Shown here in pieces: positions 1 through 64,000 of a stretch of 64,000 bases of DNA; within the stretch, counting starts at the first letter, position 1; the number at the start of each line of letters is the position of its first letter. The stretch lies in the sequence record NC_048170.1; one strand, written 5' to 3'. Origin of the DNA: Escherichia phage vB_EcoM_Goslar. The notes under the pieces are model-generated. The model was not told where the DNA came from, searched no databases, and saw only the letters and a list, made by a program, of their open reading frames with translations. The translations under genes and the position numbers were made by a program.

Positions 1-1091
1 TCGTCACCGAATTTAACAGCGTCTTTGAAGCCCTGGGATTTCTTACCGATGTTGCCTTTCAGCGCCAGCAGTTTGTCAGCCAGTGCTTCAACACCGCTAA
101 CCGCAGCAGCCAGCTGATTCAGGGACAGGACGGTAGCTTCAACTTCTTTTGCTTCGCCAGAGCGTTCCCAGGTTACTTTACCATCGTTGGCTTTGAAACC
201 CCAACCTGCCGGACCAGCAACGTCAGCGATCGCCGGAGCGTTCAGTTTATCAGCGTACTCGGTGTGAGACTTAGCAACAACGGTACCAACGAATTTATCA
301 GCACGATCGTCAGCAGCCTTCATTGCTTTCTCGAAGGTGTCGGCGATTTTAGTTGCGCCGGTAACCAGATCGTCGCCACCGATGTAGCCTGAAACGCCGC
401 CACCCAGTTTAACTTTGGTATTTTTAGCAGCGCCTTTACGCTTGCCGATCATTTCTTTCAGTTTAGCGGCACGTGCTTTCAGTTTGGTTGCGCCGTCGAA
501 GATACGATCCATGAACTTCACGAAGGTTTCCCAGGAAGTTTTCAGGAAGTTCTTGATGGTTGCCCACAGTTTCTGCCACCATTTTTGTTCTTCCAGGAAG
601 ATCATGTTGGTCGCATCGTAACGGGAAGCGGAACCACCGAAGCTTTCGAAGGACGGCATGGTTTCCGGCAGTTTGAAACCGATAGTACCACACAGACGTT
701 TCAGATTACGCATGTGTTCCTGAGCGGTTTGTGCAGACATACCACCGTCTTTCAGGTAGCTTTCGGTTGCAACAACGGTTTCCGTCAGTTCATCCATGGC
801 TTCATCCATGGCTTCTGCGGTTTCGTCGTCTTTTGCAATTTCGATAACAACAGCATCAACCTGCTCGATATCACCACGAACTTCGATAGCCAGTTCGGTT
901 TCAGCTGCGGTATCTTCAGCGATTTCAGCACGTTCGGTCAGTTCAGCCACAACGGTTTCATCCGCTGGTGCAGCATCAGCTGCCGGTTCTGCTTCAACGG
1001 TTGCCGCTGCATCCGGATCGATCTCAGCAGCCAGTTGAACCAGCTGTGCGTTAGATGGATTTGCGACAAGACGATCAAAAATAGAAGGCAT
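1..1091 (-). CDS. Partial CDS (N-terminal ~363 aa; 3' end beyond window edge): hypothetical abundant protein with acidic Ala/Glu/Asp/Thr-rich N-terminal region
   Basis: Continuous minus-strand frame from ATG near 1091 to position 1, not in ORF track because no stop in window; AAGGAAA Shine-Dalgarno 8 nt upstream; strongly optimised codon usage (CTG, CGT, GGT, AAA, GAA). Confidence 0.8.
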   Translation of the reverse strand, partial: MPSIFDRLVANPSNAQLVQLAAEIDPDAAATVEAEPAADAAPADETVVAELTERAEIAEDTAAETELAIEVRGDIEQVDAVVIEIAKDDETAEAMDEAMDELTETVVATESYLKDGGMSAQTAQEHMRNLKRLCGTIGFKLPETMPSFESFGGSASRYDATNMIFLEEQKWWQKLWATIKNFLKTSWETFVKFMDRIFDGATKLKARAAKLKEMIGKRKGAAKNTKVKLGGGVSGYIGGDDLVTGATKIADTFEKAMKAADDRADKFVGTVVAKSHTEYADKLNAPAIADVAGPAGWGFKANDGKVTWERSGEAKEVEATVLSLNQLAAAVSGVEALADKLLALKGNIGKKSQGFKDAVKFGD

Positions 1092-1155
1092 AATTTGTTT
1101 CCTTTACAATAAATTGCACATTAGCTAATGTGGCTTAAGTGAACCGTCAGCTCAC

Positions 1156-1686
1156 TTAAAAGCCCTTAAAACCCGGTGCCATAGGTTGCCCAAACACCGC
1201 ATTCAAAGTACATATGATGTCCTGGATGCCATTGTCCCAATGGAGCCAAGTACGCACCATCTCTTCGTCTGACAACGTGATATAACTCATAAGTTTACCG
1301 CTGCTTTCCAGACGTTGGTGTGAACTTAACGACTGACGATCTGACCAGTTATCAATCAATTGACCAGCAATCTGAACGTTCGTGTCTCGTCTACCCGTGT
1401 GAATGAACCGTAGTGTATCGCGGATAAACTCCAGACTGGTGAAATTCAGATTTGGGTTATGGCTGTTCATTTCCACCCAATCGGTGATGGGGTACATCAA
1501 ACGATAAAGGGTAGAAAGAACCTGACGTTCATATTTCCAGTCATCGAGAGGAGTACCGTCGACCAGACGCTGATACAAACTAACAACGTCGCGATCGTAG
1601 TTCTCCTGGCGTTTTACGCCGTTAACCGGAAATCCGAAGAACCCGGTACCGTATAACGTTAAAGGGACGTCACGAAGTGCACTCAT
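1156..1686 (-). CDS. Hypothetical protein (176 aa)
   Basis: ORF track; same strand as neighbours; 4-nt overlap with upstream gene suggests translational coupling. Confidence 0.75.
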   Translation of the reverse strand: MSALRDVPLTLYGTGFFGFPVNGVKRQENYDRDVVSLYQRLVDGTPLDDWKYERQVLSTLYRLMYPITDWVEMNSHNPNLNFTSLEFIRDTLRFIHTGRRDTNVQIAGQLIDNWSDRQSLSSHQRLESSGKLMSYITLSDEEMVRTWLHWDNGIQDIICTLNAVFGQPMAPGFKGF

Positions 1687-2585
1687 ACAGCCGCCTCTTC
1701 TTTTCGTTTGATGTCGTAACGAAGTTTCTTCAGTCGCTCTTCGTGATATTCGATCTGTTGCTGGATTTTTGGATCGTTGCCCGCATTCTGTTGCTTTTGC
1801 TTCAGTGACAAAATCCAGTACTCCAACGCTTGGGCTTCTTCTTTGGCTGCTTGTAACGACGCTTCTTCACGTTCGCTGCGCCAGATGCGATAACGGTAAA
1901 TAAGCGTGTTGGTCATTTGAGTGTCGGACCATGAGCCCATACGCATCGGGTCAGTATTACCCGCGTTGTATAAGCCATTACCAACACCGTCTTCATCAGA
2001 AACCACAACATCCGGGATTTTATCCAACCCAGCAAGGATCTGTTGTTTCTGTCCACACAGCACCTCGGTGGCAATGGCGAAACCGTACATGTTGGCGGTT
2101 AGGTAAGCAATCTCGTTTTTGGTGAAGAACTCACCAAGTGCTTTATCACCACCCGGCATGCTTTCGCAGATGACCGTCGCACGAAGCAGCGTACGAGCGT
2201 AGCTAACGTAGAAGCCCAGGGACTCAACAAGACGTACCAGAGCGGCTTCTTTGAAACTCAGACCGTCGGCAGCAACATCGATTTCCAGGTTTTTGTTAAC
2301 ACGTTTAACAATTTCTGGAATCAGATCAACAGCATTACGTAGCGCTAAGTGAACGTTTTCTACCCAGCTTCCAGAGCGAACGCGGGTTAAACGCTGGTGC
2401 AGATCCTTATCAGCAAGTTTCCATAAGGCGCTTTCCCCTTTTTGGAGAAGCGAAGCGGATGTCTCGTAGTAAGGAATCGCGGTGTTGTTGATTTCGTCAC
2501 GGATTGATTCAAGTGCGTCAGCAACACCGGTGCGTTTAAAAAGCGGTTTCAAACCGCGAATGAATTCTTTAAAATCAATTGCCAT
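1683..2585 (-). CDS. Hypothetical protein (300 aa)
   Basis: ORF track; tight spacing in a minus-strand operon. Confidence 0.8.
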   Translation of the reverse strand: MAIDFKEFIRGLKPLFKRTGVADALESIRDEINNTAIPYYETSASLLQKGESALWKLADKDLHQRLTRVRSGSWVENVHLALRNAVDLIPEIVKRVNKNLEIDVAADGLSFKEAALVRLVESLGFYVSYARTLLRATVICESMPGGDKALGEFFTKNEIAYLTANMYGFAIATEVLCGQKQQILAGLDKIPDVVVSDEDGVGNGLYNAGNTDPMRMGSWSDTQMTNTLIYRYRIWRSEREEASLQAAKEEAQALEYWILSLKQKQQNAGNDPKIQQQIEYHEERLKKLRYDIKRKEEAAV

Positions 2586-2624
2586 GAGTGAGCACCTATG
2601 CTATTTCGAAACAGGTTACGTGTA

Positions 2625-3731
2625 TTAACGAATCTGTGGGACGTTTCCGGTACGGAGCGCCTGGAGGATCGTCAGAAGATCGGAACCCGAAGTTGACGAA
2701 CTGTTGGATTTTTCCAGTTGCTTGAAGCTTACGGTGGTCCCTTGATCCAAGCTGTGGAAATAGAAGGTCACCATCTCTTCAGCTTCGTCGATGATGATCA
2801 ACTGCATTGCGAGGGCTTCAGCCATGACTTTCTGACGTGTGGTATAGTCAGATAAACGACGTCCGATCTTACGCTCGATGGCTTCCTGGTTAGCCTTAGA
2901 GATGATATAGGTGGAGGCGATTGCTCCAGAAGAAGGGATCTTTGTGCTCGCTGCAGCTTTTGCGGCATTGATGCGCGCAGCATTAACAGCCTTGCGGATA
3001 CCCTCTTTATCCATGCGTGAGATTCGTTTATGTTCACGAACCAGATCGCTAAGCAGGATCATATCGCTCCAGAAAGACAGCTCACCAGCCATCATGCGAT
3101 GCCAACGTGCTCGCCAGGTGTTCTGTGGGCCACCGATCGCTAAAATCGATGCAAGCACTTCCGCTGGAGAGCTTGCAATACGCATGCTGATGTTCAACGG
3201 CATTTTCATCGTTGCCTGACCATCGGTCAGCGTCACGGTTAAGAACTTGCCGGTGACCGCGTTCGCATCTTTGTTCAGCAATTCGATCGCCGCGTCGCTA
3301 GCTCCAACATCGAGGCTATTTTTTTGTTTCCCCTGCAGGTTGAATCCTTTGTCATCAAGGAAAACAAGGCTTTTGCTATCCGCACTTTCCAGCGCTAATT
3401 TGATAGCCTTATCCGTCAGATTAGCATTACGATTTGGGTTCACACGACCCAGCGTTTTATCTACACTGATGTTACCCACCTGCATGATGGTATTCAACGC
3501 CAGTAAATAGAACCCGGTATACATGTTTTCAGCGGTGCGCATGCAGTTGCCTAACGCATTGCGTGCGTCGCTATAATACAACTCACGTTCAAAGATCAAC
3601 GGCGCGATAACGCGTGAAGGTTGTGAGAGTTCAACCAGCGAACCTGGCTGGATAAGTTTATTAACTTCGTAGACTTTAGCGATACCGGACGCAACAACGT
3701 TAACAGCGTCGGCAATTTCTGATGCTACCAT
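2625..3731 (-). CDS. Hypothetical protein (368 aa)
   Basis: ORF track; coding-like codon usage. Confidence 0.8.
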   Translation of the reverse strand: MVASEIADAVNVVASGIAKVYEVNKLIQPGSLVELSQPSRVIAPLIFERELYYSDARNALGNCMRTAENMYTGFYLLALNTIMQVGNISVDKTLGRVNPNRNANLTDKAIKLALESADSKSLVFLDDKGFNLQGKQKNSLDVGASDAAIELLNKDANAVTGKFLTVTLTDGQATMKMPLNISMRIASSPAEVLASILAIGGPQNTWRARWHRMMAGELSFWSDMILLSDLVREHKRISRMDKEGIRKAVNAARINAAKAAASTKIPSSGAIASTYIISKANQEAIERKIGRRLSDYTTRQKVMAEALAMQLIIIDEAEEMVTFYFHSLDQGTTVSFKQLEKSNSSSTSGSDLLTILQALRTGNVPQIR

Positions 3732-3765
3732 ATTGAAATCCTTATTTACAAATAAAGGAAAGAAA

Positions 3766-4971
3766 ATGTCTAATTACTACGACCAAGCTATTCAAACCAT
3801 TCAGGAGAATAATGCGTCGTTAACACCCGAAGCTGTGGAGGCAGCGGGCAATGCGGTGTTATTCACTGATTCGGATTGGGCAATAGCGCGGAAGAATATT
3901 CGTACCAGTGTCGGTCAAGGGACATACGAGGACAGTATCGCCAGACGGTATCGGAACGTGTCACCTATTCCAGGTAACAGCCCGATCCCGATTAACCGCG
4001 ATCATTCCGGTATTACCTTCTTTACACGACCTAATTTACATCTTACCGACGCGAACTTAAAACGAGATCGACGTTTGTGGTCGTTACGCACGGATAACCC
4101 TAACAGTATTCAGGCTGTTGTCCGCGACTACTTGGACCCTGTGGGTGCCAGAAAGCGGAACCATCGAGGACGTGCCATCGTCGATGAGCGCAATCCATTC
4201 ATAAGTATACTGACGGACAACCTGACGGATATCAGCGGTTTCAATGACATGGAAATGCAGGTCTATCAGGGTAAACCGGGATTACGCCAAGAAACCGTTG
4301 TGATGGCTGACGGTTCAGTGGATATGTTTCAACCCTATAACCTGAACGCGACGTTCAAGAACATCATGGGTAACCCCATCATGTTCCTTCATTATATTTG
4401 GTTGATTTACATCGCTGGTGTGCATAATGGCGAACTGACGCCAAGCCCTCAGGCCATCATTGATAATGAAATGGATTACTGGACAAGATGTTATCGTATC
4501 ATCTTGGATCCGACTGGGATGTATGTTCGTTATATCTTCGCGCCGACCGCGATGTTTCCGGTTGGGCTACCGATTGGTAATATGGCCAACTACAGCATCG
4601 ATAAACCCTTCACGCAAGATAACGAACGTATCACTATTCCATACCAAGCGGTTGGTAACAACGCATTTGATGAGATTCTGAAGGATGAATTCAATCGACT
4701 TGTCCTGATGTTCTATTACGGTGAGAACGATACCCGTACGTTCCTTGAAGATGAGGAGTTGGTACCTATCTCACCCTACGAGCGTCGAATCATGTCGTAT
4801 CGTGTCGATATGTATCCATTTATTCATCCGTTGACCTCAGAGCTTCTTTGGTTCGTACCCGCTGATGATTACAACGAATTCTATCTGGACCTTGAGCCGT
4901 CGGCGTTACCACCGGATACGTTCAGTCGCGATCTTGTCCGTACCACCATTCCGCAAAATTACGAGGGATAA
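3766..4971 (+). CDS. Hypothetical protein (~401 aa); track start 3733 is a TTG, the ATG near 3766 has an AAGGAAAG RBS
   Basis: ORF track 3733..4971; internal Met (MSNYYDQ...) preceded by Shine-Dalgarno. Confidence 0.8.
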   Translation: MSNYYDQAIQTIQENNASLTPEAVEAAGNAVLFTDSDWAIARKNIRTSVGQGTYEDSIARRYRNVSPIPGNSPIPINRDHSGITFFTRPNLHLTDANLKRDRRLWSLRTDNPNSIQAVVRDYLDPVGARKRNHRGRAIVDERNPFISILTDNLTDISGFNDMEMQVYQGKPGLRQETVVMADGSVDMFQPYNLNATFKNIMGNPIMFLHYIWLIYIAGVHNGELTPSPQAIIDNEMDYWTRCYRIILDPTGMYVRYIFAPTAMFPVGLPIGNMANYSIDKPFTQDNERITIPYQAVGNNAFDEILKDEFNRLVLMFYYGENDTRTFLEDEELVPISPYERRIMSYRVDMYPFIHPLTSELLWFVPADDYNEFYLDLEPSALPPDTFSRDLVRTTIPQNYEG

Positions 4972-4974
4972 TAA

Positions 4975-7968
4975 ATGAGCGTAACCAACAAAGATCTTGC
5001 TGAACAGCTCAATCGCTATATGCTTTCACCTATTGAAATGCAGGCTGTTGCAAGCGATATGATCCGTTTGGCTTCTGATGGTGAATTAACCCTGGTTGAC
5101 CCCAGCTGTCCGTTTGTTTATCTGCTGGAGGTTGCAACGGCGACGGCGGCGAACCAGAACGCACGGGATGAATCCCGTGTTCGCGAACTGTATCCGAAGC
5201 TCGCAACGAACTGGAACCAGCTCTATCGTTGGATGTATGATGAGTCGTACGTTGGACGTTTCGCAATGCCGGGTAAAACGGAAATCATCTATTCGTTAGG
5301 GTATCAGGAAATCCTCGATCGCGCTGTAGAGATTCCCAACACCATCGCCTCCGATGATTTAAGCCGTTCTTACAGCCGTAAGTTAGTGATACCACGTACG
5401 ACGGCGTTTACGGTGGCTGGAATGGATTTCGGGTTGCATTATCCCATCGAAATCCAAGTACAAGCGCACGACCAGATCCGCGTCGTTTATAACACCGATA
5501 ACATCAGCCCATTGCAAACCTTGGAGAGTAACCAGGTTGAGTACGGGGTTGTTCGTGTAAAAGCGGGTAAAGTGTTGGTGATGCGTATTCCGCTGTTCCA
5601 GTTTAAAACACTGGTAAAAGATGTGCCGTTTAACAGCGTTCACGGGATGAACAGCAGCATTACCTTCGAAGATCAGTTTTACCATTGTCGTGCGTACATG
5701 TCGTCGGATAACGATACCTGGACGGAGATAGCGACAACACACAGTCAGCAGATCTACGATCCGTTAACACCAACCATCGCGTTACAAGTAGAAGGGAACA
5801 AACTTAACTGGCGTGTTCCTGAAATTTATTTGTCTCAAGGTACGATGGATAAAAGCACCATTCGACTTGAGGTGTTGACGACGAAAGGGAAAATCAGCGT
5901 CGACCCGTCTGATTACGACGTGACCGATTGGAAAGATAACTACATCGATTTGTCACCAAAAGCTGAACAGAAATACAGCGCGCCGCTAAGCGCATTCAAC
6001 ATTAAAGGGATTTATAGCGAAGGGGCATTGTCGGGTGGACGATCTGCATTAACGTTCGAGGAACAACGTGAACGTGTTATGGCGGGTGTGAACAAAACCA
6101 AGGTACCGATCACGGGAACGCAGGTAGAGCTGGTGCTTCAAGATGCGGGTTATGGGATGGTGACCACCATCGACAACGTAACCAATCGTTCGTTCCTGGC
6201 AACCCGAGATTTACCGCAATTGAGCGACAGCGTGCCGCAAGCCGGTTCGTTGATGGGGTCTTTCTATACGTCAGCTGCAGCATTGGTGAAAAGTAAGTTT
6301 GTCGCCGATAACGGCGATCGTATTACAATTAAACCTGACTGCCTGTATCGCGACAGTAACGGAAGTATCACGCTGTTGTCGGACGATGAAATTGACCGTA
6401 TTAATGCAGGCAACTCCGATGCGAAGTTGAACGCGGTAAACAACGCCATGTTGTTCTACAGTCCGTTTCATTACGTATTAGATGCAACAAGCGATTTCGA
6501 CATCCATGCTTATTACCTGGATGCCCCTAAGATCGGCACACAAGCATTCCTCGACGCGAACGAGACGATCCCGTTAACCGCTATGGTGACCGGATACCGT
6601 CTGGATCGTATCGCTGAAGGATATCGTCTAAGCCTCATTGTAGAAGGTAACGACGCATGGAAGGCGCTCGACGATAAAAACGTGCACATCCAGCTGGGAT
6701 TCAATCCGCGGGGTGAGGGTGATTATGCGACGATGCTGGCGTCACCGACAACCGATGAACAAGGTCGTCGTTTGTTCACCTTCGATATCACCACGAATTA
6801 CGATTTTACACGAATCCTGGCCGATGATTCCACGGCGTATGAACCGTATATCGCATTGACTTCGTTCTCGATGTATGAATCAACACCGCGGGATTATTGG
6901 GCATCACTGCAGCAGTATTTGGAAATCTTCCATGTGGTGACGGATTACGCGCCTGAAGATGTCGACGGTATCTTACACAGCGCTTCCGATAATTACCTGG
7001 TTAAGAAACTCACGCTTCAAAATGGGTATTGTTTCTACCGTGAACGTCTCACCGCAACCTTTGGTTATGATCTGGATGGTCTTTGGATGCGTTCTCGTAC
7101 GGTGGCCTCGGAGATCACGTATAAACGTTACACCGAGAACATTCCGTGGGTGTATGATGAAGATATCCCAGCGACGGATGAGACCGGTTCTGTTATCATT
7201 GAGCCGGGTGACGATGGTACGTTGTCGGTTAAATATCTGCATCGTAAAGGAGATCCGAAATTAAACAGTGATGGGAGCCAAGCCTATCGTTATCTGAAAG
7301 GCGACATCATGAAAGATAATTACGGTAATCCGATCCCCGTCGATGAACGTGAGGTTCTGCGTAACCTGGATATGTTCTTTATTGATGCATCGTATCTGTT
7401 AGCGAACGATACAGACGTGATTGAGTATCGTAATGCGATTCCTACGCAGCTTATCGAATGGATCCAGAACGATATCGACACGTTCAGGAATTTCTGTTAT
7501 GAAGAAACAGAGATTTCATTGTATCCTAAGCAATCGCTGGGGTATGTGGATGTTATTGTGGAAAACGGATTGGAAACGACGCTTCCTGCTGCCCTATCGT
7601 TCAACGTGACGCTGTACTTACCAGCTAAGCAATACGCTGACCTGGATTTACGTCAGGTCCTTCAAGCGATGGTATCGAAAGTCATCAATGAATGCTTAAC
7701 ATCCCGTACAGTGGCGAAAGCAGAAATGATCGCGATGATTCGTGAGGAGGGCGGTGACGACATCCTTAACGTTGAAATCGATGATTTTGGACCAGGTAAG
7801 AACCTCAGTGTTTATACCGCGAAGAACGATGGTGTTCGTTGTGCGGTGAAGAAAGAGCTTTATGTTAAAGCGGATGGTATCTTGTCCGTACGTGAAGCGA
7901 TCGATGTAAGTTTTGTGAAACATGCACAAAGCAACAGCACAGCGTTAGCGCAAGGCCTCCGTGTCTAA
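4975..7968 (+). CDS. Large hypothetical protein (997 aa), possibly virion structural
   Basis: ORF track; GAGGG RBS 9 nt upstream; starts 4 nt after previous stop. Confidence 0.85.
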   Translation: MSVTNKDLAEQLNRYMLSPIEMQAVASDMIRLASDGELTLVDPSCPFVYLLEVATATAANQNARDESRVRELYPKLATNWNQLYRWMYDESYVGRFAMPGKTEIIYSLGYQEILDRAVEIPNTIASDDLSRSYSRKLVIPRTTAFTVAGMDFGLHYPIEIQVQAHDQIRVVYNTDNISPLQTLESNQVEYGVVRVKAGKVLVMRIPLFQFKTLVKDVPFNSVHGMNSSITFEDQFYHCRAYMSSDNDTWTEIATTHSQQIYDPLTPTIALQVEGNKLNWRVPEIYLSQGTMDKSTIRLEVLTTKGKISVDPSDYDVTDWKDNYIDLSPKAEQKYSAPLSAFNIKGIYSEGALSGGRSALTFEEQRERVMAGVNKTKVPITGTQVELVLQDAGYGMVTTIDNVTNRSFLATRDLPQLSDSVPQAGSLMGSFYTSAAALVKSKFVADNGDRITIKPDCLYRDSNGSITLLSDDEIDRINAGNSDAKLNAVNNAMLFYSPFHYVLDATSDFDIHAYYLDAPKIGTQAFLDANETIPLTAMVTGYRLDRIAEGYRLSLIVEGNDAWKALDDKNVHIQLGFNPRGEGDYATMLASPTTDEQGRRLFTFDITTNYDFTRILADDSTAYEPYIALTSFSMYESTPRDYWASLQQYLEIFHVVTDYAPEDVDGILHSASDNYLVKKLTLQNGYCFYRERLTATFGYDLDGLWMRSRTVASEITYKRYTENIPWVYDEDIPATDETGSVIIEPGDDGTLSVKYLHRKGDPKLNSDGSQAYRYLKGDIMKDNYGNPIPVDEREVLRNLDMFFIDASYLLANDTDVIEYRNAIPTQLIEWIQNDIDTFRNFCYEETEISLYPKQSLGYVDVIVENGLETTLPAALSFNVTLYLPAKQYADLDLRQVLQAMVSKVINECLTSRTVAKAEMIAMIREEGGDDILNVEIDDFGPGKNLSVYTAKNDGVRCAVKKELYVKADGILSVREAIDVSFVKHAQSNSTALAQGLRV

Positions 7969-7983
7969 AACAAAATAGCGTGA

Positions 7984-8030
7984 GCATAACCCTCCTCCAA
8001 CCCGTAAGGGAAGGAGGAGGGAATATGCTG
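7984..8030. terminator. Bidirectional stem-loop between convergent genes (CCCTCCTCC / GGAGGAGGG arms, extended by CATAAC...ATGCTG flanks)
   Basis: Near-perfect inverted repeat read directly; lies between the + gene ending 7968 and the - gene ending 8031. Confidence 0.6.
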
Positions 8031-10823
8031 TTATCTTACGTTATTGCTATTCTGCTGTTCGCTGAACCAGCCATACACCTTGAGATCGGTACCGTATTTC
8101 AATGCGATATACGCATTCAGCGCAGCGCAGAACAAAGACGCGAATGCCCATATCAGCGAAGGATCGACGTCTTCCGTTACCACTGGGAGAGTATTATCCG
8201 GTTCCCATGATGGTGAACTGTCCATGAACGTCGCGTACCATCCCCGCCGTTGTTCTTCGGTGGTAAAGTCGCTATGGGGTTCCAATGCTTCTTTTGCCAG
8301 ACGTCGATATTCGAACATATGCGTTGCTAAAGCCGATGAGTTACCAGATTCGCCCTCATAGTTCGGATCCACCGCATAACAGAGTTCTGTTGAATCTAAC
8401 AAAGCAACCGCCTGTGTGATGCTGTCGGCAGTGCCTGCACCATAGAGCTCGATAGACCGCGAAAGCTTTTCACAGAACGCATTTAACGCGGAAGGATTGG
8501 ACACCTGAAGGTCAAGGCCTAATGTCCACGGATAGTTACTGAATACACCCGTAAACCGTGGCATAACACCCAACAGATGCTGTCCGATTACGGCACGGTT
8601 ATAAACAGCCCTGTTATAGACTTGAAGCGCGGCCTCCAGGGCTTGGTTATAATGACGACGAAGCTCGTCACGAGAGTTGCGGAACCTGTTTGCCGCAAGA
8701 CTTGTGGCTGCGACGCTACAAACATCGTAATTGGTGGACGAGAGCACAACCTCGTTAAGATCGAACGCTTCCTGTTTCAATGTTCCGCTAACAGCCGCTG
8801 CTTCGCTGTTCGCTTTATCGACAACTGTACTCAAAGCGTTAATATAACGTTTAGCTCGGACCTCCAACCATTGTGCGATACCGAGAATATCCACCGCAGC
8901 TTTAGCAAGATCACGTGCATTCACGATTTCGTTCTTCAATGCCCCTAAACCTTTATTTTCAGGCGATGAGGCTTGTTGACGAATCATGCTGTTCAACATG
9001 GTAAGCAGATTATCCAACTCATGTCCGCTGACCTTGTTACGTGCATCGGTAATCGGCCCTTGCAGGAATTTACGGCAACCGTCGTTGTATCGAATCAGTT
9101 TATCCACATCGATAGATTCGTTCGTGGATTCCTTGAACTGATCCTTCAATTCTTCACGGTAATCATGGATTTCACTTGCGAGATTATCGATAGTGATACC
9201 ATCATGTCCAAGAAGAACTTTATTGAAGTTACCTTTCTCGAATGCAAGAGTAAGACCTTCACGAATCTTAGCGAGTTTGTCCTGATCAAGTTCACGACCG
9301 TTCGATAGCTCTTTCACTTCCGAGCTGATTAATGCCGAAACGTTACCCAGATTGTCGGTAACCCCTTTGAACGCTCCCGACCAGATCGTTCCTGCTTCAG
9401 CATATTTCGCAATGGTCTGAATACCGACGGTATGTAACGATGCTAAGCGTTTCTTCGTGCCTTCGGTAAGCAGTGCGTCTTTAGCTCGCGTAAGCTGACT
9501 GTTATTAGCTTCCGCCTGCTGAATCGCTGCTTTCGCACTTCCATTACGCCAGCTCTTAACCAGCCAATCAACCAAACGTTTTAGGATATTGACGGTGTAT
9601 TCCATTGTCCGCCGTAACGTTTCCCACGCGCTTTCTGCGGTATAGATGCCGTACCCTTCCATCTTCGTTGGGTCAAAGAAACCTTCCTGCACGAGATCGG
9701 TACGTGTGTAGCCATCAGCAGCTTCTACTTCCGCCTGGGTTTTATCCCAGAAGTCGTCGCTCTTTGCAGCAATCGCTGTATCTTTAACGTCCAGGATGAT
9801 CTGACCAACCGTTTGTGCAAACAGCAAGGCTGCACGTACCGATTGTGCGAACATCCGCTGATATTTGATTCGAACGCATTGCATCTGGGTTAGCAGATTC
9901 AGTTGTGCGATCCCATCCAAGGTGCTATCCTGAGCAAGTCCTTCGGCTTTAGCGATAACCTGTTTTACACGTTCAGCGACATCACCGTACTGCTGGCAAA
10001 CATCCCGCAGAATACGTGCCGCGAAGACCCCGGTACCGATATAGTTCAATAGGTCTTTTAACGACCATTCGGTCGGACAATCGGTCGGCGCAATAGGGAG
10101 TAAGCAACCATCACCGTCCATGAATCTCTCTAATGCGCTAATATCCTGATTTTCTACGCTCATGGGGATATCGACATCAGCCGCTTGCAGATCCAGCATC
10201 TGTTGTAGGATGTTGGTATCGGCTTGTACAAGCGTCGCAAGCGCTTGGCTGTGTGCGATTATTGGTAACGCAGGTGACCATACTGCAGCAAGCTTGTCGG
10301 CGTGACGTTGAATGGCATACCCCATATCCTCGATCACATCGGGATGCTCGATAACCCCCTGAAGCGTTTGATGTAGCTCACCGAGTTGCTGAGACAGATC
10401 GACCATCATGGTGTTGAAGGTTTCGTCATCCTCTTTGTGGTTGTCCAGACGCTCGAGTTCATGTCGAAGCAATGTAACGAGCTGTCCGTTGCCTTCTTGC
10501 TTCAGCTTGCTTTCCATTAACGTAATGGCTTTATCGACGATCTGACACGCTTCACGAAAACCGGTTGTGGAAGGAAGCTCTGTCCATAACGCCAGCGGTT
10601 TACCGTCAAGGGCTTCCGGCATCGATAACGAAAGCATAGACAGTTGTTGACGTGATACTTGCTGTTCACGGTGTAATGTTTCTTTTAACGCCAGGAGATC
10701 GTCAAGAAACGCGCCGTTAAGGGTGGTCGTACGTGGTGTTGAATTAATACCGTCAGTTAACGATTCAAGCACCAGGAGACCGTTATCAGCTGAAGAGAGT
10801 CCCGCGGCAAGATATTTGTTCAT
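8031..10823 (-). CDS. Large hypothetical protein (930 aa)
   Basis: ORF track; start MNKYLAAG sits 12 nt downstream of a hairpin. Confidence 0.85.
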   Translation of the reverse strand: MNKYLAAGLSSADNGLLVLESLTDGINSTPRTTTLNGAFLDDLLALKETLHREQQVSRQQLSMLSLSMPEALDGKPLALWTELPSTTGFREACQIVDKAITLMESKLKQEGNGQLVTLLRHELERLDNHKEDDETFNTMMVDLSQQLGELHQTLQGVIEHPDVIEDMGYAIQRHADKLAAVWSPALPIIAHSQALATLVQADTNILQQMLDLQAADVDIPMSVENQDISALERFMDGDGCLLPIAPTDCPTEWSLKDLLNYIGTGVFAARILRDVCQQYGDVAERVKQVIAKAEGLAQDSTLDGIAQLNLLTQMQCVRIKYQRMFAQSVRAALLFAQTVGQIILDVKDTAIAAKSDDFWDKTQAEVEAADGYTRTDLVQEGFFDPTKMEGYGIYTAESAWETLRRTMEYTVNILKRLVDWLVKSWRNGSAKAAIQQAEANNSQLTRAKDALLTEGTKKRLASLHTVGIQTIAKYAEAGTIWSGAFKGVTDNLGNVSALISSEVKELSNGRELDQDKLAKIREGLTLAFEKGNFNKVLLGHDGITIDNLASEIHDYREELKDQFKESTNESIDVDKLIRYNDGCRKFLQGPITDARNKVSGHELDNLLTMLNSMIRQQASSPENKGLGALKNEIVNARDLAKAAVDILGIAQWLEVRAKRYINALSTVVDKANSEAAAVSGTLKQEAFDLNEVVLSSTNYDVCSVAATSLAANRFRNSRDELRRHYNQALEAALQVYNRAVYNRAVIGQHLLGVMPRFTGVFSNYPWTLGLDLQVSNPSALNAFCEKLSRSIELYGAGTADSITQAVALLDSTELCYAVDPNYEGESGNSSALATHMFEYRRLAKEALEPHSDFTTEEQRRGWYATFMDSSPSWEPDNTLPVVTEDVDPSLIWAFASLFCAALNAYIALKYGTDLKVYGWFSEQQNSNNVR

Positions 10824-10838
10824 AAAACACTCCGTTGG

Positions 10839-10869
10839 CCTAGGGGAAGGTTTTCAGCCTTCCCCTAGG
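10839..10869 (-). terminator. Stem-loop (CCTAGGGGAAGG / CCTTCCCCTAGG) between tandem minus-strand genes; terminator or attenuator
   Basis: 12-bp perfect inverted repeat; followed on the minus strand by GTTTTAT and then the next start codon. Confidence 0.5.
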
Positions 10870-10882
10870 GTTATAAACACAA

Positions 10883-13687
10883 TTAAGCTAATTTACCGAA
10901 ACCGGCTTTCTGCAGTTTCTCGTTGATGATTTTCGCTTCAGCGAAGACGTAATCGCGGTAGGCGGTCACTAACGCATCCACACGTGAACGCAAGGCTTCT
11001 TCGAAGCTATACCACGCAGCGATTTCACGAATCTGTGCGTTGATATAATCAACGGTTGAGCGAAGCTCGGTTGCGTTTTCCTGCGGGATGGCTTTCACCT
11101 GGCGAGCAACGTCATTTAAACGACGGAACTGTGTTTCGATTTCTTTAAACTTATTGTCGGCAAGTTTGCTGAATTCGTCACCAGAACGGGTAAATAACAG
11201 ATAGCTGTTGCCATCAAGTGCGGTCGCTAACTGCTGAAGTACGTTGGTGTCCGGATACACAGGAGTACCGCTTTGCAGTACCTTCTCACCGAATTCCGCG
11301 AAGTCCTTCGGTGGTAAGTGCGCAGACGTTGTCAACTCGTTGAAACGGAAAGTCAGCGAACTATCATACAACATCCGGTACGCTTCCATACCCTGCTTCA
11401 TGGTGCCAGCCAGGTTGGCCAGACGCGGAGCAATCTCACCCTCTTTAGCGCGTTTCTGGTCTTCTAACGCCCCTTCGAGTTCTTTACACTGGTCGTTCAG
11501 ATACACGATACGATCGGGACGCAGACGACGCATCTCACGAAGAATGGTATCCAGCTTACCTTCCTGGAAATAACCTAGCGTTAAAGACGTACACGCTTGC
11601 TGAAGACGATCGAACACCGGTAAGGTTACCATCTCCTTACGGATACCATCAACAATCGCAGAAACAGCCGAAAGTTTCTGTTCTGTCGTTAATGGAACAT
11701 CAGAGACCGACTTGCTGGGCGCACCAACAACGTTACGCATTGCGTCGGTATCCTCGGTTTTATCAACCTCTTTACGAACATGCTCATCAGGAACATAAAC
11801 GTTCGCATTACGTTTCGCCTGCTTGATGGCATCGTTGGCCGCTTTTTCGGTGGCTGCTACGCTATCGGCACGTTTCTTCAAGAGTTCAATAATCCAGAGC
11901 ACCAGACGACGAATCGCAGTATAGGCCGTCGTGATGATGACACCGATAACAGCCATCTTCATGATACCGAACGATTCCATGGTCGGCTCTAATGCCTGGT
12001 CTGGCATATAGCGTTCACGCAGCTCCAGATAGATCTGCTCATCCGGTTTGCTGATCTCGCCACGATGCGAAGTCCGATAGATGGCTTCGTCAATCTCAAC
12101 AAGATCTTTGCGTGCCTGACGGTCTGTTTCGGTCAAATAAGCGCAGCCGGATACGTCGTCTTCAAAACTTTCGAACTTAAAGAAATCGACAACCATCTTG
12201 GCAAGCGCCTCTTTCTTAGCAGGATCGAGTGTCTTCGCATCTTCTTTTTGCTTATCCATTTTTTCCTTGAATTTCTCTTTGTAGTCATTCAAGGGTTTTA
12301 CCGCTCTTGCTTTCAACGCGTTATAGATAGCTTTCCACTCATCGTTACGTTCGAGGACAATGAAATGGTTTTTGAGTTCGAAAGCGCGATAGCGTGCAAC
12401 GAGCTGTTCTACCTGAATATGAGCGAGTTGGATATCCATTAACCAACGCGACATCGCCGAGATCAAACGGCTATAAGCGAACAACGTTTGGTAGGTTAAC
12501 TTCATGTATGTTTCATACAGCTCAATATCGCCGCTCTGAATATTGGCTGTTGGATTCATTTCCTTTGTTGCCTTGAAGACCTGTTCTGCTTCTCTCAGCG
12601 TCTTTTCGAACTTAACGTCATTAAACGCAGTGAATGGTTCAGCCAACTCATGCATTTTATCGTGGAGTTCGCGGATCCAAGCTTCCTTGCTGTCGCGGAT
12701 GGTGTTTTCATCATGGAGCACGGTTTGATGTTTTCGTACCCATTCTTCCACGATATCAGCAGCGGAAACAATCGGAACGCGATCTGAAATGAGCGGGACG
12801 ATCGTGTGAAGCGCCCCGACACATTCTGGCGTGTCCCAGTGTTTCTGGAGTTCATCACGGAAACGGTTAATGTTTTCTAAGGTGGTACCTAAATCAAGGA
12901 AAGTGCCGCCATTATGACTCATCTGTGCAACCAGATCGGCAAATACCTTTTGTTTTTCGATGACAAAAGGAACCATCCGCATAAGCCATTCAGCAGTTGC
13001 TTTAGCCTTTTCTTTCAGGTTCTTATCGGCGATTTCTTTAAGGTTAATCGCGCTACCGTATCCTGCAAGTTCGTTGTAGACGTCGTTAACCGTCATCTCT
13101 TTATCCAACATTTCTTTGAAACGTGGATAATCTGCACCTAACGCGTCGATGACTTCTTGGATGATGTCGTCTGTGGTAGCGATAAATTTATTTGTGCCGC
13201 CGTAATGGTTCCAGATTTTCTGTAGCGTCTTCTTAAAGAATTCGAAGACGAATGTCCAGATACGCTTAATGAGTTCCCAGACTTTCTTCGCACCATCGAC
13301 AAACAGTTTAGAGACTTTGGCAACGAATCCTTCCTGCACCAACTCAACGCCGTTACGTGATGGAATTTCGGTGAAGAAAGCATCTGGCAGTTGTTTCGGG
13401 AACGCGTCACCAAGACGCATACGCAATTCGGGTACATCGGCACGAGAAATACCGCGCGTCGTTAACTGCTCGTGAAGACGAACGTTTTCTTCACCAGAGG
13501 CTACGAATTCGTTAACGTCAAATGACACCAGTTCTTGATCTTCGGTGGTGACGACGCTTGAACCATCACTGGTTTGGATGTCTTCGTCAGGGAATGCCAT
13601 GAGCATACCGTGACGCATTTCAACCACTCCGTAATCGGTTGCTAAACCGAATTCGTTGTGATCGGGGGTAATAACTGGGATACTCAT
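10883..13687 (-). CDS. Large hypothetical protein (934 aa), helical/charged, one hydrophobic segment
   Basis: ORF track. Confidence 0.85.
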   Translation of the reverse strand: MSIPVITPDHNEFGLATDYGVVEMRHGMLMAFPDEDIQTSDGSSVVTTEDQELVSFDVNEFVASGEENVRLHEQLTTRGISRADVPELRMRLGDAFPKQLPDAFFTEIPSRNGVELVQEGFVAKVSKLFVDGAKKVWELIKRIWTFVFEFFKKTLQKIWNHYGGTNKFIATTDDIIQEVIDALGADYPRFKEMLDKEMTVNDVYNELAGYGSAINLKEIADKNLKEKAKATAEWLMRMVPFVIEKQKVFADLVAQMSHNGGTFLDLGTTLENINRFRDELQKHWDTPECVGALHTIVPLISDRVPIVSAADIVEEWVRKHQTVLHDENTIRDSKEAWIRELHDKMHELAEPFTAFNDVKFEKTLREAEQVFKATKEMNPTANIQSGDIELYETYMKLTYQTLFAYSRLISAMSRWLMDIQLAHIQVEQLVARYRAFELKNHFIVLERNDEWKAIYNALKARAVKPLNDYKEKFKEKMDKQKEDAKTLDPAKKEALAKMVVDFFKFESFEDDVSGCAYLTETDRQARKDLVEIDEAIYRTSHRGEISKPDEQIYLELRERYMPDQALEPTMESFGIMKMAVIGVIITTAYTAIRRLVLWIIELLKKRADSVAATEKAANDAIKQAKRNANVYVPDEHVRKEVDKTEDTDAMRNVVGAPSKSVSDVPLTTEQKLSAVSAIVDGIRKEMVTLPVFDRLQQACTSLTLGYFQEGKLDTILREMRRLRPDRIVYLNDQCKELEGALEDQKRAKEGEIAPRLANLAGTMKQGMEAYRMLYDSSLTFRFNELTTSAHLPPKDFAEFGEKVLQSGTPVYPDTNVLQQLATALDGNSYLLFTRSGDEFSKLADNKFKEIETQFRRLNDVARQVKAIPQENATELRSTVDYINAQIREIAAWYSFEEALRSRVDALVTAYRDYVFAEAKIINEKLQKAGFGKLA

Positions 13688-14124
13688 GCATTCTCTCCTT
13701 GCAGTGCGTTAGCGAAAGCTGTTGCGAGCTGCGCAACCAGTTTCGGATCAACGCCTTCGATAACGTCAGGCAGCCCTGCGGTTTCTTGGTCACGAACAGC
13801 GGAGGCTAATAACAGCATGGTTTCAGGCGCGGTTGGCTCATGCACCATGCGGTAACGCAGGCACCAGAAGTAGCGGGCAACGTCTAACGCATCAGCCAGC
13901 CCAATAACCAGCACCTTGTTCAGTTTATCCAACCCGTCACGGATTTTAGGGAGATGTTCACGAACGAAGATGCTATCCGCAGTCAGATCTTCTTTTTCAG
14001 CGAATACCGGCATGCTGTAACCGGCGATGTAACCTGCGGCAATACTTAACGCGCGGGTCTGTTGTTCGGCTGGGAAGTCACGTACCAGGTCTTTCAGCTG
14101 AACGGCGAAATCAGAAATATTCAT
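13684..14124 (-). CDS. Hypothetical protein (146 aa)
   Basis: ORF track; 4-nt overlap with downstream gene. Confidence 0.75.
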   Translation of the reverse strand: MNISDFAVQLKDLVRDFPAEQQTRALSIAAGYIAGYSMPVFAEKEDLTADSIFVREHLPKIRDGLDKLNKVLVIGLADALDVARYFWCLRYRMVHEPTAPETMLLLASAVRDQETAGLPDVIEGVDPKLVAQLATAFANALQGENA

Positions 14125-14157
14125 GTTAAATTCCTTTATAGTAAAAAATAGAAGAGA

Positions 14158-15468
14158 TTAGGCGATAATGGAATCAAGAGTCGCTGCTGTTTTGAACAGA
14201 TCGCTGTTCATTGTAGAAGAAAGGACTTGCTGAATTTCTTCCTGTTTAACGGCTTTACGAACTCCAGGACGAAGGATAAGCGTAACCATCTGCATAAATG
14301 TACGGTTGTTGTTCATCGCGCTTAACGTTTCATCAATTGTTTTGATGGTATCTAACGTAGTGGAGCGTATGTCGCTAGGGAGGTCACGATCTTTCAGACG
14401 TATAATCAAATCTTGTTTGATTTTTCTGAATCGTTCCATATCGTTGTCATAGATGCTGTATGTCGGATCTAACCAAACTGCAAGCGCCATAGCAGCAACA
14501 AATATTGCCATACCAAGAATATTAACCGAGGTGAAGCTGATCGCTATCAAAATTGTCACGGCTGCATCTTTAATGAAGGAGAGCCAGAACATCGTTTTGG
14601 ACTTCATGGAGTTGGTGCCATAAAGCCGAAACATTTTAGCAAGCCCGCTAACGAGATACTCCCCACTGCCGTGACGTGTAGCGAACTGATCGGCCATGAA
14701 TTCGGAAGCAACGTCGGTATATCGTCCAGCGTTGTTTACATTTCTTAACTGCATCGCTTTGTTAGACACGTAAACCGTGTACCAGACACTACCATCGTCT
14801 GAATCACTGATTTTATTTACGTCGACGTTAGTATCTAGCGTTTTGTTTAACGCTTTCGCCAGTTCGATACGTTTTACCTTATCGGTTGTTCCCAACAGTT
14901 CGCGCTGCACGGTCATGATTGAGGCTTCGACACGAACCGTTTCCGACAATGTTTCAAGGAAAGTAAACGCATGACCGATTTCATGCAGCATTATGGCTGC
15001 TTTTTCTTCCGGAAGAAAGGGTTCTGTCGCTGTTAGCAATTCATACGTGATGGCAGAACGAATCTTCAACTCCTCAAAAATACCGTAAACGCGACCTTTT
15101 TCTAAATCGACGTAACCGACAGGTGCATCTTTAATCTTCTTAAGAAGTGCGACACCATCGACACCACGCATCCATAATCGATGATAGTCTGCCAATATCG
15201 CGTTGTTTGTTGAAATATCCGGCGGGTACACGTAGGCATTCATCTGGCCCATTTTCACGTCAACCGAAAATTCGATGTTCAACCCCGTATAGCGTTTAAC
15301 CATCTCGGTTAAACGACCGTCCTTGAAAACGTTTAAAACCTCTTTTTTATCCAGTCCCTGTTTGCTTCTGAAGAACTCGGTCATTTCCTTGAACAAGGAA
15401 CCATCCTGAAACTTGATGGCCTCCATCGTTAATTCGTCATGACCATACACGCGTTGTAGTAATGACAT
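14158..15468 (-). CDS. Putative membrane-anchored zinc metallopeptidase (M48/M56-like HExxH ... ExxADxxA)
   Basis: HEIGH motif, downstream EFMADQFA motif, hydrophobic helices about residues 285-330. Confidence 0.55.
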   Translation of the reverse strand: MSLLQRVYGHDELTMEAIKFQDGSLFKEMTEFFRSKQGLDKKEVLNVFKDGRLTEMVKRYTGLNIEFSVDVKMGQMNAYVYPPDISTNNAILADYHRLWMRGVDGVALLKKIKDAPVGYVDLEKGRVYGIFEELKIRSAITYELLTATEPFLPEEKAAIMLHEIGHAFTFLETLSETVRVEASIMTVQRELLGTTDKVKRIELAKALNKTLDTNVDVNKISDSDDGSVWYTVYVSNKAMQLRNVNNAGRYTDVASEFMADQFATRHGSGEYLVSGLAKMFRLYGTNSMKSKTMFWLSFIKDAAVTILIAISFTSVNILGMAIFVAAMALAVWLDPTYSIYDNDMERFRKIKQDLIIRLKDRDLPSDIRSTTLDTIKTIDETLSAMNNNRTFMQMVTLILRPGVRKAVKQEEIQQVLSSTMNSDLFKTAATLDSIIA

Positions 15469-15689
15469 TGTACACTCTCTAAATTTACGTAAATTTAAGG
15501 GCTAATGGATCGGCTGGCCGCACCAATCACAATGTGTCCGCTGCTATGCAACGGCATTCATAGAAATACCTTTTGACGGTAACATCACCCATCACACCCC
15601 AAGCAATAAGAGTGGTCGGTTAAAAACAACAGAACGTGAGGATGATATAGAAATTCACCTTTTAACACCTATTACGAGTTTATCAAGCC

Positions 15690-17189
15690 ATGAGCGAACA
15701 AGAACGAAAACCTAAGAAGAAACTGCTCGGTATTCAATGTCGACACATCAGCTATAACGAAGCGAACGATGGCAGCAAGAACGACCTCATGATCGCAAAA
15801 GAGATCATGTTCTTTGATGATAATACGCAAGCGACGAACCTTCGCTTCTTTGAGAATTACAAACGTCCGTTTTGGGTGACAGTAGAGAGTAAACGTAAGA
15901 ACAAATATAAAAAGGAAAGCGAGAAGCTGTCACATGTGCGACGCTACGATGTCCGTCAAAGTGAACTGGTTGAAAAGATCAGTTCGGTGCTTTATAAAAG
16001 ACGTGCCGATGATAACACCCGTTTACAGCAGCTTGCACGGAGTCCATACCTCTATGGAACGGACGTTAGCGCCAGCTGTTATTTAAAAACCCAATACAAT
16101 ACAAAATGGCCGGAATACGTCGATAAATTACCCGCTTCTATCGCCTGTTTCGATATCGAAACTGACGTTGTCCATGGACACGGTAAGATCGTCTGTATGT
16201 CTATTACAATGGGATACAATGCGATACTTTGCTATACCAAGGACTTCGTTGGTCATATTCCGAATGCGATTGAGAAAACTCATGAGAAGATTCGATATTA
16301 TCTGGCCGAACGTCTGAATACCAAAGAAGATCCTCACGCGTTCGAAAAATATCATTACGATGTGCGAATCGTAGAAAGTCCGGCACAAGCGGTCATCCAA
16401 TGCATGCAAAAGGTTCACGAATGGCAGCCGGATTATCTCCTCGGCTGGAATATCGCGTTCGATATTCCGCGCATGCTCCAGGCACTGAACGAGGAAGGGT
16501 ATCGTCCCGAGGATGTTTTCTCCGATCCTCGTGTACCACCTAAATATCGTATTGCTCGCTGGGTACCACCGAAGACCGACAAGGTATCTGCTTCAGGTCG
16601 TAAAACCAACCTTACCCTCGAGCAGACCTGGCCGATGTTTTATACGATGGCTACGTATCAGGTTATGGATGCGATGTGTGGCTATAAGTTCGTTCGTTTA
16701 GGAAGACCGGATGAAGGACGCTATTCACTCGATGCGGTATTAGAGCGAAATAAATGCCATACGAAATTAAAAGCGATTCCTGGTACAGAAGGGTTCACGG
16801 AGCTTGCGTGGCACGAAGAAATGCAAACGAACCATCAAATCGACTACGGCGTATATAACCTTTGGGATAACCAAGGCATCGAGGCGTTGGACCAGAAAAC
16901 AAAAGACTATTCGATGACCATCCCTATCCGTTTAGCGGCGTCGGATTTGAAAGATTTCAGTTCTAACCCTAAACGTATCTGCGATAAACTTTTCTTCGTT
17001 TATCTTAACCGTGGGGAAGTCATGGGATGCACCGCCGACGACATGACCCAGGAAGAAGATAAGTGGGTTATCTCACGAACCGGACATATCGTCACATTAC
17101 CATGCGATCTCATGGCGGACAACGGCATTCATCTCTTCTGGGATATGCCTAATTTAAGGAGCTATATTCGATTATTTGTTGCGGATTAA
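15690..17189 (+). CDS. Family B DNA polymerase (E. coli Pol II-like) 3'-5' exonuclease domain; ORF ends before the polymerase palm motifs
   Basis: Exo I CFDIETD, Exo II GWNIAFDIPRML, Exo III YNLWD in canonical order and spacing; no motif A/B/C in this ORF. Confidence 0.7.
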   Translation: MSEQERKPKKKLLGIQCRHISYNEANDGSKNDLMIAKEIMFFDDNTQATNLRFFENYKRPFWVTVESKRKNKYKKESEKLSHVRRYDVRQSELVEKISSVLYKRRADDNTRLQQLARSPYLYGTDVSASCYLKTQYNTKWPEYVDKLPASIACFDIETDVVHGHGKIVCMSITMGYNAILCYTKDFVGHIPNAIEKTHEKIRYYLAERLNTKEDPHAFEKYHYDVRIVESPAQAVIQCMQKVHEWQPDYLLGWNIAFDIPRMLQALNEEGYRPEDVFSDPRVPPKYRIARWVPPKTDKVSASGRKTNLTLEQTWPMFYTMATYQVMDAMCGYKFVRLGRPDEGRYSLDAVLERNKCHTKLKAIPGTEGFTELAWHEEMQTNHQIDYGVYNLWDNQGIEALDQKTKDYSMTIPIRLAASDLKDFSSNPKRICDKLFFVYLNRGEVMGCTADDMTQEEDKWVISRTGHIVTLPCDLMADNGIHLFWDMPNLRSYIRLFVAD

Positions 17190-17257
17190 CCTTCGTTCTG
17201 TAAAAGTTTACTTCATGTAAGAATCGTGTGCGGCATAAGAGAGGCCGATACATCTAG

Positions 17258-18469
17258 ATGTTACATGAGGTTTACGAGATGGAAAAATCTATACATACTC
17301 AAACTGGAACTATTGACTATCGCGATTCAGCATATTTGCCGTACACAAATCATCGTTATCGTATATTTGAAGATGGCGAGTTGTACGACTATAAAGAAGA
17401 TAGGGTCGTCCCTTACGAAGTTGTAGACGGTGTCCCTTATGTTGAAATCGATTGGTATAGAGGCATTGGAAAATACGATCTCGGTATGATCATTCTCACC
17501 GTTCTTGAACGGGTTGCTTTACCAGATCACCTTTACGATGAAATTGAATCGTTGTTTGTGGACGGAGATCCGACTAACTTTTCGTATAGCAATCACATCT
17601 ACCGTTTCCGTAATGGGCCGTTAGAAGTTGAGGGATTCGAAGGTTATTGTTATATTCCGTTTGCATCTCGTTACGCGATAAATAAAGAAGGACATTGTAT
17701 TAGTCTTCTTTCGTTGGATCCTATCACGTGGACGAAAACGGTTCAGCAAGGCACACGTCTTGGCGGATACGCTTATCGTAAAGTGGTTCCCGACAGCGGG
17801 TTTACACCGCAGTTATATCGTCACCGAGCTATCATGTTAGCGTTTACGAGATATGATGCTAACGTTGTGAACTTAACTGTAAATCATAAAAACGGAATTA
17901 AAGGTGACGATTGGTTTGACAACCTCGAATGGGCGACATATGCCGAGAACAATCAACATGCTCGTATGGCAGGGTTGTGTATAGGTACGTCAAAACCTGT
18001 TTTGGTTTATGATTACCGTGCACGAATCGAACGTCGTTTTAATAGTATCGCAGAAGCGGAACGTGCTTATCCGTACGTGCCGAAAGGACGTTTCAAATGG
18101 TGGGTAAACAATCCTCCGAAACGTATCCCAGAATGCGATTTATACATCAAGTTTGCCACGGACAATACGCCTTGGCCGGAGTGGAAACTTGGAGAAGATC
18201 GTCGTGTCGAGGACACCGACGGTCGCGGTATTCTCGCTATTAATAAAGAGACGAACGAACGACATGTGTTTCCATCAGTAACTGCTGCCGCAAATGCGTT
18301 AGGAATCTCCTGGATTACCGTAAGACGTCATTGCGATCGTCGTGCAGTACCTACGAAACAGCCTTGGTGTTTTCGTTACGCTGATGATATCGCTGCCATG
18401 CCTGATTTCGATGTTAATAAATTAGTTCCTAAGAAGAAGCGTGTATTTAATGTCCCATTAGAACGATAA
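17258..18469 (+). CDS. HNH homing endonuclease (403 aa)
   Basis: HNH motif LTVNHKNGIKGDDWFDNLEWATYAENNQHA; AGAGAGG RBS; location between polymerase gene segments. Confidence 0.8.
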   Translation: MLHEVYEMEKSIHTQTGTIDYRDSAYLPYTNHRYRIFEDGELYDYKEDRVVPYEVVDGVPYVEIDWYRGIGKYDLGMIILTVLERVALPDHLYDEIESLFVDGDPTNFSYSNHIYRFRNGPLEVEGFEGYCYIPFASRYAINKEGHCISLLSLDPITWTKTVQQGTRLGGYAYRKVVPDSGFTPQLYRHRAIMLAFTRYDANVVNLTVNHKNGIKGDDWFDNLEWATYAENNQHARMAGLCIGTSKPVLVYDYRARIERRFNSIAEAERAYPYVPKGRFKWWVNNPPKRIPECDLYIKFATDNTPWPEWKLGEDRRVEDTDGRGILAINKETNERHVFPSVTAAANALGISWITVRRHCDRRAVPTKQPWCFRYADDIAAMPDFDVNKLVPKKKRVFNVPLER

Positions 18470-18504
18470 CAGGTCCCCCTACTTGTAATGAGTGGGTGAA
18501 CTCT

Positions 18505-18905
18505 CTTTAATTGCTGGAAACCTTTAATGCCCCTCCACACCACAACGCAATCCGAAAGGGTAAACGTGATGGTTGTCGAAAGACAGAAAAAAGTTGGAGG
18601 GGATTACCTATGTTGCAATAAAAGCCACCGCTTTCTTGGATAACGAAAGATGACGGTGGTACTAAGGGTAGAAGATAGAAATAAGGTAACCGTAGCAGCG
18701 AAGACCCTACGGACTGTCGTGACCGACTCGATGAGTTGGCGTGGTTAACACGGACAGGCTACGGGTAACGTTCAACGACCATCCGGTTGCGCGGAGTAGG
18801 AGAATTAGGATGTTCTCTGAAAAGGGAGAAGTCGGTCGAGGTGTTGTAGAAACACCATTCGGTTTGCTAACGCAAACCTAAGGCAGGCTAAGATATGGTC
18901 TATTT
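18505..18905 (+). ncRNA. Candidate group I intron catalytic core (P-, Q-, R-, S-like elements)
   Basis: R-like GTTCAACGACCA (~18770) and S-like AAGATATGGTC (~18890) with a compensatory P7 pair (GACCA/UGGUC versus consensus GACUA/UAGUC); P-like AATTGCTGGAAA (~18509); Q-like AACCGTAGCAGC (~18687); several hairpins; no ORF on either strand. Confidence 0.5.
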
Positions 18906-18948
18906 TTCGTTGTGTTCATGTATAGAAATTACTGAACCATCGTAAGAG

Positions 18949-19203
18949 CTCGATATATCTTCAAGCTATCCAAATGGGCAGATACTGCTCAATCTATCCA
19001 GAGCATGTGTTTTTCGTGAGCTCTCACGCATTGAGGGCGTCTCTGACTATCAATTCAGGAAGCTAGGTATCAACTTTATCACTGGAGGTAAAACGAACGC
19101 TGTAGACTTCTGTAGAATCGTTTATAAAGCGCCATCGATGTTTGAACTTTTAGAACATTTCGATGCGACGCGTCCAAAAGAGGAAGCGCGGACCATCGAA
19201 TGA
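18949..19203 (+). CDS. Candidate downstream exon: start-less open frame with polB motif-A-like sequence (LDISSSYPNGQ), stop at 19201-19203
   Basis: 86-codon open frame with no start codon until its last 21 codons; DISSSYP resembles DxxSLYPS; joining after 17186 to 18949 would be in frame and obey U at the 5' splice site and G at the intron 3' end. Confidence 0.3.
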   Translation, partial: LDISSSYPNGQILLNLSRACVFRELSRIEGVSDYQFRKLGINFITGGKTNAVDFCRIVYKAPSMFELLEHFDATRPKEEARTIE

Positions 19204-19245
19204 ATCAAGTATGTTGATCCTCGTTTAACAAAAAGAAAACGCATG

Positions 19246-19284
19246 CGAAGCCCCTCCCCCTGGCGGAAGCCGGAGGGAGGGGTG
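19246..19284 (-). terminator. Rho-independent terminator of the gene ending at 19289
   Basis: CCCCTCCC...GGGAGGGG stem with inner CTGGC/GCCGG pairing, followed on the minus strand by a T-rich tract (GTTTTCTTTTTGTT). Confidence 0.65.
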
Positions 19285-19288
19285 AGGT

Positions 19289-19774
19289 TTATGCGCGTTC
19301 GTTGCCAACCGTTACTTTGTAGTCAGCGTCGGTTAAGAAAATAGACAGGAATCCATGTTCTTTGCAAATCTTACTAAGGATGTCAGCAATGATTTCGTTG
19401 ATCATCGGCTTGTTTGCAAGGGCATAGATGTACCCGGGTGTAAAAGAAAGTGCGTGATTGATCATAGGCTCATGAGAAGCCAAGATAAGGATCACGTGAT
19501 GCTTCCCATCGTCGGTAACGACCGCTTGCGTAGACACGAAGAAATCAGTGAAGCAGCAGCGATCACAGGCTTTAGGTATATACAAGTCACCCAGAGCTTC
19601 GTCACGTGCTTTTACGTGTGTTTCAGGGGTAATGCTGCTAAGTTGATCTTCAGCGAGATCCAAGACATCCTCAATCGTTTTAAGAATAGCGTTGCGGAAA
19701 TCCTCACGGTAGAATGGGATGATATCACGATCGTTCATGTAATCGCCGGATTCGATAGTAAAGTTGATGTTCAT
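19289..19774 (-). CDS. Hypothetical small protein (161 aa)
   Basis: ORF track; terminator immediately downstream; preferred over the overlapping + strand ORF 19355..19777. Confidence 0.75.
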   Translation of the reverse strand: MNINFTIESGDYMNDRDIIPFYREDFRNAILKTIEDVLDLAEDQLSSITPETHVKARDEALGDLYIPKACDRCCFTDFFVSTQAVVTDDGKHHVILILASHEPMINHALSFTPGYIYALANKPMINEIIADILSKICKEHGFLSIFLTDADYKVTVGNERA

Positions 19775-19884
19775 TGAATGCTCCTAGTGGTTATGTCGAT
19801 TGATTGATGTGTTAATTTATGTTTGATGGGGTATACTTGAAACTACAAATAAGGCTCTTGGCGTTGCTGTTATGGTTCAGTTCT

Positions 19885-20334
19885 TTATCCCTTGTTGGAT
19901 TCGTCAATATACTTGGTGTCGTAAGACAAATGCTGAATTAATTTTCTAGGTCTGATGAAAATACGACATGTGATAAACACATCGGGATCGTATTGTTCCA
20001 CGCAACGTCCGAAGGCTCGTTTTGCGGACTGACGCATCAAGGCTAATTCCTGATCGTTCATCTCATCATCAAATTCGATGAGTATTGTTATTTTATCGGG
20101 AAATAAATAGATAGAGTAATCGCTACCGATATCACCGTCGTCAAAACGATAATCGTTGTGGTAATGGCGGAGCTTACCTTCGTGCTCCGCCTGGTACCAC
20201 CCGACGATACTATCAAGGCCCATACCCAGGCGTCCGAATGCCTGATTAATAATATCATCAACGACGGATGCAGGTGTGGGGCCATTGAATAATCTATCCA
20301 GACATTTTTTCATCGATTTGGTTTTCACGTTCAT
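19885..20334 (-). CDS. Hypothetical small protein (~149 aa; probable start at the second Met, MNVKTK)
   Basis: ORF track 19885..20361; AGGAAAAG RBS before the internal ATG. Confidence 0.7.
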   Translation of the reverse strand: MNVKTKSMKKCLDRLFNGPTPASVVDDIINQAFGRLGMGLDSIVGWYQAEHEGKLRHYHNDYRFDDGDIGSDYSIYLFPDKITILIEFDDEMNDQELALMRQSAKRAFGRCVEQYDPDVFITCRIFIRPRKLIQHLSYDTKYIDESNKG

Positions 20335-20363
20335 TGTTTCTTTTCCTGTTATAGTCAACATAT

Positions 20364-20398
20364 AGCCCTTCCCCGGCCTTGACGGCTAGGGAAGGGGC
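20364..20398 (-). terminator. Stem-loop (AGCCCTTCCCC / GGGAAGGGGCT) between tandem genes
   Basis: Inverted repeat read directly. Confidence 0.5.
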
Positions 20399-20423
20399 TA
20401 GGTACGTTATTTATGCTTCATTA

Positions 20424-20909
20424 TCAACCAGAGATGTTGCACGTTTCTTCTTCGTCGAGTGCGTACTCCATTGTGTAGAATTCATAACCATCGGAAAACT
20501 TGAGTGTTACTGTAATAGGGAAATCGCACGGCATAGCTGATTTCTTAAATGCGTTATTAGCAACATCAGCCAACCGACGTATAGCATCAGTCCCGCTGAC
20601 ACTGAATGGTAGTTGTATGTTGATAAGGATGCGGTGCTTGTAAACATAGAAAACAACGGTGCTGTCAAGATAAACGCTATGGAACGGTATTGTTGGGATG
20701 CGTTCCACGATGGTAAAATACGTCCCATCAATATCACTATTTCCCACTGACCACTTATCGGATTTGCGTAGATTTTCTTTGAGGAATTCGACGCTTCGAG
20801 TGACAGCCTCAGTAGTAGGTGCGACGTATGCGTCTTTATGCGTGTCGAAAAGTTCGTTGACGTTAGATTTGAATGAATACGCTGTTGCCATTTTGATAAC
20901 ACCGGTCAT
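20424..20909 (-). CDS. Hypothetical small protein (161 aa), paralogous to 20952..21449
   Basis: ORF track; shared C-terminal pattern (MP..ITVTLKFSDGYEFY versus MPVTLTISGHDGSGLFEFHY). Confidence 0.75.
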   Translation of the reverse strand: MTGVIKMATAYSFKSNVNELFDTHKDAYVAPTTEAVTRSVEFLKENLRKSDKWSVGNSDIDGTYFTIVERIPTIPFHSVYLDSTVVFYVYKHRILINIQLPFSVSGTDAIRRLADVANNAFKKSAMPCDFPITVTLKFSDGYEFYTMEYALDEEETCNISG

Positions 20910-20951
20910 GTTTAATTGATGAGTATTCCATCTAGTAAGGGAATACGTTAT

Positions 20952-21449
20952 TTAGCTATCGATCTCGCCATCTTCAGGATGGTAGTGGAATTCGAATAGC
21001 CCTGAACCATCGTGCCCGCTGATTGTTAATGTAACAGGCATATCGAATCCTCGTACGCGTTTATGAAAACACTCCGCTAACTTACGTTCAGCGTAATCTA
21101 CTATTTCATCGGTTGCTTCGACGCCACCTGTTACGCTGAGCGTGATATCGATACTAATGATGTTATCATGCAACGCAAACCGCCAACGATCGATACGATT
21201 ATTATCTTCAGCAGGCGTCTCGTTTACAAGATAGATTTTATCGTCAGCTGACAAAGCGGGACTCCAGCAACGTTCGTTTATTAATTTCGCCTGGAGTTTT
21301 AGTATCGTCTGATCAATAATATCCCAACACGTAACCAGCGTGACGTCAGGCACTGAATTGAGAAGGGCGAGCACTTTATCCTTTATTTTAAGTGCTTCCG
21401 CAGGACGCCCGCAAATACCATGCATTTCAACTTTCTTATCCATATTCAC
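20952..21449 (-). CDS. Hypothetical small protein (165 aa), paralogous to 20424..20909
   Basis: ORF track; similarity to neighbour. Confidence 0.75.
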   Translation of the reverse strand: MNMDKKVEMHGICGRPAEALKIKDKVLALLNSVPDVTLVTCWDIIDQTILKLQAKLINERCWSPALSADDKIYLVNETPAEDNNRIDRWRFALHDNIISIDITLSVTGGVEATDEIVDYAERKLAECFHKRVRGFDMPVTLTISGHDGSGLFEFHYHPEDGEIDS

Positions 21450-21495
21450 TTCTTCACTTCTTTCTTAATCTAAATGTTAGTTGGGGATGGGATGC

Positions 21496-22128
21496 TTACA
21501 TGCTTTCTAACATATCGATGATCATGGAACCCATACCGAAACTCGGTCTCTCGCCGATGTACTCAGCAAGCTGACGATGAACGTCTTTTGGATTTCCTTC
21601 TTCACCGTCGGCATCGATGTAGACCGAAAAAGAAAATGAATCGGAATCCACGCTGATAACCAGACGGCGTTCATTGCGTTCCTTGAGTGTATCGACAATA
21701 GCCGCTTTCAGTACCGCGATCGCATTCATCGCGTGCAAGATGTCTCCATCGGGTTTCGGTAGATCGATCTTTTCTTTCAGGTCGATATTGATGTTGGTTA
21801 CAATTGGATTGAGGTCGACCTTGACATAATCGTTAGGGAAAACGCGAATAATTGCACGATCGATATCTGAACCGTAAAAGTCAACACGTGGCTTTAACAC
21901 TTCTTTGTTTGGATCCATGTTTTCATCCATCCCGGCCTGCAAGAAACGTTCTACGTTATCCAGTTCACGATAAACTGACGCTTCGATTTCTTTCAGATAG
22001 TTGGCTGCGGTTTCATGTTCTTTACGCAGCTCGTCTTTAAGGAGCTGTACGGTGACTTCACTAGAACGAATGCTGTTCGCGAATTGGGTAATTGACATAT
22101 CGAATTCCTTAAATTCTCTTGAGTTCAA
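21496..22128 (-). CDS. Hypothetical protein (210 aa)
   Basis: ORF track; AAGGAA RBS. Confidence 0.8.
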   Translation of the reverse strand: MNSREFKEFDMSITQFANSIRSSEVTVQLLKDELRKEHETAANYLKEIEASVYRELDNVERFLQAGMDENMDPNKEVLKPRVDFYGSDIDRAIIRVFPNDYVKVDLNPIVTNINIDLKEKIDLPKPDGDILHAMNAIAVLKAAIVDTLKERNERRLVISVDSDSFSFSVYIDADGEEGNPKDVHRQLAEYIGERPSFGMGSMIIDMLESM

Positions 22129-22146
22129 TTAATGATGAAAAGCTGT

Positions 22147-22172
22147 AAAAAAAAGGTGGGGCGAACCCCACC
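22147..22172 (-). terminator. Rho-independent terminator (GGTGGGGCGAACCCCACC hairpin with an 8-nt T run on the minus strand)
   Basis: Hairpin plus A8 on the + strand, directly downstream of the gene ending at 22197. Confidence 0.65.
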
Positions 22173-22196
22173 AAAACGTCAGACACACGCAGAAAA

Positions 22197-22622
22197 TCAA
22201 TTCAGTGATGCATATAACGCATAACGACTGTAGATCTCAACCGCCGGTCCGTTATGCGTTAACAGACCATCCCGGTTGTAATACTGGAAAAATGAATAAC
22301 GTTTGTCGAAGTGATAAACAAAAGCAATGTCTTTGCCGTCAAAACCTGTGATGCGTGGTCTGTTTTTATCTAACAATGCTTTGACTTTTAACAGTGTTGC
22401 CGCACGTGCTTTAACGTTAGGGATTAATCCATCACAGTCGATATAAACGGTGTAACCTGTTTCAGATGTTGCGACGGTTGTATTACGATTGACGCGGAAG
22501 ATTTTTGTTTCGTATGTACTATCTTCAAGAATTGGGTTTTGTTTTTCGTATTTTCGTTTACGTAGAAATTCTACAACGGTGATATAGTTAGCGGTAATAT
22601 GCCCGGTTATAGCTTGTAACAT
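22197..22622 (-). CDS. Hypothetical protein (141 aa)
   Basis: ORF track; preceded by the conserved upstream element. Confidence 0.75.
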   Translation of the reverse strand: MLQAITGHITANYITVVEFLRKRKYEKQNPILEDSTYETKIFRVNRNTTVATSETGYTVYIDCDGLIPNVKARAATLLKVKALLDKNRPRITGFDGKDIAFVYHFDKRYSFFQYYNRDGLLTHNGPAVEIYSRYALYASLN

Positions 22623-22735
22623 CTCGACATCCTTTTATATTGGATTGATTGCAATTGTCTTAAATAGATGATAAGATATTTTGCTCTTATCACTAAGGTA
22701 ATGTAGTCGTGAAATAAACTGCGTTAACAAGAAAT
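22623..22735 (-). promoter_or_regulatory. Conserved upstream element, copy A (second copy at 49717..49812): conserved flanks around a covarying hairpin, ending in AAGGA RBS and ATG
   Basis: Near-identical 25 nt (CATCCTTTTATATTGGATTGrTTGC on the + strand) and a second conserved block (CACyTAAGgTAATrTAGyCGTGAAA) flank hairpins of different sequence (GATAAGA/TCTTATC here, GGTGAAGC/GCTTCACC in copy B). Confidence 0.45.
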
Positions 22736-22797
22736 AAAAACAGCATAGAACCCTCCTCCCCCATCCTTCAAGAGGACGGTGGGAAGAGGGAGAGAGA

Positions 22798-23199
22798 TTA
22801 AATGTCGTGGACGGCATTGCCGTTTAACCAGCAATACAGTTTAACGCGACAGGAATACCGCTTCGTTGCAGCAACCATTTCATCGCGTAAACGCTGGTAG
22901 ATTTCATCCTGGTGTTCACGTTCAATGGGGTAATCAGCCCAACATTCGATCATGACGTCACCATTAGTCAGAATCGTCGTACGCATCCTGTCCTGGACAC
23001 GACGATCTTTCCCAGCATTAGGGAAATACATCCCTTCAGTACGAATAAGGTCGCCGCAGGGCATGACTAACCATTCGTTCGTTTTGCCGGTATTCTTATA
23101 ATCCATTACAGCTTGCATTGCGGTGTCAACGCTAAAAGAAACATAATTCCAAACGGATGTCCAACGATAGATTGCGGGTTGTTCGAGTGTTTCGTTCAT
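22798..23199 (-). CDS. Hypothetical protein (133 aa)
   Basis: ORF track. Confidence 0.75.
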   Translation of the reverse strand: MNETLEQPAIYRWTSVWNYVSFSVDTAMQAVMDYKNTGKTNEWLVMPCGDLIRTEGMYFPNAGKDRRVQDRMRTTILTNGDVMIECWADYPIEREHQDEIYQRLRDEMVAATKRYSCRVKLYCWLNGNAVHDI

Positions 23200-23254
23200 G
23201 GAGTGCTTTTCCTATTTTTATTTTCTGCACAGGATAAATTCAACGGCATAAAGC

Positions 23255-23285
23255 CCTTCCCTGCCCTTATATGGGGCGGGAAGAG
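23255..23285 (-). terminator. Imperfect stem-loop (CTTCCCTGCCC / GGGCGGGAAG)
   Basis: Inverted repeat in a 210-bp intergenic region. Confidence 0.45.
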
Positions 23286-23412
23286 TTTATGACCGCAATG
23301 AGAATCTCTCACGACAAGCTCACGACGATTATCGCATCACCCCGCGAGTGAGGGAGATCAGGATCACCTCCTACGTCGTAACGACAGCAATCCCGTTACG
23401 TCGCATTAGACG

Positions 23413-24051
23413 TTATGCAAAGCGACGCATGTAACCTGCCAGGTAGTTACGTGTATCGAAGTAGGCAATTTCAGGAATTGCGATATTAAGGTCGATAGCA
23501 CGGATTTCAACTTGGCGACGGCTTTCATCATAGATCGCATCCATCAGACGCAGTACTGTCAGGAAAGCCATGCGGGTATGGTAGTCCAGCGGCATGTTAT
23601 CGATACCGCGATACAGATAACGGTTTGCGTTAAATGCCCCTTCGCTGTTATCTTTCCAGATCTTCAGAATATCAGCAAAGGCGGTGCGGAAAACCTCAGG
23701 ATTATCCACATCCAGTAACGCACGGAAAGCAGACATTAAAGACCGCTGATGACGGATCAACGACTGCGGTGTTTGCGGCATGGTTGGACCCATTTCTTCC
23801 GCATATTTCTGGAACGGGGCAACCAGGGTTGCGGCACGAGAAGCCACGATAGAAACAGCAGGCGATTCTTTCACCGCCGGTTTCGCAGGCTTTTCTTCAA
23901 CAACGGTTTCCTTCTTCTCAACAGCGACCGTTTCCGGCTGTGCTACAACGTTGTTGGTCGGAGCAGCAGCCGCACCATTTTCCACGGCGGTCTCTACTGC
24001 TGTAATCTTTTCGTCCATTTGTGCGGAACGTTGGTCTTTATTCTTGCTCAT
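23413..24051 (-). CDS. Hypothetical protein (212 aa) with Ala/Pro/Glu/Val-rich N-terminal region
   Basis: ORF track. Confidence 0.8.
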   Translation of the reverse strand: MSKNKDQRSAQMDEKITAVETAVENGAAAAPTNNVVAQPETVAVEKKETVVEEKPAKPAVKESPAVSIVASRAATLVAPFQKYAEEMGPTMPQTPQSLIRHQRSLMSAFRALLDVDNPEVFRTAFADILKIWKDNSEGAFNANRYLYRGIDNMPLDYHTRMAFLTVLRLMDAIYDESRRQVEIRAIDLNIAIPEIAYFDTRNYLAGYMRRFA

Positions 24052-24076
24052 GTTTATTTCCTTTCATTTAACAAGG

Positions 24077-25378
24077 TTAACTAATATAAAGTTCAGGATC
24101 GTAAGGCGCTAACGATACACTGGCGTTATGCATTGCTTTCATCATAGTGTTCATGAAAACGTTGTTTACACCGGTGATCTCCGCCCCGATCGCGTCTGGG
24201 GTTGGAGCCATCGCGTTACCGCAACAGGTAGCACAGTATTCCAACGGACCCGCTTTACAGCGCTGAGGATCGCGTAACTTGATGGTTTGTCCTTCCAAGG
24301 AAGCAAGTAATTCAGCATCAATAAGTTTAAGCGCCGCACCGTCGATCATGTAACGGCCGACAAGCAGCTTATCTTTGATATGATCGCGGTTTACCGTGAA
24401 CAGAATATGTTCTTGGGTACCACAGTCGTCCATCGTGATTTTAAGGTTCTGTGTCGCACGTTGTGATTCTTTCGCCGTCTGTCCCGCTAAAGCGGTCAAC
24501 GCACCACGTGAGAACGAACCCGCACGTGCACTGTTGTTGTACTCCGCCCAATGGTCGACACGCATCCCTTCAGCCAGGCTGTGCGTGATAACGTTACGTT
24601 TACCAGGGTCAACGAAGTCGGCTTCAACCCCCATCATGATGTGCGTTTTCTTTCGAGTATTACCGAAACTCTTGCCAGGGTTAATATAGAACCCTTCCGA
24701 TTCGTCGCCCTTAAAGGATTCCTTATCCATTTTGGTTAGCGTGGCTTCGAGTTTAATAAGTTCTTCAGGCGTGAACTTACCTTCCTCTTGCAGACGCGCT
24801 AACTCTTTATCACGATAGGCAATAATATCGTCATCGACCGTTAACGCTTTATCGCTCATCGATGGGACAATTAAACGGTTGATGGCGGTTAATGCGCTGA
24901 TATTGTTGGTGAATTTCTTCACTTCGCTTGCGTACAGCGGGCCAATAGGACGTTCGTTAGGATCGGGTATCCCCTCTTCGGGATCGTCCGCTACGCGCGG
25001 CGCAATCAGTGATTCCAGTGTACCGCTGGTCAACCGTCCTGCCTGATATTCAATCTGAATACCGAAAGCATCATAAAGGACGTACATATTGAACAACGCT
25101 TCACCGAAGGTTGTGGTGGTCGTATTCTTAACCGACGGTAGATCACCAGGTGCGAGCTCCAATGGCTCCCAGAAACTCAACAAGGGTTTTGTTGGCTCGG
25201 TTTCCCATTGATGTTCCTCACCGTCGATGGTAACCGTAACGACGTTACCTTGACGACGTAATTTGGGCTGATACTTCTCAGCACCACCTTCCGTAAAAGC
25301 AAATGCGTCGTTAATCCATTCAAGATAACGGTAGTGCCCTTCACGCATCGCGTAAAGGAAATATTCACGAGGTGTCAT
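24077..25378 (-). CDS. Multisubunit RNA polymerase beta-prime C-terminal fragment (bridge helix / trigger loop region)
   Basis: NSARAGSFSRGALTALAGQTAKESQRATQNLKITMDDCGT matches the E. coli beta-prime segment [42 protein letters not shown] recalled from memory; ORF is only 433 aa, so a split subunit. Confidence 0.65.
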   Translation of the reverse strand: MTPREYFLYAMREGHYRYLEWINDAFAFTEGGAEKYQPKLRRQGNVVTVTIDGEEHQWETEPTKPLLSFWEPLELAPGDLPSVKNTTTTTFGEALFNMYVLYDAFGIQIEYQAGRLTSGTLESLIAPRVADDPEEGIPDPNERPIGPLYASEVKKFTNNISALTAINRLIVPSMSDKALTVDDDIIAYRDKELARLQEEGKFTPEELIKLEATLTKMDKESFKGDESEGFYINPGKSFGNTRKKTHIMMGVEADFVDPGKRNVITHSLAEGMRVDHWAEYNNSARAGSFSRGALTALAGQTAKESQRATQNLKITMDDCGTQEHILFTVNRDHIKDKLLVGRYMIDGAALKLIDAELLASLEGQTIKLRDPQRCKAGPLEYCATCCGNAMAPTPDAIGAEITGVNNVFMNTMMKAMHNASVSLAPYDPELYIS

Positions 25379-25391
25379 GTAACAACTCCTT

Positions 25392-26270
25392 TTAAACCTG
25401 GGTCAGGTCGCCGCGACGTGAAACGAACTCTGATAACGCTCGGGTTGCTTCTTTGGATTCTTCAGCCATCGGGAAGTTTGCGGTAATAAGTTCTCGTAAG
25501 ACGGGAATAATTTCATTATCTTCGAGATCAGAAGCTAAAGCGAATGCAATCAGTTCTTGGGTGTATGCATACGGTTGCTGGCGTAATGTAGCCAACTGAT
25601 TCCGACACTGCGCCATCAGCAAGTCTAGTGGAACCGCTATCGTACCCCCTTCATCAATATACTGGCTGAACACCGGTGGGAACGCATCGCTGATGACACG
25701 AATTCGTCGACGAATATGATCCGGAATCAGGACGTTTTCTTCGTCGGTGATATTTTCGCTGTCTTTCTCCAGCTTCTTGGTCAGTACCTGTTGAATGCGT
25801 GGAAGTAAGCTTGAATGTACGAAATTGATTAACGGTGTTACGTTAACAGCATCAACGCCGTAAATATGATGCGCGCATTCCGCCAGCACTTCAGCTGTGG
25901 TGTAGTCTTCATCTTCAACGATAGCGAGTAGAAAAGCGGTATCGTCGTGTGTTTCCAGGTCTAATAACGTAGACGCCAGTGCATGAAGATATTTCAGGCT
26001 ATCCAGAGTTAGCTGTCCTTCGTTAATTCGGATCCCGAAGGCAAGCAATTGTTGTTTATAAAGTTCGATACATCCGTTTGTTAAAATGATATCTAATTCG
26101 TTTAAATCGTATTGTTCCCCAGCACCTGATAACATCGTACTGCAGAACGTTTCCAGTTGTTCGCATTTAAAATCTTGGTATAAACGATGCATGCAGTGCT
26201 GTAACAGCGTACGCCTTGTTTCAGGGATCTTACCTTCTAACAAAGCCAAGACGGAATCAATCATATCCAC
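25392..26270 (-). CDS. Hypothetical protein (292 aa)
   Basis: ORF track. Confidence 0.8.
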   Translation of the reverse strand: MDMIDSVLALLEGKIPETRRTLLQHCMHRLYQDFKCEQLETFCSTMLSGAGEQYDLNELDIILTNGCIELYKQQLLAFGIRINEGQLTLDSLKYLHALASTLLDLETHDDTAFLLAIVEDEDYTTAEVLAECAHHIYGVDAVNVTPLINFVHSSLLPRIQQVLTKKLEKDSENITDEENVLIPDHIRRRIRVISDAFPPVFSQYIDEGGTIAVPLDLLMAQCRNQLATLRQQPYAYTQELIAFALASDLEDNEIIPVLRELITANFPMAEESKEATRALSEFVSRRGDLTQV

Positions 26271-26360
26271 TCCGATGCGGTAAATGTCTACTAGCTCTCA
26301 TAATCTATTGAAGAAACTACCAGCTTACGCCAACTTAGATTAATCAGGAGTAACCATCCC

Positions 26361-26834
26361 ATGCCAGTTTCATCCAAACCAAGAAAAAAATCCGTAGGAA
26401 ACCCTAAAGCTCAGGAAACAACAGCAATTCGTTGGGACGAGTTACGTGAACCTATCGAAAACTGCGAATTGTTATTGGGCACCCTGGGTGCGGCTATTTA
26501 CCAAGCGACGCAACCCTGTCGTTTACGATTAACCCAAAACAAACGTGATGAGTTCGTTGCGTTATCAACGAGCACGAATAAAGATCTGACCGAACTTCAA
26601 ACCGAGTTGACGACGATCAAGAACTCCATTACGCCGATGTATGGTAAAGAAGTCGATGAACAAAGTATTCTGTTACAGTACAACTACGGGATGTCGTTAA
26701 TGAACATCCTGGAACGCGCATCCGATATTCTGCGTCCTGACGTTGCACGCCTGAGCCAACTGCGTGTTGAAGGGATGGAGAACCAGATCCGATTCGCTAA
26801 CAGTGTTAAATCTCAAGGAGCCACCGAAGCATGA
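26361..26834 (+). CDS. Hypothetical protein (157 aa)
   Basis: ORF track; CAGGAG RBS. Confidence 0.8.
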   Translation: MPVSSKPRKKSVGNPKAQETTAIRWDELREPIENCELLLGTLGAAIYQATQPCRLRLTQNKRDEFVALSTSTNKDLTELQTELTTIKNSITPMYGKEVDEQSILLQYNYGMSLMNILERASDILRPDVARLSQLRVEGMENQIRFANSVKSQGATEA

Positions 26835-28495
26835 GCGAACAAGAAAAAGAAGTCGTGACGAATCAGGAAGCCACCGAACGTTCAGAGTCGTCCGTTGAAA
26901 CTACGATTCCGGCAAGTTCCGAGCCGGTTGGTTCCGCACAGCAGGAAAGTAAAGAAGATGTAGTGGCTCCAGAAGCAACCCGTGAAGAAGAACCATCACA
27001 TCCACCGCTAATCGATTTCTCGAAGGCGACGATACGTTTCCAATGCGAAGACATTCGTCCTAAGAGTCCGAAGAAAACAAAACGTCAGCCGTTGGTGTTA
27101 CCGCTGTATTCTCCGCGTGTACAGACAGCGTATTACCGGGAATACATCAACGAAGCAATGGATACCGTACAAGCCATTGTCGCTCAACGCGGTAAACCGA
27201 CAGACGAACAGTTTGATAAATTCAGTAAAGCGGTGGTGCAATCGGTTGCTGATGGACAATATCATCCGCGTGGTCCAGCTCACGATCGTGCGTTGGAACG
27301 TAAGGGCAGTCAGTGGACTAACGTGCCCGTAGACTCATCGGGTGTTGGTCGCGTTATTCCTGGCATCCCGCAACCGAACCATATTCCTGATGATGTCGAA
27401 GCGCCGCTGACAGGAACCGATGCGATCTATTTTGCCATCCGTAATACGAAATCAGGTGCGCCTGCGGTAATGCCGTTATGGCATAGCGGTATTAAGCTGC
27501 AGTTTAATCCGCCGTCAAATGAACGTGTCGCAATTATGCACGAACGTATTGCCCGCGATAAAATCCTGGGTGGACGTGATAGTACCGGTTTCCTGTTTTC
27601 GGCAACCTCGATTATCACCATGAAGCACGCAATCGAATTAGCATTAGAATGCTGCTACATGGCCAACGTACCTAACCTGGATATCCAGCGTTTGAAAGAC
27701 ATTATTCCGGTTACCGATGTTCCAGCGTTATTGTTGAACGTGCTGGTAACCATGTATCCGTACGGATATCCTTACGTACAGACCTGCTATCAGAATCCAG
27801 AAACCTGCGACTATCGTGTTGAAGATACCGTAAGCTTTGCGAAACTCTATCAAGTTGACAACAGCGCAATAACCAAACGTATGCGACAGATCATGACCGA
27901 AGGTCCGGTCATGACAGATGAACTTTTGCGTGAGTATGCAAACGAACTGGGTGAAACAAACTCCCGTACGTTGGATCTGTCCGACAACGGTTCTGTTATC
28001 ATTGAACTTGAAGTACCGAAGATTTCACGTCAGATCGCCATGGGCGAACGCTGGTTAAGCGATACCCTGGAAGATCTGCGTGATATTCTATCGCGTCCGT
28101 CAATGACCGAAGAAGAGCGTGATCGTGTTATTCGTGAACGTCAGTTCTATAGCTGGATGCGTCAGTATGATGCATGGATCAAATCCATGCACGTGTCAGT
28201 AAACGGCACCATGCGTCGTGTAAGCGATGCGGATACAGCAACGGTATTAGCGCAGCTGTCTCGTGATAGCGATCTTCGTGAACGCTATATCGATGGGTTG
28301 ATGCAATTCATCGGTGATTCGACGATTGCGCTCGCAGCGATGCCTGCCTGGAAATGTCCGAAATGTAATACCGATATTGCCGACAATCTGCGTGACCAGA
28401 AATACTACGATCTGATTGCTTTGGATGTACCCCAGCTTTTTTTTACCCTAAACTCCGTCCAATCTCTTCAGGAGGGGATGGACGCGGTATTCTAA
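26831..28495 (+). CDS. Hypothetical protein (554 aa) with acidic low-complexity N-terminus
   Basis: ORF track; AAGGAG RBS; ATGA overlap with upstream gene. Confidence 0.85.
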   Translation: MSEQEKEVVTNQEATERSESSVETTIPASSEPVGSAQQESKEDVVAPEATREEEPSHPPLIDFSKATIRFQCEDIRPKSPKKTKRQPLVLPLYSPRVQTAYYREYINEAMDTVQAIVAQRGKPTDEQFDKFSKAVVQSVADGQYHPRGPAHDRALERKGSQWTNVPVDSSGVGRVIPGIPQPNHIPDDVEAPLTGTDAIYFAIRNTKSGAPAVMPLWHSGIKLQFNPPSNERVAIMHERIARDKILGGRDSTGFLFSATSIITMKHAIELALECCYMANVPNLDIQRLKDIIPVTDVPALLLNVLVTMYPYGYPYVQTCYQNPETCDYRVEDTVSFAKLYQVDNSAITKRMRQIMTEGPVMTDELLREYANELGETNSRTLDLSDNGSVIIELEVPKISRQIAMGERWLSDTLEDLRDILSRPSMTEEERDRVIRERQFYSWMRQYDAWIKSMHVSVNGTMRRVSDADTATVLAQLSRDSDLRERYIDGLMQFIGDSTIALAAMPAWKCPKCNTDIADNLRDQKYYDLIALDVPQLFFTLNSVQSLQEGMDAVF

Positions 28496-28587
28496 TCGAT
28501 CCGCGATACGGGTTACACGACGGGCAACTTGTTCGTAATGATGAAAAAATCTGGGAATTGCTGTTAGCGCGTAAAGGCGATGGTGGC

Positions 28588-28917
28588 ATGAAGCTGAACA
28601 TCGAAATGGGTATTGCGTACGATACCATGTTTGGCTTGTACGATCGTGTTAACGACTGGACGCCGTTGAAATGGGTGGCTCAGCATCCCGCTGAAGATCC
28701 CTGGGACAGATTAGGGATTAAACCCTTAATCGAGGATTATGTCCGATTCGGTATTAAAGAGTTCATGACGCTGGATGCGTTTTTAAAAGCACCGTATCCT
28801 TACGCGCAAACGGTACTCAAAATCGCACAAGACGAACTGCGGAAACGTAGTGCGGTACTGGACGACGATGAGGACAAGTTACGACGAGAAGAAGAACGTT
28901 TACGAAACGGAAAATAA
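28588..28917 (+). CDS. Hypothetical protein (~110 aa; start uncertain)
   Basis: ORF track 28558..28917; track start is probably over-extended. Confidence 0.6.
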   Translation: MKLNIEMGIAYDTMFGLYDRVNDWTPLKWVAQHPAEDPWDRLGIKPLIEDYVRFGIKEFMTLDAFLKAPYPYAQTVLKIAQDELRKRSAVLDDDEDKLRREEERLRNGK

Positions 28918-28918
28918 A

Positions 28919-29428
28919 ATGGCGAGATTTACCAGTTTGATTGGATTGGACATTTGGGAAACACCGGCTGACGTTCGGGTTATTCCTGTCAACACCGTCG
29001 GTGTGATGGGACGTGGTCTTGCCAAGCAGGCTGCCGAGCGCGTGCCCGGTCTTCTTGAAGCGTACCGCAAGCAATGTCGAGATGGGTTTACGGTGGGTGA
29101 AGTCGTGTCATATCAGCATGGCGAGAACGATCAGCTCACCTACGTGTTGTTTCCATCAAAATCGGATTGGCGTGAAAGAACACGACGCGAGTATATCGTT
29201 AACGGTTTACTGGCGTTAAAAGCATGGTTATTGGAGCTTCAGTTCGAAAGAGACGGCTTCTCATACCACCGTCCGGCTGAACCGTTGATTGTCGCAATTC
29301 CTCCGGTTGGTTCTGGTTGCGGTAATATCGGTTACGGACAATCCGAAACAATCCAGCCTCAGTGGGTACGCGCACAAATCAAACAGTATCTTGCCACCGT
29401 ACCGAACGTTCATTTCTACTTGTTCTAA
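28919..29428 (+). CDS. Putative macro-domain (ADP-ribose binding/hydrolase) protein
   Basis: VIPVNTVGVMGRGLAKQ and AIPPVGSGCGNIGYG resemble the two glycine-rich macro-domain motifs; start at internal ATG (MARFTSL), track start 28850. Confidence 0.5.
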   Translation: MARFTSLIGLDIWETPADVRVIPVNTVGVMGRGLAKQAAERVPGLLEAYRKQCRDGFTVGEVVSYQHGENDQLTYVLFPSKSDWRERTRREYIVNGLLALKAWLLELQFERDGFSYHRPAEPLIVAIPPVGSGCGNIGYGQSETIQPQWVRAQIKQYLATVPNVHFYLF

Positions 29429-29439
29429 TGCAACGGTAA

Positions 29440-29485
29440 CATAACCCTCTCCCAACCCAGCAGGGAAGGGAGAGGGCTTATGCTG
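29440..29485. terminator. Bidirectional stem-loop between convergent genes (CCCTCTCCC / GGGAGAGGG), same family as 7984..8030
   Basis: Inverted repeat; same AACCC...AGGGAA loop and ATGCTGTTAT flank as the 7984 element. Confidence 0.6.
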
Positions 29486-29493
29486 TTATGCTA

Positions 29494-29868
29494 TTAATGT
29501 TCGTTCCAGATGGCATCTTCCGGTGGAACAATAGGATCTTTCCTTGGCATTGACGGCACTTCATGACGATGCTTACGGAACTGCCTATCAATAACCTCAC
29601 GAAGCCGGTACGCGTCAACCCATGTTGATTTATTGAACAGCTCCAATGTCACAGTTAATCGTGTTCTTGACATTGAATAGCTTTTCTTTGCAATCAAATT
29701 GGGATAATTCAGTTGAGCGAACCATGCACGTATTTGTGCTTCGGTAAAAGCGATGCTGTAATAACTAAGTTTACCGTCATTAAAATCGTGCGCGTGGGTG
29801 TAGCGTCCAGCGTAACGCCAGACAAGATGCACATTCAGATCGATCCATGGTGGGGTGGTATCAGCCAT
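29494..29868 (-). CDS. Hypothetical protein (124 aa)
   Basis: ORF track. Confidence 0.7.
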   Translation of the reverse strand: MADTTPPWIDLNVHLVWRYAGRYTHAHDFNDGKLSYYSIAFTEAQIRAWFAQLNYPNLIAKKSYSMSRTRLTVTLELFNKSTWVDAYRLREVIDRQFRKHRHEVPSMPRKDPIVPPEDAIWNEH

Positions 29869-29877
29869 GTGTTACCC

Positions 29878-30447
29878 TCAACGATTCTTCATCACTTTAC
29901 CCAGGCTTTCGATATTATCCCAAAAGCGATTTTTACTTGGTGCATCGCCAACGATGACCGACATCAAATCGCGACGTTCACGACTGATGATGCCTTGTGA
30001 TTTCCAGATCACCATCGTCCAGCAAGCTGCCAGAACGAACAGATGGTTAATGCTCGGTTTGGTTTGTGCGATGAACGCAAGCCATGCCCAGATACCGGTA
30101 TATACTATCGTCACTAAAAAGAGGGAGATTGTTGCAACGACAACAACGAAGTTTTGGACAGCGGGTTGATTCGCGTTATCATGAATAGCGGTAAGATCAG
30201 GAAGGTTACCTTCAACTGAACTCGTTTCATCGATTTCCAATTCTTCGATTTCTTTTCGTGTGTCGGGAGCTAATCCGGCATCATCAAGATGCTTTTTTAA
30301 CCGCTGTATACTTAATCGTTGACCGACAGGAATGTTGATGTTGTCGTAACTATTAAGCGCATCAACCAGGGAGCGTCCATCAACGAGAACCAAGCTCGCA
30401 GTACCCATTGTCTGCGGTTTTATTTTGTAAAGGTCTTTTACTTTCAT
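29878..30447 (-). CDS. Hypothetical membrane protein (189 aa)
   Basis: ORF track; long hydrophobic segments (VVVATISLFLVTIVYTGIWAWLAFIA). Confidence 0.7.
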   Translation of the reverse strand: MKVKDLYKIKPQTMGTASLVLVDGRSLVDALNSYDNINIPVGQRLSIQRLKKHLDDAGLAPDTRKEIEELEIDETSSVEGNLPDLTAIHDNANQPAVQNFVVVVATISLFLVTIVYTGIWAWLAFIAQTKPSINHLFVLAACWTMVIWKSQGIISRERRDLMSVIVGDAPSKNRFWDNIESLGKVMKNR

Positions 30448-30468
30448 GTAGACACCACCTCCAACGTG

Positions 30469-33081
30469 TTAAGCGTCTGGTGTAAAATCAAAAGGAATGT
30501 CCGTACGAATGATATCATAACGTTTTCCTAATAAATAGAACTCTTCGGGAACCTGGCCGGGAATAATGCTATCGCCGATGAACTGCGGATACGCCCAGAT
30601 GTACTGAGTGAGTCCTTCGAACATATCCAGGTTATTTGCGTGGTTACCCATGATACGTTTCCAGAGTTCGCGTTTATACGGTGTTTTAACATCGAATCCA
30701 TAAAGCGGTGCAAGATCTTCACCAGGAACAAATCCCAGGTAATAATGGATCTGACTAACCGGGAAACCAAGCGTATCTCGCGGAATGGTGATCGCTTGCT
30801 CAGCCTTGGTGACATGCGTTTCAATAATCCAGTCGTAGCACTCCGAATAGAACCGATCGAATTTCTCTGGGTTATACCACGCTTTGGGAAGATTCAGTTT
30901 CTCCGTGAACGCGTTCGACATGATCGTCGGCAAGAACGGAAGAACGCCGGTTTTGATCTGCGTGTATTTCGATTTTACCCGGTTAACCAAATTCCAGCAA
31001 CTGTATCCTAATTGGTCGTTACAAAACTCAACGTAGAGATCGTAGTCACCACCGGATAACGGGTTGTTAATATCACCGATGTCTGCGGCGTATTTGTTGG
31101 GATATCGGTTATTGAAAGCCAGTTTGGTTTGGTAATCGTAGATACACGGTTTGTTGTTCGCTGTATTGATCCACCACCAGGGTTCACCTACTTGTACACA
31201 AATGTCCTGGACATGGGGGTAGATGATATCAGCAAACGCGGTTAACACATCCCCTAACCACGCCATCGCCTGTTGGTTACATGGAGACAGCAACCAGGAC
31301 GGTGGTGTATATCCGGTTGCTGCGATGTTTCCTTCCCAATCCTGCTGCGCCCACTCGAATGGACACGCCGTACTCATCAATTCGTAACTTAAACTGATGG
31401 TGACAGAGAAATGGTGTTTTGCAGCATATGCGGCGAAAGCTTCATGCCACGCGATACAGGGTGGATTTAATACATCCGTGGTGTTCACCAGTAACTTACC
31501 CGCACTTGGCGTCCAGACAGTATCGTAGAAATGCGACATTCCAACATAATGCACTAATTCATCCTGATATCCCGCATAAACCAGGTTTTCAAATACACGC
31601 TCTGGCGTGATGTTGTAATGGTCATCGTAAGCGGTTATCGCACGAAGTTCGTGTGGCGTACAATGATGGCGATTAACCGTCATTTCCTGATACACCCCAT
31701 CGATAGGAAGAATCTCGAGGGTTAAACCGAGGTCGATTGGCGTTTCCAGATAGGTCGTTTCAGTCGCATCTTCCTTATAATGTCGAGAACTCATGCTGAA
31801 CATCAACGACGTTACCGATTCAAGTTCGATAGGTTCGTCAGCATAGAACCCCGCCATTGCGTCATTGAAATCGATCGTCACGATTGCGCTTGTACCGTCT
31901 TCAGAGACGTCGGTCGCATATCGGGTTAATGAGATATACTGACGGCTATCGTCTTTGTGTACGATGGTTAGAACCGGCGGGTTTTCGGTATCTGCAAAGT
32001 TACGCTGATCGCCAGTAAACGTGATCTTCGCTTTAAAGATCAAACCGAATAACGACGTCATGGGATCATACGCAATACAACCGTGATCCAGCGTATCCGT
32101 TGTCCGCCATTCTATCCCGACCAACCCGTTAGCGGTATGGCATCGCATATACGCATTAAGGACCATGTCTTCACTGACAACCGCGAAGTTCTCTGTTGAC
32201 TGACCGTTGATAATCCAATACATCGGTTGCCAGAGGTTACGCGTACCTTTTGCGTAGCGGTAGGTTGGTGCGCCTTTAGGGTTGCCATTATTGAGATGGA
32301 ATACGGCAGTACCTTGATAATGGTCGTTCGTATTAATCGGAACACTGTAAGCATCACCGAGATCCGTACGTTCCACCTTCGTGACTGTTGCGTTTTCAAA
32401 CAACCCACGTAGCGCCGGTAAACCGATATCTTCAGGTGCGTTTTCTCGACGAATCGCATCCGCGATGCGGTGGGCTAAGGCGGGGTAAATGGCCTCACCC
32501 TGCTGTAGGTTTGCAAGACCTACAAAGCGATCGGGGTCGATGCCAGCAATCAATAACTCGACATCACCCTTCGTTCTATCGTCGTTAAGATATTTCAGTC
32601 CGGTAAGGTCAAGATGCTGAATAAGCGACAACAGGTTGTATTTACGGTTTTCAACAGTTAGTACAAGATCGCCTGCCCAAACCAAACTTCCCTCATCCGC
32701 TGTTACTTTAACGGATTGTCGGCCTGTGGTAGACGTTGTTGTCGTTTTATTTAATTGTCCTTGTAGGAAGTCGGTTGCGAGGTCAAAGGCAATGCCGTAA
32801 CGGTCAGCGACCGCTTGCATGATTTCACGTAACTGGGTATCTTCTTCAATGATAATCTTGATAGGTATTCCCAAGAACGCTTTAGCGAGGTCTCGTTTAA
32901 CCAACGAGACGAATACGGATTTGTAGTATCGGCTTCCATCTTTCCCTTTAAAAAGAATGGAGGTTGTTTCGGGTGCCGATAGAACACGTGCAAATTCAAC
33001 ATCGTCGAATGTAAGAGAAAGTCCGTTTTTCTCGTTGACCAATCTTAGTATTTCATTTTGCGCGGTTTCATGTAACTTCAT
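30469..33081 (-). CDS. Putative tail fiber / receptor-binding protein (870 aa) with N-terminal domain shared with 38868..39413 and 43211..44041
   Basis: N-terminal similarity (RDLAKAFLGIPIKIIIE versus RDIAKAFLGIPVKIVLE); Trp/Tyr/Gly-rich C-terminal part; position in the fiber locus. Confidence 0.55.
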   Translation of the reverse strand: MKLHETAQNEILRLVNEKNGLSLTFDDVEFARVLSAPETTSILFKGKDGSRYYKSVFVSLVKRDLAKAFLGIPIKIIIEEDTQLREIMQAVADRYGIAFDLATDFLQGQLNKTTTTSTTGRQSVKVTADEGSLVWAGDLVLTVENRKYNLLSLIQHLDLTGLKYLNDDRTKGDVELLIAGIDPDRFVGLANLQQGEAIYPALAHRIADAIRRENAPEDIGLPALRGLFENATVTKVERTDLGDAYSVPINTNDHYQGTAVFHLNNGNPKGAPTYRYAKGTRNLWQPMYWIINGQSTENFAVVSEDMVLNAYMRCHTANGLVGIEWRTTDTLDHGCIAYDPMTSLFGLIFKAKITFTGDQRNFADTENPPVLTIVHKDDSRQYISLTRYATDVSEDGTSAIVTIDFNDAMAGFYADEPIELESVTSLMFSMSSRHYKEDATETTYLETPIDLGLTLEILPIDGVYQEMTVNRHHCTPHELRAITAYDDHYNITPERVFENLVYAGYQDELVHYVGMSHFYDTVWTPSAGKLLVNTTDVLNPPCIAWHEAFAAYAAKHHFSVTISLSYELMSTACPFEWAQQDWEGNIAATGYTPPSWLLSPCNQQAMAWLGDVLTAFADIIYPHVQDICVQVGEPWWWINTANNKPCIYDYQTKLAFNNRYPNKYAADIGDINNPLSGGDYDLYVEFCNDQLGYSCWNLVNRVKSKYTQIKTGVLPFLPTIMSNAFTEKLNLPKAWYNPEKFDRFYSECYDWIIETHVTKAEQAITIPRDTLGFPVSQIHYYLGFVPGEDLAPLYGFDVKTPYKRELWKRIMGNHANNLDMFEGLTQYIWAYPQFIGDSIIPGQVPEEFYLLGKRYDIIRTDIPFDFTPDA

Positions 33082-33103
33082 TAAAAACCTCTGCCCTTTA
33101 GAA

Positions 33104-33745
33104 TTAGATGTACTGCTTACCGCCCACGAAGGAAGTTAACCAGTTACCCGAAACAAGCTGCGAAGCCCAGCCAGGCACTGCCCTACCGTTCTGACTCATG
33201 ATGTTACCACACCAACCAGGGAATCCGGGACGGATGTAATAGAAAGTTAAATTGTAGAGATGGCAATTCCATACCGCAACGTTATGTTTACCAGAAACCG
33301 CTTTAAAGATAAATGCGACAGGTAACGGAGACGATAACAATTCGGTCACAGGGACGGCTGACCAGTTCGCATTCGCGTTCCATGGCTGCCAGGTATGGCT
33401 ACGCGAGTCACCGTTGACGTTACCGTTGCTACCGCGTCCGCCCGCGTTCCACCATAGCGACGGACTCATGTTCTTAAGTGAGGTAAATTGCTGCGGTGGA
33501 ATATTCGGAATGATAACAGGGTTGGTACCTTGTCCGTGTTTCTTTTCTTTTGCGTTCACATAGCCGTTTATCGATTCCAGGTATTTGACACCAGGATAAT
33601 TGTTCTGGACTTGTGTCGCAATATCACGAACGTCGAACGTCCAGCAGATCATGGTGTTGTAGTAAGCGTCGGTGTTATCGTGCCATGAGTTACCATCTTG
33701 TAAACGTGCGCCACTATTCGGTGTTTTATCTGTACTTATAGCCAT
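33104..33745 (-). CDS. Hypothetical protein (213 aa), Trp/Asn/Gly-rich; possible fiber-tip accessory protein
   Basis: ORF track; composition; position between fiber genes. Confidence 0.6.
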   Translation of the reverse strand: MAISTDKTPNSGARLQDGNSWHDNTDAYYNTMICWTFDVRDIATQVQNNYPGVKYLESINGYVNAKEKKHGQGTNPVIIPNIPPQQFTSLKNMSPSLWWNAGGRGSNGNVNGDSRSHTWQPWNANANWSAVPVTELLSSPLPVAFIFKAVSGKHNVAVWNCHLYNLTFYYIRPGFPGWCGNIMSQNGRAVPGWASQLVSGNWLTSFVGGKQYI

Positions 33746-33883
33746 GGTCTTGTCCTATATGTTGGTGGTTGAGGTGGCGGATATCGGATGCGTGCTGGAC
33801 GTGAACCCTATAGTTCGCGCTATCGCCATTTTCTACCTCGTTTCTATTCTCAAAAAGGAAATTTCATACGATGACGCCATAGC

Positions 33884-33913
33884 AGCTCCTCCTTCCCTGA
33901 CGGGTTGGAGGAG
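33884..33913 (-). terminator. Stem-loop (GCTCCTCC / GGAGGAGC) downstream of the lipoprotein gene
   Basis: Inverted repeat followed on the minus strand by a T-rich tract. Confidence 0.5.
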
Positions 33914-33922
33914 CATACTTAA

Positions 33923-34426
33923 TTACTTACTGATAACCTCAACGGAATTGGGATCAGCGATCAACGCACGATCGGTAGAACAATTGAAGAAGACCATGCC
34001 AACACCATCGCCGTTCGAGTTCAGGGTTGAACTTGCGTAAGACAATGTTGGTTTATTCATGCGGTAGAAGCGTTCGCTGGTTGCGGTATTGAACCCCAGA
34101 TCAACGTAGTCTTTCACCGTGGTATACAACTGGGTGGACTCGAAAACGGTTACCGGAGAGTCGACGGTAAACTGACTACCTTCATCCACAACCAGAACTT
34201 TATCGTTCCAGATTTCAGTGGTTGAAAACTTCGGTTTCCAATGTTCGAATTCCTGGGTTGCGCCCCAGCAGGAATACACAGCGAGATTGCTGTTCTTCTC
34301 AACAGGTTTCAACCCCACCAGTTGTGTCAGGTCTTTATCCAGGTTCGGTAAGCCTTCCAGCGTAGCGCACCCACCCAGAGAAAGCACCATCAACATACCA
34401 AGAATAATCGCGCAAAGTTTCTTCAT
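33923..34426 (-). CDS. Putative lipoprotein (167 aa)
   Basis: N-terminal signal peptide with lipobox (MKKLCAIILGMLMVLSLGGC). Confidence 0.7.
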   Translation of the reverse strand: MKKLCAIILGMLMVLSLGGCATLEGLPNLDKDLTQLVGLKPVEKNSNLAVYSCWGATQEFEHWKPKFSTTEIWNDKVLVVDEGSQFTVDSPVTVFESTQLYTTVKDYVDLGFNTATSERFYRMNKPTLSYASSTLNSNGDGVGMVFFNCSTDRALIADPNSVEVISK

Positions 34427-34470
34427 CGTCGGATTTCCTTATGTGTTAACGGAAGTGATTTCCATAGTAA

Positions 34471-34911
34471 TTACTTAGCAGCAGGAAATTCCGGCCAATC
34501 GATATTTGGTGCAGCATCGGTATCGACAGCCGACACCGCGTCAACGTAATCCAAAACGGCGTTAAGTCGGGTCGTTTCTTCCGGAGTCAGTTTTCGCCCA
34601 GCCCGTAATTTTAACTGAATAAGATCGATGGAAGCCAGCGAAGAATCAATCAAAGATTGTTTTATCTGTTCTGCCTCGGCGACAAGTTCTTCGTGTTGCC
34701 GCTCGGGTTCCGGAGGCGCGATAAACTCGCCGTTTGAGTATAACCAACCTATTCCAGGTGACACAGCTGCCGTATCGCTAATGCTAACCAGCTGCTGATT
34801 GTCGAATATATCGAGCTCTGCTTCACCATCGTAAACAATCGTGTTTACTACCACTCCATTTTCAATAACAGCGTATAATGTACTCATTACATAAACTCCT
34901 CGATGATGCAA
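34471..34911 (-). CDS. Tail fiber assembly chaperone (Tfa-like)
   Basis: C-terminal VSAVDTDAAPNIDWPEFP closely matches the lambda Tfa C-terminus (LNRVDTSTAPDIEWPAVP); 25-nt overlap with the tail fiber gene. Confidence 0.8.
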   Translation of the reverse strand: MHHRGVYVMSTLYAVIENGVVVNTIVYDGEAELDIFDNQQLVSISDTAAVSPGIGWLYSNGEFIAPPEPERQHEELVAEAEQIKQSLIDSSLASIDLIQLKLRAGRKLTPEETTRLNAVLDYVDAVSAVDTDAAPNIDWPEFPAAK

Positions 34912-37900
34912 ATCCCATTAGCACCACGCCCACCAGGCTTAGCGGTTCCTGAGTAAGAGTTATCGTAAGCACCACCACCACCCGAACCAGGCGCGAGGCC
35001 GTTATGGGCGGTGCCAACACCAGCGCGACCGCCACCGCCCCAATATGACGCACCCCCACATCCACCGACGGCAATAGTACCGGCTTGTCCATCGCTACCG
35101 TCTCCGCCCGGAATGCGTATATCCCCGGTAGCAGGTGCGCCCCCATAGCCACCGCCAGTGTTTGTGACAGTTGTTTTTCCTGCGCCTTGCCCGCCGGGAG
35201 CAGTTAGCAGGGATGCAAATTTACTATCCCCACCCCCGTTCCCAGACGTCGCCCCAGAGCCACCGGAACCACCAGAACCAATTATAACAGAATAACTAGC
35301 AGCTGTTACCGTTATAACCGAAATTACTGTTCCGCCAGCTCCTCCCCCAGCACCAAAAAACGTTTCGCTGTTGGAATAAGCCTGACAGCCACCGCCGCCA
35401 CCGCCGCCACCGGTTATTGTTACTCTAATCCGTTTTGTTCCTTGTGTTGGAGTGTACGTCCCTGACGATGTGAAAACACGCATGTTCAGTAAACGTCCGA
35501 CATATCCGCTAGAATCGGCTAAACCAAGATCTTTAGCTGCTAACGTGATATTAGCTGTACCATCGAAAGGTTTACCGTTAATCGTGCGCGCAGTTTGCAA
35601 CTTCGTCGCCGTGGCTGCGTTCCCTGATGTATTCTGGTTCCCCGCGACGTTAACACCTGGTAGATTGATGTTCGCACTACCGTCGAAAGACACCCCACCA
35701 ATGGTGCGGGCTGTTTTCAGTTTTGTCGCCGTGGCGGCATTCCCCGTAGTGTCTTGGTTTCCTGCTGCGTTAACACCCGGCAGACTGATATTTGCCGTAC
35801 CATCGAACGCGACACCGCCAATCGTCCTTGCCGTTTGTAGTTTTGTCGCCGTGGCGGCATTACCGGTTGTGCTTTGGTTACCGGTGGTGTTTACCCCAGG
35901 TAGGCTGATATTTGCTGTTCCGTCAAATGAAACGCCGCCAATCGTCCTTGCCGTTTGCAACTTCGTTGCGGATGCCGCGTTCCCCGTGGTGTTTTGGTTA
36001 CCTGTTGCATTCACACCAGGGATACTATCCTTAGATGTATAGATCTGTGCCCATTCCGACCAATTCGAATCGGCTGCATCCCGACGAGAACGAAGATAGG
36101 CTGGCGCATGCGCCCCCGATGTACCAGACCATCCAATAAGGATCTCACCTTCACCTACTGCGGTTGCGCCTTTAAGATGAATAATATTGCCGTACGCTGT
36201 AGGGTATCCGTTATTGTACGCTTCATACATCTGGATACCCGTATTGCTACCCTGGGTCGCATTAGCTAAAGCGGTGACCCGTCCCTTGGAAGCGAGCACG
36301 TTAATGCTAAAGCTAATATCAGTTGTACCGTCAAAGGCGACCCCATTAATCCTCCGTGCCGTTTGGAGTTTCGTGGCAGTAGCCGCATTACCAGAAGTGC
36401 TCTGGTTACCCGCTTTGTTCACACCCGGTAAATCAATGTTGGCAGTCCCATCAAACGACACACCCCCTATGGTTCTCGCCGTCTGGAGTTTTGTTGCTGA
36501 ACCGGCGTTTCCGGAAGTGCTTTGATTGCCCGCGGCGTTGACACCAGGTAGGTTAATGCTAGCAGAACCATCAAAAGAAACTCCACCGATCGTAATGGTC
36601 GTTTGCAACTTCGTGGCTGTCGCAGCGTTACCCGTCGTATTCTGATTACCAGCTGCATTGACGCCAGGTAATGCGATATCAGTTGTACCGTCAAAAGCGA
36701 CACCACCGATTTTACGGGCGGTCTGTAGCTTGGTTGCGCTTCCTGCGTTTCCGCTGGTGTCTTGGTTTCCTGCAGCGTTAACACCCGGTAGACTGATGCT
36801 GACCGAACCATCGAAACTCACACCACCGATCGTAACAGCGGTTTTCAATTTCGTGGCAGTAGCTGCGTTACCGGTTGTATTTTGATTGCCTGTCGCATTA
36901 ACGCCCGGTAATGCAATATCCGCTGTTCCGTCAAAGGCAACGCCACCGATTCTACGTGCAGTTTGTAGCTTGGTCGCTGTAGCGGCATTACCGCTGGTAT
37001 TTTGCGTGCCTGCTTTATTTACACCGGGAAGATCGATGTTAGCAGAACCGTCGAAGCTAACGCCACCTATCGTTCTTGCCGTAGCAAGTTTAGCTGCTGT
37101 AGCAGCGGCGTTACCGACTTTTAACCATTCGCCCCATGGACCATCCTGGCCGTTCCATGATGCCGTTAAACTACGTACGTAAATATTGCCGGTACGTACA
37201 GTGTAACGTTGTGTTCCACCGAATTGCCCGGTTGGGAGCACTTCAATGTAACCTGCGGCGTTTGCTTCAGGGAAATTGTGGGCGACGTCCGCGTTCGTCG
37301 TTATTGGTTTAGACCAAATACCCACAGATGCTTCGACTGGACCGAAGGTATTCAGATTTGCGTCCGTCGCCATAGCACCATTAAATTTCAGGTACGTCTC
37401 TGGCGATAATCCGATCGTTTTAGCAAACGCAACTTTATCTACGATATCACTACCGTTATTCCCTGCCTGCAATGCTGTCTTAGCTGCCTTTATGGTTTCT
37501 GTCAATCCAAGATACAGTAAGACCGCATCAACGCTTCCTTTGCTTAGCAGATTCAGACCTGTTGACGTTACGTTAGTTAGCCCGATTTGGTTCCGTCCAG
37601 TAAAATAAGGGAGTTTATTCGCATCTGTTGTTAGGTTAGACCACGCGGTCAGCAACGCGTTCAACGGTTGTTTACCCGCCAACGCATTGGTTACTGTCGT
37701 TGCGAAATTAGGATCGTTCCCTAAAGCTTGAGCCAGCTCATTAAGCGTATTTAGCGCTTCTGGAGACGAGTCGATCAGCGATGCGATAGCACGCATCACA
37801 AATTCCGTGTTGGCAATCTGTCGACTGCTATCGTTCTCTGCAGCCGTAGGCGCTGCCGGGATACCGGTGAACACAGGGCTATTAAGATCTGCCTTGAGAG

Positions 37901-38861
37901 CGATGAGACGTTTAAGTGCGTCGACATCGACTTTCAGGTTTTCCCATCCGATGAGAGAACCACCACTGGCGTTATGATAACGGTTGTACCAGAAGTCGCC
38001 GTTAACGCCAAAAAAGAATATACCTTTCTCTTCGTATTGTGGGCCAGAACTATTTCGTGATGTTTCGATATATTTGATTTCAATAAGACCGCTAAACACC
38101 ACTCCTGGGATTATATTGTTGTTTCCAGCTGACTGTGATACCTGGTAAATCCCCGGGGTTGCGGCTTTAACCCATGTTAAGAATTCTGTTACTCCAGCGG
38201 CACCGCTAAAATTCTTAACGTCGGTAAGTATCGCCCCATAACCGAACATACCGGGTAGAGCCACTCGTTCGCTGGTACGGTCACGAATATCTGTCGCAAC
38301 AACGGGCAATTGTTTACGAACAGCATTAACCGCTTTAGGCGTGGCCGATTTTGTCTCGTCGTCGCTATCGGTTTCATTACTTAGAATAGTTAAACCGCGT
38401 GTAGCAGTAGTTGCATCAGGAAGAAATGCGTTATCCAACACCTTAAGCTGTATTGCACTCGTATTACTAACAACGACATGCACCTGACAGTTAAGAACGC
38501 TGGTTGCGCCTTCGGCAGGCGTAGGCTTATATCTTTCTGGCGCACTGCAGACGGCAATCAGAACACCTTGGTCATCATACAGACCGATCTCACGTACCCA
38601 GAACCCACCTTGACCAGCGGGAATAATACCCTCAACGATAATCCTGGTTGTGCTATCACCATCCGCATGGATATTAGAAACTTCCCCACGATAAACTTCG
38701 TGAACAAGCGCTGTTTGGCTGGCGGTCGGGGTTGGGATCGAGCCGTTACCATCACCAACGGCAAAGTGTGTGATTTTTAGTTTCTCACCGTCGGGAAGTA
38801 ACGCAGCGGTGATACGTTCTGCTCCTTTATCGGTAACTACCGTTATATATGCTGTACTCAT
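34887..38861 (-). CDS. Tail fiber protein (1324 aa): conserved fiber N-terminal domain, eleven 40-aa repeats, polyglycine-rich C-terminal region
   Basis: N-terminus resembles lambda Stf / P2 gpH-type fibers (RGLTILSNETDSDDETKSATPKAVNAV); repeats of GNAATATKLQTARTIGGVSFDG; Tfa gene immediately downstream. Confidence 0.85.
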   Translation of the reverse strand: MSTAYITVVTDKGAERITAALLPDGEKLKITHFAVGDGNGSIPTPTASQTALVHEVYRGEVSNIHADGDSTTRIIVEGIIPAGQGGFWVREIGLYDDQGVLIAVCSAPERYKPTPAEGATSVLNCQVHVVVSNTSAIQLKVLDNAFLPDATTATRGLTILSNETDSDDETKSATPKAVNAVRKQLPVVATDIRDRTSERVALPGMFGYGAILTDVKNFSGAAGVTEFLTWVKAATPGIYQVSQSAGNNNIIPGVVFSGLIEIKYIETSRNSSGPQYEEKGIFFFGVNGDFWYNRYHNASGGSLIGWENLKVDVDALKRLIALKADLNSPVFTGIPAAPTAAENDSSRQIANTEFVMRAIASLIDSSPEALNTLNELAQALGNDPNFATTVTNALAGKQPLNALLTAWSNLTTDANKLPYFTGRNQIGLTNVTSTGLNLLSKGSVDAVLLYLGLTETIKAAKTALQAGNNGSDIVDKVAFAKTIGLSPETYLKFNGAMATDANLNTFGPVEASVGIWSKPITTNADVAHNFPEANAAGYIEVLPTGQFGGTQRYTVRTGNIYVRSLTASWNGQDGPWGEWLKVGNAAATAAKLATARTIGGVSFDGSANIDLPGVNKAGTQNTSGNAATATKLQTARRIGGVAFDGTADIALPGVNATGNQNTTGNAATATKLKTAVTIGGVSFDGSVSISLPGVNAAGNQDTSGNAGSATKLQTARKIGGVAFDGTTDIALPGVNAAGNQNTTGNAATATKLQTTITIGGVSFDGSASINLPGVNAAGNQSTSGNAGSATKLQTARTIGGVSFDGTANIDLPGVNKAGNQSTSGNAATATKLQTARRINGVAFDGTTDISFSINVLASKGRVTALANATQGSNTGIQMYEAYNNGYPTAYGNIIHLKGATAVGEGEILIGWSGTSGAHAPAYLRSRRDAADSNWSEWAQIYTSKDSIPGVNATGNQNTTGNAASATKLQTARTIGGVSFDGTANISLPGVNTTGNQSTTGNAATATKLQTARTIGGVAFDGTANISLPGVNAAGNQDTTGNAATATKLKTARTIGGVSFDGSANINLPGVNVAGNQNTSGNAATATKLQTARTINGKPFDGTANITLAAKDLGLADSSGYVGRLLNMRVFTSSGTYTPTQGTKRIRVTITGGGGGGGGCQAYSNSETFFGAGGGAGGTVISVITVTAASYSVIIGSGGSGGSGATSGNGGGDSKFASLLTAPGGQGAGKTTVTNTGGGYGGAPATGDIRIPGGDGSDGQAGTIAVGGCGGASYWGGGGRAGVGTAHNGLAPGSGGGGAYDNSYSGTAKPGGRGANGICIIEEFM
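35544..37106 (-). repeat. In-frame tandem coding repeats (120-bp unit, about 6.6 + 4 copies, interrupted at 36024..36314) within the tail fiber gene
   Basis: Periodicity read from the translated protein; explains the spurious antisense ORFs 35452..37182. Confidence 0.85.
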
Positions 38862-38867
38862 GGTGTT

Positions 38868-39413
38868 TTATCCTGGATAAATAGTGATGATATCACCAAT
38901 GACGGTTGTGGCACCGGCGTAAAGATGAGCCGGAGATACATCGTGTTGGTTTGTCACAGTAAGATCCAATCGACCACGCCAAACCACGGAGGTATTCGCG
39001 ATGGGGATAGAAATCTTTTTGGATATATCGTCACGAAAATCAATAACAGTGGCAAGGGTAACCGCATCAAAATCAACGTCGGGGTCAAAGACGAACCCGT
39101 ATTGATCTGAAATCGCCCGAATAATCGCATGTATAGTTGTTGTCTCGACGGACTCTAAAACGATTTTTACCGGTATTCCTAAAAATGCCTTCGCGATATC
39201 GCGTCGAGCGTAAACGATAAAACTTTCACCACACCACTTTGTTCCTTCATTTGCTGTGACGATCACTTTTGCCCTGTTAGCACCAGAACTCCCATCCAAG
39301 GTTAATGTAAGATCGGAGTTGCTGAACACGCTACCGTTACGTTGGTTTATCAACGTAATCAGTTCGTCTTTCCATGGCGGGTAAAGTGAACGCATAAGCG
39401 CACCCTCCTCCAA
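38868..39413 (-). CDS. Short paralog (181 aa) consisting essentially of the N-terminal domain shared with 30469..33081; possible adaptor
   Basis: Alignment by eye across about 150 aa with the N-terminus of the 870-aa protein. Confidence 0.65.
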   Translation of the reverse strand: MEEGALMRSLYPPWKDELITLINQRNGSVFSNSDLTLTLDGSSGANRAKVIVTANEGTKWCGESFIVYARRDIAKAFLGIPVKIVLESVETTTIHAIIRAISDQYGFVFDPDVDFDAVTLATVIDFRDDISKKISIPIANTSVVWRGRLDLTVTNQHDVSPAHLYAGATTVIGDIITIYPG

Positions 39414-39600
39414 TAATCAAATTAAAATGTAAAACGCCTCGAAACCGGAGTGCGATTCGAGGTAAACGTAAACAGTCCAGACGACCGCATAAAATTCCGC
39501 GCATATTGCCCCTCTACCCCGACAAAGCGAGATAGAGGGGAGGATAATACGATTATGCTACTACACTCCAAAGTTCATGGGGCGGTAATCGCCCCATCGG

Positions 39601-42600
39601 TTAAATTGTTGGTTTTACATCGCGTAATAGGGCGATATAATAGCCTAATCCTCGGAGGATCTCCCCGCTCCAGAAACCAAAATACATTCCGTCTCTGCCG
39701 AGATTAGCGCTATCTGGTGCAGGACTCCATCCACCATTCATTACGTCATCAACGGTGTAGCGGTTGATGTAGTTTTCAACGATTTCGTTATAAGCATTAA
39801 CCGCAACAGAATAGCCTTTATCGTTGGGATGTCCGTACAACATTGCTAACGACGCACCCGCCAACCATAATCCTGCCATATGACCAGTAAAGTCGTTCGG
39901 GATAAAAGCAGGAGGTTTATCCATCGGAAAATCCGTAGGTGATTGATAAGCGTTTTCCTGTTGATACGTAAACAAGAAATCAATCCAATGACTGATGTAA
40001 GTGGTTAACTTCTCAGGGACAGCCAAACCACGATCGAGCAGTCCAGCATAAAGCCTCACCGCTGAAAAGAAAGCCCTCGGCTGATAACCAGACCATGCTG
40101 TCTGATCGCCGAAATGGTACATCGTAAAATCATTAACTTTTGATCCGCTTGGCGCATCCCAACGATCCCACACGTACGCACTTGCCCCTGGCCCTAAAAC
40201 CCCGAATTTCTGATAATACCACTGCTGTGAGTCATACCAGAAATTCACAACATTCTGAATCATGAGGTCACGTCGTTCAGCCGATACGTCCATATCCAGG
40301 AAGACCCATGGATGCTGGTAGCCGGGATAAGGCTGACCGCGCCAACTGTCGAACGTCGGTGCGTTAGGGATATAGTTGTTAGAGAACGGAATAATACCCG
40401 GAGTATAAGGCAATGGATCCAGACGTTGGTTGACAATCGTACAATCGCCAACACGCAATGTGCCCTCTGCCTCAAAGATTGCTTTTAACGTAAACAGCAT
40501 GGTATATCCGTCATCCGTGGTGTAAGTTGACGGTGGATTGTTGATGGCGTAAAGCTTAAATACCCCTTCAGCGATATCGCTGCCATCAGGCAAGAACAGA
40601 ATTTCAGTTGAACCGTCGCCCCACACAGGTGCGGAAGGTTTAGGGTCAGTATCAGCATGGCCAGGTTGATACCCTGAGAGCCTCCATCCGTTCGCCGAAA
40701 GCGTCAATGTATTTCTTGCTGTGGTGGCCGGTAGCATATACCACCATCGCCAACCATTTGCATCTTCTACACGAACGTTGTAGTCAATCGACGCGAAATA
40801 ACTGACCTGTCTTACGATCTGTTTTGCGGTTGGATTGAATTCAAATTGCCCGCCTGCCGCAGTAAGCTGCGCTTTTAAGAACAACCCATCCCAGGAATCT
40901 TCCGCTGCTTCGCTGAATTCTGTTGTGATTGCGACATCGTCTTTCCAGCCGACTTTATCAGCCGATATCAACACAGAACCTGTAACAGCATCACCGGTTG
41001 GCGTTGAAACTTCATCAACCGCATCAGCAGGAATCAACGAGCCTATTTTGAAATCCCATCCTTTCGGTTCAGCGCTGGAAGGTAATACCAGCTTGTACGT
41101 TTTGGCTTTCGCTTCGGTTTTGTCCAAAGAAAGCGAAAGTGAAATCTCAACCGGAATTGCAATACCTGCCGTATCCTTACCTCCGCAGGTTACACGAAGA
41201 ATTGAATCACGATTGACGCGGAACGGAATGGCCTGCTGTTCAAGATAAATTTGTGCTGAAGATGCTTGAATCACGATCCAGCCATCGGCATCACGTGTGA
41301 TTGTGAACGGTGCTTTCGATGGATAGGTATACGTGTAAGCGATACCATCGGTGTCGTAACGATCGGTTCCTTTTACCTGACGGAAGAACTTATCGTTGGC
41401 GTCGATACGGGTATATTCTTCAATCGTAAACAAAGATGCCTTGTACGCTTTCTGATAACGCTCCTGCTGCGTTAAACGGTATAAGGTGTAGGCTGCTTCA
41501 CAAAACCACTGTTCAGCGTCTGACGCGTTTCCCATGTAGTCTCTGGTGACCGGCACCTGGATCGGTCGGTTATGCTGACACTCGTTCGTTTTGATGAGGT
41601 ATCCGCCATATTCGACAGGAACGCGGGGTGCCCACGCAACCAAATAAGAACCGCTGACGGATTTATCTTTGAGTACGATGGTACCTACCTCATCGTCAGT
41701 ACACGCTTCAAGATCGTCCCCGTCAGCACTTACGTAACGTTTTGTGCGTAACGCAACTTTCTCGATAGGGAACACCGTACCCTTTGTATCCCAGTCAATC
41801 GTCCCATCATCATTGGTTTTGAACACATCGGCGTTCAAATTCTGCCAGCCGAGTTTACCCTCATAGACCTGAACAACAAGATCCATGTATTCCCCGAACG
41901 TTGGTGCCCCATGTGTTATTTTCCCGATACCGTTGGTGAATGTAACCGCTGTGTCATGGAAACCCCCGTGTGTTGGGTAATCGTCTTTTGCAAGAGGATA
42001 ATGAGCCAACACCGGTTGCTTACCATTAACGATCCAGTTAGCGATCCAGCGTGTCGGTGTATCCGGTGGTTCAAGGCCTGCGTAGAACGCTTTTATATAC
42101 GCATCGAACGATGACTCTGCTAATGCGAGATAATGCGCTTTAAGCTTGGTATCATCCGTTGTATGACTGAATATACCCGCACCCAGAATTAACAACGACT
42201 GTCCTTCTGTTGTTGCGTCACCATCCGGTTGTGCTTCTTGTCGTGTTGCTGCAATGAAATGGCGGTTGTTTACCATCACCCCGCTTTCATTTAACACGTA
42301 ATGATCGGTTTCTGGATCGGTAAACGTTCCTGTGTTTCGGGTTAAGAATCTTGCATGACCATAACCAACGAAATTAACCGGCGACGCTGTAATCATCCAT
42401 TTACCGATAAGTTGAGCAACATCATTATAACGCTCGGATGCGGTGATTTGTTTCACGTACCAGTCTTTATGGTTAAATGTCCAAAGCAGGAAGTAATAAG
42501 TTGTATCGATTTCCATCACCGGGAACGTTGGTGTTAACGGCTCCAATGTTAAGTAGTTGCTCCAGTCAATCTGTCCGCCAACAACCGATGGGGTAATCTC

Positions 42601-43197
42601 TAATAACTGACACCATTCATAACGGTCCGGTACACTACTGGACGTTGTTGGTAAAGGTAACTTGTATACACCAGTACGATTCAGATTGAGTGCTTTTCTA
42701 GCCGATCCTAAATCAACATAAATGCTCGATGATACGCTTGCACTATATGCCCCCAAAGCACCTAGCGTTGACCGATACATTGAGATGAACAACGTATCTT
42801 TCCAGTAAGGGTTATCCTTGGTTGGTTCTAAAGCGATTTGTGCGGAGATGCTGTTCCATGTCCCTAACTGGTATGTTGCATTTAAAGATTCTTCCGTGAA
42901 ATAACTTTCTGCAATTGCCAGATGGAACCGCTCGTTCAATAATGCGAGTGCGGCGCGTCCTGAGATATCTTCATTACCCGTTTCCTTCTTCATGATTGCG
43001 CCGAATGGAAACAGTGTCGCGAATGACCGTTTTGGTTTATTAACCGTAACCGTCCCCGTGTAGTTTCCAACACCGTCAAGTTTTTGACTATCGCCAACAG
43101 CAGTGACTGCGATACCATCAACCGGGATATCTGTTTTGTTTAGTGTATTGAGTTGGTCAACCAGATCCTGCTTATCGTCAGGTAAGAATGTCGCCAT
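39601..43197 (-). CDS. Large putative receptor-binding or tailspike-like protein (1198 aa)
   Basis: ORF track; Trp/Tyr/Gly-rich carbohydrate-binding-like composition; locus context; no catalytic motif recognised. Confidence 0.5.
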   Translation of the reverse strand: MATFLPDDKQDLVDQLNTLNKTDIPVDGIAVTAVGDSQKLDGVGNYTGTVTVNKPKRSFATLFPFGAIMKKETGNEDISGRAALALLNERFHLAIAESYFTEESLNATYQLGTWNSISAQIALEPTKDNPYWKDTLFISMYRSTLGALGAYSASVSSSIYVDLGSARKALNLNRTGVYKLPLPTTSSSVPDRYEWCQLLEITPSVVGGQIDWSNYLTLEPLTPTFPVMEIDTTYYFLLWTFNHKDWYVKQITASERYNDVAQLIGKWMITASPVNFVGYGHARFLTRNTGTFTDPETDHYVLNESGVMVNNRHFIAATRQEAQPDGDATTEGQSLLILGAGIFSHTTDDTKLKAHYLALAESSFDAYIKAFYAGLEPPDTPTRWIANWIVNGKQPVLAHYPLAKDDYPTHGGFHDTAVTFTNGIGKITHGAPTFGEYMDLVVQVYEGKLGWQNLNADVFKTNDDGTIDWDTKGTVFPIEKVALRTKRYVSADGDDLEACTDDEVGTIVLKDKSVSGSYLVAWAPRVPVEYGGYLIKTNECQHNRPIQVPVTRDYMGNASDAEQWFCEAAYTLYRLTQQERYQKAYKASLFTIEEYTRIDANDKFFRQVKGTDRYDTDGIAYTYTYPSKAPFTITRDADGWIVIQASSAQIYLEQQAIPFRVNRDSILRVTCGGKDTAGIAIPVEISLSLSLDKTEAKAKTYKLVLPSSAEPKGWDFKIGSLIPADAVDEVSTPTGDAVTGSVLISADKVGWKDDVAITTEFSEAAEDSWDGLFLKAQLTAAGGQFEFNPTAKQIVRQVSYFASIDYNVRVEDANGWRWWYMLPATTARNTLTLSANGWRLSGYQPGHADTDPKPSAPVWGDGSTEILFLPDGSDIAEGVFKLYAINNPPSTYTTDDGYTMLFTLKAIFEAEGTLRVGDCTIVNQRLDPLPYTPGIIPFSNNYIPNAPTFDSWRGQPYPGYQHPWVFLDMDVSAERRDLMIQNVVNFWYDSQQWYYQKFGVLGPGASAYVWDRWDAPSGSKVNDFTMYHFGDQTAWSGYQPRAFFSAVRLYAGLLDRGLAVPEKLTTYISHWIDFLFTYQQENAYQSPTDFPMDKPPAFIPNDFTGHMAGLWLAGASLAMLYGHPNDKGYSVAVNAYNEIVENYINRYTVDDVMNGGWSPAPDSANLGRDGMYFGFWSGEILRGLGYYIALLRDVKPTI

Positions 43198-43210
43198 TAT
43201 TTACTCCACC

Positions 43211-44041
43211 TTAATCGTAACTAAAATAAAGTTTGCTGCTGACGCCGCTATCGGAACGAGGTTTTAATACCAGAACAGAGCTTCCGAACGACGGAAGTAT
43301 TGGAACATCTAAATCGTTCGCATCGGCAACTTTTCCATTATAAACGACATTGGCTGTTGTGATGAGTTCCCAAGCTAAGGTATAACTCATTGAAATCAGC
43401 GACGAGGCTAAACGGAATGCGTTGTATCCTTCTGGAGTATCTCCAACCGACATCGAACGTATCGCATCTTGCGGCGGTAAATTTAGCTTGATGCCGTAGG
43501 TGCTGAATGTGTGGAAATCCCCTTGTTTACTATCTTCTGGATAATACGAGGTTAGCGGTTCTCGCACCGTAATCAGTTCGCTAATATCGGTACTTACATC
43601 TTTTCGTGCGAGGAATTGAAACGTACCGTGCCATGATGCCGACGCGTCAGAACGAACGGGAACAGATATGGTTTTCTCGCCGCTTTCAAATTTAACCTGT
43701 GACGCTAACGCTGAAGAATCAAAGATCGTTAAATCGATCTTCAACCCATACTTCTTAAACAGCTGCGTTAAGCAGTCTGCTATCGTCGTCTTATCAGCAA
43801 CGACAATAAAAGGTTGGTGTTTGATAAAGAGCTTATTAATGTCTCGACGTTGAAGATAAACCTGTACGGGGTCTTCGACGTAGTAAACCGATTGTGGTGC
43901 AGGGGCTATAGAAAGGCGTAACCGACCCGATGCACCATACCAGGCTGGCGTTAACGTAATGTCTGACAGGGACAACGGATGCTGGAGATAGGCGTTTATT
44001 TTAGATAACACTTCCTCCTGCCATGATGCTTCAGGATACAT
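43211..44041 (-). CDS. Hypothetical protein (276 aa) with weaker similarity to the shared N-terminal domain
   Basis: ORF track; pattern similarity (RRDINKLF...YG...D...TISVPV). Confidence 0.65.
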   Translation of the reverse strand: MYPEASWQEEVLSKINAYLQHPLSLSDITLTPAWYGASGRLRLSIAPAPQSVYYVEDPVQVYLQRRDINKLFIKHQPFIVVADKTTIADCLTQLFKKYGLKIDLTIFDSSALASQVKFESGEKTISVPVRSDASASWHGTFQFLARKDVSTDISELITVREPLTSYYPEDSKQGDFHTFSTYGIKLNLPPQDAIRSMSVGDTPEGYNAFRLASSLISMSYTLAWELITTANVVYNGKVADANDLDVPILPSFGSSVLVLKPRSDSGVSSKLYFSYD

Positions 44042-44099
44042 GCTGACCTCATAGATGATCGTTGATAGGAAAGAAACCTAATTCATACCATGGGAACCT

Positions 44100-44161
44100 C
44101 AAAAAAAAAAACGAAAAAAAAAATAGGAAAACGGTGTTCATCCCTAAAAAGGATGAACACC
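44100..44161 (-). terminator. Strong rho-independent terminator (11-bp perfect hairpin GGTGTTCATCC / GGATGAACACC with long T tracts on the minus strand)
   Basis: Perfect inverted repeat and poly(A) on the + strand, directly downstream of the gene ending at 44183. Confidence 0.75.
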
Positions 44162-44182
44162 GCGTACCGTTATATCGAACGA

Positions 44183-44761
44183 TTAGTAAGGAATCAGATC
44201 GTTAAGCTTTTCTTCTTCAATGACAAAGAAGTTGTTCTGGTCGTCTAAATCTGTTAACATGACTTGTCCGACAGTAAAGCACGTGCCGCCCTTCTTAGGC
44301 ATCCATACCGGCTCATTCGTTACCTTATCGGGATACCATTTGAAACGATTGGTATCCAAGAAGAACGCTGCTTTGTTCGCTTTATCGGTTGAACGATAGC
44401 TAACCAATGCAGGCCACTCAATCCAGGTATTCGTACACGGTACATGTAAAGGATACCAGGCACGCCAGCGTTTGCCTGGGTTGCTAGGATCAACCCAATA
44501 CTCGGCAGTCAATACAGCATCTTTATAGTGTTTCTGCATTAACATTTCGAGCACAAGCTCATTGCCTTTTGATGCATCTAAAGTCACTTCCGCCATATAA
44601 AGAGATTTAGGTAATCCAGACTGTTTTGCGGCTGGCGTTACAACACCGGTAACCAACGGTCTGCTCGGTTTACGTTTCTGTTCTTTCCGACGGGTGTAAA
44701 AGAATAGTCCGACAGATACGGCAACAAGTATAATAAACAACACTACCTTAATCCAATTCAT
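44183..44761 (-). CDS. Hypothetical protein with N-terminal transmembrane anchor (192 aa)
   Basis: ORF track; N-terminal hydrophobic helix followed by a basic stretch. Confidence 0.8.
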   Translation of the reverse strand: MNWIKVVLFIILVAVSVGLFFYTRRKEQKRKPSRPLVTGVVTPAAKQSGLPKSLYMAEVTLDASKGNELVLEMLMQKHYKDAVLTAEYWVDPSNPGKRWRAWYPLHVPCTNTWIEWPALVSYRSTDKANKAAFFLDTNRFKWYPDKVTNEPVWMPKKGGTCFTVGQVMLTDLDDQNNFFVIEEEKLNDLIPY

Positions 44762-45525
44762 TCGTCAATATCTCCTTCTACAAACAGAGTCAATTTGATT
44801 TCAGGGTCATAGAACATAGTAATCACATCATCCTGCTCTACTGAACGTTGCGCTGTCCATATTAACTGTTCATCCCGAATATCAAATTTATGTCGTTCGT
44901 CACTCACCACAGCTTCCGCATCAACGTAATGGTAAACTTCACCGAGAGGATTCTCAATCCAGCCGCGTACCATCAAACGTTCTTTTTGTTTACGTGTAAA
45001 GAAGCGATAAGGATCTTCGCACGTGCGCCATACATCCCCGTTCTCGTTAACCAGTTCATCATAAACTTTAGAGAGTTCGTCAGGTACCGGAATCAAAATG
45101 TTATCTTGATAGTTCGACCAGAAACGACGTACGTCTTGGATCAACTCATCGTCTGGGAGTTTAGTCGCTATGTTACTATAATCGATTTCAACAGTATCGA
45201 TATCAAGACGGGTAAACGGAAGAGCGTCTAGGTTTCCCACCATGACCTCGATATTATCATGATGAACACGAATCCATCCATCGAACCATCTGTACCCATC
45301 AGCTTGATATAACGTTGTATGATAAGTGACGACATTGATGTCTTCGAACGATTCTAATAAGGCTTTAGCTGCTAAAAGCGGTGAAAAGTTCTTCGATTGT
45401 CCTGGTTTACGTATTTCTTCTTTGATAAACAATTTACCAAGTATCGGGTGTTCGATAACAAAACCACAGGAAAGCATGATGCTTCCTTGATAACGTGCTT
45501 CTTGCATTTTCCATTCCTCAAACAA
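44758..45525 (-). CDS. Hypothetical protein (255 aa)
   Basis: ORF track. Confidence 0.8.
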   Translation of the reverse strand: MFEEWKMQEARYQGSIMLSCGFVIEHPILGKLFIKEEIRKPGQSKNFSPLLAAKALLESFEDINVVTYHTTLYQADGYRWFDGWIRVHHDNIEVMVGNLDALPFTRLDIDTVEIDYSNIATKLPDDELIQDVRRFWSNYQDNILIPVPDELSKVYDELVNENGDVWRTCEDPYRFFTRKQKERLMVRGWIENPLGEVYHYVDAEAVVSDERHKFDIRDEQLIWTAQRSVEQDDVITMFYDPEIKLTLFVEGDIDE

Positions 45526-45584
45526 AAGATTGTCTTTTACGCGACATGCTTACAAGTACACAGGTTACTGAATTTCTGTAAAAG

Positions 45585-46115
45585 TTAATTCTTGTTCTTT
45601 ACGATCTCTATCGCTTCCAGAATAGCGGTGTTTAATCGTTGACCACGTTCCTCCATTGTCCCGCCATCGCGATGTCTGAAGTTAACCGAGTGGATATCCC
45701 AAGCCCAATAGAGTGTCTCCGACGTGTCGTCTTCTCTGGTGGGATCGCTCAATCTGTTAACCCCAATTTGCCAAATATAATCAGCGGATTGTCGCTGCAA
45801 GCATTCTCCGATAGCGCTTATATAAGACAACCCTTCGGTCGTCACAGCGACGACAACATGTGGGTGTTTTTTGACTTCTTTGGTTGTTTGTTTGCCGTCC
45901 AATGTCACGCTGATCTTTTGAATTTCGTGCCCTTCACATGACCACATCGGTGCAATACCGGGCGCATCCAACAATGCCTGGCATGCGGGTAAAATTCCAG
46001 GTTCTATGATTTCTTCCTCTATAGCGGCACGCGCACGTGCTTTAAAACGGACTAATTGTTCTTCGGTGACAACAAAAGAAAACATGATTACTCCTTTCTG
46101 GTTCTTCCCCTCCAC
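45585..46115 (-). CDS. Hypothetical protein (176 aa)
   Basis: ORF track. Confidence 0.75.
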   Translation of the reverse strand: MEGKNQKGVIMFSFVVTEEQLVRFKARARAAIEEEIIEPGILPACQALLDAPGIAPMWSCEGHEIQKISVTLDGKQTTKEVKKHPHVVVAVTTEGLSYISAIGECLQRQSADYIWQIGVNRLSDPTREDDTSETLYWAWDIHSVNFRHRDGGTMEERGQRLNTAILEAIEIVKNKN

Positions 46116-46156
46116 AGCCTCAGGAAGAGAAGAACCGTTTGCTAAGTTGTTATGTA

Positions 46157-46414
46157 TTAAAATGCATTGATTGGACTGTTCAACGCTTTATCACGGATTT
46201 GAATCGCCGCCAGCATTGCTTTCTGGTACGAATCGTAGGCATCGACAGAAACAGTCGTATCAACCAATTCCTTTAATGCGGATTCAGCCGCTTTTACGCG
46301 GACGCGGAACTTGGTGATTGCGTTATCTTTGTTACGATAAACCGTGATGTGGTGCAGCGGTTGAACGTTAGTTTTATTGGTTTTAACAGATTTAGTTGCT
46401 TTGATCGTTTTCAT
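46157..46414 (-). CDS. Hypothetical small basic protein (85 aa)
   Basis: ORF track. Confidence 0.6.
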   Translation of the reverse strand: MKTIKATKSVKTNKTNVQPLHHITVYRNKDNAITKFRVRVKAAESALKELVDTTVSVDAYDSYQKAMLAAIQIRDKALNSPINAF

Positions 46415-46461
46415 GATGATTTCCTTCTTTATTAGGATGATTACATTTAGTCAGTTTAACA

Positions 46462-46495
46462 GCATAAACCCTTCCTGCGTAAGGCAGGAAGGGCG
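46462..46495 (-). terminator. Stem-loop (ACCCTTCCTGC / GCAGGAAGGGC), CATAAACCC family
   Basis: Perfect 11-bp inverted repeat downstream of the gene ending at 46508. Confidence 0.6.
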
Positions 46496-46507
46496 TACGG
46501 ATTTGTT

Positions 46508-47005
46508 TTACGTGTGTCGTCGTTTACCAAAGAAAATGTGGCTATCTACCACGGTGATATTGGTAGCATGTTTTCTGAAATGTTTAGGGCGAAGATGTTT
46601 CGCGTTAAAGAATACGGCTCCTCGTGTTGGGTCGGCTTTATGGTAAGCCGCAATGTCAGTATAACGTAATGTTGCGACCTCTCGTGCTATTGCTCTTGCT
46701 CGCTCAAAAGCAGCACGATCGCGTATGACAATACGCCTTTGTTTTGTCCAGGGGAATTGACCTCTTTGCAGTACGACGTCTTTGACGTTCGTAGGGAATC
46801 GGTAGTCCATAGATCGATTATGTATTAAAAACGCCACGGAGTATTGCCCTTTTACAGATTCGCCTCTGGCTTCCATATACACAGCACATGCGACGATCTC
46901 TTTCCGGCAATCGATTCTAGGTCCTGCGTTCACTGATGCTTGACTGAACGGTGTAATAAGCAACATAACAAGCCCTAAAATCAACGTGTGTAAAATACCT
47001 TGCAT
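46508..47005 (-). CDS. Putative secreted cell-wall hydrolase, SleB/CwlJ-like (Hydrolase_2-type domain)
   Basis: Signal-peptide-like N-terminus; CAVYMEARGESVKGQYSVAFLIHNR...QFPW matches the conserved SleB-family core. Confidence 0.55.
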   Translation of the reverse strand: MQGILHTLILGLVMLLITPFSQASVNAGPRIDCRKEIVACAVYMEARGESVKGQYSVAFLIHNRSMDYRFPTNVKDVVLQRGQFPWTKQRRIVIRDRAAFERARAIAREVATLRYTDIAAYHKADPTRGAVFFNAKHLRPKHFRKHATNITVVDSHIFFGKRRHT

Positions 47006-47097
47006 CTTAATAACCTCACGATAAGGTGCTGTCCACTGGCGTCTTGATAACGCATCCCGTCATCGGGTTGTTCTATTCAGCGGGCAGCAGGTTAGCG

Positions 47098-47310
47098 TCA
47101 GATGTTTGCCCGACATCCACGACAGAAATAAACGGTACTGAAAATACGGTCTCCTCTGGTTTGGCAATAAACATAACGTTGGATAACAGAACCCATTTCC
47201 CGCATCCAACGCGGTAAAGGTGTACATCGTTTGAAGTCATATAGTTTCTCAAAGATGTTAACCTCTACCGTCGAGCCATAGGTTGTATTTATCCCGAAGG
47301 TATGGCTCAC
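47098..47310 (-). CDS. Possible small protein (70 aa); weak
   Basis: ORF track only; would fill an otherwise noncoding 250-bp gap. Confidence 0.3.
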   Translation of the reverse strand: MSHTFGINTTYGSTVEVNIFEKLYDFKRCTPLPRWMREMGSVIQRYVYCQTRGDRIFSTVYFCRGCRANI

Positions 47311-47578
47311 GATAAATACGTCGATAGACTTGATGCGGTATAAACTTACAATTTACGAGTTCGTCGCTTAATTTATGCCGTCGCTCCATACCGTTGTGAA
47401 TACGACGTATCTCCCGGATATTAAAGGTTGTTTTATTCAAGAGAATAGACATAATGGCGGATCGATGATCCAGATTAAAGATCGCCATCACGCTTCGTAT
47501 CTCGCGTAAAACAACTTCTCTATCGACAAGGATGCGACTGTTGAGCTTAAGATTCTCCGTGATACCCATAACCTTCAT
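47258..47578 (-). CDS. Hypothetical protein (start probably at internal Met MKVMGITENL)
   Basis: ORF track 47258..47662; long overlap with the upstream gene suggests a later start. Confidence 0.5.
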   Translation of the reverse strand: MKVMGITENLKLNSRILVDREVVLREIRSVMAIFNLDHRSAIMSILLNKTTFNIREIRRIHNGMERRHKLSDELVNCKFIPHQVYRRIYREPYLRDKYNLWLDGRG

Positions 47579-47918
47579 CCTCGACACGACGACACATCGG
47601 TAAAAATAAACACCAGCTTGTTGCACTGAGGATCGCCGTTGCGATGATATTTGCGATATCACTCAGTCGAGCATCGACCTGCCACATAACAAGCATAAAA
47701 AGAACGTACGCGAACCCATACACGACAAACCGTTTTATGTTACGTGTCGACCATGTACAAATATACAAAAGGGGAAGCTGCCCTACAACACAAACGATGG
47801 TTCGGATAACGTAATAAACGCGTTCCGTCGATGTTTCAAAATCGATACCCACAGCAAAAATCCCAATCAGTATAAAAGTGATAAAGCAATAGATTTTTGC
47901 GTATTCTTTTAAACTCAT
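47547..47918 (-). CDS. Hypothetical integral membrane protein (123 aa, about 3-4 transmembrane segments)
   Basis: ORF track; hydrophobic segments. Confidence 0.65.
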   Translation of the reverse strand: MSLKEYAKIYCFITFILIGIFAVGIDFETSTERVYYVIRTIVCVVGQLPLLYICTWSTRNIKRFVVYGFAYVLFMLVMWQVDARLSDIANIIATAILSATSWCLFLPMCRRVEDEGYGYHGES

Positions 47919-47934
47919 AACTTTTCCTGTTCGT

Positions 47935-48168
47935 TTATTTGCGTTTTCCTACATTCCTCAACAAGGAAACGATAACGAATACCGCTATCATCAAAAAGAC
48001 GAACCATAACCCTACGTTAATTCGGGCAGCCGGTTCATCTACCATGAAGAACATCATTCCACAAAACCCAATCGCCATCCATGCTAAGACCATTCCTGTT
48101 AATCCCCGTAGTAGCATATGTCCCATCATGAACTCCTTCTTACTTTTTCTGATAAAGCGACGATTCAA
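47935..48168 (-). CDS. Small membrane protein (about 65-77 aa, two hydrophobic segments)
   Basis: ORF track; hydrophobicity. Confidence 0.55.
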   Translation of the reverse strand: MNRRFIRKSKKEFMMGHMLLRGLTGMVLAWMAIGFCGMMFFMVDEPAARINVGLWFVFLMIAVFVIVSLLRNVGKRK

Positions 48169-48302
48169 ATTTTAGAAACACCGCTAACGCGAGTGCGATT
48201 AATAACGCACGTACCCACATACCTCCTTGACAACTGTTATACAACATAAAGACCAGAGCGATGCCGCCCATATGCAGGCGGCACTTATCGAACAGTGTTG
48301 GT

Positions 48303-48530
48303 TTATACATAAGAGATTAAACGTTGAATGATTTTTACTTTACCTTTACCTGGGCCTTTCTTGCAGCGATTCAACAGACGGATACGGGTTCGAGTTACCA
48401 CGTCGCCATCATAATCAGCCTGGAACTGTGATAAAAAAGCAGGCTGTATCGGATCGACACCAGGATTGCTATAGAAAGGATTGAGACTTAAAAGAGAGTT
48501 AGCTGGAATCATCGTATTGTCCTTACTCAA
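48303..48530 (-). CDS. Hypothetical small protein (75 aa)
   Basis: ORF track. Confidence 0.5.
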   Translation of the reverse strand: MSKDNTMIPANSLLSLNPFYSNPGVDPIQPAFLSQFQADYDGDVVTRTRIRLLNRCKKGPGKGKVKIIQRLISYV

Positions 48531-48881
48531 TTATTTACCCAGATAGAGGTATTCACCACCCTGAACAACACCGGTTGCCGGATCGACAAGTATACGAACC
48601 CGTGCGTAGGTCTTGAAAGAGGGGTTGAAAACTTCGAAGTCTGCCACTTTCAATTTCACGCTGGGGTTGGTCGGGTTCTTAACTCCAGGGAGTTCTTTCG
48701 GGGTACCGAAATCAACACCGCATTCTTCAAGGTCTGCTGGTGTCATGCTCTCCATGGCCATGTAGATTGCTTTTGCTTTATCGTAAACTTCTGGGCTATC
48801 CAGCAATCCAGCCTGCGCTGAACCGACAACACTACCGAACAGAATAGCAACAGCAACAAACAATTTAGTTAACGTTTTCAT
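48531..48881 (-). CDS. Secreted/periplasmic small protein (116 aa) with cleavable signal peptide
   Basis: Signal peptide MKTLTKLFVAVAILFGSVVGSAQA. Confidence 0.7.
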   Translation of the reverse strand: MKTLTKLFVAVAILFGSVVGSAQAGLLDSPEVYDKAKAIYMAMESMTPADLEECGVDFGTPKELPGVKNPTNPSVKLKVADFEVFNPSFKTYARVRILVDPATGVVQGGEYLYLGK

Positions 48882-48917
48882 GATATTTTCCTCGAAAGTA
48901 AAATGTTACAATACCTA

Positions 48918-49340
48918 TTAACGTACGGCCACTACACTGTTAGCGCATGCCTGAATATCATCGGTATTTACGATGATGGTTTCGTTAAACGCACGAATAC
49001 GCGCACGACGTGCTTCTTTAAGGCTGGCGATTGCATTAGCAGCTTGATCTGTATTCGCAAGGCTAATAACCGGGATCAAACGCATGTCAGGACTACAGAT
49101 ATTCAATGCTTGGTATACACGTCCATTGATTCCTACGGTATCAGACATCGGATAGTGCGCACGGCATTGAAATTGACCCATGACAACAAGCGAACGATCG
49201 GAGATACCAATCTGATAACGACCGTCTTCGCTGTAGGCGTAGCAGTTATTCCCACGAGCCATCCAGTTAGCCTGTGCTTGCGTGCTAACAAAAGCCAGGG
49301 TGGTGACGATAGCGAATACGATATTTTTGAACAGTTTCAT
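48918..49340 (-). CDS. Secreted/periplasmic protein (~140 aa; start at MKLFKN)
   Basis: Signal peptide MKLFKNIVFAIVTTLAFVSTQAQA; track start 49409 would run through the terminator hairpin of the upstream gene. Confidence 0.7.
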   Translation of the reverse strand: MKLFKNIVFAIVTTLAFVSTQAQANWMARGNNCYAYSEDGRYQIGISDRSLVVMGQFQCRAHYPMSDTVGINGRVYQALNICSPDMRLIPVISLANTDQAANAIASLKEARRARIRAFNETIIVNTDDIQACANSVVAVR

Positions 49341-49373
49341 GATAAAGATCCTTATTGAAATAAAATCGGTATA

Positions 49374-49396
49374 AAGGCCCCCATTTAGGGGGACCT
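49374..49396 (-). terminator. Stem-loop (GGCCCCC / GGGGGACC)
   Basis: Inverted repeat downstream of the gene ending at 49399. Confidence 0.5.
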
Positions 49397-49398
49397 GA

Positions 49399-49716
49399 TT
49401 AGTTTGCACGTAAGAAATGACCCAGAACCGTTACGATTGGAAACAGCCCCGTAACAGTATTATCACCCGAAAACATCATCATTGTTCCGTTAACGGTGAT
49501 GAAACGGATGTCGGTTGCGGACCCATCGATAGCGACAAAACGCATCGAGTTCGGTGGAAGGTCCTCAACCACTTCCACGAGGTACTCGCGATTATCAAAG
49601 GCTTCTTTAACACGACGCATGAAACGAATCAAGGTTCCTTCCGCGTCAGCTTCCAAATGACCTAAGATATCGCGATTATTACGAATAGCAAATACAGCCA
49701 TTTTAAACATACTCAT
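49399..49716 (-). CDS. Hypothetical protein (105 aa)
   Basis: ORF track; preceded by the conserved upstream element. Confidence 0.7.
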   Translation of the reverse strand: MSMFKMAVFAIRNNRDILGHLEADAEGTLIRFMRRVKEAFDNREYLVEVVEDLPPNSMRFVAIDGSATDIRFITVNGTMMMFSGDNTVTGLFPIVTVLGHFLRAN

Positions 49717-49812
49717 CTTGACATCCTTTTATATTGGATTGGTTGCTAATAATTCAAGGTGAAGCTGATTACTGCATTGCTTCACCTAAGTAATATAGCC
49801 GTGAAAATTAAT
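49717..49812 (-). promoter_or_regulatory. Conserved upstream element, copy B (see 22623..22735)
   Basis: Same conserved flanks as copy A with a different, self-complementary hairpin (GGTGAAGC / GCTTCACC). Confidence 0.45.
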
Positions 49813-49824
49813 GTATTAACCCAT

Positions 49825-50778
49825 TCACGCTTTTGCTAAGTAGGGTTGGATCTCATTAATCCGTTTAACCACAACCTCAGGGAAAAGTTTGAGTATTTCA
49901 TCAGGTGGTATCGTACCTTCTGTCCAACGATAGCGTTCGACCATCTCGATGCGTGGACTCCCTCCGACATCAGCGATACGAAAGATACAGGCGATGCCTA
50001 AATCGAAGCATACGCTGTAAATATCTTCCGTACCTCCTTTATCAGCAAGTATTTTCGCAAAATGCTCGTTGTCAGGAAGAATGGCTAAATTACGGATACA
50101 CCAAACATTACTACCCATTTCTTCAAGTTTTGGGTAAGTTAAAGTGTGTCCGTATTGTGTTAACCATCGATGACTTTCGAGGTAGAAGTCCTTATCCCCT
50201 GGTCGATAACCCAATATCACTCCCGTGTAGAAGAGATTGGGCATATCGAGCAGTTCTCGAATCGTTGGGCCGGTATGCTCCCAGAGACAGATTTGTTTAC
50301 GGTCTATATCGTAATCTGTGACGTTACTCACCTCCCAACTTATCGTAAGTTCATCGGCAACACGCCAACCTAAAGCATGTTCGCCACCAAGCAGATTAAC
50401 AATGGCCGATATTTCATACTTGTCAAATACGCCTAAATTACGCGGTGGTTGCATCGTACGTAATGGCTCCCACAGCACACTGTAATCATAGAGCAAATGG
50501 CGACATAAACTTTTTGTTAGGGGTGTCTGTTCAGTGAAAAGTGGAAGAATCACCGTATCCAATAACGGGCGTAACGGATGATCGTTCGGTGGTAACGGGG
50601 CAGCCAGCCGACCTCCTTCTTTGGGGTAATCGAGACCAAACCCGTAACGCTCCGAAATAAGCGCAACCAGCACTTTTGCTACGCGGTTACGTAGCATGCG
50701 ATGGATATCATCACTGTAACTGAATTTCGGTTTATTTCCGCAAACGAAGGTGAAGTATCTAGGCGATAGCTTAACCAT
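49825..50778 (-). CDS. Hypothetical protein (~317 aa)
   Basis: ORF track 49825..50835; start trimmed to an internal Met to limit overlap. Confidence 0.75.
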   Translation of the reverse strand: MVKLSPRYFTFVCGNKPKFSYSDDIHRMLRNRVAKVLVALISERYGFGLDYPKEGGRLAAPLPPNDHPLRPLLDTVILPLFTEQTPLTKSLCRHLLYDYSVLWEPLRTMQPPRNLGVFDKYEISAIVNLLGGEHALGWRVADELTISWEVSNVTDYDIDRKQICLWEHTGPTIRELLDMPNLFYTGVILGYRPGDKDFYLESHRWLTQYGHTLTYPKLEEMGSNVWCIRNLAILPDNEHFAKILADKGGTEDIYSVCFDLGIACIFRIADVGGSPRIEMVERYRWTEGTIPPDEILKLFPEVVVKRINEIQPYLAKA

Positions 50779-50788
50779 AGTCTTTTCC

Positions 50789-51235
50789 TTAATCCAGATA
50801 GTACGTGATGGATAGGTCTTTTCCATCGAATACAATATCCGTGCAGTCGTGGATGGTCGGTAATACCATTTTTGCTGCTATTGGGACGTATGCTTGCAAC
50901 TCCATGAAGTTATTCATACGGAACGCACGACGTACCATCAACGGCGTTAGTGTAAACGTTACGCTAACGTTACCGCTTGGGAGCAGGTGCATTATCGCAT
51001 GCCCGTGATCGCACCAGCAATGGTTTTCGATCCATCCGGTGTAAATCAGAATATCTTTATCTTCGTCGTAATAAGCAATACCGGTCTGCTTTAAGTGGCT
51101 GGTAAATCGAGAGGCTTGCTCGTAGCCTGCACGCAACATTCGAGCAACCAGTCGAGTATTGTTAGCGATTCGATTCTGTTCGTTGGTTTTTGTGGTTTTG
51201 AAAATTTCGATACGTTCTGCTTTTGTAATTTGCAT
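50789..51235 (-). CDS. Hypothetical protein (148 aa)
   Basis: ORF track. Confidence 0.75.
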   Translation of the reverse strand: MQITKAERIEIFKTTKTNEQNRIANNTRLVARMLRAGYEQASRFTSHLKQTGIAYYDEDKDILIYTGWIENHCWCDHGHAIMHLLPSGNVSVTFTLTPLMVRRAFRMNNFMELQAYVPIAAKMVLPTIHDCTDIVFDGKDLSITYYLD

Positions 51236-51237
51236 GG

Positions 51238-51654
51238 TTACTGTCCTATTGAATTGTGTTTAAATAATTGGATAAATGGGGTACCAAATAAAGGGCTATA
51301 TGAATGTATTCGGTTCTCCTCCGATTCGTAATACTCGATAGGCCACGATATTGGTTTAGGTAGACGATCTAATGCTTGCAACACAGCGTGTTTAACATCA
51401 TTACTTTCGATCGGATACGGAAGTACCGTCGACGAACAGAACACGCGTGTTCGATGTAAATAAATGAGATGCTGCTGTAGCTTAGACAAACGCCTACGCT
51501 TGATTAAGAAACCGATTACGCGGCAATCGGGGTGATCGTAGTGATAACGTGCGCTATCGAAATAAGCCCGTTCCCCTTTAGCAATGAGATACTTTATCGC
51601 TTGCATGAAAGAGTAACGGCGTAATTCTCCATCAGCCAACATAACACGAATCAT
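51238..51654 (-). CDS. Hypothetical protein (138 aa)
   Basis: ORF track. Confidence 0.75.
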   Translation of the reverse strand: MIRVMLADGELRRYSFMQAIKYLIAKGERAYFDSARYHYDHPDCRVIGFLIKRRRLSKLQQHLIYLHRTRVFCSSTVLPYPIESNDVKHAVLQALDRLPKPISWPIEYYESEENRIHSYSPLFGTPFIQLFKHNSIGQ

Positions 51655-52253
51655 TACTTAGGTTCCAGTGTTGGTCCGAACAACCAGAATGTCAGACGCT
51701 GGTAAACCTGTTCGATGACTGCGGCTTCTGTTTGCTCTTCTAGTGCTTTCCCTTTCTTATGTTGTATTTCTGGCGGGATGTCGCCGTTGTAAACATACTC
51801 TGTTGAGAAGTCCCACGCCAGCCGTTTACCGAAAGTGGGTAAGAACACCTCTTCGAATCGGAACGCTTTCGAATTCCAATGAAGCAGCTGATCGGATTCA
51901 ACATGTAAAGCTTTATTACGTTTGCTTGGCATGTTTCCGAAGTACTGAACGATAGCTGATTTCATAACCTGATCTGCGAAGTCTTTGGCTTCGGCCTCAT
52001 CGAGGGGAGGCAGACGATGCGACAGATTCAGCTTGCGTTGCTCAACATCGATCTTACGCATTGCTTTAATCAAATCACCAGGAACGATTTTACCCTTATG
52101 GCCTTCCTGTCGATGTACGAAACACCCCTGGAATAGCACGCAAAGTTCTTGAGGTGCGGTACTTTCCATTCGTCCGTAAGCAACGATCACCGATCGACGA
52201 CGATCGATAACTTCACGGATAAACCGCGGCTCAGTAATACTCACCACTGTCAT
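51654..52253 (-). CDS. Hypothetical protein (199 aa)
   Basis: ORF track. Confidence 0.8.
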   Translation of the reverse strand: MTVVSITEPRFIREVIDRRRSVIVAYGRMESTAPQELCVLFQGCFVHRQEGHKGKIVPGDLIKAMRKIDVEQRKLNLSHRLPPLDEAEAKDFADQVMKSAIVQYFGNMPSKRNKALHVESDQLLHWNSKAFRFEEVFLPTFGKRLAWDFSTEYVYNGDIPPEIQHKKGKALEEQTEAAVIEQVYQRLTFWLFGPTLEPK

Positions 52254-52297
52254 TTAAAGCCCTCTTTATCTTTTTCCATTTCTCTTTACATAACCAC

Positions 52298-52990
52298 TTA
52301 AGACGTTGCCATCTTACCTTCCAGAGACTTCTTCGGTAAACCATGGATAACTCCTTCCGGGGTTAAGAACACACAGTCTGGATTCTGCGTTCGTGAACGG
52401 TCTTCTGGACTGTTCAACGAGAACAACAACGCAGAAATACCTTTTGTCCGATTTAACGTTGCGACGATCACATCAAGCTGCCGTAGCGCATCCGATACGG
52501 TTCGATGTGGAACGATTCGCGACTGTTTGAAGCTGGCTAACCGCCAAGTCTCGAACAAACAACGCAGTTTAAACACGTCGGACGGAATAGCTGTAGATCC
52601 CTGTTCGATAACCTCAACCCGATCAGCTTCAGGATAACCTACAGCAACCGCACTAAAGTGTCTTACCCCATTATGAAAATCATCGATAGACGCTTCAGCG
52701 TATTTACATACCGTACCAGAAACGACCATCACTTTTGCTAAACCGCGATAATTGATCGTTAACGGAATACGAAATACACGTAAAGCATGTTCCGGATTTA
52801 ATGAGACGTCATTCACTTTCGCAGATACCAGCGCACCTCGTTCATATCGAGCTTTGAACGGCAGCCCATTATAAACGGGATTGATCACAACGCCCCCTGG
52901 GGAGGCGTTAGCGTTAAGATGAGTGTTAAGCCAATCGGATACTTCCTGTCTGCTGGTTACGATCAACATAAAACGGTCCTCCATTTCTTT
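52298..52990 (-). CDS. Hypothetical protein (~230 aa; start trimmed)
   Basis: ORF track 52298..53104; its 5' extension overlaps the methyltransferase gene. Confidence 0.7.
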   Translation of the reverse strand, partial: KEMEDRFMLIVTSRQEVSDWLNTHLNANASPGGVVINPVYNGLPFKARYERGALVSAKVNDVSLNPEHALRVFRIPLTINYRGLAKVMVVSGTVCKYAEASIDDFHNGVRHFSAVAVGYPEADRVEVIEQGSTAIPSDVFKLRCLFETWRLASFKQSRIVPHRTVSDALRQLDVIVATLNRTKGISALLFSLNSPEDRSRTQNPDCVFLTPEGVIHGLPKKSLEGKMATS

Positions 52991-52994
52991 TCCT

Positions 52995-53645
52995 TCATTC
53001 ATGACGCATATCTTCCAAATCATCCTTTTGTTTTGTAAATTCTGATTGCTTGCGATAAACCGTCCATAAGTCGTATATACCGTGAAAGTTAAGATGGCGC
53101 GCATTTAAGTTAACGGTGAATTCTTCCACAGAGGCAAAATCCGAACGAAGCATCGAATGGAAGGTGTCATCTCCAGTGCAGCCTCCGTATCCTTCACCCT
53201 GATAGACCAAAAGCTGGTGAGGTTGGATACGTGCGGCAACCAATGCAGCTTGTGGTTCGTCGTAAGGCGGCCACGACAGTAGAATAACGTCGTACTGTGA
53301 AAGATCGATGTTTGTGTAGTCGGCTTGCTGGATATCATCAATAAACGGATGGGGATGTATTGCGGTGTCGTACGCGGTAACGTCCTCAACACCAAGTTTA
53401 CGTAACACGTAAGTCAGATAACCTGTCCCACAACCCAAGTCAGCGATGCGTCGTCCGTAACAGATGTTCGCTAACTGGAGCGCGGTATCCATGGTTAACA
53501 ACGACCATCCGATGTGCTGAGTGTATTCTTCACGCATATCCCATTGTTGTCGATACGGCATCGGTTCTAAGATAGCAGCAAGCTGCTGGTACGGCAACGG
53601 CATTTTGGTTTCGCCTTGCGTGAGTAATGCGATAACATCGTTCAT
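52995..53645 (-). CDS. SAM-dependent methyltransferase (Rossmann-fold class I)
   Basis: Motif I DLGCGTGYLT; start trimmed to MNDVIALL because a hairpin lies in the track's 5' extension. Confidence 0.65.
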   Translation of the reverse strand: MNDVIALLTQGETKMPLPYQQLAAILEPMPYRQQWDMREEYTQHIGWSLLTMDTALQLANICYGRRIADLGCGTGYLTYVLRKLGVEDVTAYDTAIHPHPFIDDIQQADYTNIDLSQYDVILLSWPPYDEPQAALVAARIQPHQLLVYQGEGYGGCTGDDTFHSMLRSDFASVEEFTVNLNARHLNFHGIYDLWTVYRKQSEFTKQKDDLEDMRHE

Positions 53646-53693
53646 TTTGTTTCCTTTTATCGGCATAAGCCCTCCCATGCCGGGAGGGTACAA

Positions 53694-54122
53694 TTATTCA
53701 TTTTCAATAACTTTAAGATTCGGTGTACCGAGCGTTTTCTTCACCAACGCTTCGGCAACACGTTTCTCGATGAAATCGGTTGCATTGCTTCCGTCTATCG
53801 TACGCATATCGCCACGGAAATTGCTGAAGACCATAAACAAGTCACAACCATCGATAGGTATCGCAAGATCATAACTGACTTGTGATGCTGTGAAATGGAC
53901 ACCCACGACAACGGCGGGAACGAATTTAACCGCTATGTTATCTCCTTCTTCTCCGGTTCCGAACGGAAGCTCAACACGATCACCGATAGAGAACTGTGAG
54001 ACATCATTAATCGCGTGAGTTAGTGCGATTCGTTGCATGTCGGCGATCTTTTCCTTATTCGCGTCGCAAGGTAGGTCCAAGACTTCTTCCAACGTGAAGA
54101 ATTTACGATCGAACCAGCTCAT
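53694..54122 (-). CDS. Hypothetical protein (142 aa)
   Basis: ORF track. Confidence 0.75.
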   Translation of the reverse strand: MSWFDRKFFTLEEVLDLPCDANKEKIADMQRIALTHAINDVSQFSIGDRVELPFGTGEEGDNIAVKFVPAVVVGVHFTASQVSYDLAIPIDGCDLFMVFSNFRGDMRTIDGSNATDFIEKRVAEALVKKTLGTPNLKVIENE

Positions 54123-54123
54123 G

Positions 54124-54657
54124 TTAAGCTCCTTTGTGTTTTACGGACGATGTTAACCAGGACGATCTTACCGTGAAACCCTCAGACTCGTAGAACGCCT
54201 GGGCTTCGTCGTTATCAGCACGAACATCCAGACCGATAGAATGACCACCGCATCGGTAAGCGATGTTACGTGCTTCATTCATCAAGGCGTGGCCGATCCC
54301 GCGTCCACGGTATTCCGGTTTTACAATAATCGATGTAACATCGTGAATACCCATATGGCTCTCTGTATTCACTTCCAAGAGACCCACTGGTACTGAAGCG
54401 ATAGCATCGATCATAACGACCAACTTTGCGGTGTCTGGTAAACGCTTTTCTAATTCTAAAGCATCGTACTCGCGTTTTAAATCGGGGATATTCTCAAACA
54501 TAAACGTGGTAGCCCATGCCTCTGATTCTACATCGTCGAGAATACGGTACAGCTCACGAATCTGTCGTTTATGTGGGTAAAGGTGTGGATCGGCAGCCGT
54601 TGAGGCGATAACGCAATAGAACGGTCGTTCATTAATAACTACTGTTTTGATGCTCAT
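54124..54657 (-). CDS. GNAT-family N-acetyltransferase
   Basis: Acetyl-CoA-binding motif IIVKPEYRGRGIGHALMNEA. Confidence 0.7.
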   Translation of the reverse strand: MSIKTVVINERPFYCVIASTAADPHLYPHKRQIRELYRILDDVESEAWATTFMFENIPDLKREYDALELEKRLPDTAKLVVMIDAIASVPVGLLEVNTESHMGIHDVTSIIVKPEYRGRGIGHALMNEARNIAYRCGGHSIGLDVRADNDEAQAFYESEGFTVRSSWLTSSVKHKGA

Positions 54658-55160
54658 GCTAAAATTCCCTCATTACCTAACAGTCGATTACGATGACGTC
54701 GGTACATTTGACAAAGTGTTGTGATTTGATAATGTTTGTTGTAACGTACCTCGATACGTTTTTGCACCTCTTTCCATGGAAGTTTATCGTATTGCCGATA
54801 ACGATGGATTTCATTTAACATACGAAGACGAGTAGGATCGGTGTTCTTTATCGTCGTGAGCTTCACACGTTGATATCCACGCTGTAGTCCCGATTCGGAA
54901 TACGTGACGTCAAACTCATCTTGAATGATGGTAATGATCTCCCGCCACCGACGGTTCTCGCCGTCACGTAAATGGACAACCCGTGATAAGATATCGTTCC
55001 GATTACGATGACTCAGTTTAATGTTAAGCATTGAAGCAATCGCGCTAATTGCTCTCTGACTCCGTCCTAACGCTTCACCTATTTCTTTCGATGTCATGAC
55101 GCCCGCGTTTCGGCGTATGAATGCGATTTCGGTTGTTGTGTATTCTTTACCTGCTGCCAT
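54654..55160 (-). CDS. Myb/SANT-like HTH DNA-binding protein, paralog 6 of a tandem array
   Basis: Repeated W/Y...EI...R...I modules; C-terminal WREIITIIQDEF...LQRGY and WKEVQKRIEVRY...LCQMY. Confidence 0.6.
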   Translation of the reverse strand: MAAGKEYTTTEIAFIRRNAGVMTSKEIGEALGRSQRAISAIASMLNIKLSHRNRNDILSRVVHLRDGENRRWREIITIIQDEFDVTYSESGLQRGYQRVKLTTIKNTDPTRLRMLNEIHRYRQYDKLPWKEVQKRIEVRYNKHYQITTLCQMYRRHRNRLLGNEGILA

Positions 55161-55675
55161 TTCTTACCACGTGTGTTATAATAGTAACGCTGACAAAGAT
55201 GTGTGTGATGGTACTCCCGTTTGAACTCGACGCTGATAATGCGAGCAACTTCTCTCCAGTTAACTCCTTCATGCCGGAGTGCTGTAATACGGTCTGAAAT
55301 TTTGCACCATTCATCTGGATCGTATCGTCGTAGCTTGAGTCGTCGTATTACGGAGGCGACACTCGCTCTCGATCGGCCAAGATGATTTGACAGTTGTTTA
55401 ACCGAGTATCTGTGGATATTGTCACGAATATAGGAAATCTCGTTGTTCGTATATGCCTCATTGGTTCTCGACGAAGGGAACAGCATATACAACTTATTCT
55501 TAATCGCGCTTTCTGTGCGTTGAAATACAGAAGCCAGCTCACTAACCGGTGGTCTGGGTATCTGGTCCGCGTAATTCTCGAGGCGTGAGAGTTCCTCATC
55601 TGTCCAGCGACGGTATTTGCGCACGGGCAACTCCTTTGTTTTTCGTGTAGTAACACCAACGTTGATACAACGCAT
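55094..55675 (-). CDS. Myb/SANT-like HTH DNA-binding protein, paralog 5 (start uncertain)
   Basis: WTDEELSRL...; ...SVKQLSNHLGRSRASVASVIRRL; ...VNWREVARIISVEF...LCQRYY; track start 55726 overlaps paralog 4. Confidence 0.55.
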   Translation of the reverse strand: MRCINVGVTTRKTKELPVRKYRRWTDEELSRLENYADQIPRPPVSELASVFQRTESAIKNKLYMLFPSSRTNEAYTNNEISYIRDNIHRYSVKQLSNHLGRSRASVASVIRRLKLRRYDPDEWCKISDRITALRHEGVNWREVARIISVEFKREYHHTHLCQRYYYNTRGKKWQQVKNTQQPKSHSYAETRAS

Positions 55676-56099
55676 GTTTATTCGTCGTAATCCCAAATTT
55701 AACAACAACGTCGTATGTGATAACATTCCAATTTTGGGTAACGTTAAGTCGTTCCGCGATAAACGCGATAATCGCTTCCCGTTCTTGCTTTGTTAACGCA
55801 CGACGAATTCCATTAAGCCGTATAAACTGACGAACCGAGTCATACGAACGGTTTAAATCGTACGCAATCTCCCTCAACGATTTTTGTTTGATTACGGACT
55901 TGATGTACGCGCGTTCTTCTTCCGTATACGGTCGATGCTTTTGGCGTTGACGTATTCCCAAACGTCCCAGACGCGCGTCGATGCTGGCGCGTGTTCGTCC
56001 TGTCCGTTGTGCGATTTCATCAATCGTCAGCGACGTGTTCAAGTACAGGTGTATAACATCTTTTAACTCATCGTTACGCCACGGCCGAGGTCGTCCCAT
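55596..56099 (-). CDS. Myb/SANT-like HTH DNA-binding protein, paralog 4
   Basis: WRNDELKDVIHLY...IDEIAQRTGRTRASIDARL; YTEEERAYI...LREIAYDLNRSYDSVRQF; QNWNVITYDVVVKF...LYQRW. Confidence 0.6.
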   Translation of the reverse strand: MGRPRPWRNDELKDVIHLYLNTSLTIDEIAQRTGRTRASIDARLGRLGIRQRQKHRPYTEEERAYIKSVIKQKSLREIAYDLNRSYDSVRQFIRLNGIRRALTKQEREAIIAFIAERLNVTQNWNVITYDVVVKFGITTNKHALYQRWCYYTKNKGVARAQIPSLDR

Positions 56100-56577
56100 C
56101 TTGTATCCCTCTTTTCTTTCTATGATGCCACCAACGCTGATAAACAGCCTGCTTCGTACGTGTTATACCGAAATGCGCATTAACCCGTTCAGCAATGTGG
56201 TGCCAATCCTGTGTTTCTTCTAACAATGTATCAACGAAGGCTATGAAGATCTTAGTATCATCCTCGCTTAACCGCTTGAAACCATGACGGTGTGCTATCG
56301 TTCTAATACTGTTTGGATCCCTGTTTAAATCGCGTGCGAGTTGTTTGTAACTTTTGTGTTTGCAGTGCACTCTGATATATTCCAACTCATCGACACTGAA
56401 ACGTTTATGCGGTTTACGACGTTCAACATTTAAGTATATCAACCTCGATTTAATTGCACCGTACGTTGTTTCCATGATTTCTGCGATTTCACGGATTTTT
56501 AATTTCGGGTGACGATAGTACAATTCCAGCAACTGTTCATCATCCTTACGATTCCATCGTCGTACTGGAGGTTTCAC
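56074..56577 (-). CDS. Myb/SANT-like HTH DNA-binding protein, paralog 3
   Basis: RWNRKDDEQLLELY...IREIAEIMETTYGAIKSRL; ...QDWHHIAERVNAHF...VYQRWW. Confidence 0.6.
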   Translation of the reverse strand: MKPPVRRWNRKDDEQLLELYYRHPKLKIREIAEIMETTYGAIKSRLIYLNVERRKPHKRFSVDELEYIRVHCKHKSYKQLARDLNRDPNSIRTIAHRHGFKRLSEDDTKIFIAFVDTLLEETQDWHHIAERVNAHFGITRTKQAVYQRWWHHRKKRGIQDGTTSAVA

Positions 56578-56590
56578 AACGAGATTTCTC

Positions 56591-57058
56591 CTATTCTACG
56601 CGTTTTAATGCTTGAGTGTAGTAGAGGGCATGAACACCGCTTAACGTGTAATGGGTGTTAAATTCGTTATTGATGATATTCTGTATTCTCTTCCAGGTGT
56701 TATTCTCTTTTCTAAGGGTGTGTATTCGATGATAGATCATCTCTCGACGTTGCGCTTTGCATGCAACAATACCGTAACGGTAGCAGAGTTTAGCGATTGC
56801 GTCCACGCTACGGTTGAACATCGCTGCAGCTTCTTTCACGCTATGTGTCTTAAGATAATCGGCTAACATCACACGTTCTTCGAAACAACAATAGCGGTGA
56901 CGCGACATGAGTTTCCAGCGCTTGCGATTGCGGTTAATTCGACCTTGAACAGAGCCTTCGGTTCGGTCAAGCCGTGCCGCAATCTCTTGCATCGGGATAC
57001 CGTTTCGGTACAGGGTAATCAATATCGCGTCTTCTTCGGGTGTCCAGTCCTTGACCAT
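56591..57058 (-). CDS. Myb/SANT-like HTH DNA-binding protein, paralog 2
   Basis: DWTPEEDAILITLY...MQEIAARLDRTEGSVQGRINRNRKRW; ...NTWKRIQNIINNEF...LYYTQ. Confidence 0.6.
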   Translation of the reverse strand: MVKDWTPEEDAILITLYRNGIPMQEIAARLDRTEGSVQGRINRNRKRWKLMSRHRYCCFEERVMLADYLKTHSVKEAAAMFNRSVDAIAKLCYRYGIVACKAQRREMIYHRIHTLRKENNTWKRIQNIINNEFNTHYTLSGVHALYYTQALKRVE

Positions 57059-57070
57059 AGCGCCACCCCA

Positions 57071-57391
57071 TCAACGTCTTACTTTAAGCGTTATCTTGTT
57101 TCGAAAACAATAACACCGGATGGCGTGTACGCTACGATTCATTATTTCAGCAATCTCTTTTAGCGTATGTTTCTTTGCAAGCGTGGCAACCCTAACCCTT
57201 TCTTCTGGCGTGTATACTCCCCCGCGAGGTGGTAGATCACCCCATCGTTTCCTCAACTTGAGGTAACGTGCGCGAATAGAGCACGGTGTTCGATTCATGC
57301 TTCGCGCTACTTCTTTATAGCTCGCTTTTGGTGATGTACTAAGAATAAGCAGCAACGTTTCATCTTCTTTATCTGTCCAACGTTTACCCAT
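57071..57391 (-). CDS. Myb/SANT-like HTH DNA-binding protein, paralog 1 (two repeats, 106 aa)
   Basis: RWTDKEDETLLLIL...YKEVARSMNRTPCSIRARY; YTPEERVRVATL...LKEIAEIMNRSVHAIRCY. Confidence 0.6.
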   Translation of the reverse strand: MGKRWTDKEDETLLLILSTSPKASYKEVARSMNRTPCSIRARYLKLRKRWGDLPPRGGVYTPEERVRVATLAKKHTLKEIAEIMNRSVHAIRCYCFRNKITLKVRR

Positions 57392-57395
57392 TTTC

Positions 57396-60473
<3,078 letters not shown>

Positions 60474-60553
60474 AAAATTGTCAAAATGTACATCAGCATA
60501 ACGCCCGTGCCCGCCCGCGATGGGAGGGACACAGGCAATACGCTTTTATTTCG

Positions 60554-61162
60554 TCAAGACTTCACAACACATTCGACTTCGTCGTTCATATAAGCTTCGT
60601 ATAACGACAGCACTTCCTTCATTTTAATTTCAGGTAGCGCAACGGAACGAATCGCTTTCAGGATATTCCGTGTTTGATGGTGTTTAACCTTCGCTTCACG
60701 TAGTTTACAGAATTGACGGATGCAGGTATTAACCTTACCCCCTTCCGCACGTTCGAGGGCGACATGCAGTTTCAGGTCCAGTAATACTTCCGTGAGTTCC
60801 TGGGTGGCAGGATCGTTACGAATAAGCCGCACTGTACGTTCATCCGGATTCAGCATCTCGAGATACTGAAGCTTGATATGTTCAGGTACGGGTTTCGTGT
60901 TCATCATGATGGCATCAAGCTGTTCCTTAACACCCAACTCATTGAACACGTAACGTTCGATGTTTACGACGTGTGCTTTTCCTGACTCGCCATAAACCGC
61001 CATCGCACGATAGTCATCAAACAACACAGCATACAACAAATCCTGTTCCGGTCCGATGGTACCATCGATGAGCTTCGGCGCATGCTTCTTCAGGAAGCCA
61101 TAGCGAATCGCCTCATCCGGCATGAGCGTCCACGCATTAACGGGTTGCTTTACGAGTTCCAT
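60554..61162 (-). CDS. Hypothetical protein (~200 aa)
   Basis: ORF track 60554..61186. Confidence 0.75.
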   Translation of the reverse strand: MELVKQPVNAWTLMPDEAIRYGFLKKHAPKLIDGTIGPEQDLLYAVLFDDYRAMAVYGESGKAHVVNIERYVFNELGVKEQLDAIMMNTKPVPEHIKLQYLEMLNPDERTVRLIRNDPATQELTEVLLDLKLHVALERAEGGKVNTCIRQFCKLREAKVKHHQTRNILKAIRSVALPEIKMKEVLSLYEAYMNDEVECVVKS

Positions 61163-61457
61163 GTAACACCTCATCAAGATTATCACTTACACCTGGCGGT
61201 ACCACGATACCGGTACGAATCACAGCAGCAACTTCCTGCATGCCTTTACCTTTCAACGCGTAGGTTTCATATACCGTATTACGTCGCGTCGTTAATCCAA
61301 CAAATTTACATACAACCATGTTGTTTTCTGAAAGGTAGGCGGTGTCGAGTTCGCCGTGCAACAATTCTTTTTCTTTGGTATCAATGCCTAATAACGCAAT
61401 TTGATAAGCAGAAAGTTTCCAATAGCGCATGTTATCACCCAAACTGTTAAGAAGCAT
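61137..61457 (-). CDS. Hypothetical protein (106 aa)
   Basis: ORF track. Confidence 0.6.
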   Translation of the reverse strand: MLLNSLGDNMRYWKLSAYQIALLGIDTKEKELLHGELDTAYLSENNMVVCKFVGLTTRRNTVYETYALKGKGMQEVAAVIRTGIVVPPGVSDNLDEVLHGTRKATR

Positions 61458-61863
61458 CCTGTTTAATGTCGATGACTATTTCCGTTCGAACCGGATTAGT
61501 CAGCACAGCACGCATGCGTTCAAGCATCATTGGGTTATCCGTAACCACCACATCGGCGTAACACAATGGATGACTTTCGAACGCTTCAGTGTCGCTTACT
61601 AACAGAACACCCATCACATTTACGTATTGCGGTATGCGTCCACGGATGCGTTGCCACATGTCTTGAGTAAGGTCTTCGTTTTCTAATGCGACCACGACAA
61701 CAGGACTGATGTTTACCGGGAAACGCGGGTGCACCGTACGACGAAATGTTACCCAGTTTTCGACGTGGGATAATGCAAGTTCAAGAGAACAGCATTTTGG
61801 AGAAATCTGTATGTTTATTTGCTGAATCAATGAAAGGGGGTTTTGTACAGTCGCTTCAGCCAT
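61447..61863 (-). CDS. Hypothetical protein (138 aa)
   Basis: ORF track. Confidence 0.75.
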   Translation of the reverse strand: MAEATVQNPLSLIQQINIQISPKCCSLELALSHVENWVTFRRTVHPRFPVNISPVVVVALENEDLTQDMWQRIRGRIPQYVNVMGVLLVSDTEAFESHPLCYADVVVTDNPMMLERMRAVLTNPVRTEIVIDIKQDAS

Positions 61864-62841
61864 TTACTTTTTCCTGAAAATCAATGTCGGTAAGCCGTTT
61901 CTTACAGCATAATACAACACTAAGAGGTTAATCTTGCCTGCGGATACCGTAAGCATTTTACGACGACGTGGTAAACTAACCGGTACGGTAGATGCCATCG
62001 TTGCGCTGTTCTTGAACGTTTGGGAATAACGTCGCAGCGACGCTTCACCTAACAATGGAAGGAACAGATCCTCGGTAAGAATATCATCGCAGATATACGT
62101 AATCGCAAGTAACGGCGGATTCCACTCGTTCAGGAACTCGAAAATCTCGTTTGCGATACCCAACGCATTATTAGGAAGCGGAACCTCACGAACGTATTTC
62201 TGATTGCCTTTATCCAGCAGGATTCTTGACATACAGTAATCGTGGATTATACCCGCGACGTCATCCGCTGTTTCTGCGTTCTGCATCAACGCCTGTGCTT
62301 CTTCCCAGGTCAGCTGACGTTTTGTTTCGTAGTAGGTTGGTTTCAAAACCGCGTAAAAATCATGGATCAAACGACCAACATCCCCACGAGTTTTTGTTGC
62401 TAACGCGACTGCGTACGCTTTCTTCTCCGCATCCGTTAAGATCTGATTACGCCACAGTTCGTATTCGTCTAACAGCTCGGTGTATTTGGCTGTCCATTCA
62501 GAGGAAAGATAATAACCAATACTGTCAATCAATGCGTGCGTTAAAACACCCAGACGCTCGCGTCGGGGATCGACCGACGGCTCATAGACAAAAGGTAGCT
62601 TCGGTTTTTCAAAGCCATTGGCTACGACGGTATCTGAAAAAGCGTTAGCGAAAACACCCATCGGTTTCCATGACGTAAGGAGATCCTGATATAGCATTGG
62701 ATGAACGTTATTAATCGCTGTGAGTTTATCATCGAAAAGACTTACGCTTGGATGTTCGGCATTCGCAAGCTCAAAATAAATTCTTTCGAGCAACGCCTTT
62801 ACCGCATCGCGTGTCTTATCGATTGGGCCAACAGAAGCCAT
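61864..62841 (-). CDS. Hypothetical protein (325 aa)
   Basis: ORF track; abuts the downstream gene with no gap. Confidence 0.8.
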   Translation of the reverse strand: MASVGPIDKTRDAVKALLERIYFELANAEHPSVSLFDDKLTAINNVHPMLYQDLLTSWKPMGVFANAFSDTVVANGFEKPKLPFVYEPSVDPRRERLGVLTHALIDSIGYYLSSEWTAKYTELLDEYELWRNQILTDAEKKAYAVALATKTRGDVGRLIHDFYAVLKPTYYETKRQLTWEEAQALMQNAETADDVAGIIHDYCMSRILLDKGNQKYVREVPLPNNALGIANEIFEFLNEWNPPLLAITYICDDILTEDLFLPLLGEASLRRYSQTFKNSATMASTVPVSLPRRRKMLTVSAGKINLLVLYYAVRNGLPTLIFRKK

Positions 62842-62855
62842 GTAAATTATCCTCG

Positions 62856-63122
62856 TTAAAAAGTACCCATGATCGATAGGGCAATATGGTCTTTGTTCAC
62901 ACGCGCATTTAACGACATATCGAGACCGCTTTTCTTAATATGCCAGCGTGCCACCAGTTCCGGTTGGTCAACGGAATACAGCCCTTCTCGATGTTGATTC
63001 AACCATTTAGCAATCGGATGCAATTTATCGGGATTGACCACACCCAATTCCAAGCCACCCGGGGTTAATGGTTTAGAATAAAAGTCAAGTGCGTTCCGTA
63101 AAAAGTCATCCTCGATACTCAT
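62856..63122 (-). CDS. Hypothetical protein (88 aa)
   Basis: ORF track. Confidence 0.65.
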   Translation of the reverse strand: MSIEDDFLRNALDFYSKPLTPGGLELGVVNPDKLHPIAKWLNQHREGLYSVDQPELVARWHIKKSGLDMSLNARVNKDHIALSIMGTF

Positions 63123-63311
63123 CGCAGCATACCCACCATGCCGATTACGGCAAACAGTATACCGACCGCACTATACGCAAGCAGCGCTTTAGCAACCCAA
63201 GATTTTATTTCCGTATACTCTTCATTATTCACCATGTCTCACCTCGTTCGGTTATTGTCTGATCTCATACCTTTACTTAAGCATATCCCCGTCATTAAGA
63301 CGGGGTGTTTA

Positions 63312-63686
63312 TCACCAGAGACGATTACCTTCCTCGTCCCACCAAGCAATCGCTCGTGTCGACTCGAATGTGTTAGGGCGTAACGTCATGCCCTTGCGGT
63401 CAACGATTAACCGCAACTCAGTACCGAACCACTCAATCGAGATAAACAAACCCTTCCGAATGATTGCTTGATAACCTGATAGCCGCTCAAAGAGTCGTTG
63501 AAAGATCTCATCATGCCCACACGACACTAATGCTTCTGAATAGCGTCGCATCGATTTTGCATCGCTAGGTAAACGTGTTTTACAATCCCACCATAACACA
63601 GCGTACATCAGTGCGGCATTACGCAATCGTAACGATTGAACTGGTGTTAGCTGCCGTCCTTCAACATCATCGATAATAACATACAT
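63312..63686 (-). CDS. Hypothetical protein (124 aa)
   Basis: ORF track. Confidence 0.7.
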   Translation of the reverse strand: MYVIIDDVEGRQLTPVQSLRLRNAALMYAVLWWDCKTRLPSDAKSMRRYSEALVSCGHDEIFQRLFERLSGYQAIIRKGLFISIEWFGTELRLIVDRKGMTLRPNTFESTRAIAWWDEEGNRLW

Positions 63687-63692
63687 CGCATC

Positions 63693-63947
63693 TTATTCCG
63701 CGCTTGTTTCCTTAACATGGACACATTCCGCATCGATAGTCACACCGGTAGAACGATGGGTCTCGTTGGTAGAATCAAATCCGCTGTTGAACAACACTGC
63801 GAATGTGTTATTATCCATACGAGCAAAGGTCTCCGCAATACGATCGGGATGAAAATCAGTGCGGCTGATGGTCGATTTCACAAAAACTCCTATAAACAAT
63901 TTAATTATTGGTATTAAGATTAAAGCAGGATCTGCGGACAGCAGCAT
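63693..63947 (-). CDS. Possible small protein (84 aa); competes with the + strand ORF 63717..63917
   Basis: ORF track only. Confidence 0.4.
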   Translation of the reverse strand: MLLSADPALILIPIIKLFIGVFVKSTISRTDFHPDRIAETFARMDNNTFAVLFNSGFDSTNETHRSTGVTIDAECVHVKETSAE

Positions 63948-64000
63948 GATTCGTAACCACCTTCATGCGGTAACGTATTGCTGGTGTCAGGCCAAACGAG

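What the first reader, a model, noticed from the sequence alone, without database searches (positions are those of the whole stretch)
1..1091. Strongly codon-optimised gene with a low-complexity acidic N-terminus and antisense shadow ORFs
The truncated minus-strand gene at the window edge uses almost exclusively high-expression codons, unlike most other genes here, and begins with an approximately 100-aa Ala/Glu/Asp/Thr-rich region. Its antisense strand gives spurious Ser/Ala-rich ORFs (585..1112 and 796..1038). This is probably one of the most abundant phage proteins, such as a major structural or shell protein, but I could not identify it.
Basis: seen in the sequence. Interest (0 to 1): 0.45.

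Follow-up and report, generated by a model that had tools for sequence, protein, structure and literature searches.

The report
Goslar gp58: most abundant packaged head protein
The gene cut off at the window edge is gp58 of the E. coli jumbo phage Goslar, a known internal head protein packed at about 2,000 copies per virion and injected with the DNA, which explains its extreme codon optimisation and the empty open frames on its opposite strand.

Summary
The minus-strand gene at 1..1091 holds 363 of 440 codons. Its E. coli codon adaptation index (CAI) is 0.73, against a window mean of 0.29 (SD 0.09). Its effective number of codons is 29.6; the next lowest is 40.6. Residues 1-110 are acidic, with net charge -27.

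The window is phage Goslar, and the gene is gp058. It matches Pfam PF12699 (phiKZ-like internal head proteins) at 67.7 bits against a cutoff of 27. It lies at the same syntenic position as SPN3US gp53. Published virion peptides assigned to gp058 match the window sequence.

Published virion mass spectrometry puts gp58 at about 2,150 copies, the highest share of any virion protein. Published imaging shows it is injected with the DNA. It is not the capsid shell (gp41) or the nuclear shell.

The antisense ORFs are by-products. The gene has 0 TTA, 0 CTA and 1 TCA codon, so the codon-aligned antisense frame has one stop in 363 codons.

By homology the acidic N-terminus is probably a propeptide cut by the prohead protease. 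This is not shown for Goslar, and some N-terminal peptides persist in virions.

Verdict: already known, low interest.

The parts
1..1091 (-). Coding sequence of Goslar gp058 (PF12699 internal head / 'inner body' protein). Codons 1-363 of 440 are present; the C-terminal 77 codons lie beyond the window edge.
   Evidence: Translation. The full 440-aa gene is seen in near-identical contigs. Window residues plus the common 77-aa tail give 47,017.6 Da, against 47,018.1 Da listed for YP_009820743.1 / HOV27_gp058. Published gp058 peptides match the window sequence.
1100..1104 (-). Shine-Dalgarno AAGGA, 8 nt upstream of the ATG at 1091..1089
   Evidence: Read directly from the sequence.
762..1091 (-). 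Acidic, low-complexity N-terminal region (residues 1-110, net charge -27). It is predicted disordered and is a probable propeptide or capsid-targeting region.
   Evidence: Composition and charge. pLDDT is below 50 for residues 1-96. It contains five A-X-E motifs. SPN3US gp53 has a 125-residue propeptide cut at A-X-E; for gp54, 124 residues was first predicted and 137 later measured, with cleavage also at E-124.
588..761 (-). Nearly invariant segment (residues 111-168) carrying candidate maturation sites ATE110|S, AQE125|H, SFE149|S and LEE168|Q
   Evidence: These Glu residues are invariant between two lineages at 46% identity. Only 1 of 58 columns varies among 49 Goslar-clade homologues. The SPN3US gp53 maturation site (AQE|GWKETL) aligns near residue 168.
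36..839 (-). Match to Pfam PF12699 phiKZ_IP (residues 85-352)
   Evidence: 67.7 bits, E = 1.4e-18, gathering cutoff 27. PHROG 'internal head protein' families also match.
3..587 (-). Basic, mostly helical body (residues 169-363 in the window, continuing to 440). It begins with a Trp/Lys-rich amphipathic helix.
   Evidence: AlphaFold predicts helices 163-217, 242-275, 324-371 and 377-426, with pLDDT 75-92 in parts. The highest helical hydrophobic moment, 0.68, is at residues 187-204. Net charge of residues 111-440 is +10.
585..1112 (+). Antisense 'shadow' ORF (175 aa) in the codon-aligned frame; not a gene
   Evidence: The sense gene has 0 TTA, 0 CTA and 1 TCA codon, so this frame has 1 stop in 363 codons, against 3.55 +/- 1.55 per 100 codons for other genes. 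The open run of 233 codons is typical for the gene's own codon usage (285 +/- 78). Stop positions differ among relatives. No Pfam match.
796..1038 (+). Antisense ORF (80 aa, Ser/Ala-rich); not a gene
   Evidence: Its open run of 92 codons is shorter than expected for this protein sequence under synonymous resampling (107-148 codons). No Pfam match.
1156..1686 (-). Upstream neighbour gp059, the phiKZ gp91-like vertex-binding protein (context and synteny anchor)
   Evidence: PF25618 at 159 bits. Its mass matches gp059 in Table S4.

Best explanation
The gene is gp058 of Escherichia phage vB_EcoM_Goslar. It is the dominant member of the PF12699 family of phiKZ-like internal head ('inner body') proteins.

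**Shown:**
- It is made late in very large amounts.
- About 2,000 copies are packaged inside each capsid with the DNA.
- It is injected with the genome into the early-infection vesicle.
- Its codons are as optimised for E. coli as those of the major capsid protein.
- Codon adaptation across the window tracks measured virion copy number.

**Inferred by homology:**
- The acidic, disordered N-terminal 110-168 residues act as an assembly or targeting propeptide.
- This region neutralises the basic helical body.
- The prohead protease cuts it after Glu in S/A/G-X-E-type motifs during head maturation.

**Antisense ORFs:** they are a mechanical result of avoiding TTA, CTA and TCA codons. The reverse complements of these codons are the three stop codons.
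For: **Identity**
- Window proteins exactly match Goslar_00060, 00061 and 00063.
- 26 window ORFs match Goslar protein masses from gp058 to gp126 in order.
- Published peptides assigned to gp058 occur in the window sequence: ADAAPADETVVAELTER, AEIAEDTAAETELAIEVR, DGGMSAQTAQEHMR and AADDRADKFVGTVVAK.

**Family**
- PF12699 at 67.7 bits against a cutoff of 27.
- Gene order is the same as SPN3US gp48-gp54.

**Abundance and injection**
- About 2,150 copies per virion, the top fraction in the table.
- gp58-sfGFP is packaged and injected.

**Codon bias tracks copy number**
- CAI by gene, with copies per virion:
  - gp58: 0.73 (about 2,150 copies)
  - gp53: 0.41 (about 330)
  - gp57: 0.37 (about 50)
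  - gp56: 0.34 (about 60)
  - gp55: 0.29 (about 50)
  - gp54: 0.23 (about 70)

- Spearman rho is 0.62 (p = 7e-8) over 62 window ORFs.
- The Goslar-clade capsid protein has CAI 0.74.
- SPN3US gp53 is 0.69, gp54 0.65 and the capsid protein 0.72, against a mean of 0.38.
- An orthologue at 46% identity has CAI 0.75 against neighbours at 0.27-0.54.

**Propeptide**
- SPN3US gp53 has a 125-residue propeptide cut at A-X-E. For gp54, 124 residues was first predicted and 137 later measured, with cleavage also at E-124.
- phiKZ PF12699 paralogues are proteolysed during packaging.
- The first 157 residues of the Goslar capsid protein are missing from the cryoEM density.
- Candidate Glu sites are invariant between lineages.

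**Antisense**
-.
Against: - Cleavage of gp58 has not been shown.
- Purified-virion mass spectrometry detects peptides from residues 38-54, 55-72 and 115-131. So the N-terminal region is not fully removed, and E125 is not cut quantitatively.
- Peak areas of those peptides are low (230-11,800, against a protein total of 1.08e7 over 87 peptides). Only peptides alphabetically from A to ELK were readable, so stoichiometry cannot be judged.
- ATE-110 becomes TTE in the distant lineage.
- No ordered inner body was seen in Goslar cryoEM, and the authors state that the role of PF12699 proteins is unknown.
- The prohead protease gene is not in the window or in the loci held.
Confidence: 0.85

Rival explanations
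1. The acidic N-terminal region is not a disposable propeptide. It stays on, or inside the capsid with, the mature protein and has a function of its own. Possible functions are a polyanionic counter-charge to the basic domain and DNA, or cargo that acts after injection.
For: Peptides from residues 38-72 and 115-131 are present in purified virions. Residues 55-168 are the most conserved part of the protein within the Goslar clade, with 5 of 114 columns variable against 75 of 115 for residues 221-335. SPN3US gp53 propeptide fragments are also incompletely cleared from heads.
Against: These peptides have low peak areas for a protein with 1.08e7 total area. In every studied homologue the region is cut off. 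Virion sequence coverage is 69%, which is compatible with loss of much of the N-terminus.
Confidence: 0.2
2. The gene encodes the major capsid protein or the phage-nucleus shell protein (chimallin). These were the first reader's two examples.
For: Only the codon bias and abundance, which such proteins would also be expected to show. The capsid protein of this clade has CAI 0.74.
Against: The capsid protein is gp41. It has 740 aa, was found in L012, and is 26% identical to SPN3US gp75. Chimallin is a separate entry in the virion table. gp58 matches only PF12699 and was not modelled in the capsid shell.
Confidence: 0.01
3. One or both antisense ORFs (585..1112 and 796..1038) are real overlapping genes.
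For: They are long and open. The frame-1 ORF boundaries are the same in the close relatives, but the sequence there is almost invariant anyway.
Against: The open frames are fully accounted for by codon usage. Stop positions in the codon-aligned frame vary among relatives: none, 234, 246+275, 175+234, and 6 in the distant lineage. There is no family match. The capsid gene casts an even longer shadow ORF of 766 aa, longer than the gene itself. pN/pS of 0.03-0.23 in the sense frame shows that selection acts on the sense protein.
Confidence: 0.02
4. The codon usage reflects recent horizontal acquisition from the host or a local composition anomaly, not expression level.
For: CAI at the level of E. 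coli ribosomal proteins. GC is slightly higher in the first kilobase: 0.509 against about 0.46-0.49 in most of the window.
Against: The family is specific to phiKZ-like phages, and the gene sits in a conserved head-gene block. GC3 is 0.47, the same as the window. The bias is retained in an orthologue at 46% identity and in SPN3US paralogues. It also scales with measured copy number.
Confidence: 0.02

Closest known systems
Escherichia phage vB_EcoM_Goslar gp058 (YP_009820743.1, HOV27_gp058)
   Same: It is this gene. The flanking proteins are exact matches, the mass agrees, and published peptides match the window sequence.
   Different: Nothing differs, apart from the window missing the last 77 codons. 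The strong codon adaptation and the shadow ORFs did not come up in my term searches of the two Goslar papers, which I did not read in full.
Salmonella phage SPN3US gp53 and gp54 (paralogue family A, pfam12699)
   Same: Same position after the gp91-like gene. Both have an acidic N-terminal region of about 125 residues followed by a W/K-rich amphipathic helix. Both are among the most abundant virion proteins, at more than 600 copies each, with high CAI of 0.69 and 0.65.
   Different: Pairwise similarity is very weak (BLASTP E = 0.011, 24% identity). SPN3US has two co-dominant paralogues, while Goslar has one dominant paralogue and five minor ones. Cleavage sites are mapped experimentally in SPN3US but not in Goslar.
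Pseudomonas phage phiKZ gp93 (also gp92, 94-97, 162, 163), the inner body proteins
   Same: PF12699 domain. Encoded in a syntenic operon, packaged, proteolysed, injected with the DNA, and associated with the early-infection vesicle.
   Different: phiKZ spreads the load over several paralogues at about 100-200 copies each. An ordered inner body was seen in low-resolution phiKZ studies but not in Goslar cryoEM.
Phage T4 internal proteins IPI-III and Alt
   Same: They work in a similar way. They are high-copy proteins targeted to the prohead core by an N-terminal sequence that the prohead protease removes after Glu, then packaged with the DNA and injected.
   Different: No sequence relationship. 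T4 targeting sequences are 10-20 residues long, not more than 100.

Membership tests
PF12699 phiKZ-like internal head proteins | Sequence match to the family profile above the curated threshold | tested here: met
   67.7 bits against a cutoff of 27, E = 1.4e-18, residues 85-352. PHROG 5750, 2497 and 6807 'internal head protein' also match. A profile search found 990 relatives at E<=1e-3, most of them 400-480 aa.
PF12699 phiKZ-like internal head proteins | Location in the conserved head-gene block, directly after the gp91-like vertex protein and at the head of a tandem array of paralogues | tested here: met
   The order gp63-gp62-gp61-gp60-gp59-gp58 mirrors SPN3US gp48-gp53. Downstream genes gp57 and gp54 give weak PF12699 matches. 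gp53-gp57 share the fold.
PF12699 phiKZ-like internal head proteins | Packaged in the virion at high copy number | tested here: met
   Published Table S4 lists gp058 at about 2,150 copies, the highest fraction. I confirmed that its peptides and mass match the window gene.
PF12699 phiKZ-like internal head proteins | N-terminal propeptide removed by the prohead protease after Glu (S/A/G-X-E or A-X-E) | tested here: inconclusive
   Thirteen such motifs are present. Five lie in residues 1-110, and the Glu residues at 110, 125, 149 and 168 are invariant. Virion peptides from residues 38-72 and 115-131 are detected at low area. The site-defining semi-tryptic peptides fall outside the readable part of the table. 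The protease gene is not in the held sequence.
PF12699 phiKZ-like internal head proteins | Ejected into the host cell with the genome | not testable with these tools
   Reported for Goslar gp58-sfGFP, with 92.5% of foci associated with injected DNA at 10 min.
HK97-fold major capsid protein of phiKZ-like phages | Homology to the capsid shell protein | tested here: not met
   The capsid protein is a different gene, gp41. In L012 7053-9275 it is 26% identical to SPN3US gp75 at E = 8e-51. gp58 matches only PF12699.
Chimallin (phage nucleus shell) | Identity with or homology to ChmA | tested here: not met
   Chimallin is a separate Goslar protein in Table S4 (69.6 kDa). gp58 has no such match in Pfam or PHROGs, in the PDB by sequence or by fold.

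The most novel reading that the evidence does not exclude
The near-invariant acidic N-terminal 110-168 residues may be more than a throw-away propeptide. They could mask the Trp/Lys-rich amphipathic helix that begins near residue 169. Cleavage in the capsid, with part of the polyanion retained, would then arm about 2,000 copies of a membrane-active or DNA-coating protein. Once injected, these copies would help gather host inner-membrane lipid into the early-infection vesicle. That would give the PF12699 family the function it currently lacks.
Probability: 0.1. Interest if true: 0.6.

Novelty: already known. Interest (0 to 1): 0.15.

Why it matters
It settles the finding. The strange-looking gene is a well-documented protein, and its oddities have ordinary causes. 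The codon bias comes from translational selection on the highest-copy virion protein. The acidic head is a family-wide N-terminal region. The antisense ORFs are a codon-usage artefact.

Two small points have practical use.
- Codon adaptation alone picked out the most abundant Goslar virion proteins in this window: gp58, gp77, gp66, gp60, gp88 and gp70.
- Shadow ORFs of such genes can beat the real gene in naive longest-ORF calling, as happened to me with the capsid gene.

The real open question is what PF12699 proteins do. Sequence analysis does not answer it.

Tried and rejected
- **Phage collection.** Megablast and tblastn of the gene, and of 25 kb of the window, found nothing. E. coli complete genomes also gave nothing. 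The collection evidently lacks Goslar, since a conserved 997-aa virion protein reached only 34% identity or less.
- **PDB.** A sequence search of the full protein gave only chance hits at E of about 1. A Foldseek search of the AlphaFold model (mean pLDDT 60) gave only generic helical bundles with E>0.2.
- **Homology search.** A second word-indexed search with an alignment added no distant relatives.
- **Regulatory and RNA signals.** The promoter and terminator scan of 1-2000 found nothing. The upstream intergenic hairpins fold no better than shuffles (z = -1.4). Rfam found nothing in the window.
- **Avs5 defence system.** I checked whether the hypervariable middle of gp58 might reflect recognition by Avs5. 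The Avs5 trigger is a different protein, JADA. pN/pS stays at or below 0.23, so there is no sign of positive selection.
- **Prohead protease.** A search for an SPN3US gp245 homologue in the window and held loci found none. The paper's supplement has no protease annotation.
- **Thomas et al. 2012.** This phiKZ proteolysis paper is not held.

Full report
**1. What is in the sequence**

On the minus strand an ATG at 1091..1089 follows an AAGGA Shine-Dalgarno (1100-1104) with an 8-nt spacer. The frame stays open to the window edge, giving 363 codons.

**2. Codon bias**

I called 62 non-overlapping ORFs of at least 100 codons in the window.

- The edge gene scores 0.727. The window mean is 0.292 (SD 0.086) and the runner-up is 0.464.
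- The effective number of codons, which needs no reference set, is 29.6. The next lowest is 40.6.
- Re-drawing synonymous codons for the same protein from window-average usage gives 0.330 +/- 0.022, maximum 0.410 in 5000 draws. The observed value is 18 SD out.
- Leu is 96% CTG (21% elsewhere), Thr 84% ACC (33%), Val 80% GTT (39%) and Ile 88% ATC (50%).
- Codons with w<0.1 are 2.9% of the gene against 24.7% elsewhere.
- GC3 is 0.47, the same as the window, so the bias is specific to codons.
- The bias is uniform along the gene except for the first 40 codons, which score 0.51.

**3. The N-terminus**

Residues 1-110 are 22.7% Ala, 17.3% Glu, 10.9% Asp, 10% Val and 8.2% Thr. They hold 31 acidic and 4 basic residues, for a net charge of -27. 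Residues 111-440 have net charge +10. An AlphaFold model built from seven homologues has pLDDT below 50 for residues 1-96. It predicts a mostly helical body with long helices at 163-217, 242-275, 324-371 and 377-426.

**4. Identity**

*Family and synteny.* Pfam assigns the protein to PF12699, phiKZ-like internal head proteins (67.7 bits, cutoff 27). PHROGs gives 'internal head protein'. The upstream neighbour is the phiKZ gp91-like vertex-binding protein.

*Full-length gene.* Looking up the neighbour's exact sequence returned contigs of about 237-244 kb that are 94-98% identical over the compared 4.7 kb and carry the complete 440-443-codon gene.

*Match to Goslar.*
- Exact-sequence look-ups showed that window proteins are Goslar_00060, Goslar_00061 and Goslar_00063 of Escherichia phage vB_EcoM_Goslar.
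- Matching ORF masses to the published Goslar virion table placed 26 window ORFs from gp058 to gp126 in order.
- The window's 363 residues plus the common 77-residue tail weigh 47,017.6 Da. The table lists 47,018.1 Da for YP_009820743.1, gp058.
- Peptides the authors assigned to gp058 are in the window translation. One of them, DAVKFGDDMEADLSK, runs across the window edge.

The gene is therefore Goslar gp58.

*Absence from the phage collection.* The collection offered here does not contain Goslar, which is why DNA and protein searches there found nothing.

**5. What is known about gp58**

- A 2026 preprint on the Goslar virion structure estimates about 2,150 copies of gp58 per virion (range 1,432-3,378). 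This is the largest copy-number fraction of any protein: 0.129, against 0.062 for the 1,615-copy capsid protein gp41.
- The paralogues gp53 to gp57 are present at about 330, 70, 50, 60 and 50 copies.
- No ordered inner body was seen by cryoEM. The authors call the role of PF12699 proteins an unsolved mystery.
- An earlier study from the same groups used gp58-sfGFP as a marker. The fusion is packaged, injected with the DNA, and stays with the early-infection vesicle next to the phage nucleus.
- In phiKZ, gp93 and its paralogues behave the same way, are proteolysed during packaging, and gp93 associates with the phage DNA.

**6. Why the codons are optimised**

Codon adaptation follows measured abundance.

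| Gene | CAI | Copies per virion |
|---|---|---|
| gp58 | 0.73 | about 2,150 |
| gp53 | 0.41 | about 330 |
| gp57 | 0.37 | about 50 |
| gp56 | 0.34 | about 60 |
| gp55 | 0.29 | about 50 |
| gp54 | 0.23 | about 70 |

- Over all 62 window ORFs, Spearman rho between CAI and virion copy number is 0.62 (p = 7e-8). Undetected proteins were set to zero. Over the 26 matched proteins alone, rho is 0.49 (p = 0.011).
- Among the next-highest CAI genes in the window are gp77 (capsid decorator), gp66 (vertex complex), gp60, gp88 and gp70. All are high-copy virion proteins.
- Walking outward in related contigs reached the capsid gene, gp41. It has 740 aa, as published, and CAI 0.74.
- In SPN3US the positional counterparts gp53 and gp54 score 0.69 and 0.65, and the capsid protein scores 0.72, against a mean of 0.38. 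gp53 and gp54 are present at more than 600 copies each and are more abundant than the tail sheath.
- An orthologue from a different lineage, 46% identical, scores 0.75 among neighbours at 0.27-0.54.

The bias is therefore an old, maintained trait of the dominant paralogue. It fits translational selection on a protein needed in very large amounts late in infection.

**7. The antisense ORFs**

In the codon-aligned antisense frame a stop can arise only from a sense TTA, CTA or TCA codon. The gene has 0, 0 and 1 of these. That frame therefore has one stop in 363 codons, where other window genes average 3.55 per 100 codons.

- The open run of 233 codons is what the gene's own codon usage predicts (285 +/- 78). 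It is rare under window-average usage (110 +/- 33; 0.25% of draws reach it).
- The second ORF lies in another frame and is shorter than resampling predicts.
- In relatives the codon-aligned frame has 0-2 stops at shifting positions.
- Neither ORF matches any Pfam family.
- pN/pS in the sense frame is 0.03-0.23.
- The capsid gene has none of the three codons and casts a 766-codon shadow ORF, longer than the gene itself. My own longest-ORF caller picked the shadow by mistake.

**8. The acidic region: probable propeptide, not proven**

*Evidence from relatives.*
- SPN3US gp53 loses 125 N-terminal residues at A-X-E sites.
- For gp54, 124 residues was first predicted and 137 later measured, with cleavage also at E-124.
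- In both, the propeptide is cut at several sites.
- Some gp53 propeptide fragments stay in the head.
- The mature proteins start at an amphipathic W/K-rich helix, (E)GWKETLKDLFER and (E)SLWDDIK.

*Candidate sites in gp58.*
- gp58 has five A-X-E motifs within residues 1-110.
- The Glu residues at ATE110|S, AQE125|H, SFE149|S and LEE168|Q are invariant between lineages.
- The last of these aligns with the SPN3US gp53 site and sits just before WWQKLWATIKNFLK.
- The Goslar capsid protein lacks density for its first 157 residues, which its authors take as evidence of processing.

*Evidence against complete removal.*
- The virion data contain peptides from residues 38-54, 55-72 and 115-131.
- Their areas are 230-11,800, where the protein total is 1.08e7 over 87 peptides.
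- Only peptides alphabetically up to 'ELK' are readable, so neither stoichiometry nor the diagnostic semi-tryptic peptides could be checked.

I rate removal of most of the region at about 0.6-0.7. The exact site is open.

*Conservation.* The 'low-complexity' region is not loosely constrained. Among 49 Goslar-clade homologues, 5 of 114 columns vary in residues 55-168, against 75 of 115 in residues 221-335. Synonymous diversity follows the same pattern: 0.03 for codons 1-110 and 0.26 for codons 221-335. This points to mosaic recombination in the middle of the gene and not to positive selection.

**9. Comparison and verdict**

The gene is Goslar gp58, so it is already known. It meets the tested defining features of the PF12699 family. 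The exception is proteolytic processing, which is inconclusive here. It is not the capsid shell or chimallin.

What remains unknown is the function of this protein family. My only addition is the unproven suggestion that the acidic region masks an amphipathic, possibly membrane-active or DNA-binding helix until maturation.

Noticed in passing
L012 6978-9278 (+) over 7053-9275 (-): The Goslar-clade major capsid gene (740 aa, CAI 0.74, no TTA, CTA or TCA codons) has a fully open codon-aligned antisense ORF of 766 aa. This is longer than the real gene, and a longest-ORF rule mis-calls the locus.
   Followed up: yes
Loci L001-L006 and the cluster members listed: Near-complete Goslar-like genomes (contigs of about 236-259 kb) occur in many assemblies labelled as isolates of Salmonella enterica, E. 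coli, Shigella flexneri and sonnei, and Enterobacter hormaechei, and in gut metagenomes. The gp59 sequence alone was seen on 273 contigs. For a lytic nucleus-forming phage this suggests a carrier state or phage carried along in cultures.
   Followed up: no
window 87-431 (codons 221-335 of gp58), compared with 588-927 (codons 55-168): Diversity within the Goslar clade is mosaic. The middle of the protein is hypervariable (75 of 115 columns, pS 0.26). The acidic region and linker are almost invariant (5 of 114 columns, pS 0.03-0.06). pN/pS is below 0.25 throughout.
   Followed up: partly
window 15690-19288: A DNA polymerase fragment (PHROG 3011, profile positions 5-494 of 576) ends at ...FVAD. 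An HNH/NUMOD1 homing-endonuclease gene follows at 17258-18469. No plus-strand ORF of 50 aa or more lies in 18470-19288, and there is no Rfam intron match. This may be a split or invaded polymerase gene.
   Followed up: partly
window 13684-14124, 23413-24051, 33923-34426, 19289-19774 (all minus strand): After gp58, the genes in the window with the highest CAI include gp66 (0.43), gp77 (0.46), gp88 (0.39) and gp70 (0.38). All are reported at roughly 170-1,000 copies per virion. Codon adaptation alone therefore flags the abundant virion proteins.
   Followed up: yes
L002 10596-16087 (N-termini of gp58, gp57, gp56, gp55): The paralogues share a loose N-terminal motif, seen by eye: MPSIFDRL, MVHIPLFATQ, MARISLFDNV and ...MTSLFQGI. 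Each is followed by an acidic stretch. This recalls the identical 15-residue N-termini of SPN3US gp53 and gp54 and could be a capsid-targeting signal.
   Followed up: no
window 1092-1155: The 64-nt spacer between gp59 and gp58 holds two short hairpins (TTAAGTGA...TCACTTAA and CACATTAG/CTAATGTG). Folding is no better than shuffled sequence (z = -1.4). No sigma-70-like promoter or terminator was found.
   Followed up: partly
window 30469-33081 (-): An 870-aa protein combines DUF7941 with non-contractile tail-sheath-like domains (PF25613, PF23844, PF23845). It belongs to the DUF7941 family that the Goslar structure paper links to long baseplate filaments.
   Followed up: no

What the first reader, a model, noticed from the sequence alone, without database searches (positions are those of the whole stretch)
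7984..8030. Family of GC-rich stem-loops with conserved flanks reused as terminators
At least four hairpins share the architecture CATAACCC-[T/C-rich arm]-loop-[G/A-rich arm]-ATGCTGTT: 7984..8030, 29440..29485, 22741..22795 and 46462..46495. Similar CCCTYCC/GGRAGGG stems occur at 19246, 20364, 23255, 33884 and 53665. The two copies between convergent genes have nearly identical loops (AACCCGTAAGGGAA and AACCCAGCAGGGAA). The conserved flanks and loops suggest a repeated element that spread through the genome, or one with a function beyond termination such as a protein-binding or RNA-processing site.
Basis: seen in the sequence. Interest (0 to 1): 0.5.

Follow-up and report, generated by a model that had tools for sequence, protein, structure and literature searches.

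The report
phiKZ-type transcription terminators in jumbo phage
The repeated GC-rich hairpins with conserved flanks are real, but they are this giant phage's copies of a terminator signal (hairpin followed by TTATGYYGT) already mapped in phiKZ and 201phi2-1, so the finding is sound but mostly ordinary.

Summary
The window is a stretch of an uncultivated phiKZ-like jumbo phage that encodes its own RNA polymerase subunit. It carries at least 12 intergenic hairpins with a pyrimidine-rich 5' arm (CCCTYCC), a purine-rich 3' arm (GGRAGGG), a 5' flank CATAA, and a 3' tail (T)TATG-Y-Y-G-T starting 1-3 nt after the stem.

- **Enrichment:** hairpin followed by TATG occurs 13 times, against 0.3 expected.
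- **Orientation:** in all 9 one-sided copies the tail lies on the coding strand, just after a stop codon. Two of the three copies between convergent genes carry it on both strands; the third (19251) has variant tails.
- **Match to a known motif:** this is the conserved intrinsic terminator motif reported for phiKZ (BCCYCCCCHWWDGGGRRGGBYTTATKYYGT; 61 mapped terminators) and 201phi2-1. A covariance model built only from phiKZ copies recovers six of the window's sites at E < 0.03.
- **Distribution:** the same architecture occurs in Xanthomonas phage RTH11. It was not found in the 50-kb samples of SPN3US, EL, AR9 or T4.
- **Selection on structure:** orthologous copies in relatives at 88-96% DNA identity show compensatory stem changes with unchanged flanks.

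A spreading mobile repeat is not supported. The tail contains the phiKZ late-promoter tetranucleotide TATG, but the phiKZ start-site table holds no start at any of the terminator strings I searched. Verdict: new member of a known kind, low novelty.

The parts
7984..8032 (.). Bidirectional terminator between the convergent genes 4975-7968(+) (gp87-like virion protein) and 8031-10823(-). Stem 7990-7998/8013-8021, apical CCC/GGG helix with tetraloop GTAA. Tail on + is AATATGCTGTT; tail on - is TTATGC.
   Evidence: Folds at -31.9 (+) and -33.1 (-) kcal/mol, z about -7 to -8. Matches the phiKZ-derived model R1 on both strands. Positional orthologues exist in phiKZ, 201phi2-1 and RTH11. In relatives L004 and L005 the stem is kept, the tetraloop varies and the tail changes C to T.
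29438..29487 (.). Bidirectional terminator between 28850-29428(+) (macro-domain protein) and 29494-29868(-). Stem 29445-29453/29468-29476, apical CCC/GGG helix. Tail on + is CTTATGCTGTT; tail on - is TTATGTT.
   Evidence: Best R1 hit in the window, 33.1 bits, E 9e-7. The orthologue in L017 shows two compensatory pair swaps with unchanged flanks.
22739..22790 (-). Terminator after ORF 22798-23199(-). Long imperfect hairpin 22751-22790, then TTC-TATG-CTGTT.
   Evidence: -31.4 kcal/mol. A candidate early promoter follows about 35 nt downstream.
46458..46494 (-). Terminator after the cell-wall hydrolase gene 46508-47005(-). 10-11 bp stem, pentaloop, tail TTTATGCTGTT.
   Evidence: R1 21.5 bits.
23242..23295 (-). 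Terminator in the 213-nt spacer after ORF 23413-24051(-). Hairpin, then CTT-TATG-CCGTT.
   Evidence: R1 18.5-25.6 bits; orthologue in L017.
20354..20406 (-). Terminator after ORF 20424-20909(-). Hairpin 20366-20396, then CTA-TATG-TTG.
   Evidence: R1 19 bits. The ATG of the tail is the mechanical start of ORF 19885-20361, but an in-frame ATG 27 nt downstream, preceded by AGGAAA, is the likelier start (read).
33873..33923 (-). Terminator after ORF 33923-34426(-). Third copy of the long form (GCTCCTCC-AA-CCC-GTCA-GGG-AA-GGAGGAGC), then TGC-TATG-GCG.
   Evidence: R1 12 bits, marginal.
39497..39540 (-). Terminator after the tail-protein gene 39601-43197(-). 13-bp stem CCCCTCTATCTCG/.., then CAA-TATG-CGCGG.
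53659..53698 (-). Terminator after ORF 53694-54122(-). CCCTCCC-ggcat-GGGAGGG, then CT-TATG-CCGAT. This is the copy most like phiKZ.
   Evidence: R1 21.8 bits.
60492..60537 (-). Terminator after ORF 60554-61186(-). 14-pair imperfect hairpin, then T-TATG-CTGAT.
   Evidence: -33.5 kcal/mol.
63277..63314 (-). Probable terminator after ORF 63312-63686(-). CCCCGTC-ttaat-GACGGGG, then A-TATG-CTTAAG.
   Evidence: R1 8.9 bits, weak.
19248..19293 (.). Divergent member between DNA-polymerase exon 2 (about 18946-19203, +) and ORF 19289-19774(-). Hairpin 19251-19282. Tail on + is TGAGG-TTTATGCG; tail on - is CTTCGCATGCG-TTTTC.
   Evidence: R1 matches the stem only, 11.9 bits.

Best explanation
These are the phage's own intrinsic (factor-independent) transcription terminators, of the type conserved in phiKZ-like jumbo phages.

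**Proposed mechanism.** The RNA forms a very stable hairpin with a pyrimidine-rich 5' arm and a purine-rich 3' arm. The 5' flank CAUAA can pair with the 3' tail UUAUG and lengthen the helix at its base. The short U-rich stretch YUUAUGYYGU takes the place of a canonical U-tract. The transcript is released within or just after UUAUG, about 6-10 nt past the stem.

Because stem and flanks are palindromic, one element stops transcription from both sides where genes converge. In tandem gene arrays only the coding-strand tail is kept.

**Shown here:** the anatomy, the enrichment, the orientation rule, the match to phiKZ, the compensatory evolution, and the positional conservation.

**Taken from published experiments in relatives:** 3' ends map at the motif in phiKZ, and motif-bearing terminators of 201phi2-1 terminate in an in vivo trap in uninfected Pseudomonas.

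**Inferred:** that the window's copies terminate in the same way, and that the U|G step of UAUG helps by supplying the Y(-1)G(+1) core of the general pause consensus of multisubunit RNA polymerases.
For: 1. **Phage type.** The window is a phiKZ-like jumbo phage. ORF 4975-7968 matches virion proteins of 288 phiKZ-type records at about 33% identity. ORF 24077-25378 is a phiKZ-type RNA polymerase beta subunit (phrog_2962, E 2.7e-106).
2. **Published motif.** Putzeys et al. 2024 (PMC10914365) report 5'-BCCYCCCCHWWDGGGRRGGBYTTATKYYGT-3' in 61 phiKZ terminators mapped by ONT-cappable-seq. The 201phi2-1 study (PMC11512511) finds a closely resembling motif in 59 terminators and validates motif-bearing ones in vivo.
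3. **Direct comparison.** A phiKZ copy reads aacATAAtGCCCTCCC..GGGAGGGCTTATGCTGTtaag. The window reads CATAACCCTCTCCC..GGGAGAGGGCTTATGCTGTTA.
4. **Independent model.** Covariance model R1, built only from 9 phiKZ copies, finds window sites 29436-29487, 53659-53698, 46458-46503, 7980-8032, 20354-20406 and 23242-23294 at E < 0.02.
5. **Enrichment.** 13 against 0.3 expected.
6. **Orientation.** The tail is on the coding strand in 9 of 9 one-sided copies and on both strands at two of the three convergent sites; the third, 19251-19282, has variant tails.
7. **Mapped 3' ends.** At phiKZ motif terminators the mapped 3' end lies 0-5 nt after the first T of TATG, so the RNA ends ..UUAU or ..UUAUGY(Y).
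8. **Shared tail.** The profile TATG-Y-Y-G-T is shared by the window, phiKZ, RTH11 and 201phi2-1, whose sampled terminator copies span roughly 0.35-0.69 G+C.
9. **Covariation.** 97.5% of cells are paired and 7 of 8 pairs show changes on both sides. True orthologues show two compensatory swaps.
10. **Position.** The element lies at the same gene boundary, downstream of the gp87-like gene, in four phages.
Against: - There is no transcript 3'-end data for this phage. Function is transferred from relatives with only about 33% protein identity.
- The tail is not a canonical U-tract. The generic terminator scan of 1-20000 did not list the 7990 element.
- ONT-cappable-seq 3' ends cannot by themselves separate termination from trimming back to a stable hairpin.
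- Some copies (63287, 33885, 19251) score weakly with the phiKZ model.
- The covariation alignment was fitted to the model's structure, which inflates the percentage paired.
- G at -10 of the pause consensus is present in only 6 of 13 copies (hand count from the sequences), so the pause argument rests on Y(-1)G(+1) alone.
Confidence: 0.85

Rival explanations
1. Composite terminator-promoter module. The TATG after the hairpin would be a phiKZ-type late promoter (TATG, with G as the start site, read by the non-virion RNA polymerase). Each element would then end one transcript and immediately start the next.
For: - TATG is exactly the late-promoter consensus of phiKZ and is necessary for transcription by the non-virion polymerase (PMC4666361; PMC12809450).
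- What else defines a late promoter is unknown.
- In tandem arrays the next gene starts 20-115 nt downstream of the tail.
Against: - In the phiKZ start-site table, none of the terminator strings I searched ends at a mapped start. They occur only 25-40 nt upstream of starts that have their own early or late motif (P016, P017, P041).
- The model late promoter P119L has no upstream hairpin.
- At two of the three convergent sites the tail is present on both strands, where a promoter would fire antisense into the opposing gene.
- The conserved Y-Y-G-T after TATG is not a late-promoter feature.
- Mapped RNA 3' ends fall on the TATG itself.
Confidence: 0.07
2. A mobile or recombination-spread repeat (REP- or MITE-like palindromic element) that multiplied in this genome and only incidentally forms hairpins.
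For: - There are many copies with similar flanks.
- Three copies share the unusual long form AA-CCC-NNNN-GGG-AA.
- Two intergenic leaders elsewhere in the window are clearly duplicated, so intergenic duplication does happen in this genome.
Against: - Similarity between copies stops at the motif. Stems differ by compensatory C-G to U-A changes.
- I saw no flanking duplications or extended terminal repeats in the sequences read.
- Orientation follows transcription in 9 of 9 one-sided copies.
- The same motif occurs in phiKZ, 201phi2-1 and RTH11 at unrelated and at orthologous positions, which points to selection on a signal rather than copying.
Confidence: 0.03
3. Chiefly an RNA-level element for something other than release of the polymerase. 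Candidates are a 3' stability cap against exonucleases, an RNase processing site, or a binding site for a phage protein that reads the conserved CAUAA/UUAUGYYGU flanks.
For: - Sequence conservation of G and Y-Y-G-T in the tail, and the strict pyrimidine 5' arm and purine 3' arm, go beyond what hairpin stability needs.
- 3'-end mapping cannot tell termination from trimming.
- The authors of the 201phi2-1 study themselves raise antitermination control.
Against: - Motif-bearing terminators of 201phi2-1 reduce downstream reporter expression in uninfected host cells. This is termination without any phage protein.
- Bidirectional placement between convergent genes is what a terminator needs.
- Stabilisation is a by-product of any terminal hairpin and does not exclude termination.
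Confidence: 0.05

Closest known systems
Conserved intrinsic terminator motif of Pseudomonas phage phiKZ (Putzeys et al. 2024, Microlife; PMC10914365)
   Same: - Arms CCYCCCC/GGGRRGG.
- Tail TTATKYYGT starting 1-2 nt after the stem.
- 5' flank (A)CATAA.
- Placement after stop codons, with bidirectional copies between convergent genes.
- A model built from phiKZ copies recovers the window's copies.
   Different: - Stems here are often longer (9-17 pairs against 7-8).
- Loops are longer. Three copies carry an extra apical CCC/GGG helix, so the published fixed-length 30-nt pattern finds none of them, even at up to 4 substitutions (one match at 6).
- The tail favours TATGCTGTT.
- The genome is 46% G+C and only about 33% identical in protein to phiKZ-type phages.
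Terminator motifs A and A+B of Pseudomonas phage 201phi2-1 (PMC11512511)
   Same: Same hairpin-plus-TTATG signal: R1 hits in L008, and 10 of 36 hairpin records are followed by TATG. The idea that a second motif lengthens the hairpin resembles the long form seen here.
   Different: The figures with motif B were not available to me, so I could not test whether the window's apical CCC-N4-GGG extension corresponds to it.
Canonical bacterial rho-independent terminators, including bidirectional ones with an upstream A-tract
   Same: GC-rich hairpin, release a few nucleotides after the stem, and a palindromic flank (CAUAA/UUAUG) that plays the part of the A-tract/U-tract pair.
   Different: There is no uninterrupted U-tract. 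A conserved G and Y-Y-G-T lie in the tail, and the arms have a strict pyrimidine/purine polarity. The window also holds two ordinary U-tract terminators (22155-22172 and 44132-44162, - strand) for comparison.
phiKZ late promoter (TATG, G = +1) read by the non-virion RNA polymerase
   Same: The tetranucleotide TATG.
   Different: There is no mapped start at terminator-linked TATG in phiKZ. The terminator tail has conserved downstream bases that late promoters lack. It is present on both strands at two of the three convergent sites.

Membership tests
phiKZ-type conserved intrinsic terminator motif | GC-rich stem-loop with a CCYCCCC-like 5' arm and a GGGRRGG-like 3' arm | tested here: met
   All 12 listed parts form a GC-rich hairpin and nearly all carry these arms (63287-63305, CCCCGTC/GACGGGG, departs most). 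Folding energies are -14 to -33 kcal/mol.
phiKZ-type conserved intrinsic terminator motif | TTATKYYGT tail starting immediately (0-3 nt) after the stem | tested here: met
   The spacer is 1-3 nt in 13 of 13 records, with TATG-Y-Y-G-T as in phiKZ. The 19251 copy departs from this on the - strand.
phiKZ-type conserved intrinsic terminator motif | Recognised by a sequence-plus-structure model trained only on phiKZ copies | tested here: met
   R1: six sites, eight strand hits, at E < 0.02. There were no hits in the EL, AR9 or T4 samples.
phiKZ-type conserved intrinsic terminator motif | Lies downstream of genes on the transcribed strand; bidirectional copies lie between convergent genes | tested here: met
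   9 of 9 one-sided copies are co-oriented with their genes. All three convergent gene pairs that have a hairpin carry a palindromic element: both strands have the TATG tail at 7990 and 29445, while 19251 has variant tails.
phiKZ-type conserved intrinsic terminator motif | Host genome is a phiKZ-like phage with its own multisubunit RNA polymerases | tested here: met
   virion protein homologues in 288 phiKZ-type records; RNA polymerase beta subunit, phrog_2962.
phiKZ-type conserved intrinsic terminator motif | Transcript 3' ends map at the motif | not testable with these tools
   There is no RNA data for this phage. In phiKZ the ends lie 0-5 nt after the first T of TATG.
Canonical rho-independent terminator | Hairpin followed by a run of U (at least 5 T in 8) | tested here: not met
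   The tails are UUAUGCUGUU-like. Only 1 of 46 hairpin records in the window has at least 6 T in 8. The 7990 element is absent from the generic scan.
phiKZ late promoter | TATG with transcription starting at the G | not testable with these tools
   TATG is present, but no 5'-end data exist here. In phiKZ none of the terminator strings I searched coincides with a mapped start.
REP/MITE-like mobile palindromic repeat | Copies related by descent over their whole length, with orientation independent of genes and insertion signatures | tested here: not met
   Similarity is limited to the motif, the stems covary, orientation is tied to transcription, and the orthologous copies compared are retained in relatives.

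The most novel reading that the evidence does not exclude
The tail may be more than a weak U-tract: it could be a polymerase-specific stop signal. [quoted passage not shown] In phiKZ many mapped 3' ends lie exactly at ..UAU|G. An elongating phage polymerase could therefore re-capture TATG in the promoter register and pause there while the hairpin forms, so that promoter specificity and terminator sequence would co-evolve.

This would fit the lineage pattern in the 50-kb samples:
- The TATG tail is present in phiKZ, 201phi2-1, RTH11 and this phage.
- It was not found in AR9, whose late promoter is different (AACA-N6-TA/G).
- It was not found in SPN3US.
- In EL, 3 of 42 hairpin records carry it, which is background level (T4: 3 of 24).

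The idea is untested. The fact that 201phi2-1 terminators also work in uninfected cells shows that it is not required for termination.
Probability: 0.15. Interest if true: 0.6.

Novelty: new member of a known kind. Interest (0 to 1): 0.22.

Why it matters
The practical value is in annotation. The signal (hairpin, 1-3 nt, then TATG-Y-Y-G-T, with CATAA upstream) marks transcription-unit ends in an uncultivated jumbo phage. Here it helped to place gene starts (ORF 19885-20361), and one copy closes the split DNA polymerase gene.

Two modest additions to what is published:
- The motif extends to a distant 46% G+C lineage and to Xanthomonas phage RTH11. It was not found in the sampled regions of SPN3US, EL and AR9, so it looks lineage-specific within nucleus-forming phages.
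- The 5' arm stays pyrimidine and the 3' arm stays purine even through compensatory changes, and the tail keeps a G and Y-Y-G-T. Hairpin stability alone does not explain these constraints.

If the tail is read by the phage polymerase, it would bear on the open question of how these non-canonical polymerases recognise a 4-nt signal.

Tried and rejected
- **Megablast to phage genomes.** Window 7000-9500 against INPHARED gave no match. Identity had to come from protein searches.
- **Published 30-nt IUPAC motif as a fixed-length pattern.** It gave 0 matches in the window at up to 4 substitutions and one at 6, because the loops here are longer. I replaced it with the 3' half-motif and a covariance model.
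- **MAFFT alignments of phiKZ copies** (A1, A2). They did not keep the stems in register, so I used a geometry-homogeneous subset (A3).
- **AR9-type late promoter (AACA-N6-TA/G) as a reading of AACAGCATAA.** Rejected: the spacing does not fit, the orientation is opposite to the downstream genes, and AR9 lacks the hairpin-TATG architecture.
- **Supplementary tables of the two journal papers.** They are not held. The bioRxiv version supplied Tables S3 and S4.
- **Ceyssens et al. 2014.** Not held.
- **Rfam at gathering threshold and tRNA scan of the whole window.** Nothing found.
- **Exact 16-mer GAGGGCTTATGCTGTT in IMG/VR.** It gave 11 stretches, 6 of them on contigs of 168-267 kb. This is suggestive of jumbo phages but is too few and too exact to quantify.
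- **Shine-Dalgarno plus start codon reading.** The 3' arm GGAGG followed by ATG looks like one. I rejected it as functional because the ATG opens only 3-4 codon frames (for example ATG CTG TTA AAC TGA at 46463) and lies at the transcript's end.
- **The hairpin at 10839-10869.** It has reversed arm polarity and no TTATG tail, and I did not count it as a family member.

Full report
**1. What is in the sequence**

An exhaustive search for perfect stems finds:
- 7990-8021, CCCTCCTCC/GGAGGAGGG;
- 29445-29476, CCCTCTCCC/GGGAGAGGG;
- 46469-46493, CCCTTCCTGC/GCAGGAAGGG.

The five further stems listed are also present. The conserved flank is a palindrome: AACAGCATAA is the reverse complement of TTATGCTGTT. 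The copies at 22741 and 46462 are therefore the same element read from the other strand.

I printed every intergenic spacer on the strand of its genes.

The 14-nt 'loops' of the two convergent copies, and of a third copy at 33885-33914, fold as an AA/AA internal loop, a CCC/GGG helix and a tetraloop.

**2. More than chance**

- Perfect GC-rich hairpins followed by TATG within 0-5 nt number 13 strand records. Thirty dinucleotide shuffles gave a mean of 0.3 and a maximum of 2.
- About three of the 13 are intragenic, lack the CCCTCC arms, and look like chance.
- In all nine one-sided family members the TATG tail is on the - strand, which is the coding strand of the flanking genes.
- At the convergent pairs 7969-8030 and 29429-29493 both strands carry the tail.

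**3. What genome this is**

- ORF 4975-7968 matches virion structural proteins of 288 phiKZ-type jumbo phages at about 33% identity. The best hits are Xanthomonas RTH11, Burkholderia FLC9 and Pseudomonas PA1C/PS119XW.
- ORF 24077-25378 is a phiKZ-type RNA polymerase beta subunit.
- There is no near-identical genome in GenBank phages.
- Two IMG/VR contigs of 183 and 238 kb are 88-96% identical in DNA.

**4. What the element is**

Putzeys et al. 2024 mapped 133 terminators in phiKZ by ONT-cappable-seq. [quoted passage not shown] The 201phi2-1 study finds a strongly resembling motif in 59 terminators. It shows that motif-bearing terminators work in a reporter trap in uninfected Pseudomonas, and better when a second motif lengthens the stem (PMC11512511).

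I fetched 150 kb of phiKZ. Its copies read, for example, aacATAAtGCCCTCCCgcaatGGGAGGGCTTATGCTGTtaag. The stem type, the tail and the 5' CATAA flank are those of the window.

As a membership test independent of the window, I built covariance model R1 from nine phiKZ copies only. Searched with filters off, it recovers window sites 29436-29487, 53659-53698, 46458-46503, 7980-8032, 20354-20406 and 23242-23294 at E < 0.02, and weaker ones at 33873, 19248 and 63277.

Over 0.5 Mb of sampled phage DNA, R1 also hits 201phi2-1 and Xanthomonas RTH11. It does not hit EL, AR9 or T4, and SPN3US gives only a stem-only match.

A model-free count of hairpin records followed by TATG agrees:

| Phage | Hairpin records followed by TATG |
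|---|---|
| window | 13 of 46 |
| phiKZ | 48 of 122 |
| RTH11 | 18 of 78 |
| 201phi2-1 | 10 of 36 |
| SPN3US | 0 of 56 (T-tracts instead) |
| EL | 3 of 42 |
| AR9 | 0 of 4 |
| T4 | 3 of 24 |

The base profile after TATG (Y, Y, G, T) is shared by the four positive phages. All 354 TATG sites in the window, taken together, show no such preference.

**5. Evidence for selection on structure and flanks**

- On the model-fitted alignment of 25 copies from the window, RTH11 and 201phi2-1, 97.5% of cells pair and 7 of 8 pairs show changes on both sides. Most changes are C-G to U-A, so the 5' arm stays pyrimidine. The alignment is fitted to the structure, which favours pairing.
- True orthologues give cleaner evidence. 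At 29445-29476 a relative at about 95% identity has CCCTCCTCC/GGAGGAGGG where the window has CCCTCTCCC/GGGAGAGGG. That is two compensatory swaps, with a different tetraloop and an unchanged CTTATGCTGTTATGC tail.
- At 7990 the relatives keep the stem, vary the tetraloop, and change the tail only C to T.
- The element downstream of the gp87-like virion gene is in the same place in the window, phiKZ, 201phi2-1 and RTH11. All four keep CATA(A) and TTATG flanks around different stems.

**6. How it most likely works**

I compared the phiKZ termination sites in the preprint's Table S4 with the genome. At motif terminators the mapped 3' end lies 0, 2, 4 or 5 nt after the first T of TATG. The RNA therefore ends ..UUAU or ..UUAUGY(Y), some 6-10 nt past the stem. 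That is the geometry of intrinsic termination, with YUUAUG in place of a U-tract. The CAUAA flank can pair with UUAUG and extend the helix into the hybrid.

The U|G step supplies the Y(-1)G(+1) core of the general pause consensus G(-10)Y(-1)G(+1) (PMC6062546). G(-10) is present in only 6 of 13 window copies, so this part is inference.

**7. Rivals**

*Terminator plus late promoter.* The tail contains the phiKZ late-promoter element TATG, with G as +1. Against this reading:
- None of the common terminator strings I searched ends at a mapped start in the phiKZ start-site table. They occur only 25-40 nt upstream of starts that have their own motifs.
- The model promoter P119L has no hairpin.
- The tail is present on both strands at two of the three convergent sites.

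*Mobile repeat.* This is contradicted by the short extent of similarity, the covariation, the orientation rule and the cross-phage conservation.

*RNA stabilisation or protein binding.* These cannot be excluded, but they are not needed to explain the data.

**8. Novelty**

The kind is known (2024 papers). The copies here are new members in a distant, uncultivated lineage. The residual oddities are an invariant G, the Y-Y-G-T, the arm polarity, and co-occurrence with lineages related to phiKZ. They leave room for a polymerase-specific reading of the tail, to which I give about 15%.

**9. Seen in passing**

- The 819-nt 'gap' at 18470-19288 is explained by a split DNA polymerase gene. Exon 1 is 15690-17189. 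An HNH endonuclease ORF lies at 17258-18469. A group I intron core lies at 18405-18923 (Rfam RF00028, 44.7 bits, E 5.5e-10, just under the gathering score). Exon 2 is about 18946-19203 and continues the polymerase profile exactly (positions 495-571 after 5-494).
- Two leaders (22620-22745 and 49714-49830, - strand) are homologous. They share TTTCACGRCTAYATTAC, which resembles the phiKZ early-promoter core.

Noticed in passing
window 15690-19203 (+): The DNA polymerase gene appears split by a group I intron that carries a homing endonuclease.
- Exon 1 is 15690-17189 (phrog_3011, positions 5-494 of 576).
- An HNH endonuclease ORF lies at 17258-18469.
- Rfam Intron_gpI matches 18405-18923 at 44.7 bits (E 5.5e-10, below the gathering score of 50).
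- A start-less open frame at about 18946-19203 matches phrog_3011 positions 495-571.

This explains the 819-nt ORF-poor gap. Exact splice sites were not determined.
   Followed up: partly
window 22620-22745 and 49714-49830 (- strand): Two intergenic leaders are 80% identical over about 105 nt. They share TTTCACGRCTAYATTAC (2 matches against 0.08 expected), which resembles the phiKZ early-promoter core ..CTATATTAC. A hairpin follows, then an identical CAATCCAATATAAAAGGATGTCRAGATG ribosome-binding region. This is a candidate virion-polymerase early promoter with a duplicated 5' leader. The two downstream ORFs (141 and 105 aa) have no family match.
   Followed up: partly
window 22155-22172 and 44132-44162 (- strand): Two ordinary terminators with real T-tracts sit alongside the TTATG type: GGTGGGG-ttcg-CCCCACC followed by T8, and a 12-bp stem followed by a long T-rich run. 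I did not examine whether the two types serve different polymerases or gene classes.
   Followed up: no
window 10839-10869: A perfect 12-bp hairpin CCTAGGGGAAGG/CCTTCCCCTAGG lies between two large tandem genes (930 and 934 aa, no family match). Its arm polarity is mixed and it has no TTATG tail. It is not recognised by the phiKZ terminator model, and its role is unknown.
   Followed up: no
window 20359-20361 / ORF 19885-20361 (-): The mechanical ORF start is the ATG inside the terminator tail TATG. An in-frame ATG 27 nt downstream, preceded by AGGAAA, is the likelier true start. More generally, the purine 3' arm (GGAGG) followed by ATG mimics a ribosome-binding site and could mislead gene callers in such phages.
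   Followed up: partly
L007 (SPN3US 1-50000), L009 (EL 1-50000): Within nucleus-forming jumbo phages the terminator style differs by lineage. In the sampled regions, SPN3US uses hairpins with T-tracts (0 of 56 hairpin records followed by TATG). EL uses long 10-16 bp stems without the tail (TATG follows 3 of 42 records, which is background level).
   Followed up: partly

What the first reader, a model, noticed from the sequence alone, without database searches (positions are those of the whole stretch)
14158..15468. Membrane-anchored M48-like zinc metallopeptidase next to two ~930-aa proteins
HEIGH followed by EFMADQFA matches the HExxH...ExxADxxA arrangement of HtpX/Ste24-type peptidases, and there are hydrophobic helices in the C-terminal third. 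A phage-encoded membrane metallopeptidase beside very large proteins could process injected or structural proteins, or target host envelope proteins.
Basis: partly seen in the sequence, partly recalled or inferred. Interest (0 to 1): 0.45.

Follow-up and report, generated by a model that had tools for sequence, protein, structure and literature searches.

The report
Jumbo-phage head M48-like zinc peptidase
This gene encodes the local copy of a zinc-protease-like protein that phiKZ-type giant phages package in their heads; the protease fold was already noted in the literature, its job is still unknown, and in this phage lineage the gene is swapped between near-identical genomes as a very divergent cassette.

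Summary
Window 14158-15468 (-) encodes a 436-aa protein with HEIGH (162-166), EFMADQFATRHG (256-267) and a 45-residue hydrophobic stretch (292-336).

It is the orthologue of phiKZ gp84 and SPN3US gp45, a conserved head protein of phiKZ-like jumbo phages (phrog_2767; 3,710 50%-identity representatives).

The idea is not new. Iyer et al. 2021 described exactly this family as an uncharacterised zincin-like metallopeptidase, and a few records call homologues 'peptidase' or 'zincin protease'.

Nothing supports processing of the two ~930-aa neighbours.

My best reading, inferred rather than shown, is a packaged enzyme whose short N-terminal propeptide is removed by the prohead protease. It would then be ejected and insert into the host membrane by its hydrophobic hairpin.

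One unexpected result: in near-isogenic relatives (flanking proteins 98-99.8% identical) this gene is only 48-78% identical. The cassette boundaries are sharp and dS is saturated, so divergent alleles are exchanged horizontally.

Verdict: new member of a known kind, moderate interest.

The parts
14158..15468 (-). 436-aa gp84/gp45-family head protein with an M48-like zinc-metallopeptidase core
15421..15468 (-). Predicted N-terminal propeptide (residues 1-16, MSLLQRVYGHDELTME), ending at the prohead-protease-type site T-M-E|A
   Evidence: E16 aligns with E20 of SPN3US gp45, where cleavage at ASE-20 by gp245 was shown by mass spectrometry (PMC5694885, PMC10052503). A [SAGT]-x-E motif occurs in the first 45 residues of 168 of 195 representatives. 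Cleavage of this particular protein is inferred, not shown.
14971..14985 (-). HEIGH zinc-binding and catalytic motif (residues 162-166)
   Evidence: Coordinates verified. Invariant H, E, G and H in alignment A1. HExGH is present in 195 of 195 representatives. The motif aligns with ZMPSTE24 HELGH and E. coli HtpX HEISH.
14668..14703 (-). EFMADQFATRHG, the helix carrying the predicted third zinc ligand (E256) and the M48-type E-x-x-A-D signature (residues 256-267)
   Evidence: Coordinates verified. E256, D260, F262, R265 and G267 are invariant. The profile aligns this stretch with ZMPSTE24 residues 412-444, [12 protein letters not shown].... E222, A225 and D226 are invariant in E. coli HtpX, BepA, LoiP and YcaL.
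14461..14598 (-). Hydrophobic helical hairpin (residues about 291-336), the candidate membrane-insertion element
   Evidence: Kyte-Doolittle segment 292-336. Model helices 291-313 and 316-332. A hydrophobic span after residue 230 occurs in 189 of 195 representatives, median length 38 aa. It is the most sequence-variable part of the protein.
14130..15392 (-). Exchangeable divergent cassette: the coding region for the mature peptidase from about codon 26 to just past the stop codon
   Evidence: DNA identity to relative L012 is 95-100% on both sides. It falls to 33-67% between about 15392 and 14217, is 80-83% from 14216 to 14097, and is 88-98% from 14096 on. dS is 2.2 inside the gene against 0.09-0.22 in the flanking genes.
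13684..14124 (-). 146-aa ORF in the position of phiKZ gp85 (in phiKZ, a dimeric inner capsid vertex protein)
   Evidence: Position conserved in phiKZ, PA02, SPN3US and PCH45. Weak hit to phrog_30916 at E 7.5e-6. No BLASTP similarity to phiKZ gp85, so the equivalence rests on position only. phiKZ gp85 role from PMC11297242.
10883..13687 (-). 934-aa ORF, first of two genes in the hypervariable gp86/gp47 slot
   Evidence: ORF. No match in the phage collection. One hydrophobic segment at 574-597. 85-99.6% identical among near-isogenic relatives.
8031..10823 (-). 930-aa ORF, second gene in the hypervariable slot
   Evidence: ORF. Not a paralogue of the 934-aa ORF. C-terminal hydrophobic segment at 889-908. 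63-99.5% identical among relatives, some of which have versions of about 1200 aa.
4975..7968 (+). 997-aa homologue of phiKZ gp87 (baseplate wedge protein), which closes the conserved block
   Evidence: 33% identity over the full length to phiKZ gp87. phrog_3248 at E 1e-287. The gp87 role is from the phiKZ virion atlas (PMC13250141).

Best explanation
Identity (high confidence, about 0.9). The gene encodes this phage's orthologue of phiKZ gp84 / SPN3US gp45, a conserved head protein of phiKZ-like (chimallivirus-type) jumbo phages. Its domain order is:
- a short N-terminal propeptide (1-16);
- a small helical segment (17-62);
- an M48-type gluzincin catalytic core (about 63-285), with HEIGH supplying two zinc ligands and the catalytic base, and E256 of EFMADQFA supplying the third ligand;
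- a hydrophobic helical hairpin (about 291-336);
- a C-terminal helical domain (337-436).

Mechanism (inferred, about 0.35-0.4).
1. The protein is made late and targeted into the prohead.
2. Its propeptide is removed after E16 by the serine prohead protease, as shown for SPN3US gp45.
3. It is stored in the head at tens of copies and leaves with the DNA at infection.
4. Outside the capsid, the hairpin inserts into the host inner membrane or the early-infection vesicle derived from it. This places the zinc peptidase domain at the membrane.
5. There it cleaves host or co-ejected proteins in a step needed for productive infection.

The enzyme chemistry is under strict purifying selection. The rest of the protein, above all the hairpin, is free to diverge and is exchanged between related phages as a cassette, as expected for a host-facing component.

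Shown here or in cited work: sequence, motifs, conservation, predicted fold, virion location and N-terminal processing of homologues, and allele exchange. Inferred: catalysis, ejection, membrane insertion and the substrate.
For: Fold and active site:
- The family profile hits ZMPSTE24 at E 0.006, with both the HExxH and the EFxADxFA stretches aligned.
- Pfam Peptidase_M48 matches 19 of 29 family members, best E 2.5e-5.
- hhalign against E. coli HtpX/BepA/LoiP/YcaL gives probability 85% over the HExxH helix.
- 195 of 195 representatives keep HExGH and E-x-x-(A/C)-D.

Head protein with a propeptide:
- phiKZ gp84 is annotated 'structural head protein'.
- SPN3US gp45 is a head protein processed at ASE-20 by gp245. 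Its SC/M is 2.99, against 1.29 for the 12-copy portal and 6.39 for the 264-copy tail tube (PMC5694885, PMC10052503).
- The cleavage-site Glu is conserved here.

Probably important: phiKZ orf84 has 0 disruptive transposon insertions, while the downstream orf85-86 can be deleted. A polar effect on them therefore does not explain the result (PMC12676376).

Not part of the ordered shell or tail: gp84 is absent from the phiKZ capsid model and from the 40-protein virion atlas (PMC11297242, PMC13250141).

Host-facing behaviour:
- A hydrophobic hairpin is present in 189 of 195 representatives.
- The gene is 48-98% identical among genomes whose polymerase and gp85-position genes are 97-100% identical.
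- dS shows horizontal replacement.
- The protein at the neighbouring slot in SPN3US (gp47) has a transmembrane helix and is needed for infectivity but not for assembly (PMC5694885).
Against: - No experiment shows zinc binding, proteolysis, ejection or membrane association for any member of the family.
- The window protein itself scores below the Pfam M48 gathering threshold (11 bits against 20.3). Foldseek with the whole model found no significant PDB match, and hhalign aligned only 30 columns.
- gp84 was not among the injected or interacting phiKZ proteins named in the early-infection-vesicle study, although that study did not test it.
- An estimated tens of copies per head is high for a pure enzyme.
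- The phiKZ proteins at the adjacent positions (gp85, gp86) are fixed to the inner capsid surface rather than ejected (PMC11297242). The same could be true of gp84 if it is disordered or sub-stoichiometric there.
- Cassette exchange also affects small accessory genes in this genome, so by itself it does not prove host interaction.
Confidence: 0.5

Rival explanations
1. Auxiliary maturation protease. The enzyme acts inside the prohead, alongside the serine prohead protease, and cuts other head or inner-body proteins during capsid maturation. This is the suggestion of Iyer et al. 2021.
For: - It is a head protein with an intact, universally conserved metallopeptidase site.
- phiKZ-type heads undergo extensive proteolysis (PMC7824862, PMC10052503).
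- The propeptide could keep the enzyme targeted or latent until the prohead stage.
- phiKZ orf84 tolerates no disruptive insertions.
Against: - The 14 cleavage sites mapped in nine SPN3US head proteins all follow a Glu and are attributed to gp245, and about 80% of SPN3US head proteins are not cleaved at all (PMC10052503). No second specificity was reported.
- A conserved hydrophobic hairpin has no obvious use in a lipid-free capsid.
- An allele only 48.5% identical works with unchanged head proteins, which is easier to reconcile with a substrate outside the head.
Confidence: 0.2
2. Membrane-bound assembly factor in the producing cell. The hairpin anchors the newly made protein in the inner membrane, where chimallivirus capsids start to assemble, and the protein is then carried into the head.
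For: - The hydrophobic hairpin is conserved.
- From my own knowledge (not checked here), capsids of phiKZ-like phages assemble at the cell membrane before moving to the phage nucleus.
- T4-type prohead initiation uses membrane-associated factors, mentioned in PMC7824862 for gp40.
Against: - The mature virion protein still contains the hairpin, because only about 16-20 N-terminal residues are removed (PMC5694885). The protein would therefore have to be pulled out of the bilayer to enter the head.
- This reading gives no role for the strictly conserved catalytic residues.
Confidence: 0.1
3. Structural pseudo-enzyme. It is a minor capsid or inner-body component that keeps an old peptidase fold but no longer cleaves anything.
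For: - Mid-range abundance in SPN3US virions (SC/M 2.99; PMC5694885).
- The genes at neighbouring positions encode structural vertex proteins in phiKZ (PMC11297242).
- No activity has been reported.
Against: All three zinc ligands, the catalytic Glu and the M48-type Asp are kept in 195 of 195 representatives, across a family that has otherwise diverged to about 20% identity. Pseudo-enzymes normally lose such residues.
Confidence: 0.08

Closest known systems
phiKZ gp84 (PHIKZ084) / SPN3US gp45 / SEGD1_047 (AMR59696.1): the 'conserved, uncharacterized zincin-like metallopeptidase' of group 1 jumbo phages (Iyer et al. 2021, PMC7824862); phrog_2767
   Same: - Full-length homology at 25-27% identity, E about 1e-23.
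- Same length class and same motifs.
- Same N-terminal cleavage-site Glu.
- Same genomic position, between the DNA polymerase and the gp85 / gp86-slot / gp87 block.
   Different: - Very divergent in sequence; nothing in the phage collection exceeds 30% identity.
- The adjacent slot holds two ~930-aa genes instead of one of 422-573 aa.
- In this lineage the gene exists as at least two deeply divergent exchangeable alleles, which had not been described.
MEROPS family M48: Ste24/ZMPSTE24 (M48A), HtpX (M48B), BepA/YcaL/LoiP
   Same: - HExxH followed about 80-95 residues later by E-x-x-A-D on a second helix.
- Best structural matches are all M48.
- Association of the catalytic domain with hydrophobic helices, as in HtpX, Ste24 and Oma1.
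   Different: - Weak sequence similarity, below the Pfam threshold for this protein.
- Different architecture: the catalytic core precedes a single hydrophobic hairpin and a helical C-terminal domain. There is no seven-helix chamber (Ste24), no N-terminal transmembrane pair (HtpX) and no TPR domain (BepA).
- The spacer between the two motifs is longer (90 residues here, against 79 in HtpX).
- It is packaged in a virus particle and has a prohead-protease-cleaved propeptide.
Bacillus phage AR9 'Zincin protease' proteins and metagenomic Myoviridae 'Peptidase M48 domain-containing' proteins (BFVD)
   Same: Significant predicted-structure similarity (Foldseek E 9e-8 to 2e-4) over most of the length, similar size (about 320-425 aa), and a jumbo or large myovirus context.
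   Different: Only 12-17% identity and TM-scores of about 0.4-0.5. They are distant relatives at best, and orthology was not tested.
SPN3US gp47, an essential head ejection protein with a transmembrane helix
   Same: A head protein carrying a hydrophobic helix and a prohead-protease-cleaved N-terminal propeptide, encoded two genes downstream of gp45 in the same block, and proposed to act on the host membrane after ejection (PMC5694885).
   Different: No sequence similarity and no peptidase motif. Its ejection-type phenotype is backed by an amber mutant, whereas no comparable data exist for the gp45/gp84 family.

Membership tests
MEROPS M48 / Pfam PF01435 Peptidase_M48 | HExxH zinc-binding motif on an alpha-helix | tested here: met
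   HEIGH at 162-166 lies inside predicted helix 153-192. It is invariant in alignment A1 and in 195 of 195 representatives.
MEROPS M48 / Pfam PF01435 Peptidase_M48 | Third zinc ligand Glu on a downstream helix within an E-x-x-A-D signature, about 75-95 residues after HExxH | tested here: met
   E256-F-M-A-D260 lies 90 residues after H166, in helix 252-283. It aligns with ZMPSTE24 E415-F-Q-A-D and with invariant E222/A225/D226 of the E. coli M48 paralogues. It is kept in 195 of 195 representatives, six of them with Cys in place of Ala.
MEROPS M48 / Pfam PF01435 Peptidase_M48 | Profile score above the curated family threshold | tested here: not met
   The window protein scores 11 bits (E 0.38) against a cutoff of 20.3. 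Family-wide, 19 of 29 members match at E<=1, best 2.5e-5. The relationship is therefore real but remote, and membership in the curated Pfam family is not established for this sequence.
MEROPS M48 / Pfam PF01435 Peptidase_M48 | Three-dimensional fold of the M48 catalytic domain | tested here: met
MEROPS M48 / Pfam PF01435 Peptidase_M48 | Zinc-dependent peptidase activity | not testable with these tools
   I found no biochemical data for any family member in the searchable literature.
phiKZ gp84 / SPN3US gp45 head-protein family (phrog_2767) | Full-length sequence homology | tested here: met
   phrog_2767 at E 2.6e-79, covering 12-432 of 436 residues. BLASTP to phiKZ gp84 gives E 6e-23 and to SPN3US gp45 E 2e-23. 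tblastn finds 249 jumbo-phage records.
phiKZ gp84 / SPN3US gp45 head-protein family (phrog_2767) | Conserved genomic position: divergent from the DNA polymerase gene and upstream of the gp85 position, the variable slot and the gp87 baseplate gene | tested here: met
   The same order is seen in phiKZ, PA02, SPN3US, SEGD1 and PCH45 and in the window.
phiKZ gp84 / SPN3US gp45 head-protein family (phrog_2767) | Short N-terminal propeptide ending in (S/A/G)-x-E, cut by the prohead protease | tested here: inconclusive
   The Glu is conserved and aligned with the mapped SPN3US site ASE-20. Here the site reads T-M-E, with Thr at P3, a variant found in 31 of 168 motif-bearing representatives. Cleavage itself cannot be tested here.
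phiKZ gp84 / SPN3US gp45 head-protein family (phrog_2767) | Presence in the virion head | not testable with these tools
   Shown by mass spectrometry only for homologues (PMC5694885, PMC10052503; phiKZ record note).
MEROPS M56 (BlaR1/MecR1 sensor peptidases), considered | Closest structural or profile match to BlaR1-type domains, with the peptidase domain embedded between transmembrane helices of a signal sensor | tested here: not met
Prohead maturation serine protease (T4 gp21 / phiKZ gp175 / SPN3US gp245 type), considered | Homology to the herpesvirus/T4-type serine protease | tested here: not met

The most novel reading that the evidence does not exclude
The protein is an ejected, membrane-inserting M48 protease that acts in the first minutes of infection at the host inner membrane or the early-infection vesicle. 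It might open or remodel that membrane, or destroy a host envelope or defence protein. Because the host sees or resists it directly, phages of one lineage keep and trade deeply divergent alleles of it. That would make it the first enzymatic component linked to the membrane stage of nucleus-forming phage infection.
Probability: 0.17. Interest if true: 0.7.

Novelty: new member of a known kind. Interest (0 to 1): 0.35.

Why it matters
phiKZ-like jumbo phages are models for the phage nucleus and candidates for therapy. How their DNA and injected proteins cross and reshape the inner membrane in the first minutes of infection is an open question.

This family has several features that make it worth testing in that context:
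- It is present across the phiKZ-like jumbo phages searched (249 records).
- It appears to be required in phiKZ.
- It sits in the head.
- It keeps a complete metalloprotease site together with a membrane-type hairpin.
- No function has been assigned to it.

That makes it a concrete, testable candidate for a step in the early membrane stage. The finding that it is exchanged as a divergent cassette between otherwise near-identical Salmonella-associated jumbo phages gives a natural pair of alleles for such tests. It also suggests pressure from the host.

If the protein turns out only to trim head proteins, or to be structural, the result is routine annotation.

Tried and rejected
- Direct PDB sequence search with the single protein: no hit.
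- afdb50 fold search: library unavailable.
- hhalign against four E. coli M48 proteins: aligned only the HExxH helix (30 columns, probability 85%), probably because of the long insert between the motifs.
- Megablast of the 10.5-kb neighbourhood against the phage collection: no match, so the phage is not in that collection.
- The two ~930-aa ORFs: not paralogues. The 934-aa ORF has no homologue in the phage collection by tblastn (the 930-aa ORF was not searched there). PHROGs gave only a weak tape-measure hit for the 934-aa ORF and none for the 930-aa ORF. Neither shows BLASTP similarity to phiKZ gp86 or SPN3US gp47. I could not say what they are.
- Idea that the peptidase processes its neighbours: rejected as unsupported (see the interpretation verdict).
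- Literature searches for phiKZ gp84, PHIKZ084 and chimallivirus + M48 found no functional study.
- The Thomas 2012 phiKZ proteolysis paper is not held.
- The supplements of the PCH45 Tn-seq paper and of Iyer et al. 2021 are not held.
- dN/dS gave no sign of positive selection averaged over the gene (0.06-0.21). The divergence is explained by recombination, not by rapid in-place evolution.
Full report
**1. The observation**

The minus-strand ORF at 14158-15468 is real and encodes 436 residues. HEIGH lies at residues 162-166 and EFMADQFATRHG at 256-267; translating nt 14971-14985 and 14668-14703 confirms both. There is one long hydrophobic stretch, residues 292-336.

The two large ORFs mentioned in the title are at 10883-13687 (934 aa) and 8031-10823 (930 aa) on the same strand. 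A 146-aa ORF (13684-14124) separates them from the peptidase gene. The gaps and overlaps between these four genes are small (33 nt, a 4-nt overlap, 59 nt), so they probably form one transcription unit. That is my inference from the coordinates.

**2. What the gene is**

The protein matches phrog_2767 ('unknown function') end to end at E 2.6e-79. By tblastn it finds 249 jumbo-phage records from Pseudomonas, Erwinia, Salmonella, Vibrio, Serratia, Ralstonia and other hosts, all below 30% identity. Many are annotated 'virion structural protein'.

The phiKZ homologue is PHIKZ084 (gp84), noted as 'structural head protein'. The SPN3US homologue is the gene beside the DNA polymerase, which is gp45 in the SPN3US literature.

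Gene order is shared with phiKZ. The window ORFs at 1156-7968 are homologues of phiKZ gp91, gp90, gp89, gp88 and gp87, and the polymerase next door is the phiKZ gp82 homologue. Elsewhere the window carries a multisubunit-RNA-polymerase beta-subunit gene, tail and tail-fibre genes and a DNA ligase.

The nearest relatives are contigs of 237-248 kb in Salmonella enterica assemblies and sequencing runs. The region has no nucleotide match in the phage collection.

An exhaustive profile search finds 3,710 representatives (50% clusters) at E<=1e-3 and 1,793 at E<=1e-30. Almost all of the best 150 are 400-455 aa long and match over their full length.

**3. Is it an M48-type metallopeptidase?**

Sequence evidence for the single protein is weak: Pfam Peptidase_M48 gives E 0.38 and 11 bits, against a cutoff of 20.3. 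The family-level evidence is consistent.

- In a 29-member alignment reaching about 20% identity, H162, E163, G165, H166, E256, D260, F262, R265 and G267 are invariant. phiKZ gp84 and SPN3US gp45 keep them too.
- Among 195 representatives, every one has HExGH and E-x-x-(A/C)-D, 83-99 residues apart.
- The family profile hits human ZMPSTE24 (E 0.006). It aligns both 'EEiaAilLHEIGH' with 'EEVLAVLGHELGH' and 'sEflADqFAtRhGaGrdLvtaldKlnk' with '[27 protein letters not shown]'.
- 19 of 29 members hit Pfam Peptidase_M48, best E 2.5e-5.
- The same H-E-H...E-A-D positions are the invariant columns of E. coli HtpX, BepA, LoiP and YcaL. hhalign against that alignment gives probability 85%, but only across the HExxH helix.
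- Whole-chain Foldseek against the PDB found nothing significant, because the long helices dominate.

I conclude that the catalytic core is a remote M48-type gluzincin. The protein works like an M48 enzyme as far as sequence and predicted fold can show. It does not reach the curated Pfam threshold, so I do not file it as a formal member.

**4. Architecture**

The model and the alignments give this order:

| Residues | Element |
|---|---|
| 1-16 | disordered N-terminus |
| 17-62 | helical segment |
| 63-141 | mixed beta subdomain |
| 153-192 | HExxH helix |
| 193-250 | helical insert |
| 252-283 | Glu helix |
| 291-313, 316-332 | two hydrophobic helices |
| 343-435 | helical C-terminal domain |

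The hydrophobic span is present in 189 of 195 representatives. Its median length is 38 residues, which fits a hairpin rather than a single membrane pass. Its sequence is not conserved.

**5. What is known about the homologues**

- SPN3US gp45 is a head protein found by mass spectrometry. It is cut after ASE-20 by the prohead protease gp245. Its spectral-count/mass value is 2.99, against 1.29 for the 12-copy portal and 6.39 for the roughly 264-copy tail tube, which suggests tens of copies (PMC5694885; PMC10052503).
- That Glu aligns with E16 here (T-M-E|A-I-K-F-Q). A [SAGT]-x-E motif near the N-terminus occurs in 168 of 195 representatives.
- The SPN3US authors count gp45 among seven cleaved head proteins conserved in related phages, and state that the phiKZ homologues are all cleaved.
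- In phiKZ transposon sequencing, orf84 has no disruptive insertion. The downstream orf85-86 also lack insertions but can be deleted (PMC12676376). A polar effect on those genes therefore does not explain the orf84 result, and orf84 itself is probably needed. This last step is my inference.
- The study of the phiKZ early-infection vesicle does not mention gp84.

**6. Prior recognition of the fold**

Iyer et al. [quoted passage not shown]

AMR59696.1 is SEGD1_047, the gene beside the polymerase in a SPN3US-species phage. It is 25% identical to the window protein at E 8e-25.

One GenBank record (Erwinia phage AH06) labels its homologue 'peptidase'. The viral structure library contains more distant structural relatives named 'Zincin protease' (Bacillus phage AR9) and 'Peptidase M48 domain-containing protein'.

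No functional study turned up.

**7. An unexpected feature: an exchangeable cassette**

I fetched six related contigs that carry this block. Protein identities to the window are as follows.

| Protein | Identity to window |
|---|---|
| Polymerase exon 1 | 97.6-99.8% |
| gp85-position protein | 97.9-99.3% |
| Peptidase | 98.4, 95.6, 94.0, 91.7, 78.4 and 49.8% |
| 934-aa protein | 85-99.4% |
| 930-aa protein | 63-99.5% |

Against the contig with the 49.8% allele (L012), DNA identity is 95-100% down to window position about 15393. It is 33-67% from there to about 14217, 80-83% from 14216 to 14097, and 88-98% from 14096 on.

In that comparison dS is 2.2 inside the gene and 0.09-0.22 in the four flanking genes. 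For the 78% allele, dS is 1.6 against 0.4-0.7 for the polymerase and gp85-position genes. The divergent alleles were therefore imported by recombination and did not evolve in place.

dN/dS for the peptidase (0.06-0.21) is higher than for the polymerase (0.00-0.02) but well below 1.

The first 33 residues (the propeptide plus 17 more) are identical in all seven genomes. The hydrophobic hairpin is the most variable part, at 12%, 43% and 61% identity in three relatives in which the HExxH region is 47%, 92% and 100% identical.

Both allele classes keep the catalytic residues, and both are common in the database: six clusters at 78-98% identity and 22 at 48-49%. The two large neighbours recombine independently of the peptidase.

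**8. How it most likely works**

*Shown.* This is a conserved head-protein family with an intact M48-like site, a conserved hydrophobic hairpin, a conserved prohead-protease site (cleaved in SPN3US), apparent requirement in phiKZ, and cassette-like allele exchange in this lineage.

*Inferred.* The protein is targeted to the prohead and trimmed at E16. It is stored inside the head without being part of the ordered shell and is released with the DNA. It is then anchored by its hairpin in the inner membrane or the membrane of the early-infection vesicle, where the peptidase domain cuts a host or co-injected protein.

I prefer this reading for four reasons.
- A membrane-type hairpin has no evident use in a lipid-free capsid.
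- Every mapped SPN3US head cleavage is accounted for by gp245.
- A 48%-identical allele functions with unchanged head proteins, which is easier to reconcile with a substrate outside the head.
- Exchange of divergent alleles is the pattern usually seen in host-facing phage proteins. Ali et al. (PMC5694885) made the same argument for the neighbouring gp47 slot.

I put this mechanism at about 0.35-0.4. I put the maturation-protease rival at about 0.2, a membrane-bound assembly role at about 0.1 and an inactive structural protein at below 0.1.

**9. Verdict**

The gene is a new, divergent member of a known and already flagged family whose function is still open. The cassette exchange is a modest new observation that points to host interaction and offers a practical experiment.

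Noticed in passing
window 15690-19203 (+); intron about 17183-18966: The DNA polymerase gene (phiKZ gp82 homologue) is split. Exon 1 ends at about 17186 and the coding sequence resumes at about 18946. The insertion of about 1.76 kb carries an HNH/NUMOD1 endonuclease ORF (17258-18469) and a group I intron core (Rfam RF00028, 18405-18923, 44.7 bits, just under the gathering score of 50, E 1.4e-9). A close relative (L014) has an uninterrupted 583-aa polymerase. Other relatives have a different HNH gene (about 42% identical, 368 aa) between the same two polymerase exons.
   Followed up: partly
window 8031-13687 (-): The two ~930-aa ORFs in the gp86/gp47 slot have no detectable homologues outside this phage group (the 934-aa ORF was searched by tblastn; neither hits PHROGs convincingly) and are not paralogues of each other. 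Each has one hydrophobic segment. Each recombines independently among near-isogenic relatives (85-99.6% and 63-99.5% identity), and some relatives have versions of 1200-1205 aa in place of the 930-aa ORF. Serratia phage PCH45 also has two genes (348 and 460 aa) in this slot.
   Followed up: partly
window 19289-22622 (-): This is a run of six small ORFs (141-210 aa) with no PHROG match. Four of them are only 72-88% identical to their counterparts in relatives whose core genes are about 99% identical; the 210-aa and 141-aa ORFs are 97-99% identical. It is a second variable accessory region, next to the polymerase.
   Followed up: no
protein P0183 (839 aa) from the representative search: One family member carries the complete gp84-type module at residues 409-836, behind about 400 extra N-terminal residues. 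This is either a natural fusion or a mis-called ORF.
   Followed up: no
window 34887-38861 (-): This 1324-aa ORF matches 52 different PHROG tail-fibre families in many separate stretches, so it looks like a highly mosaic, repeat-rich tail-fibre protein.
   Followed up: no
window 14158-15468 (-), residues 1-33: The first 33 codons of the peptidase gene are identical at the protein level in all seven related genomes, and the 5' breakpoint of the divergent cassette falls in or just after this stretch in both divergent alleles. The segment may be a backbone-specific capsid-targeting sequence, or simply a recombination anchor.
   Followed up: partly
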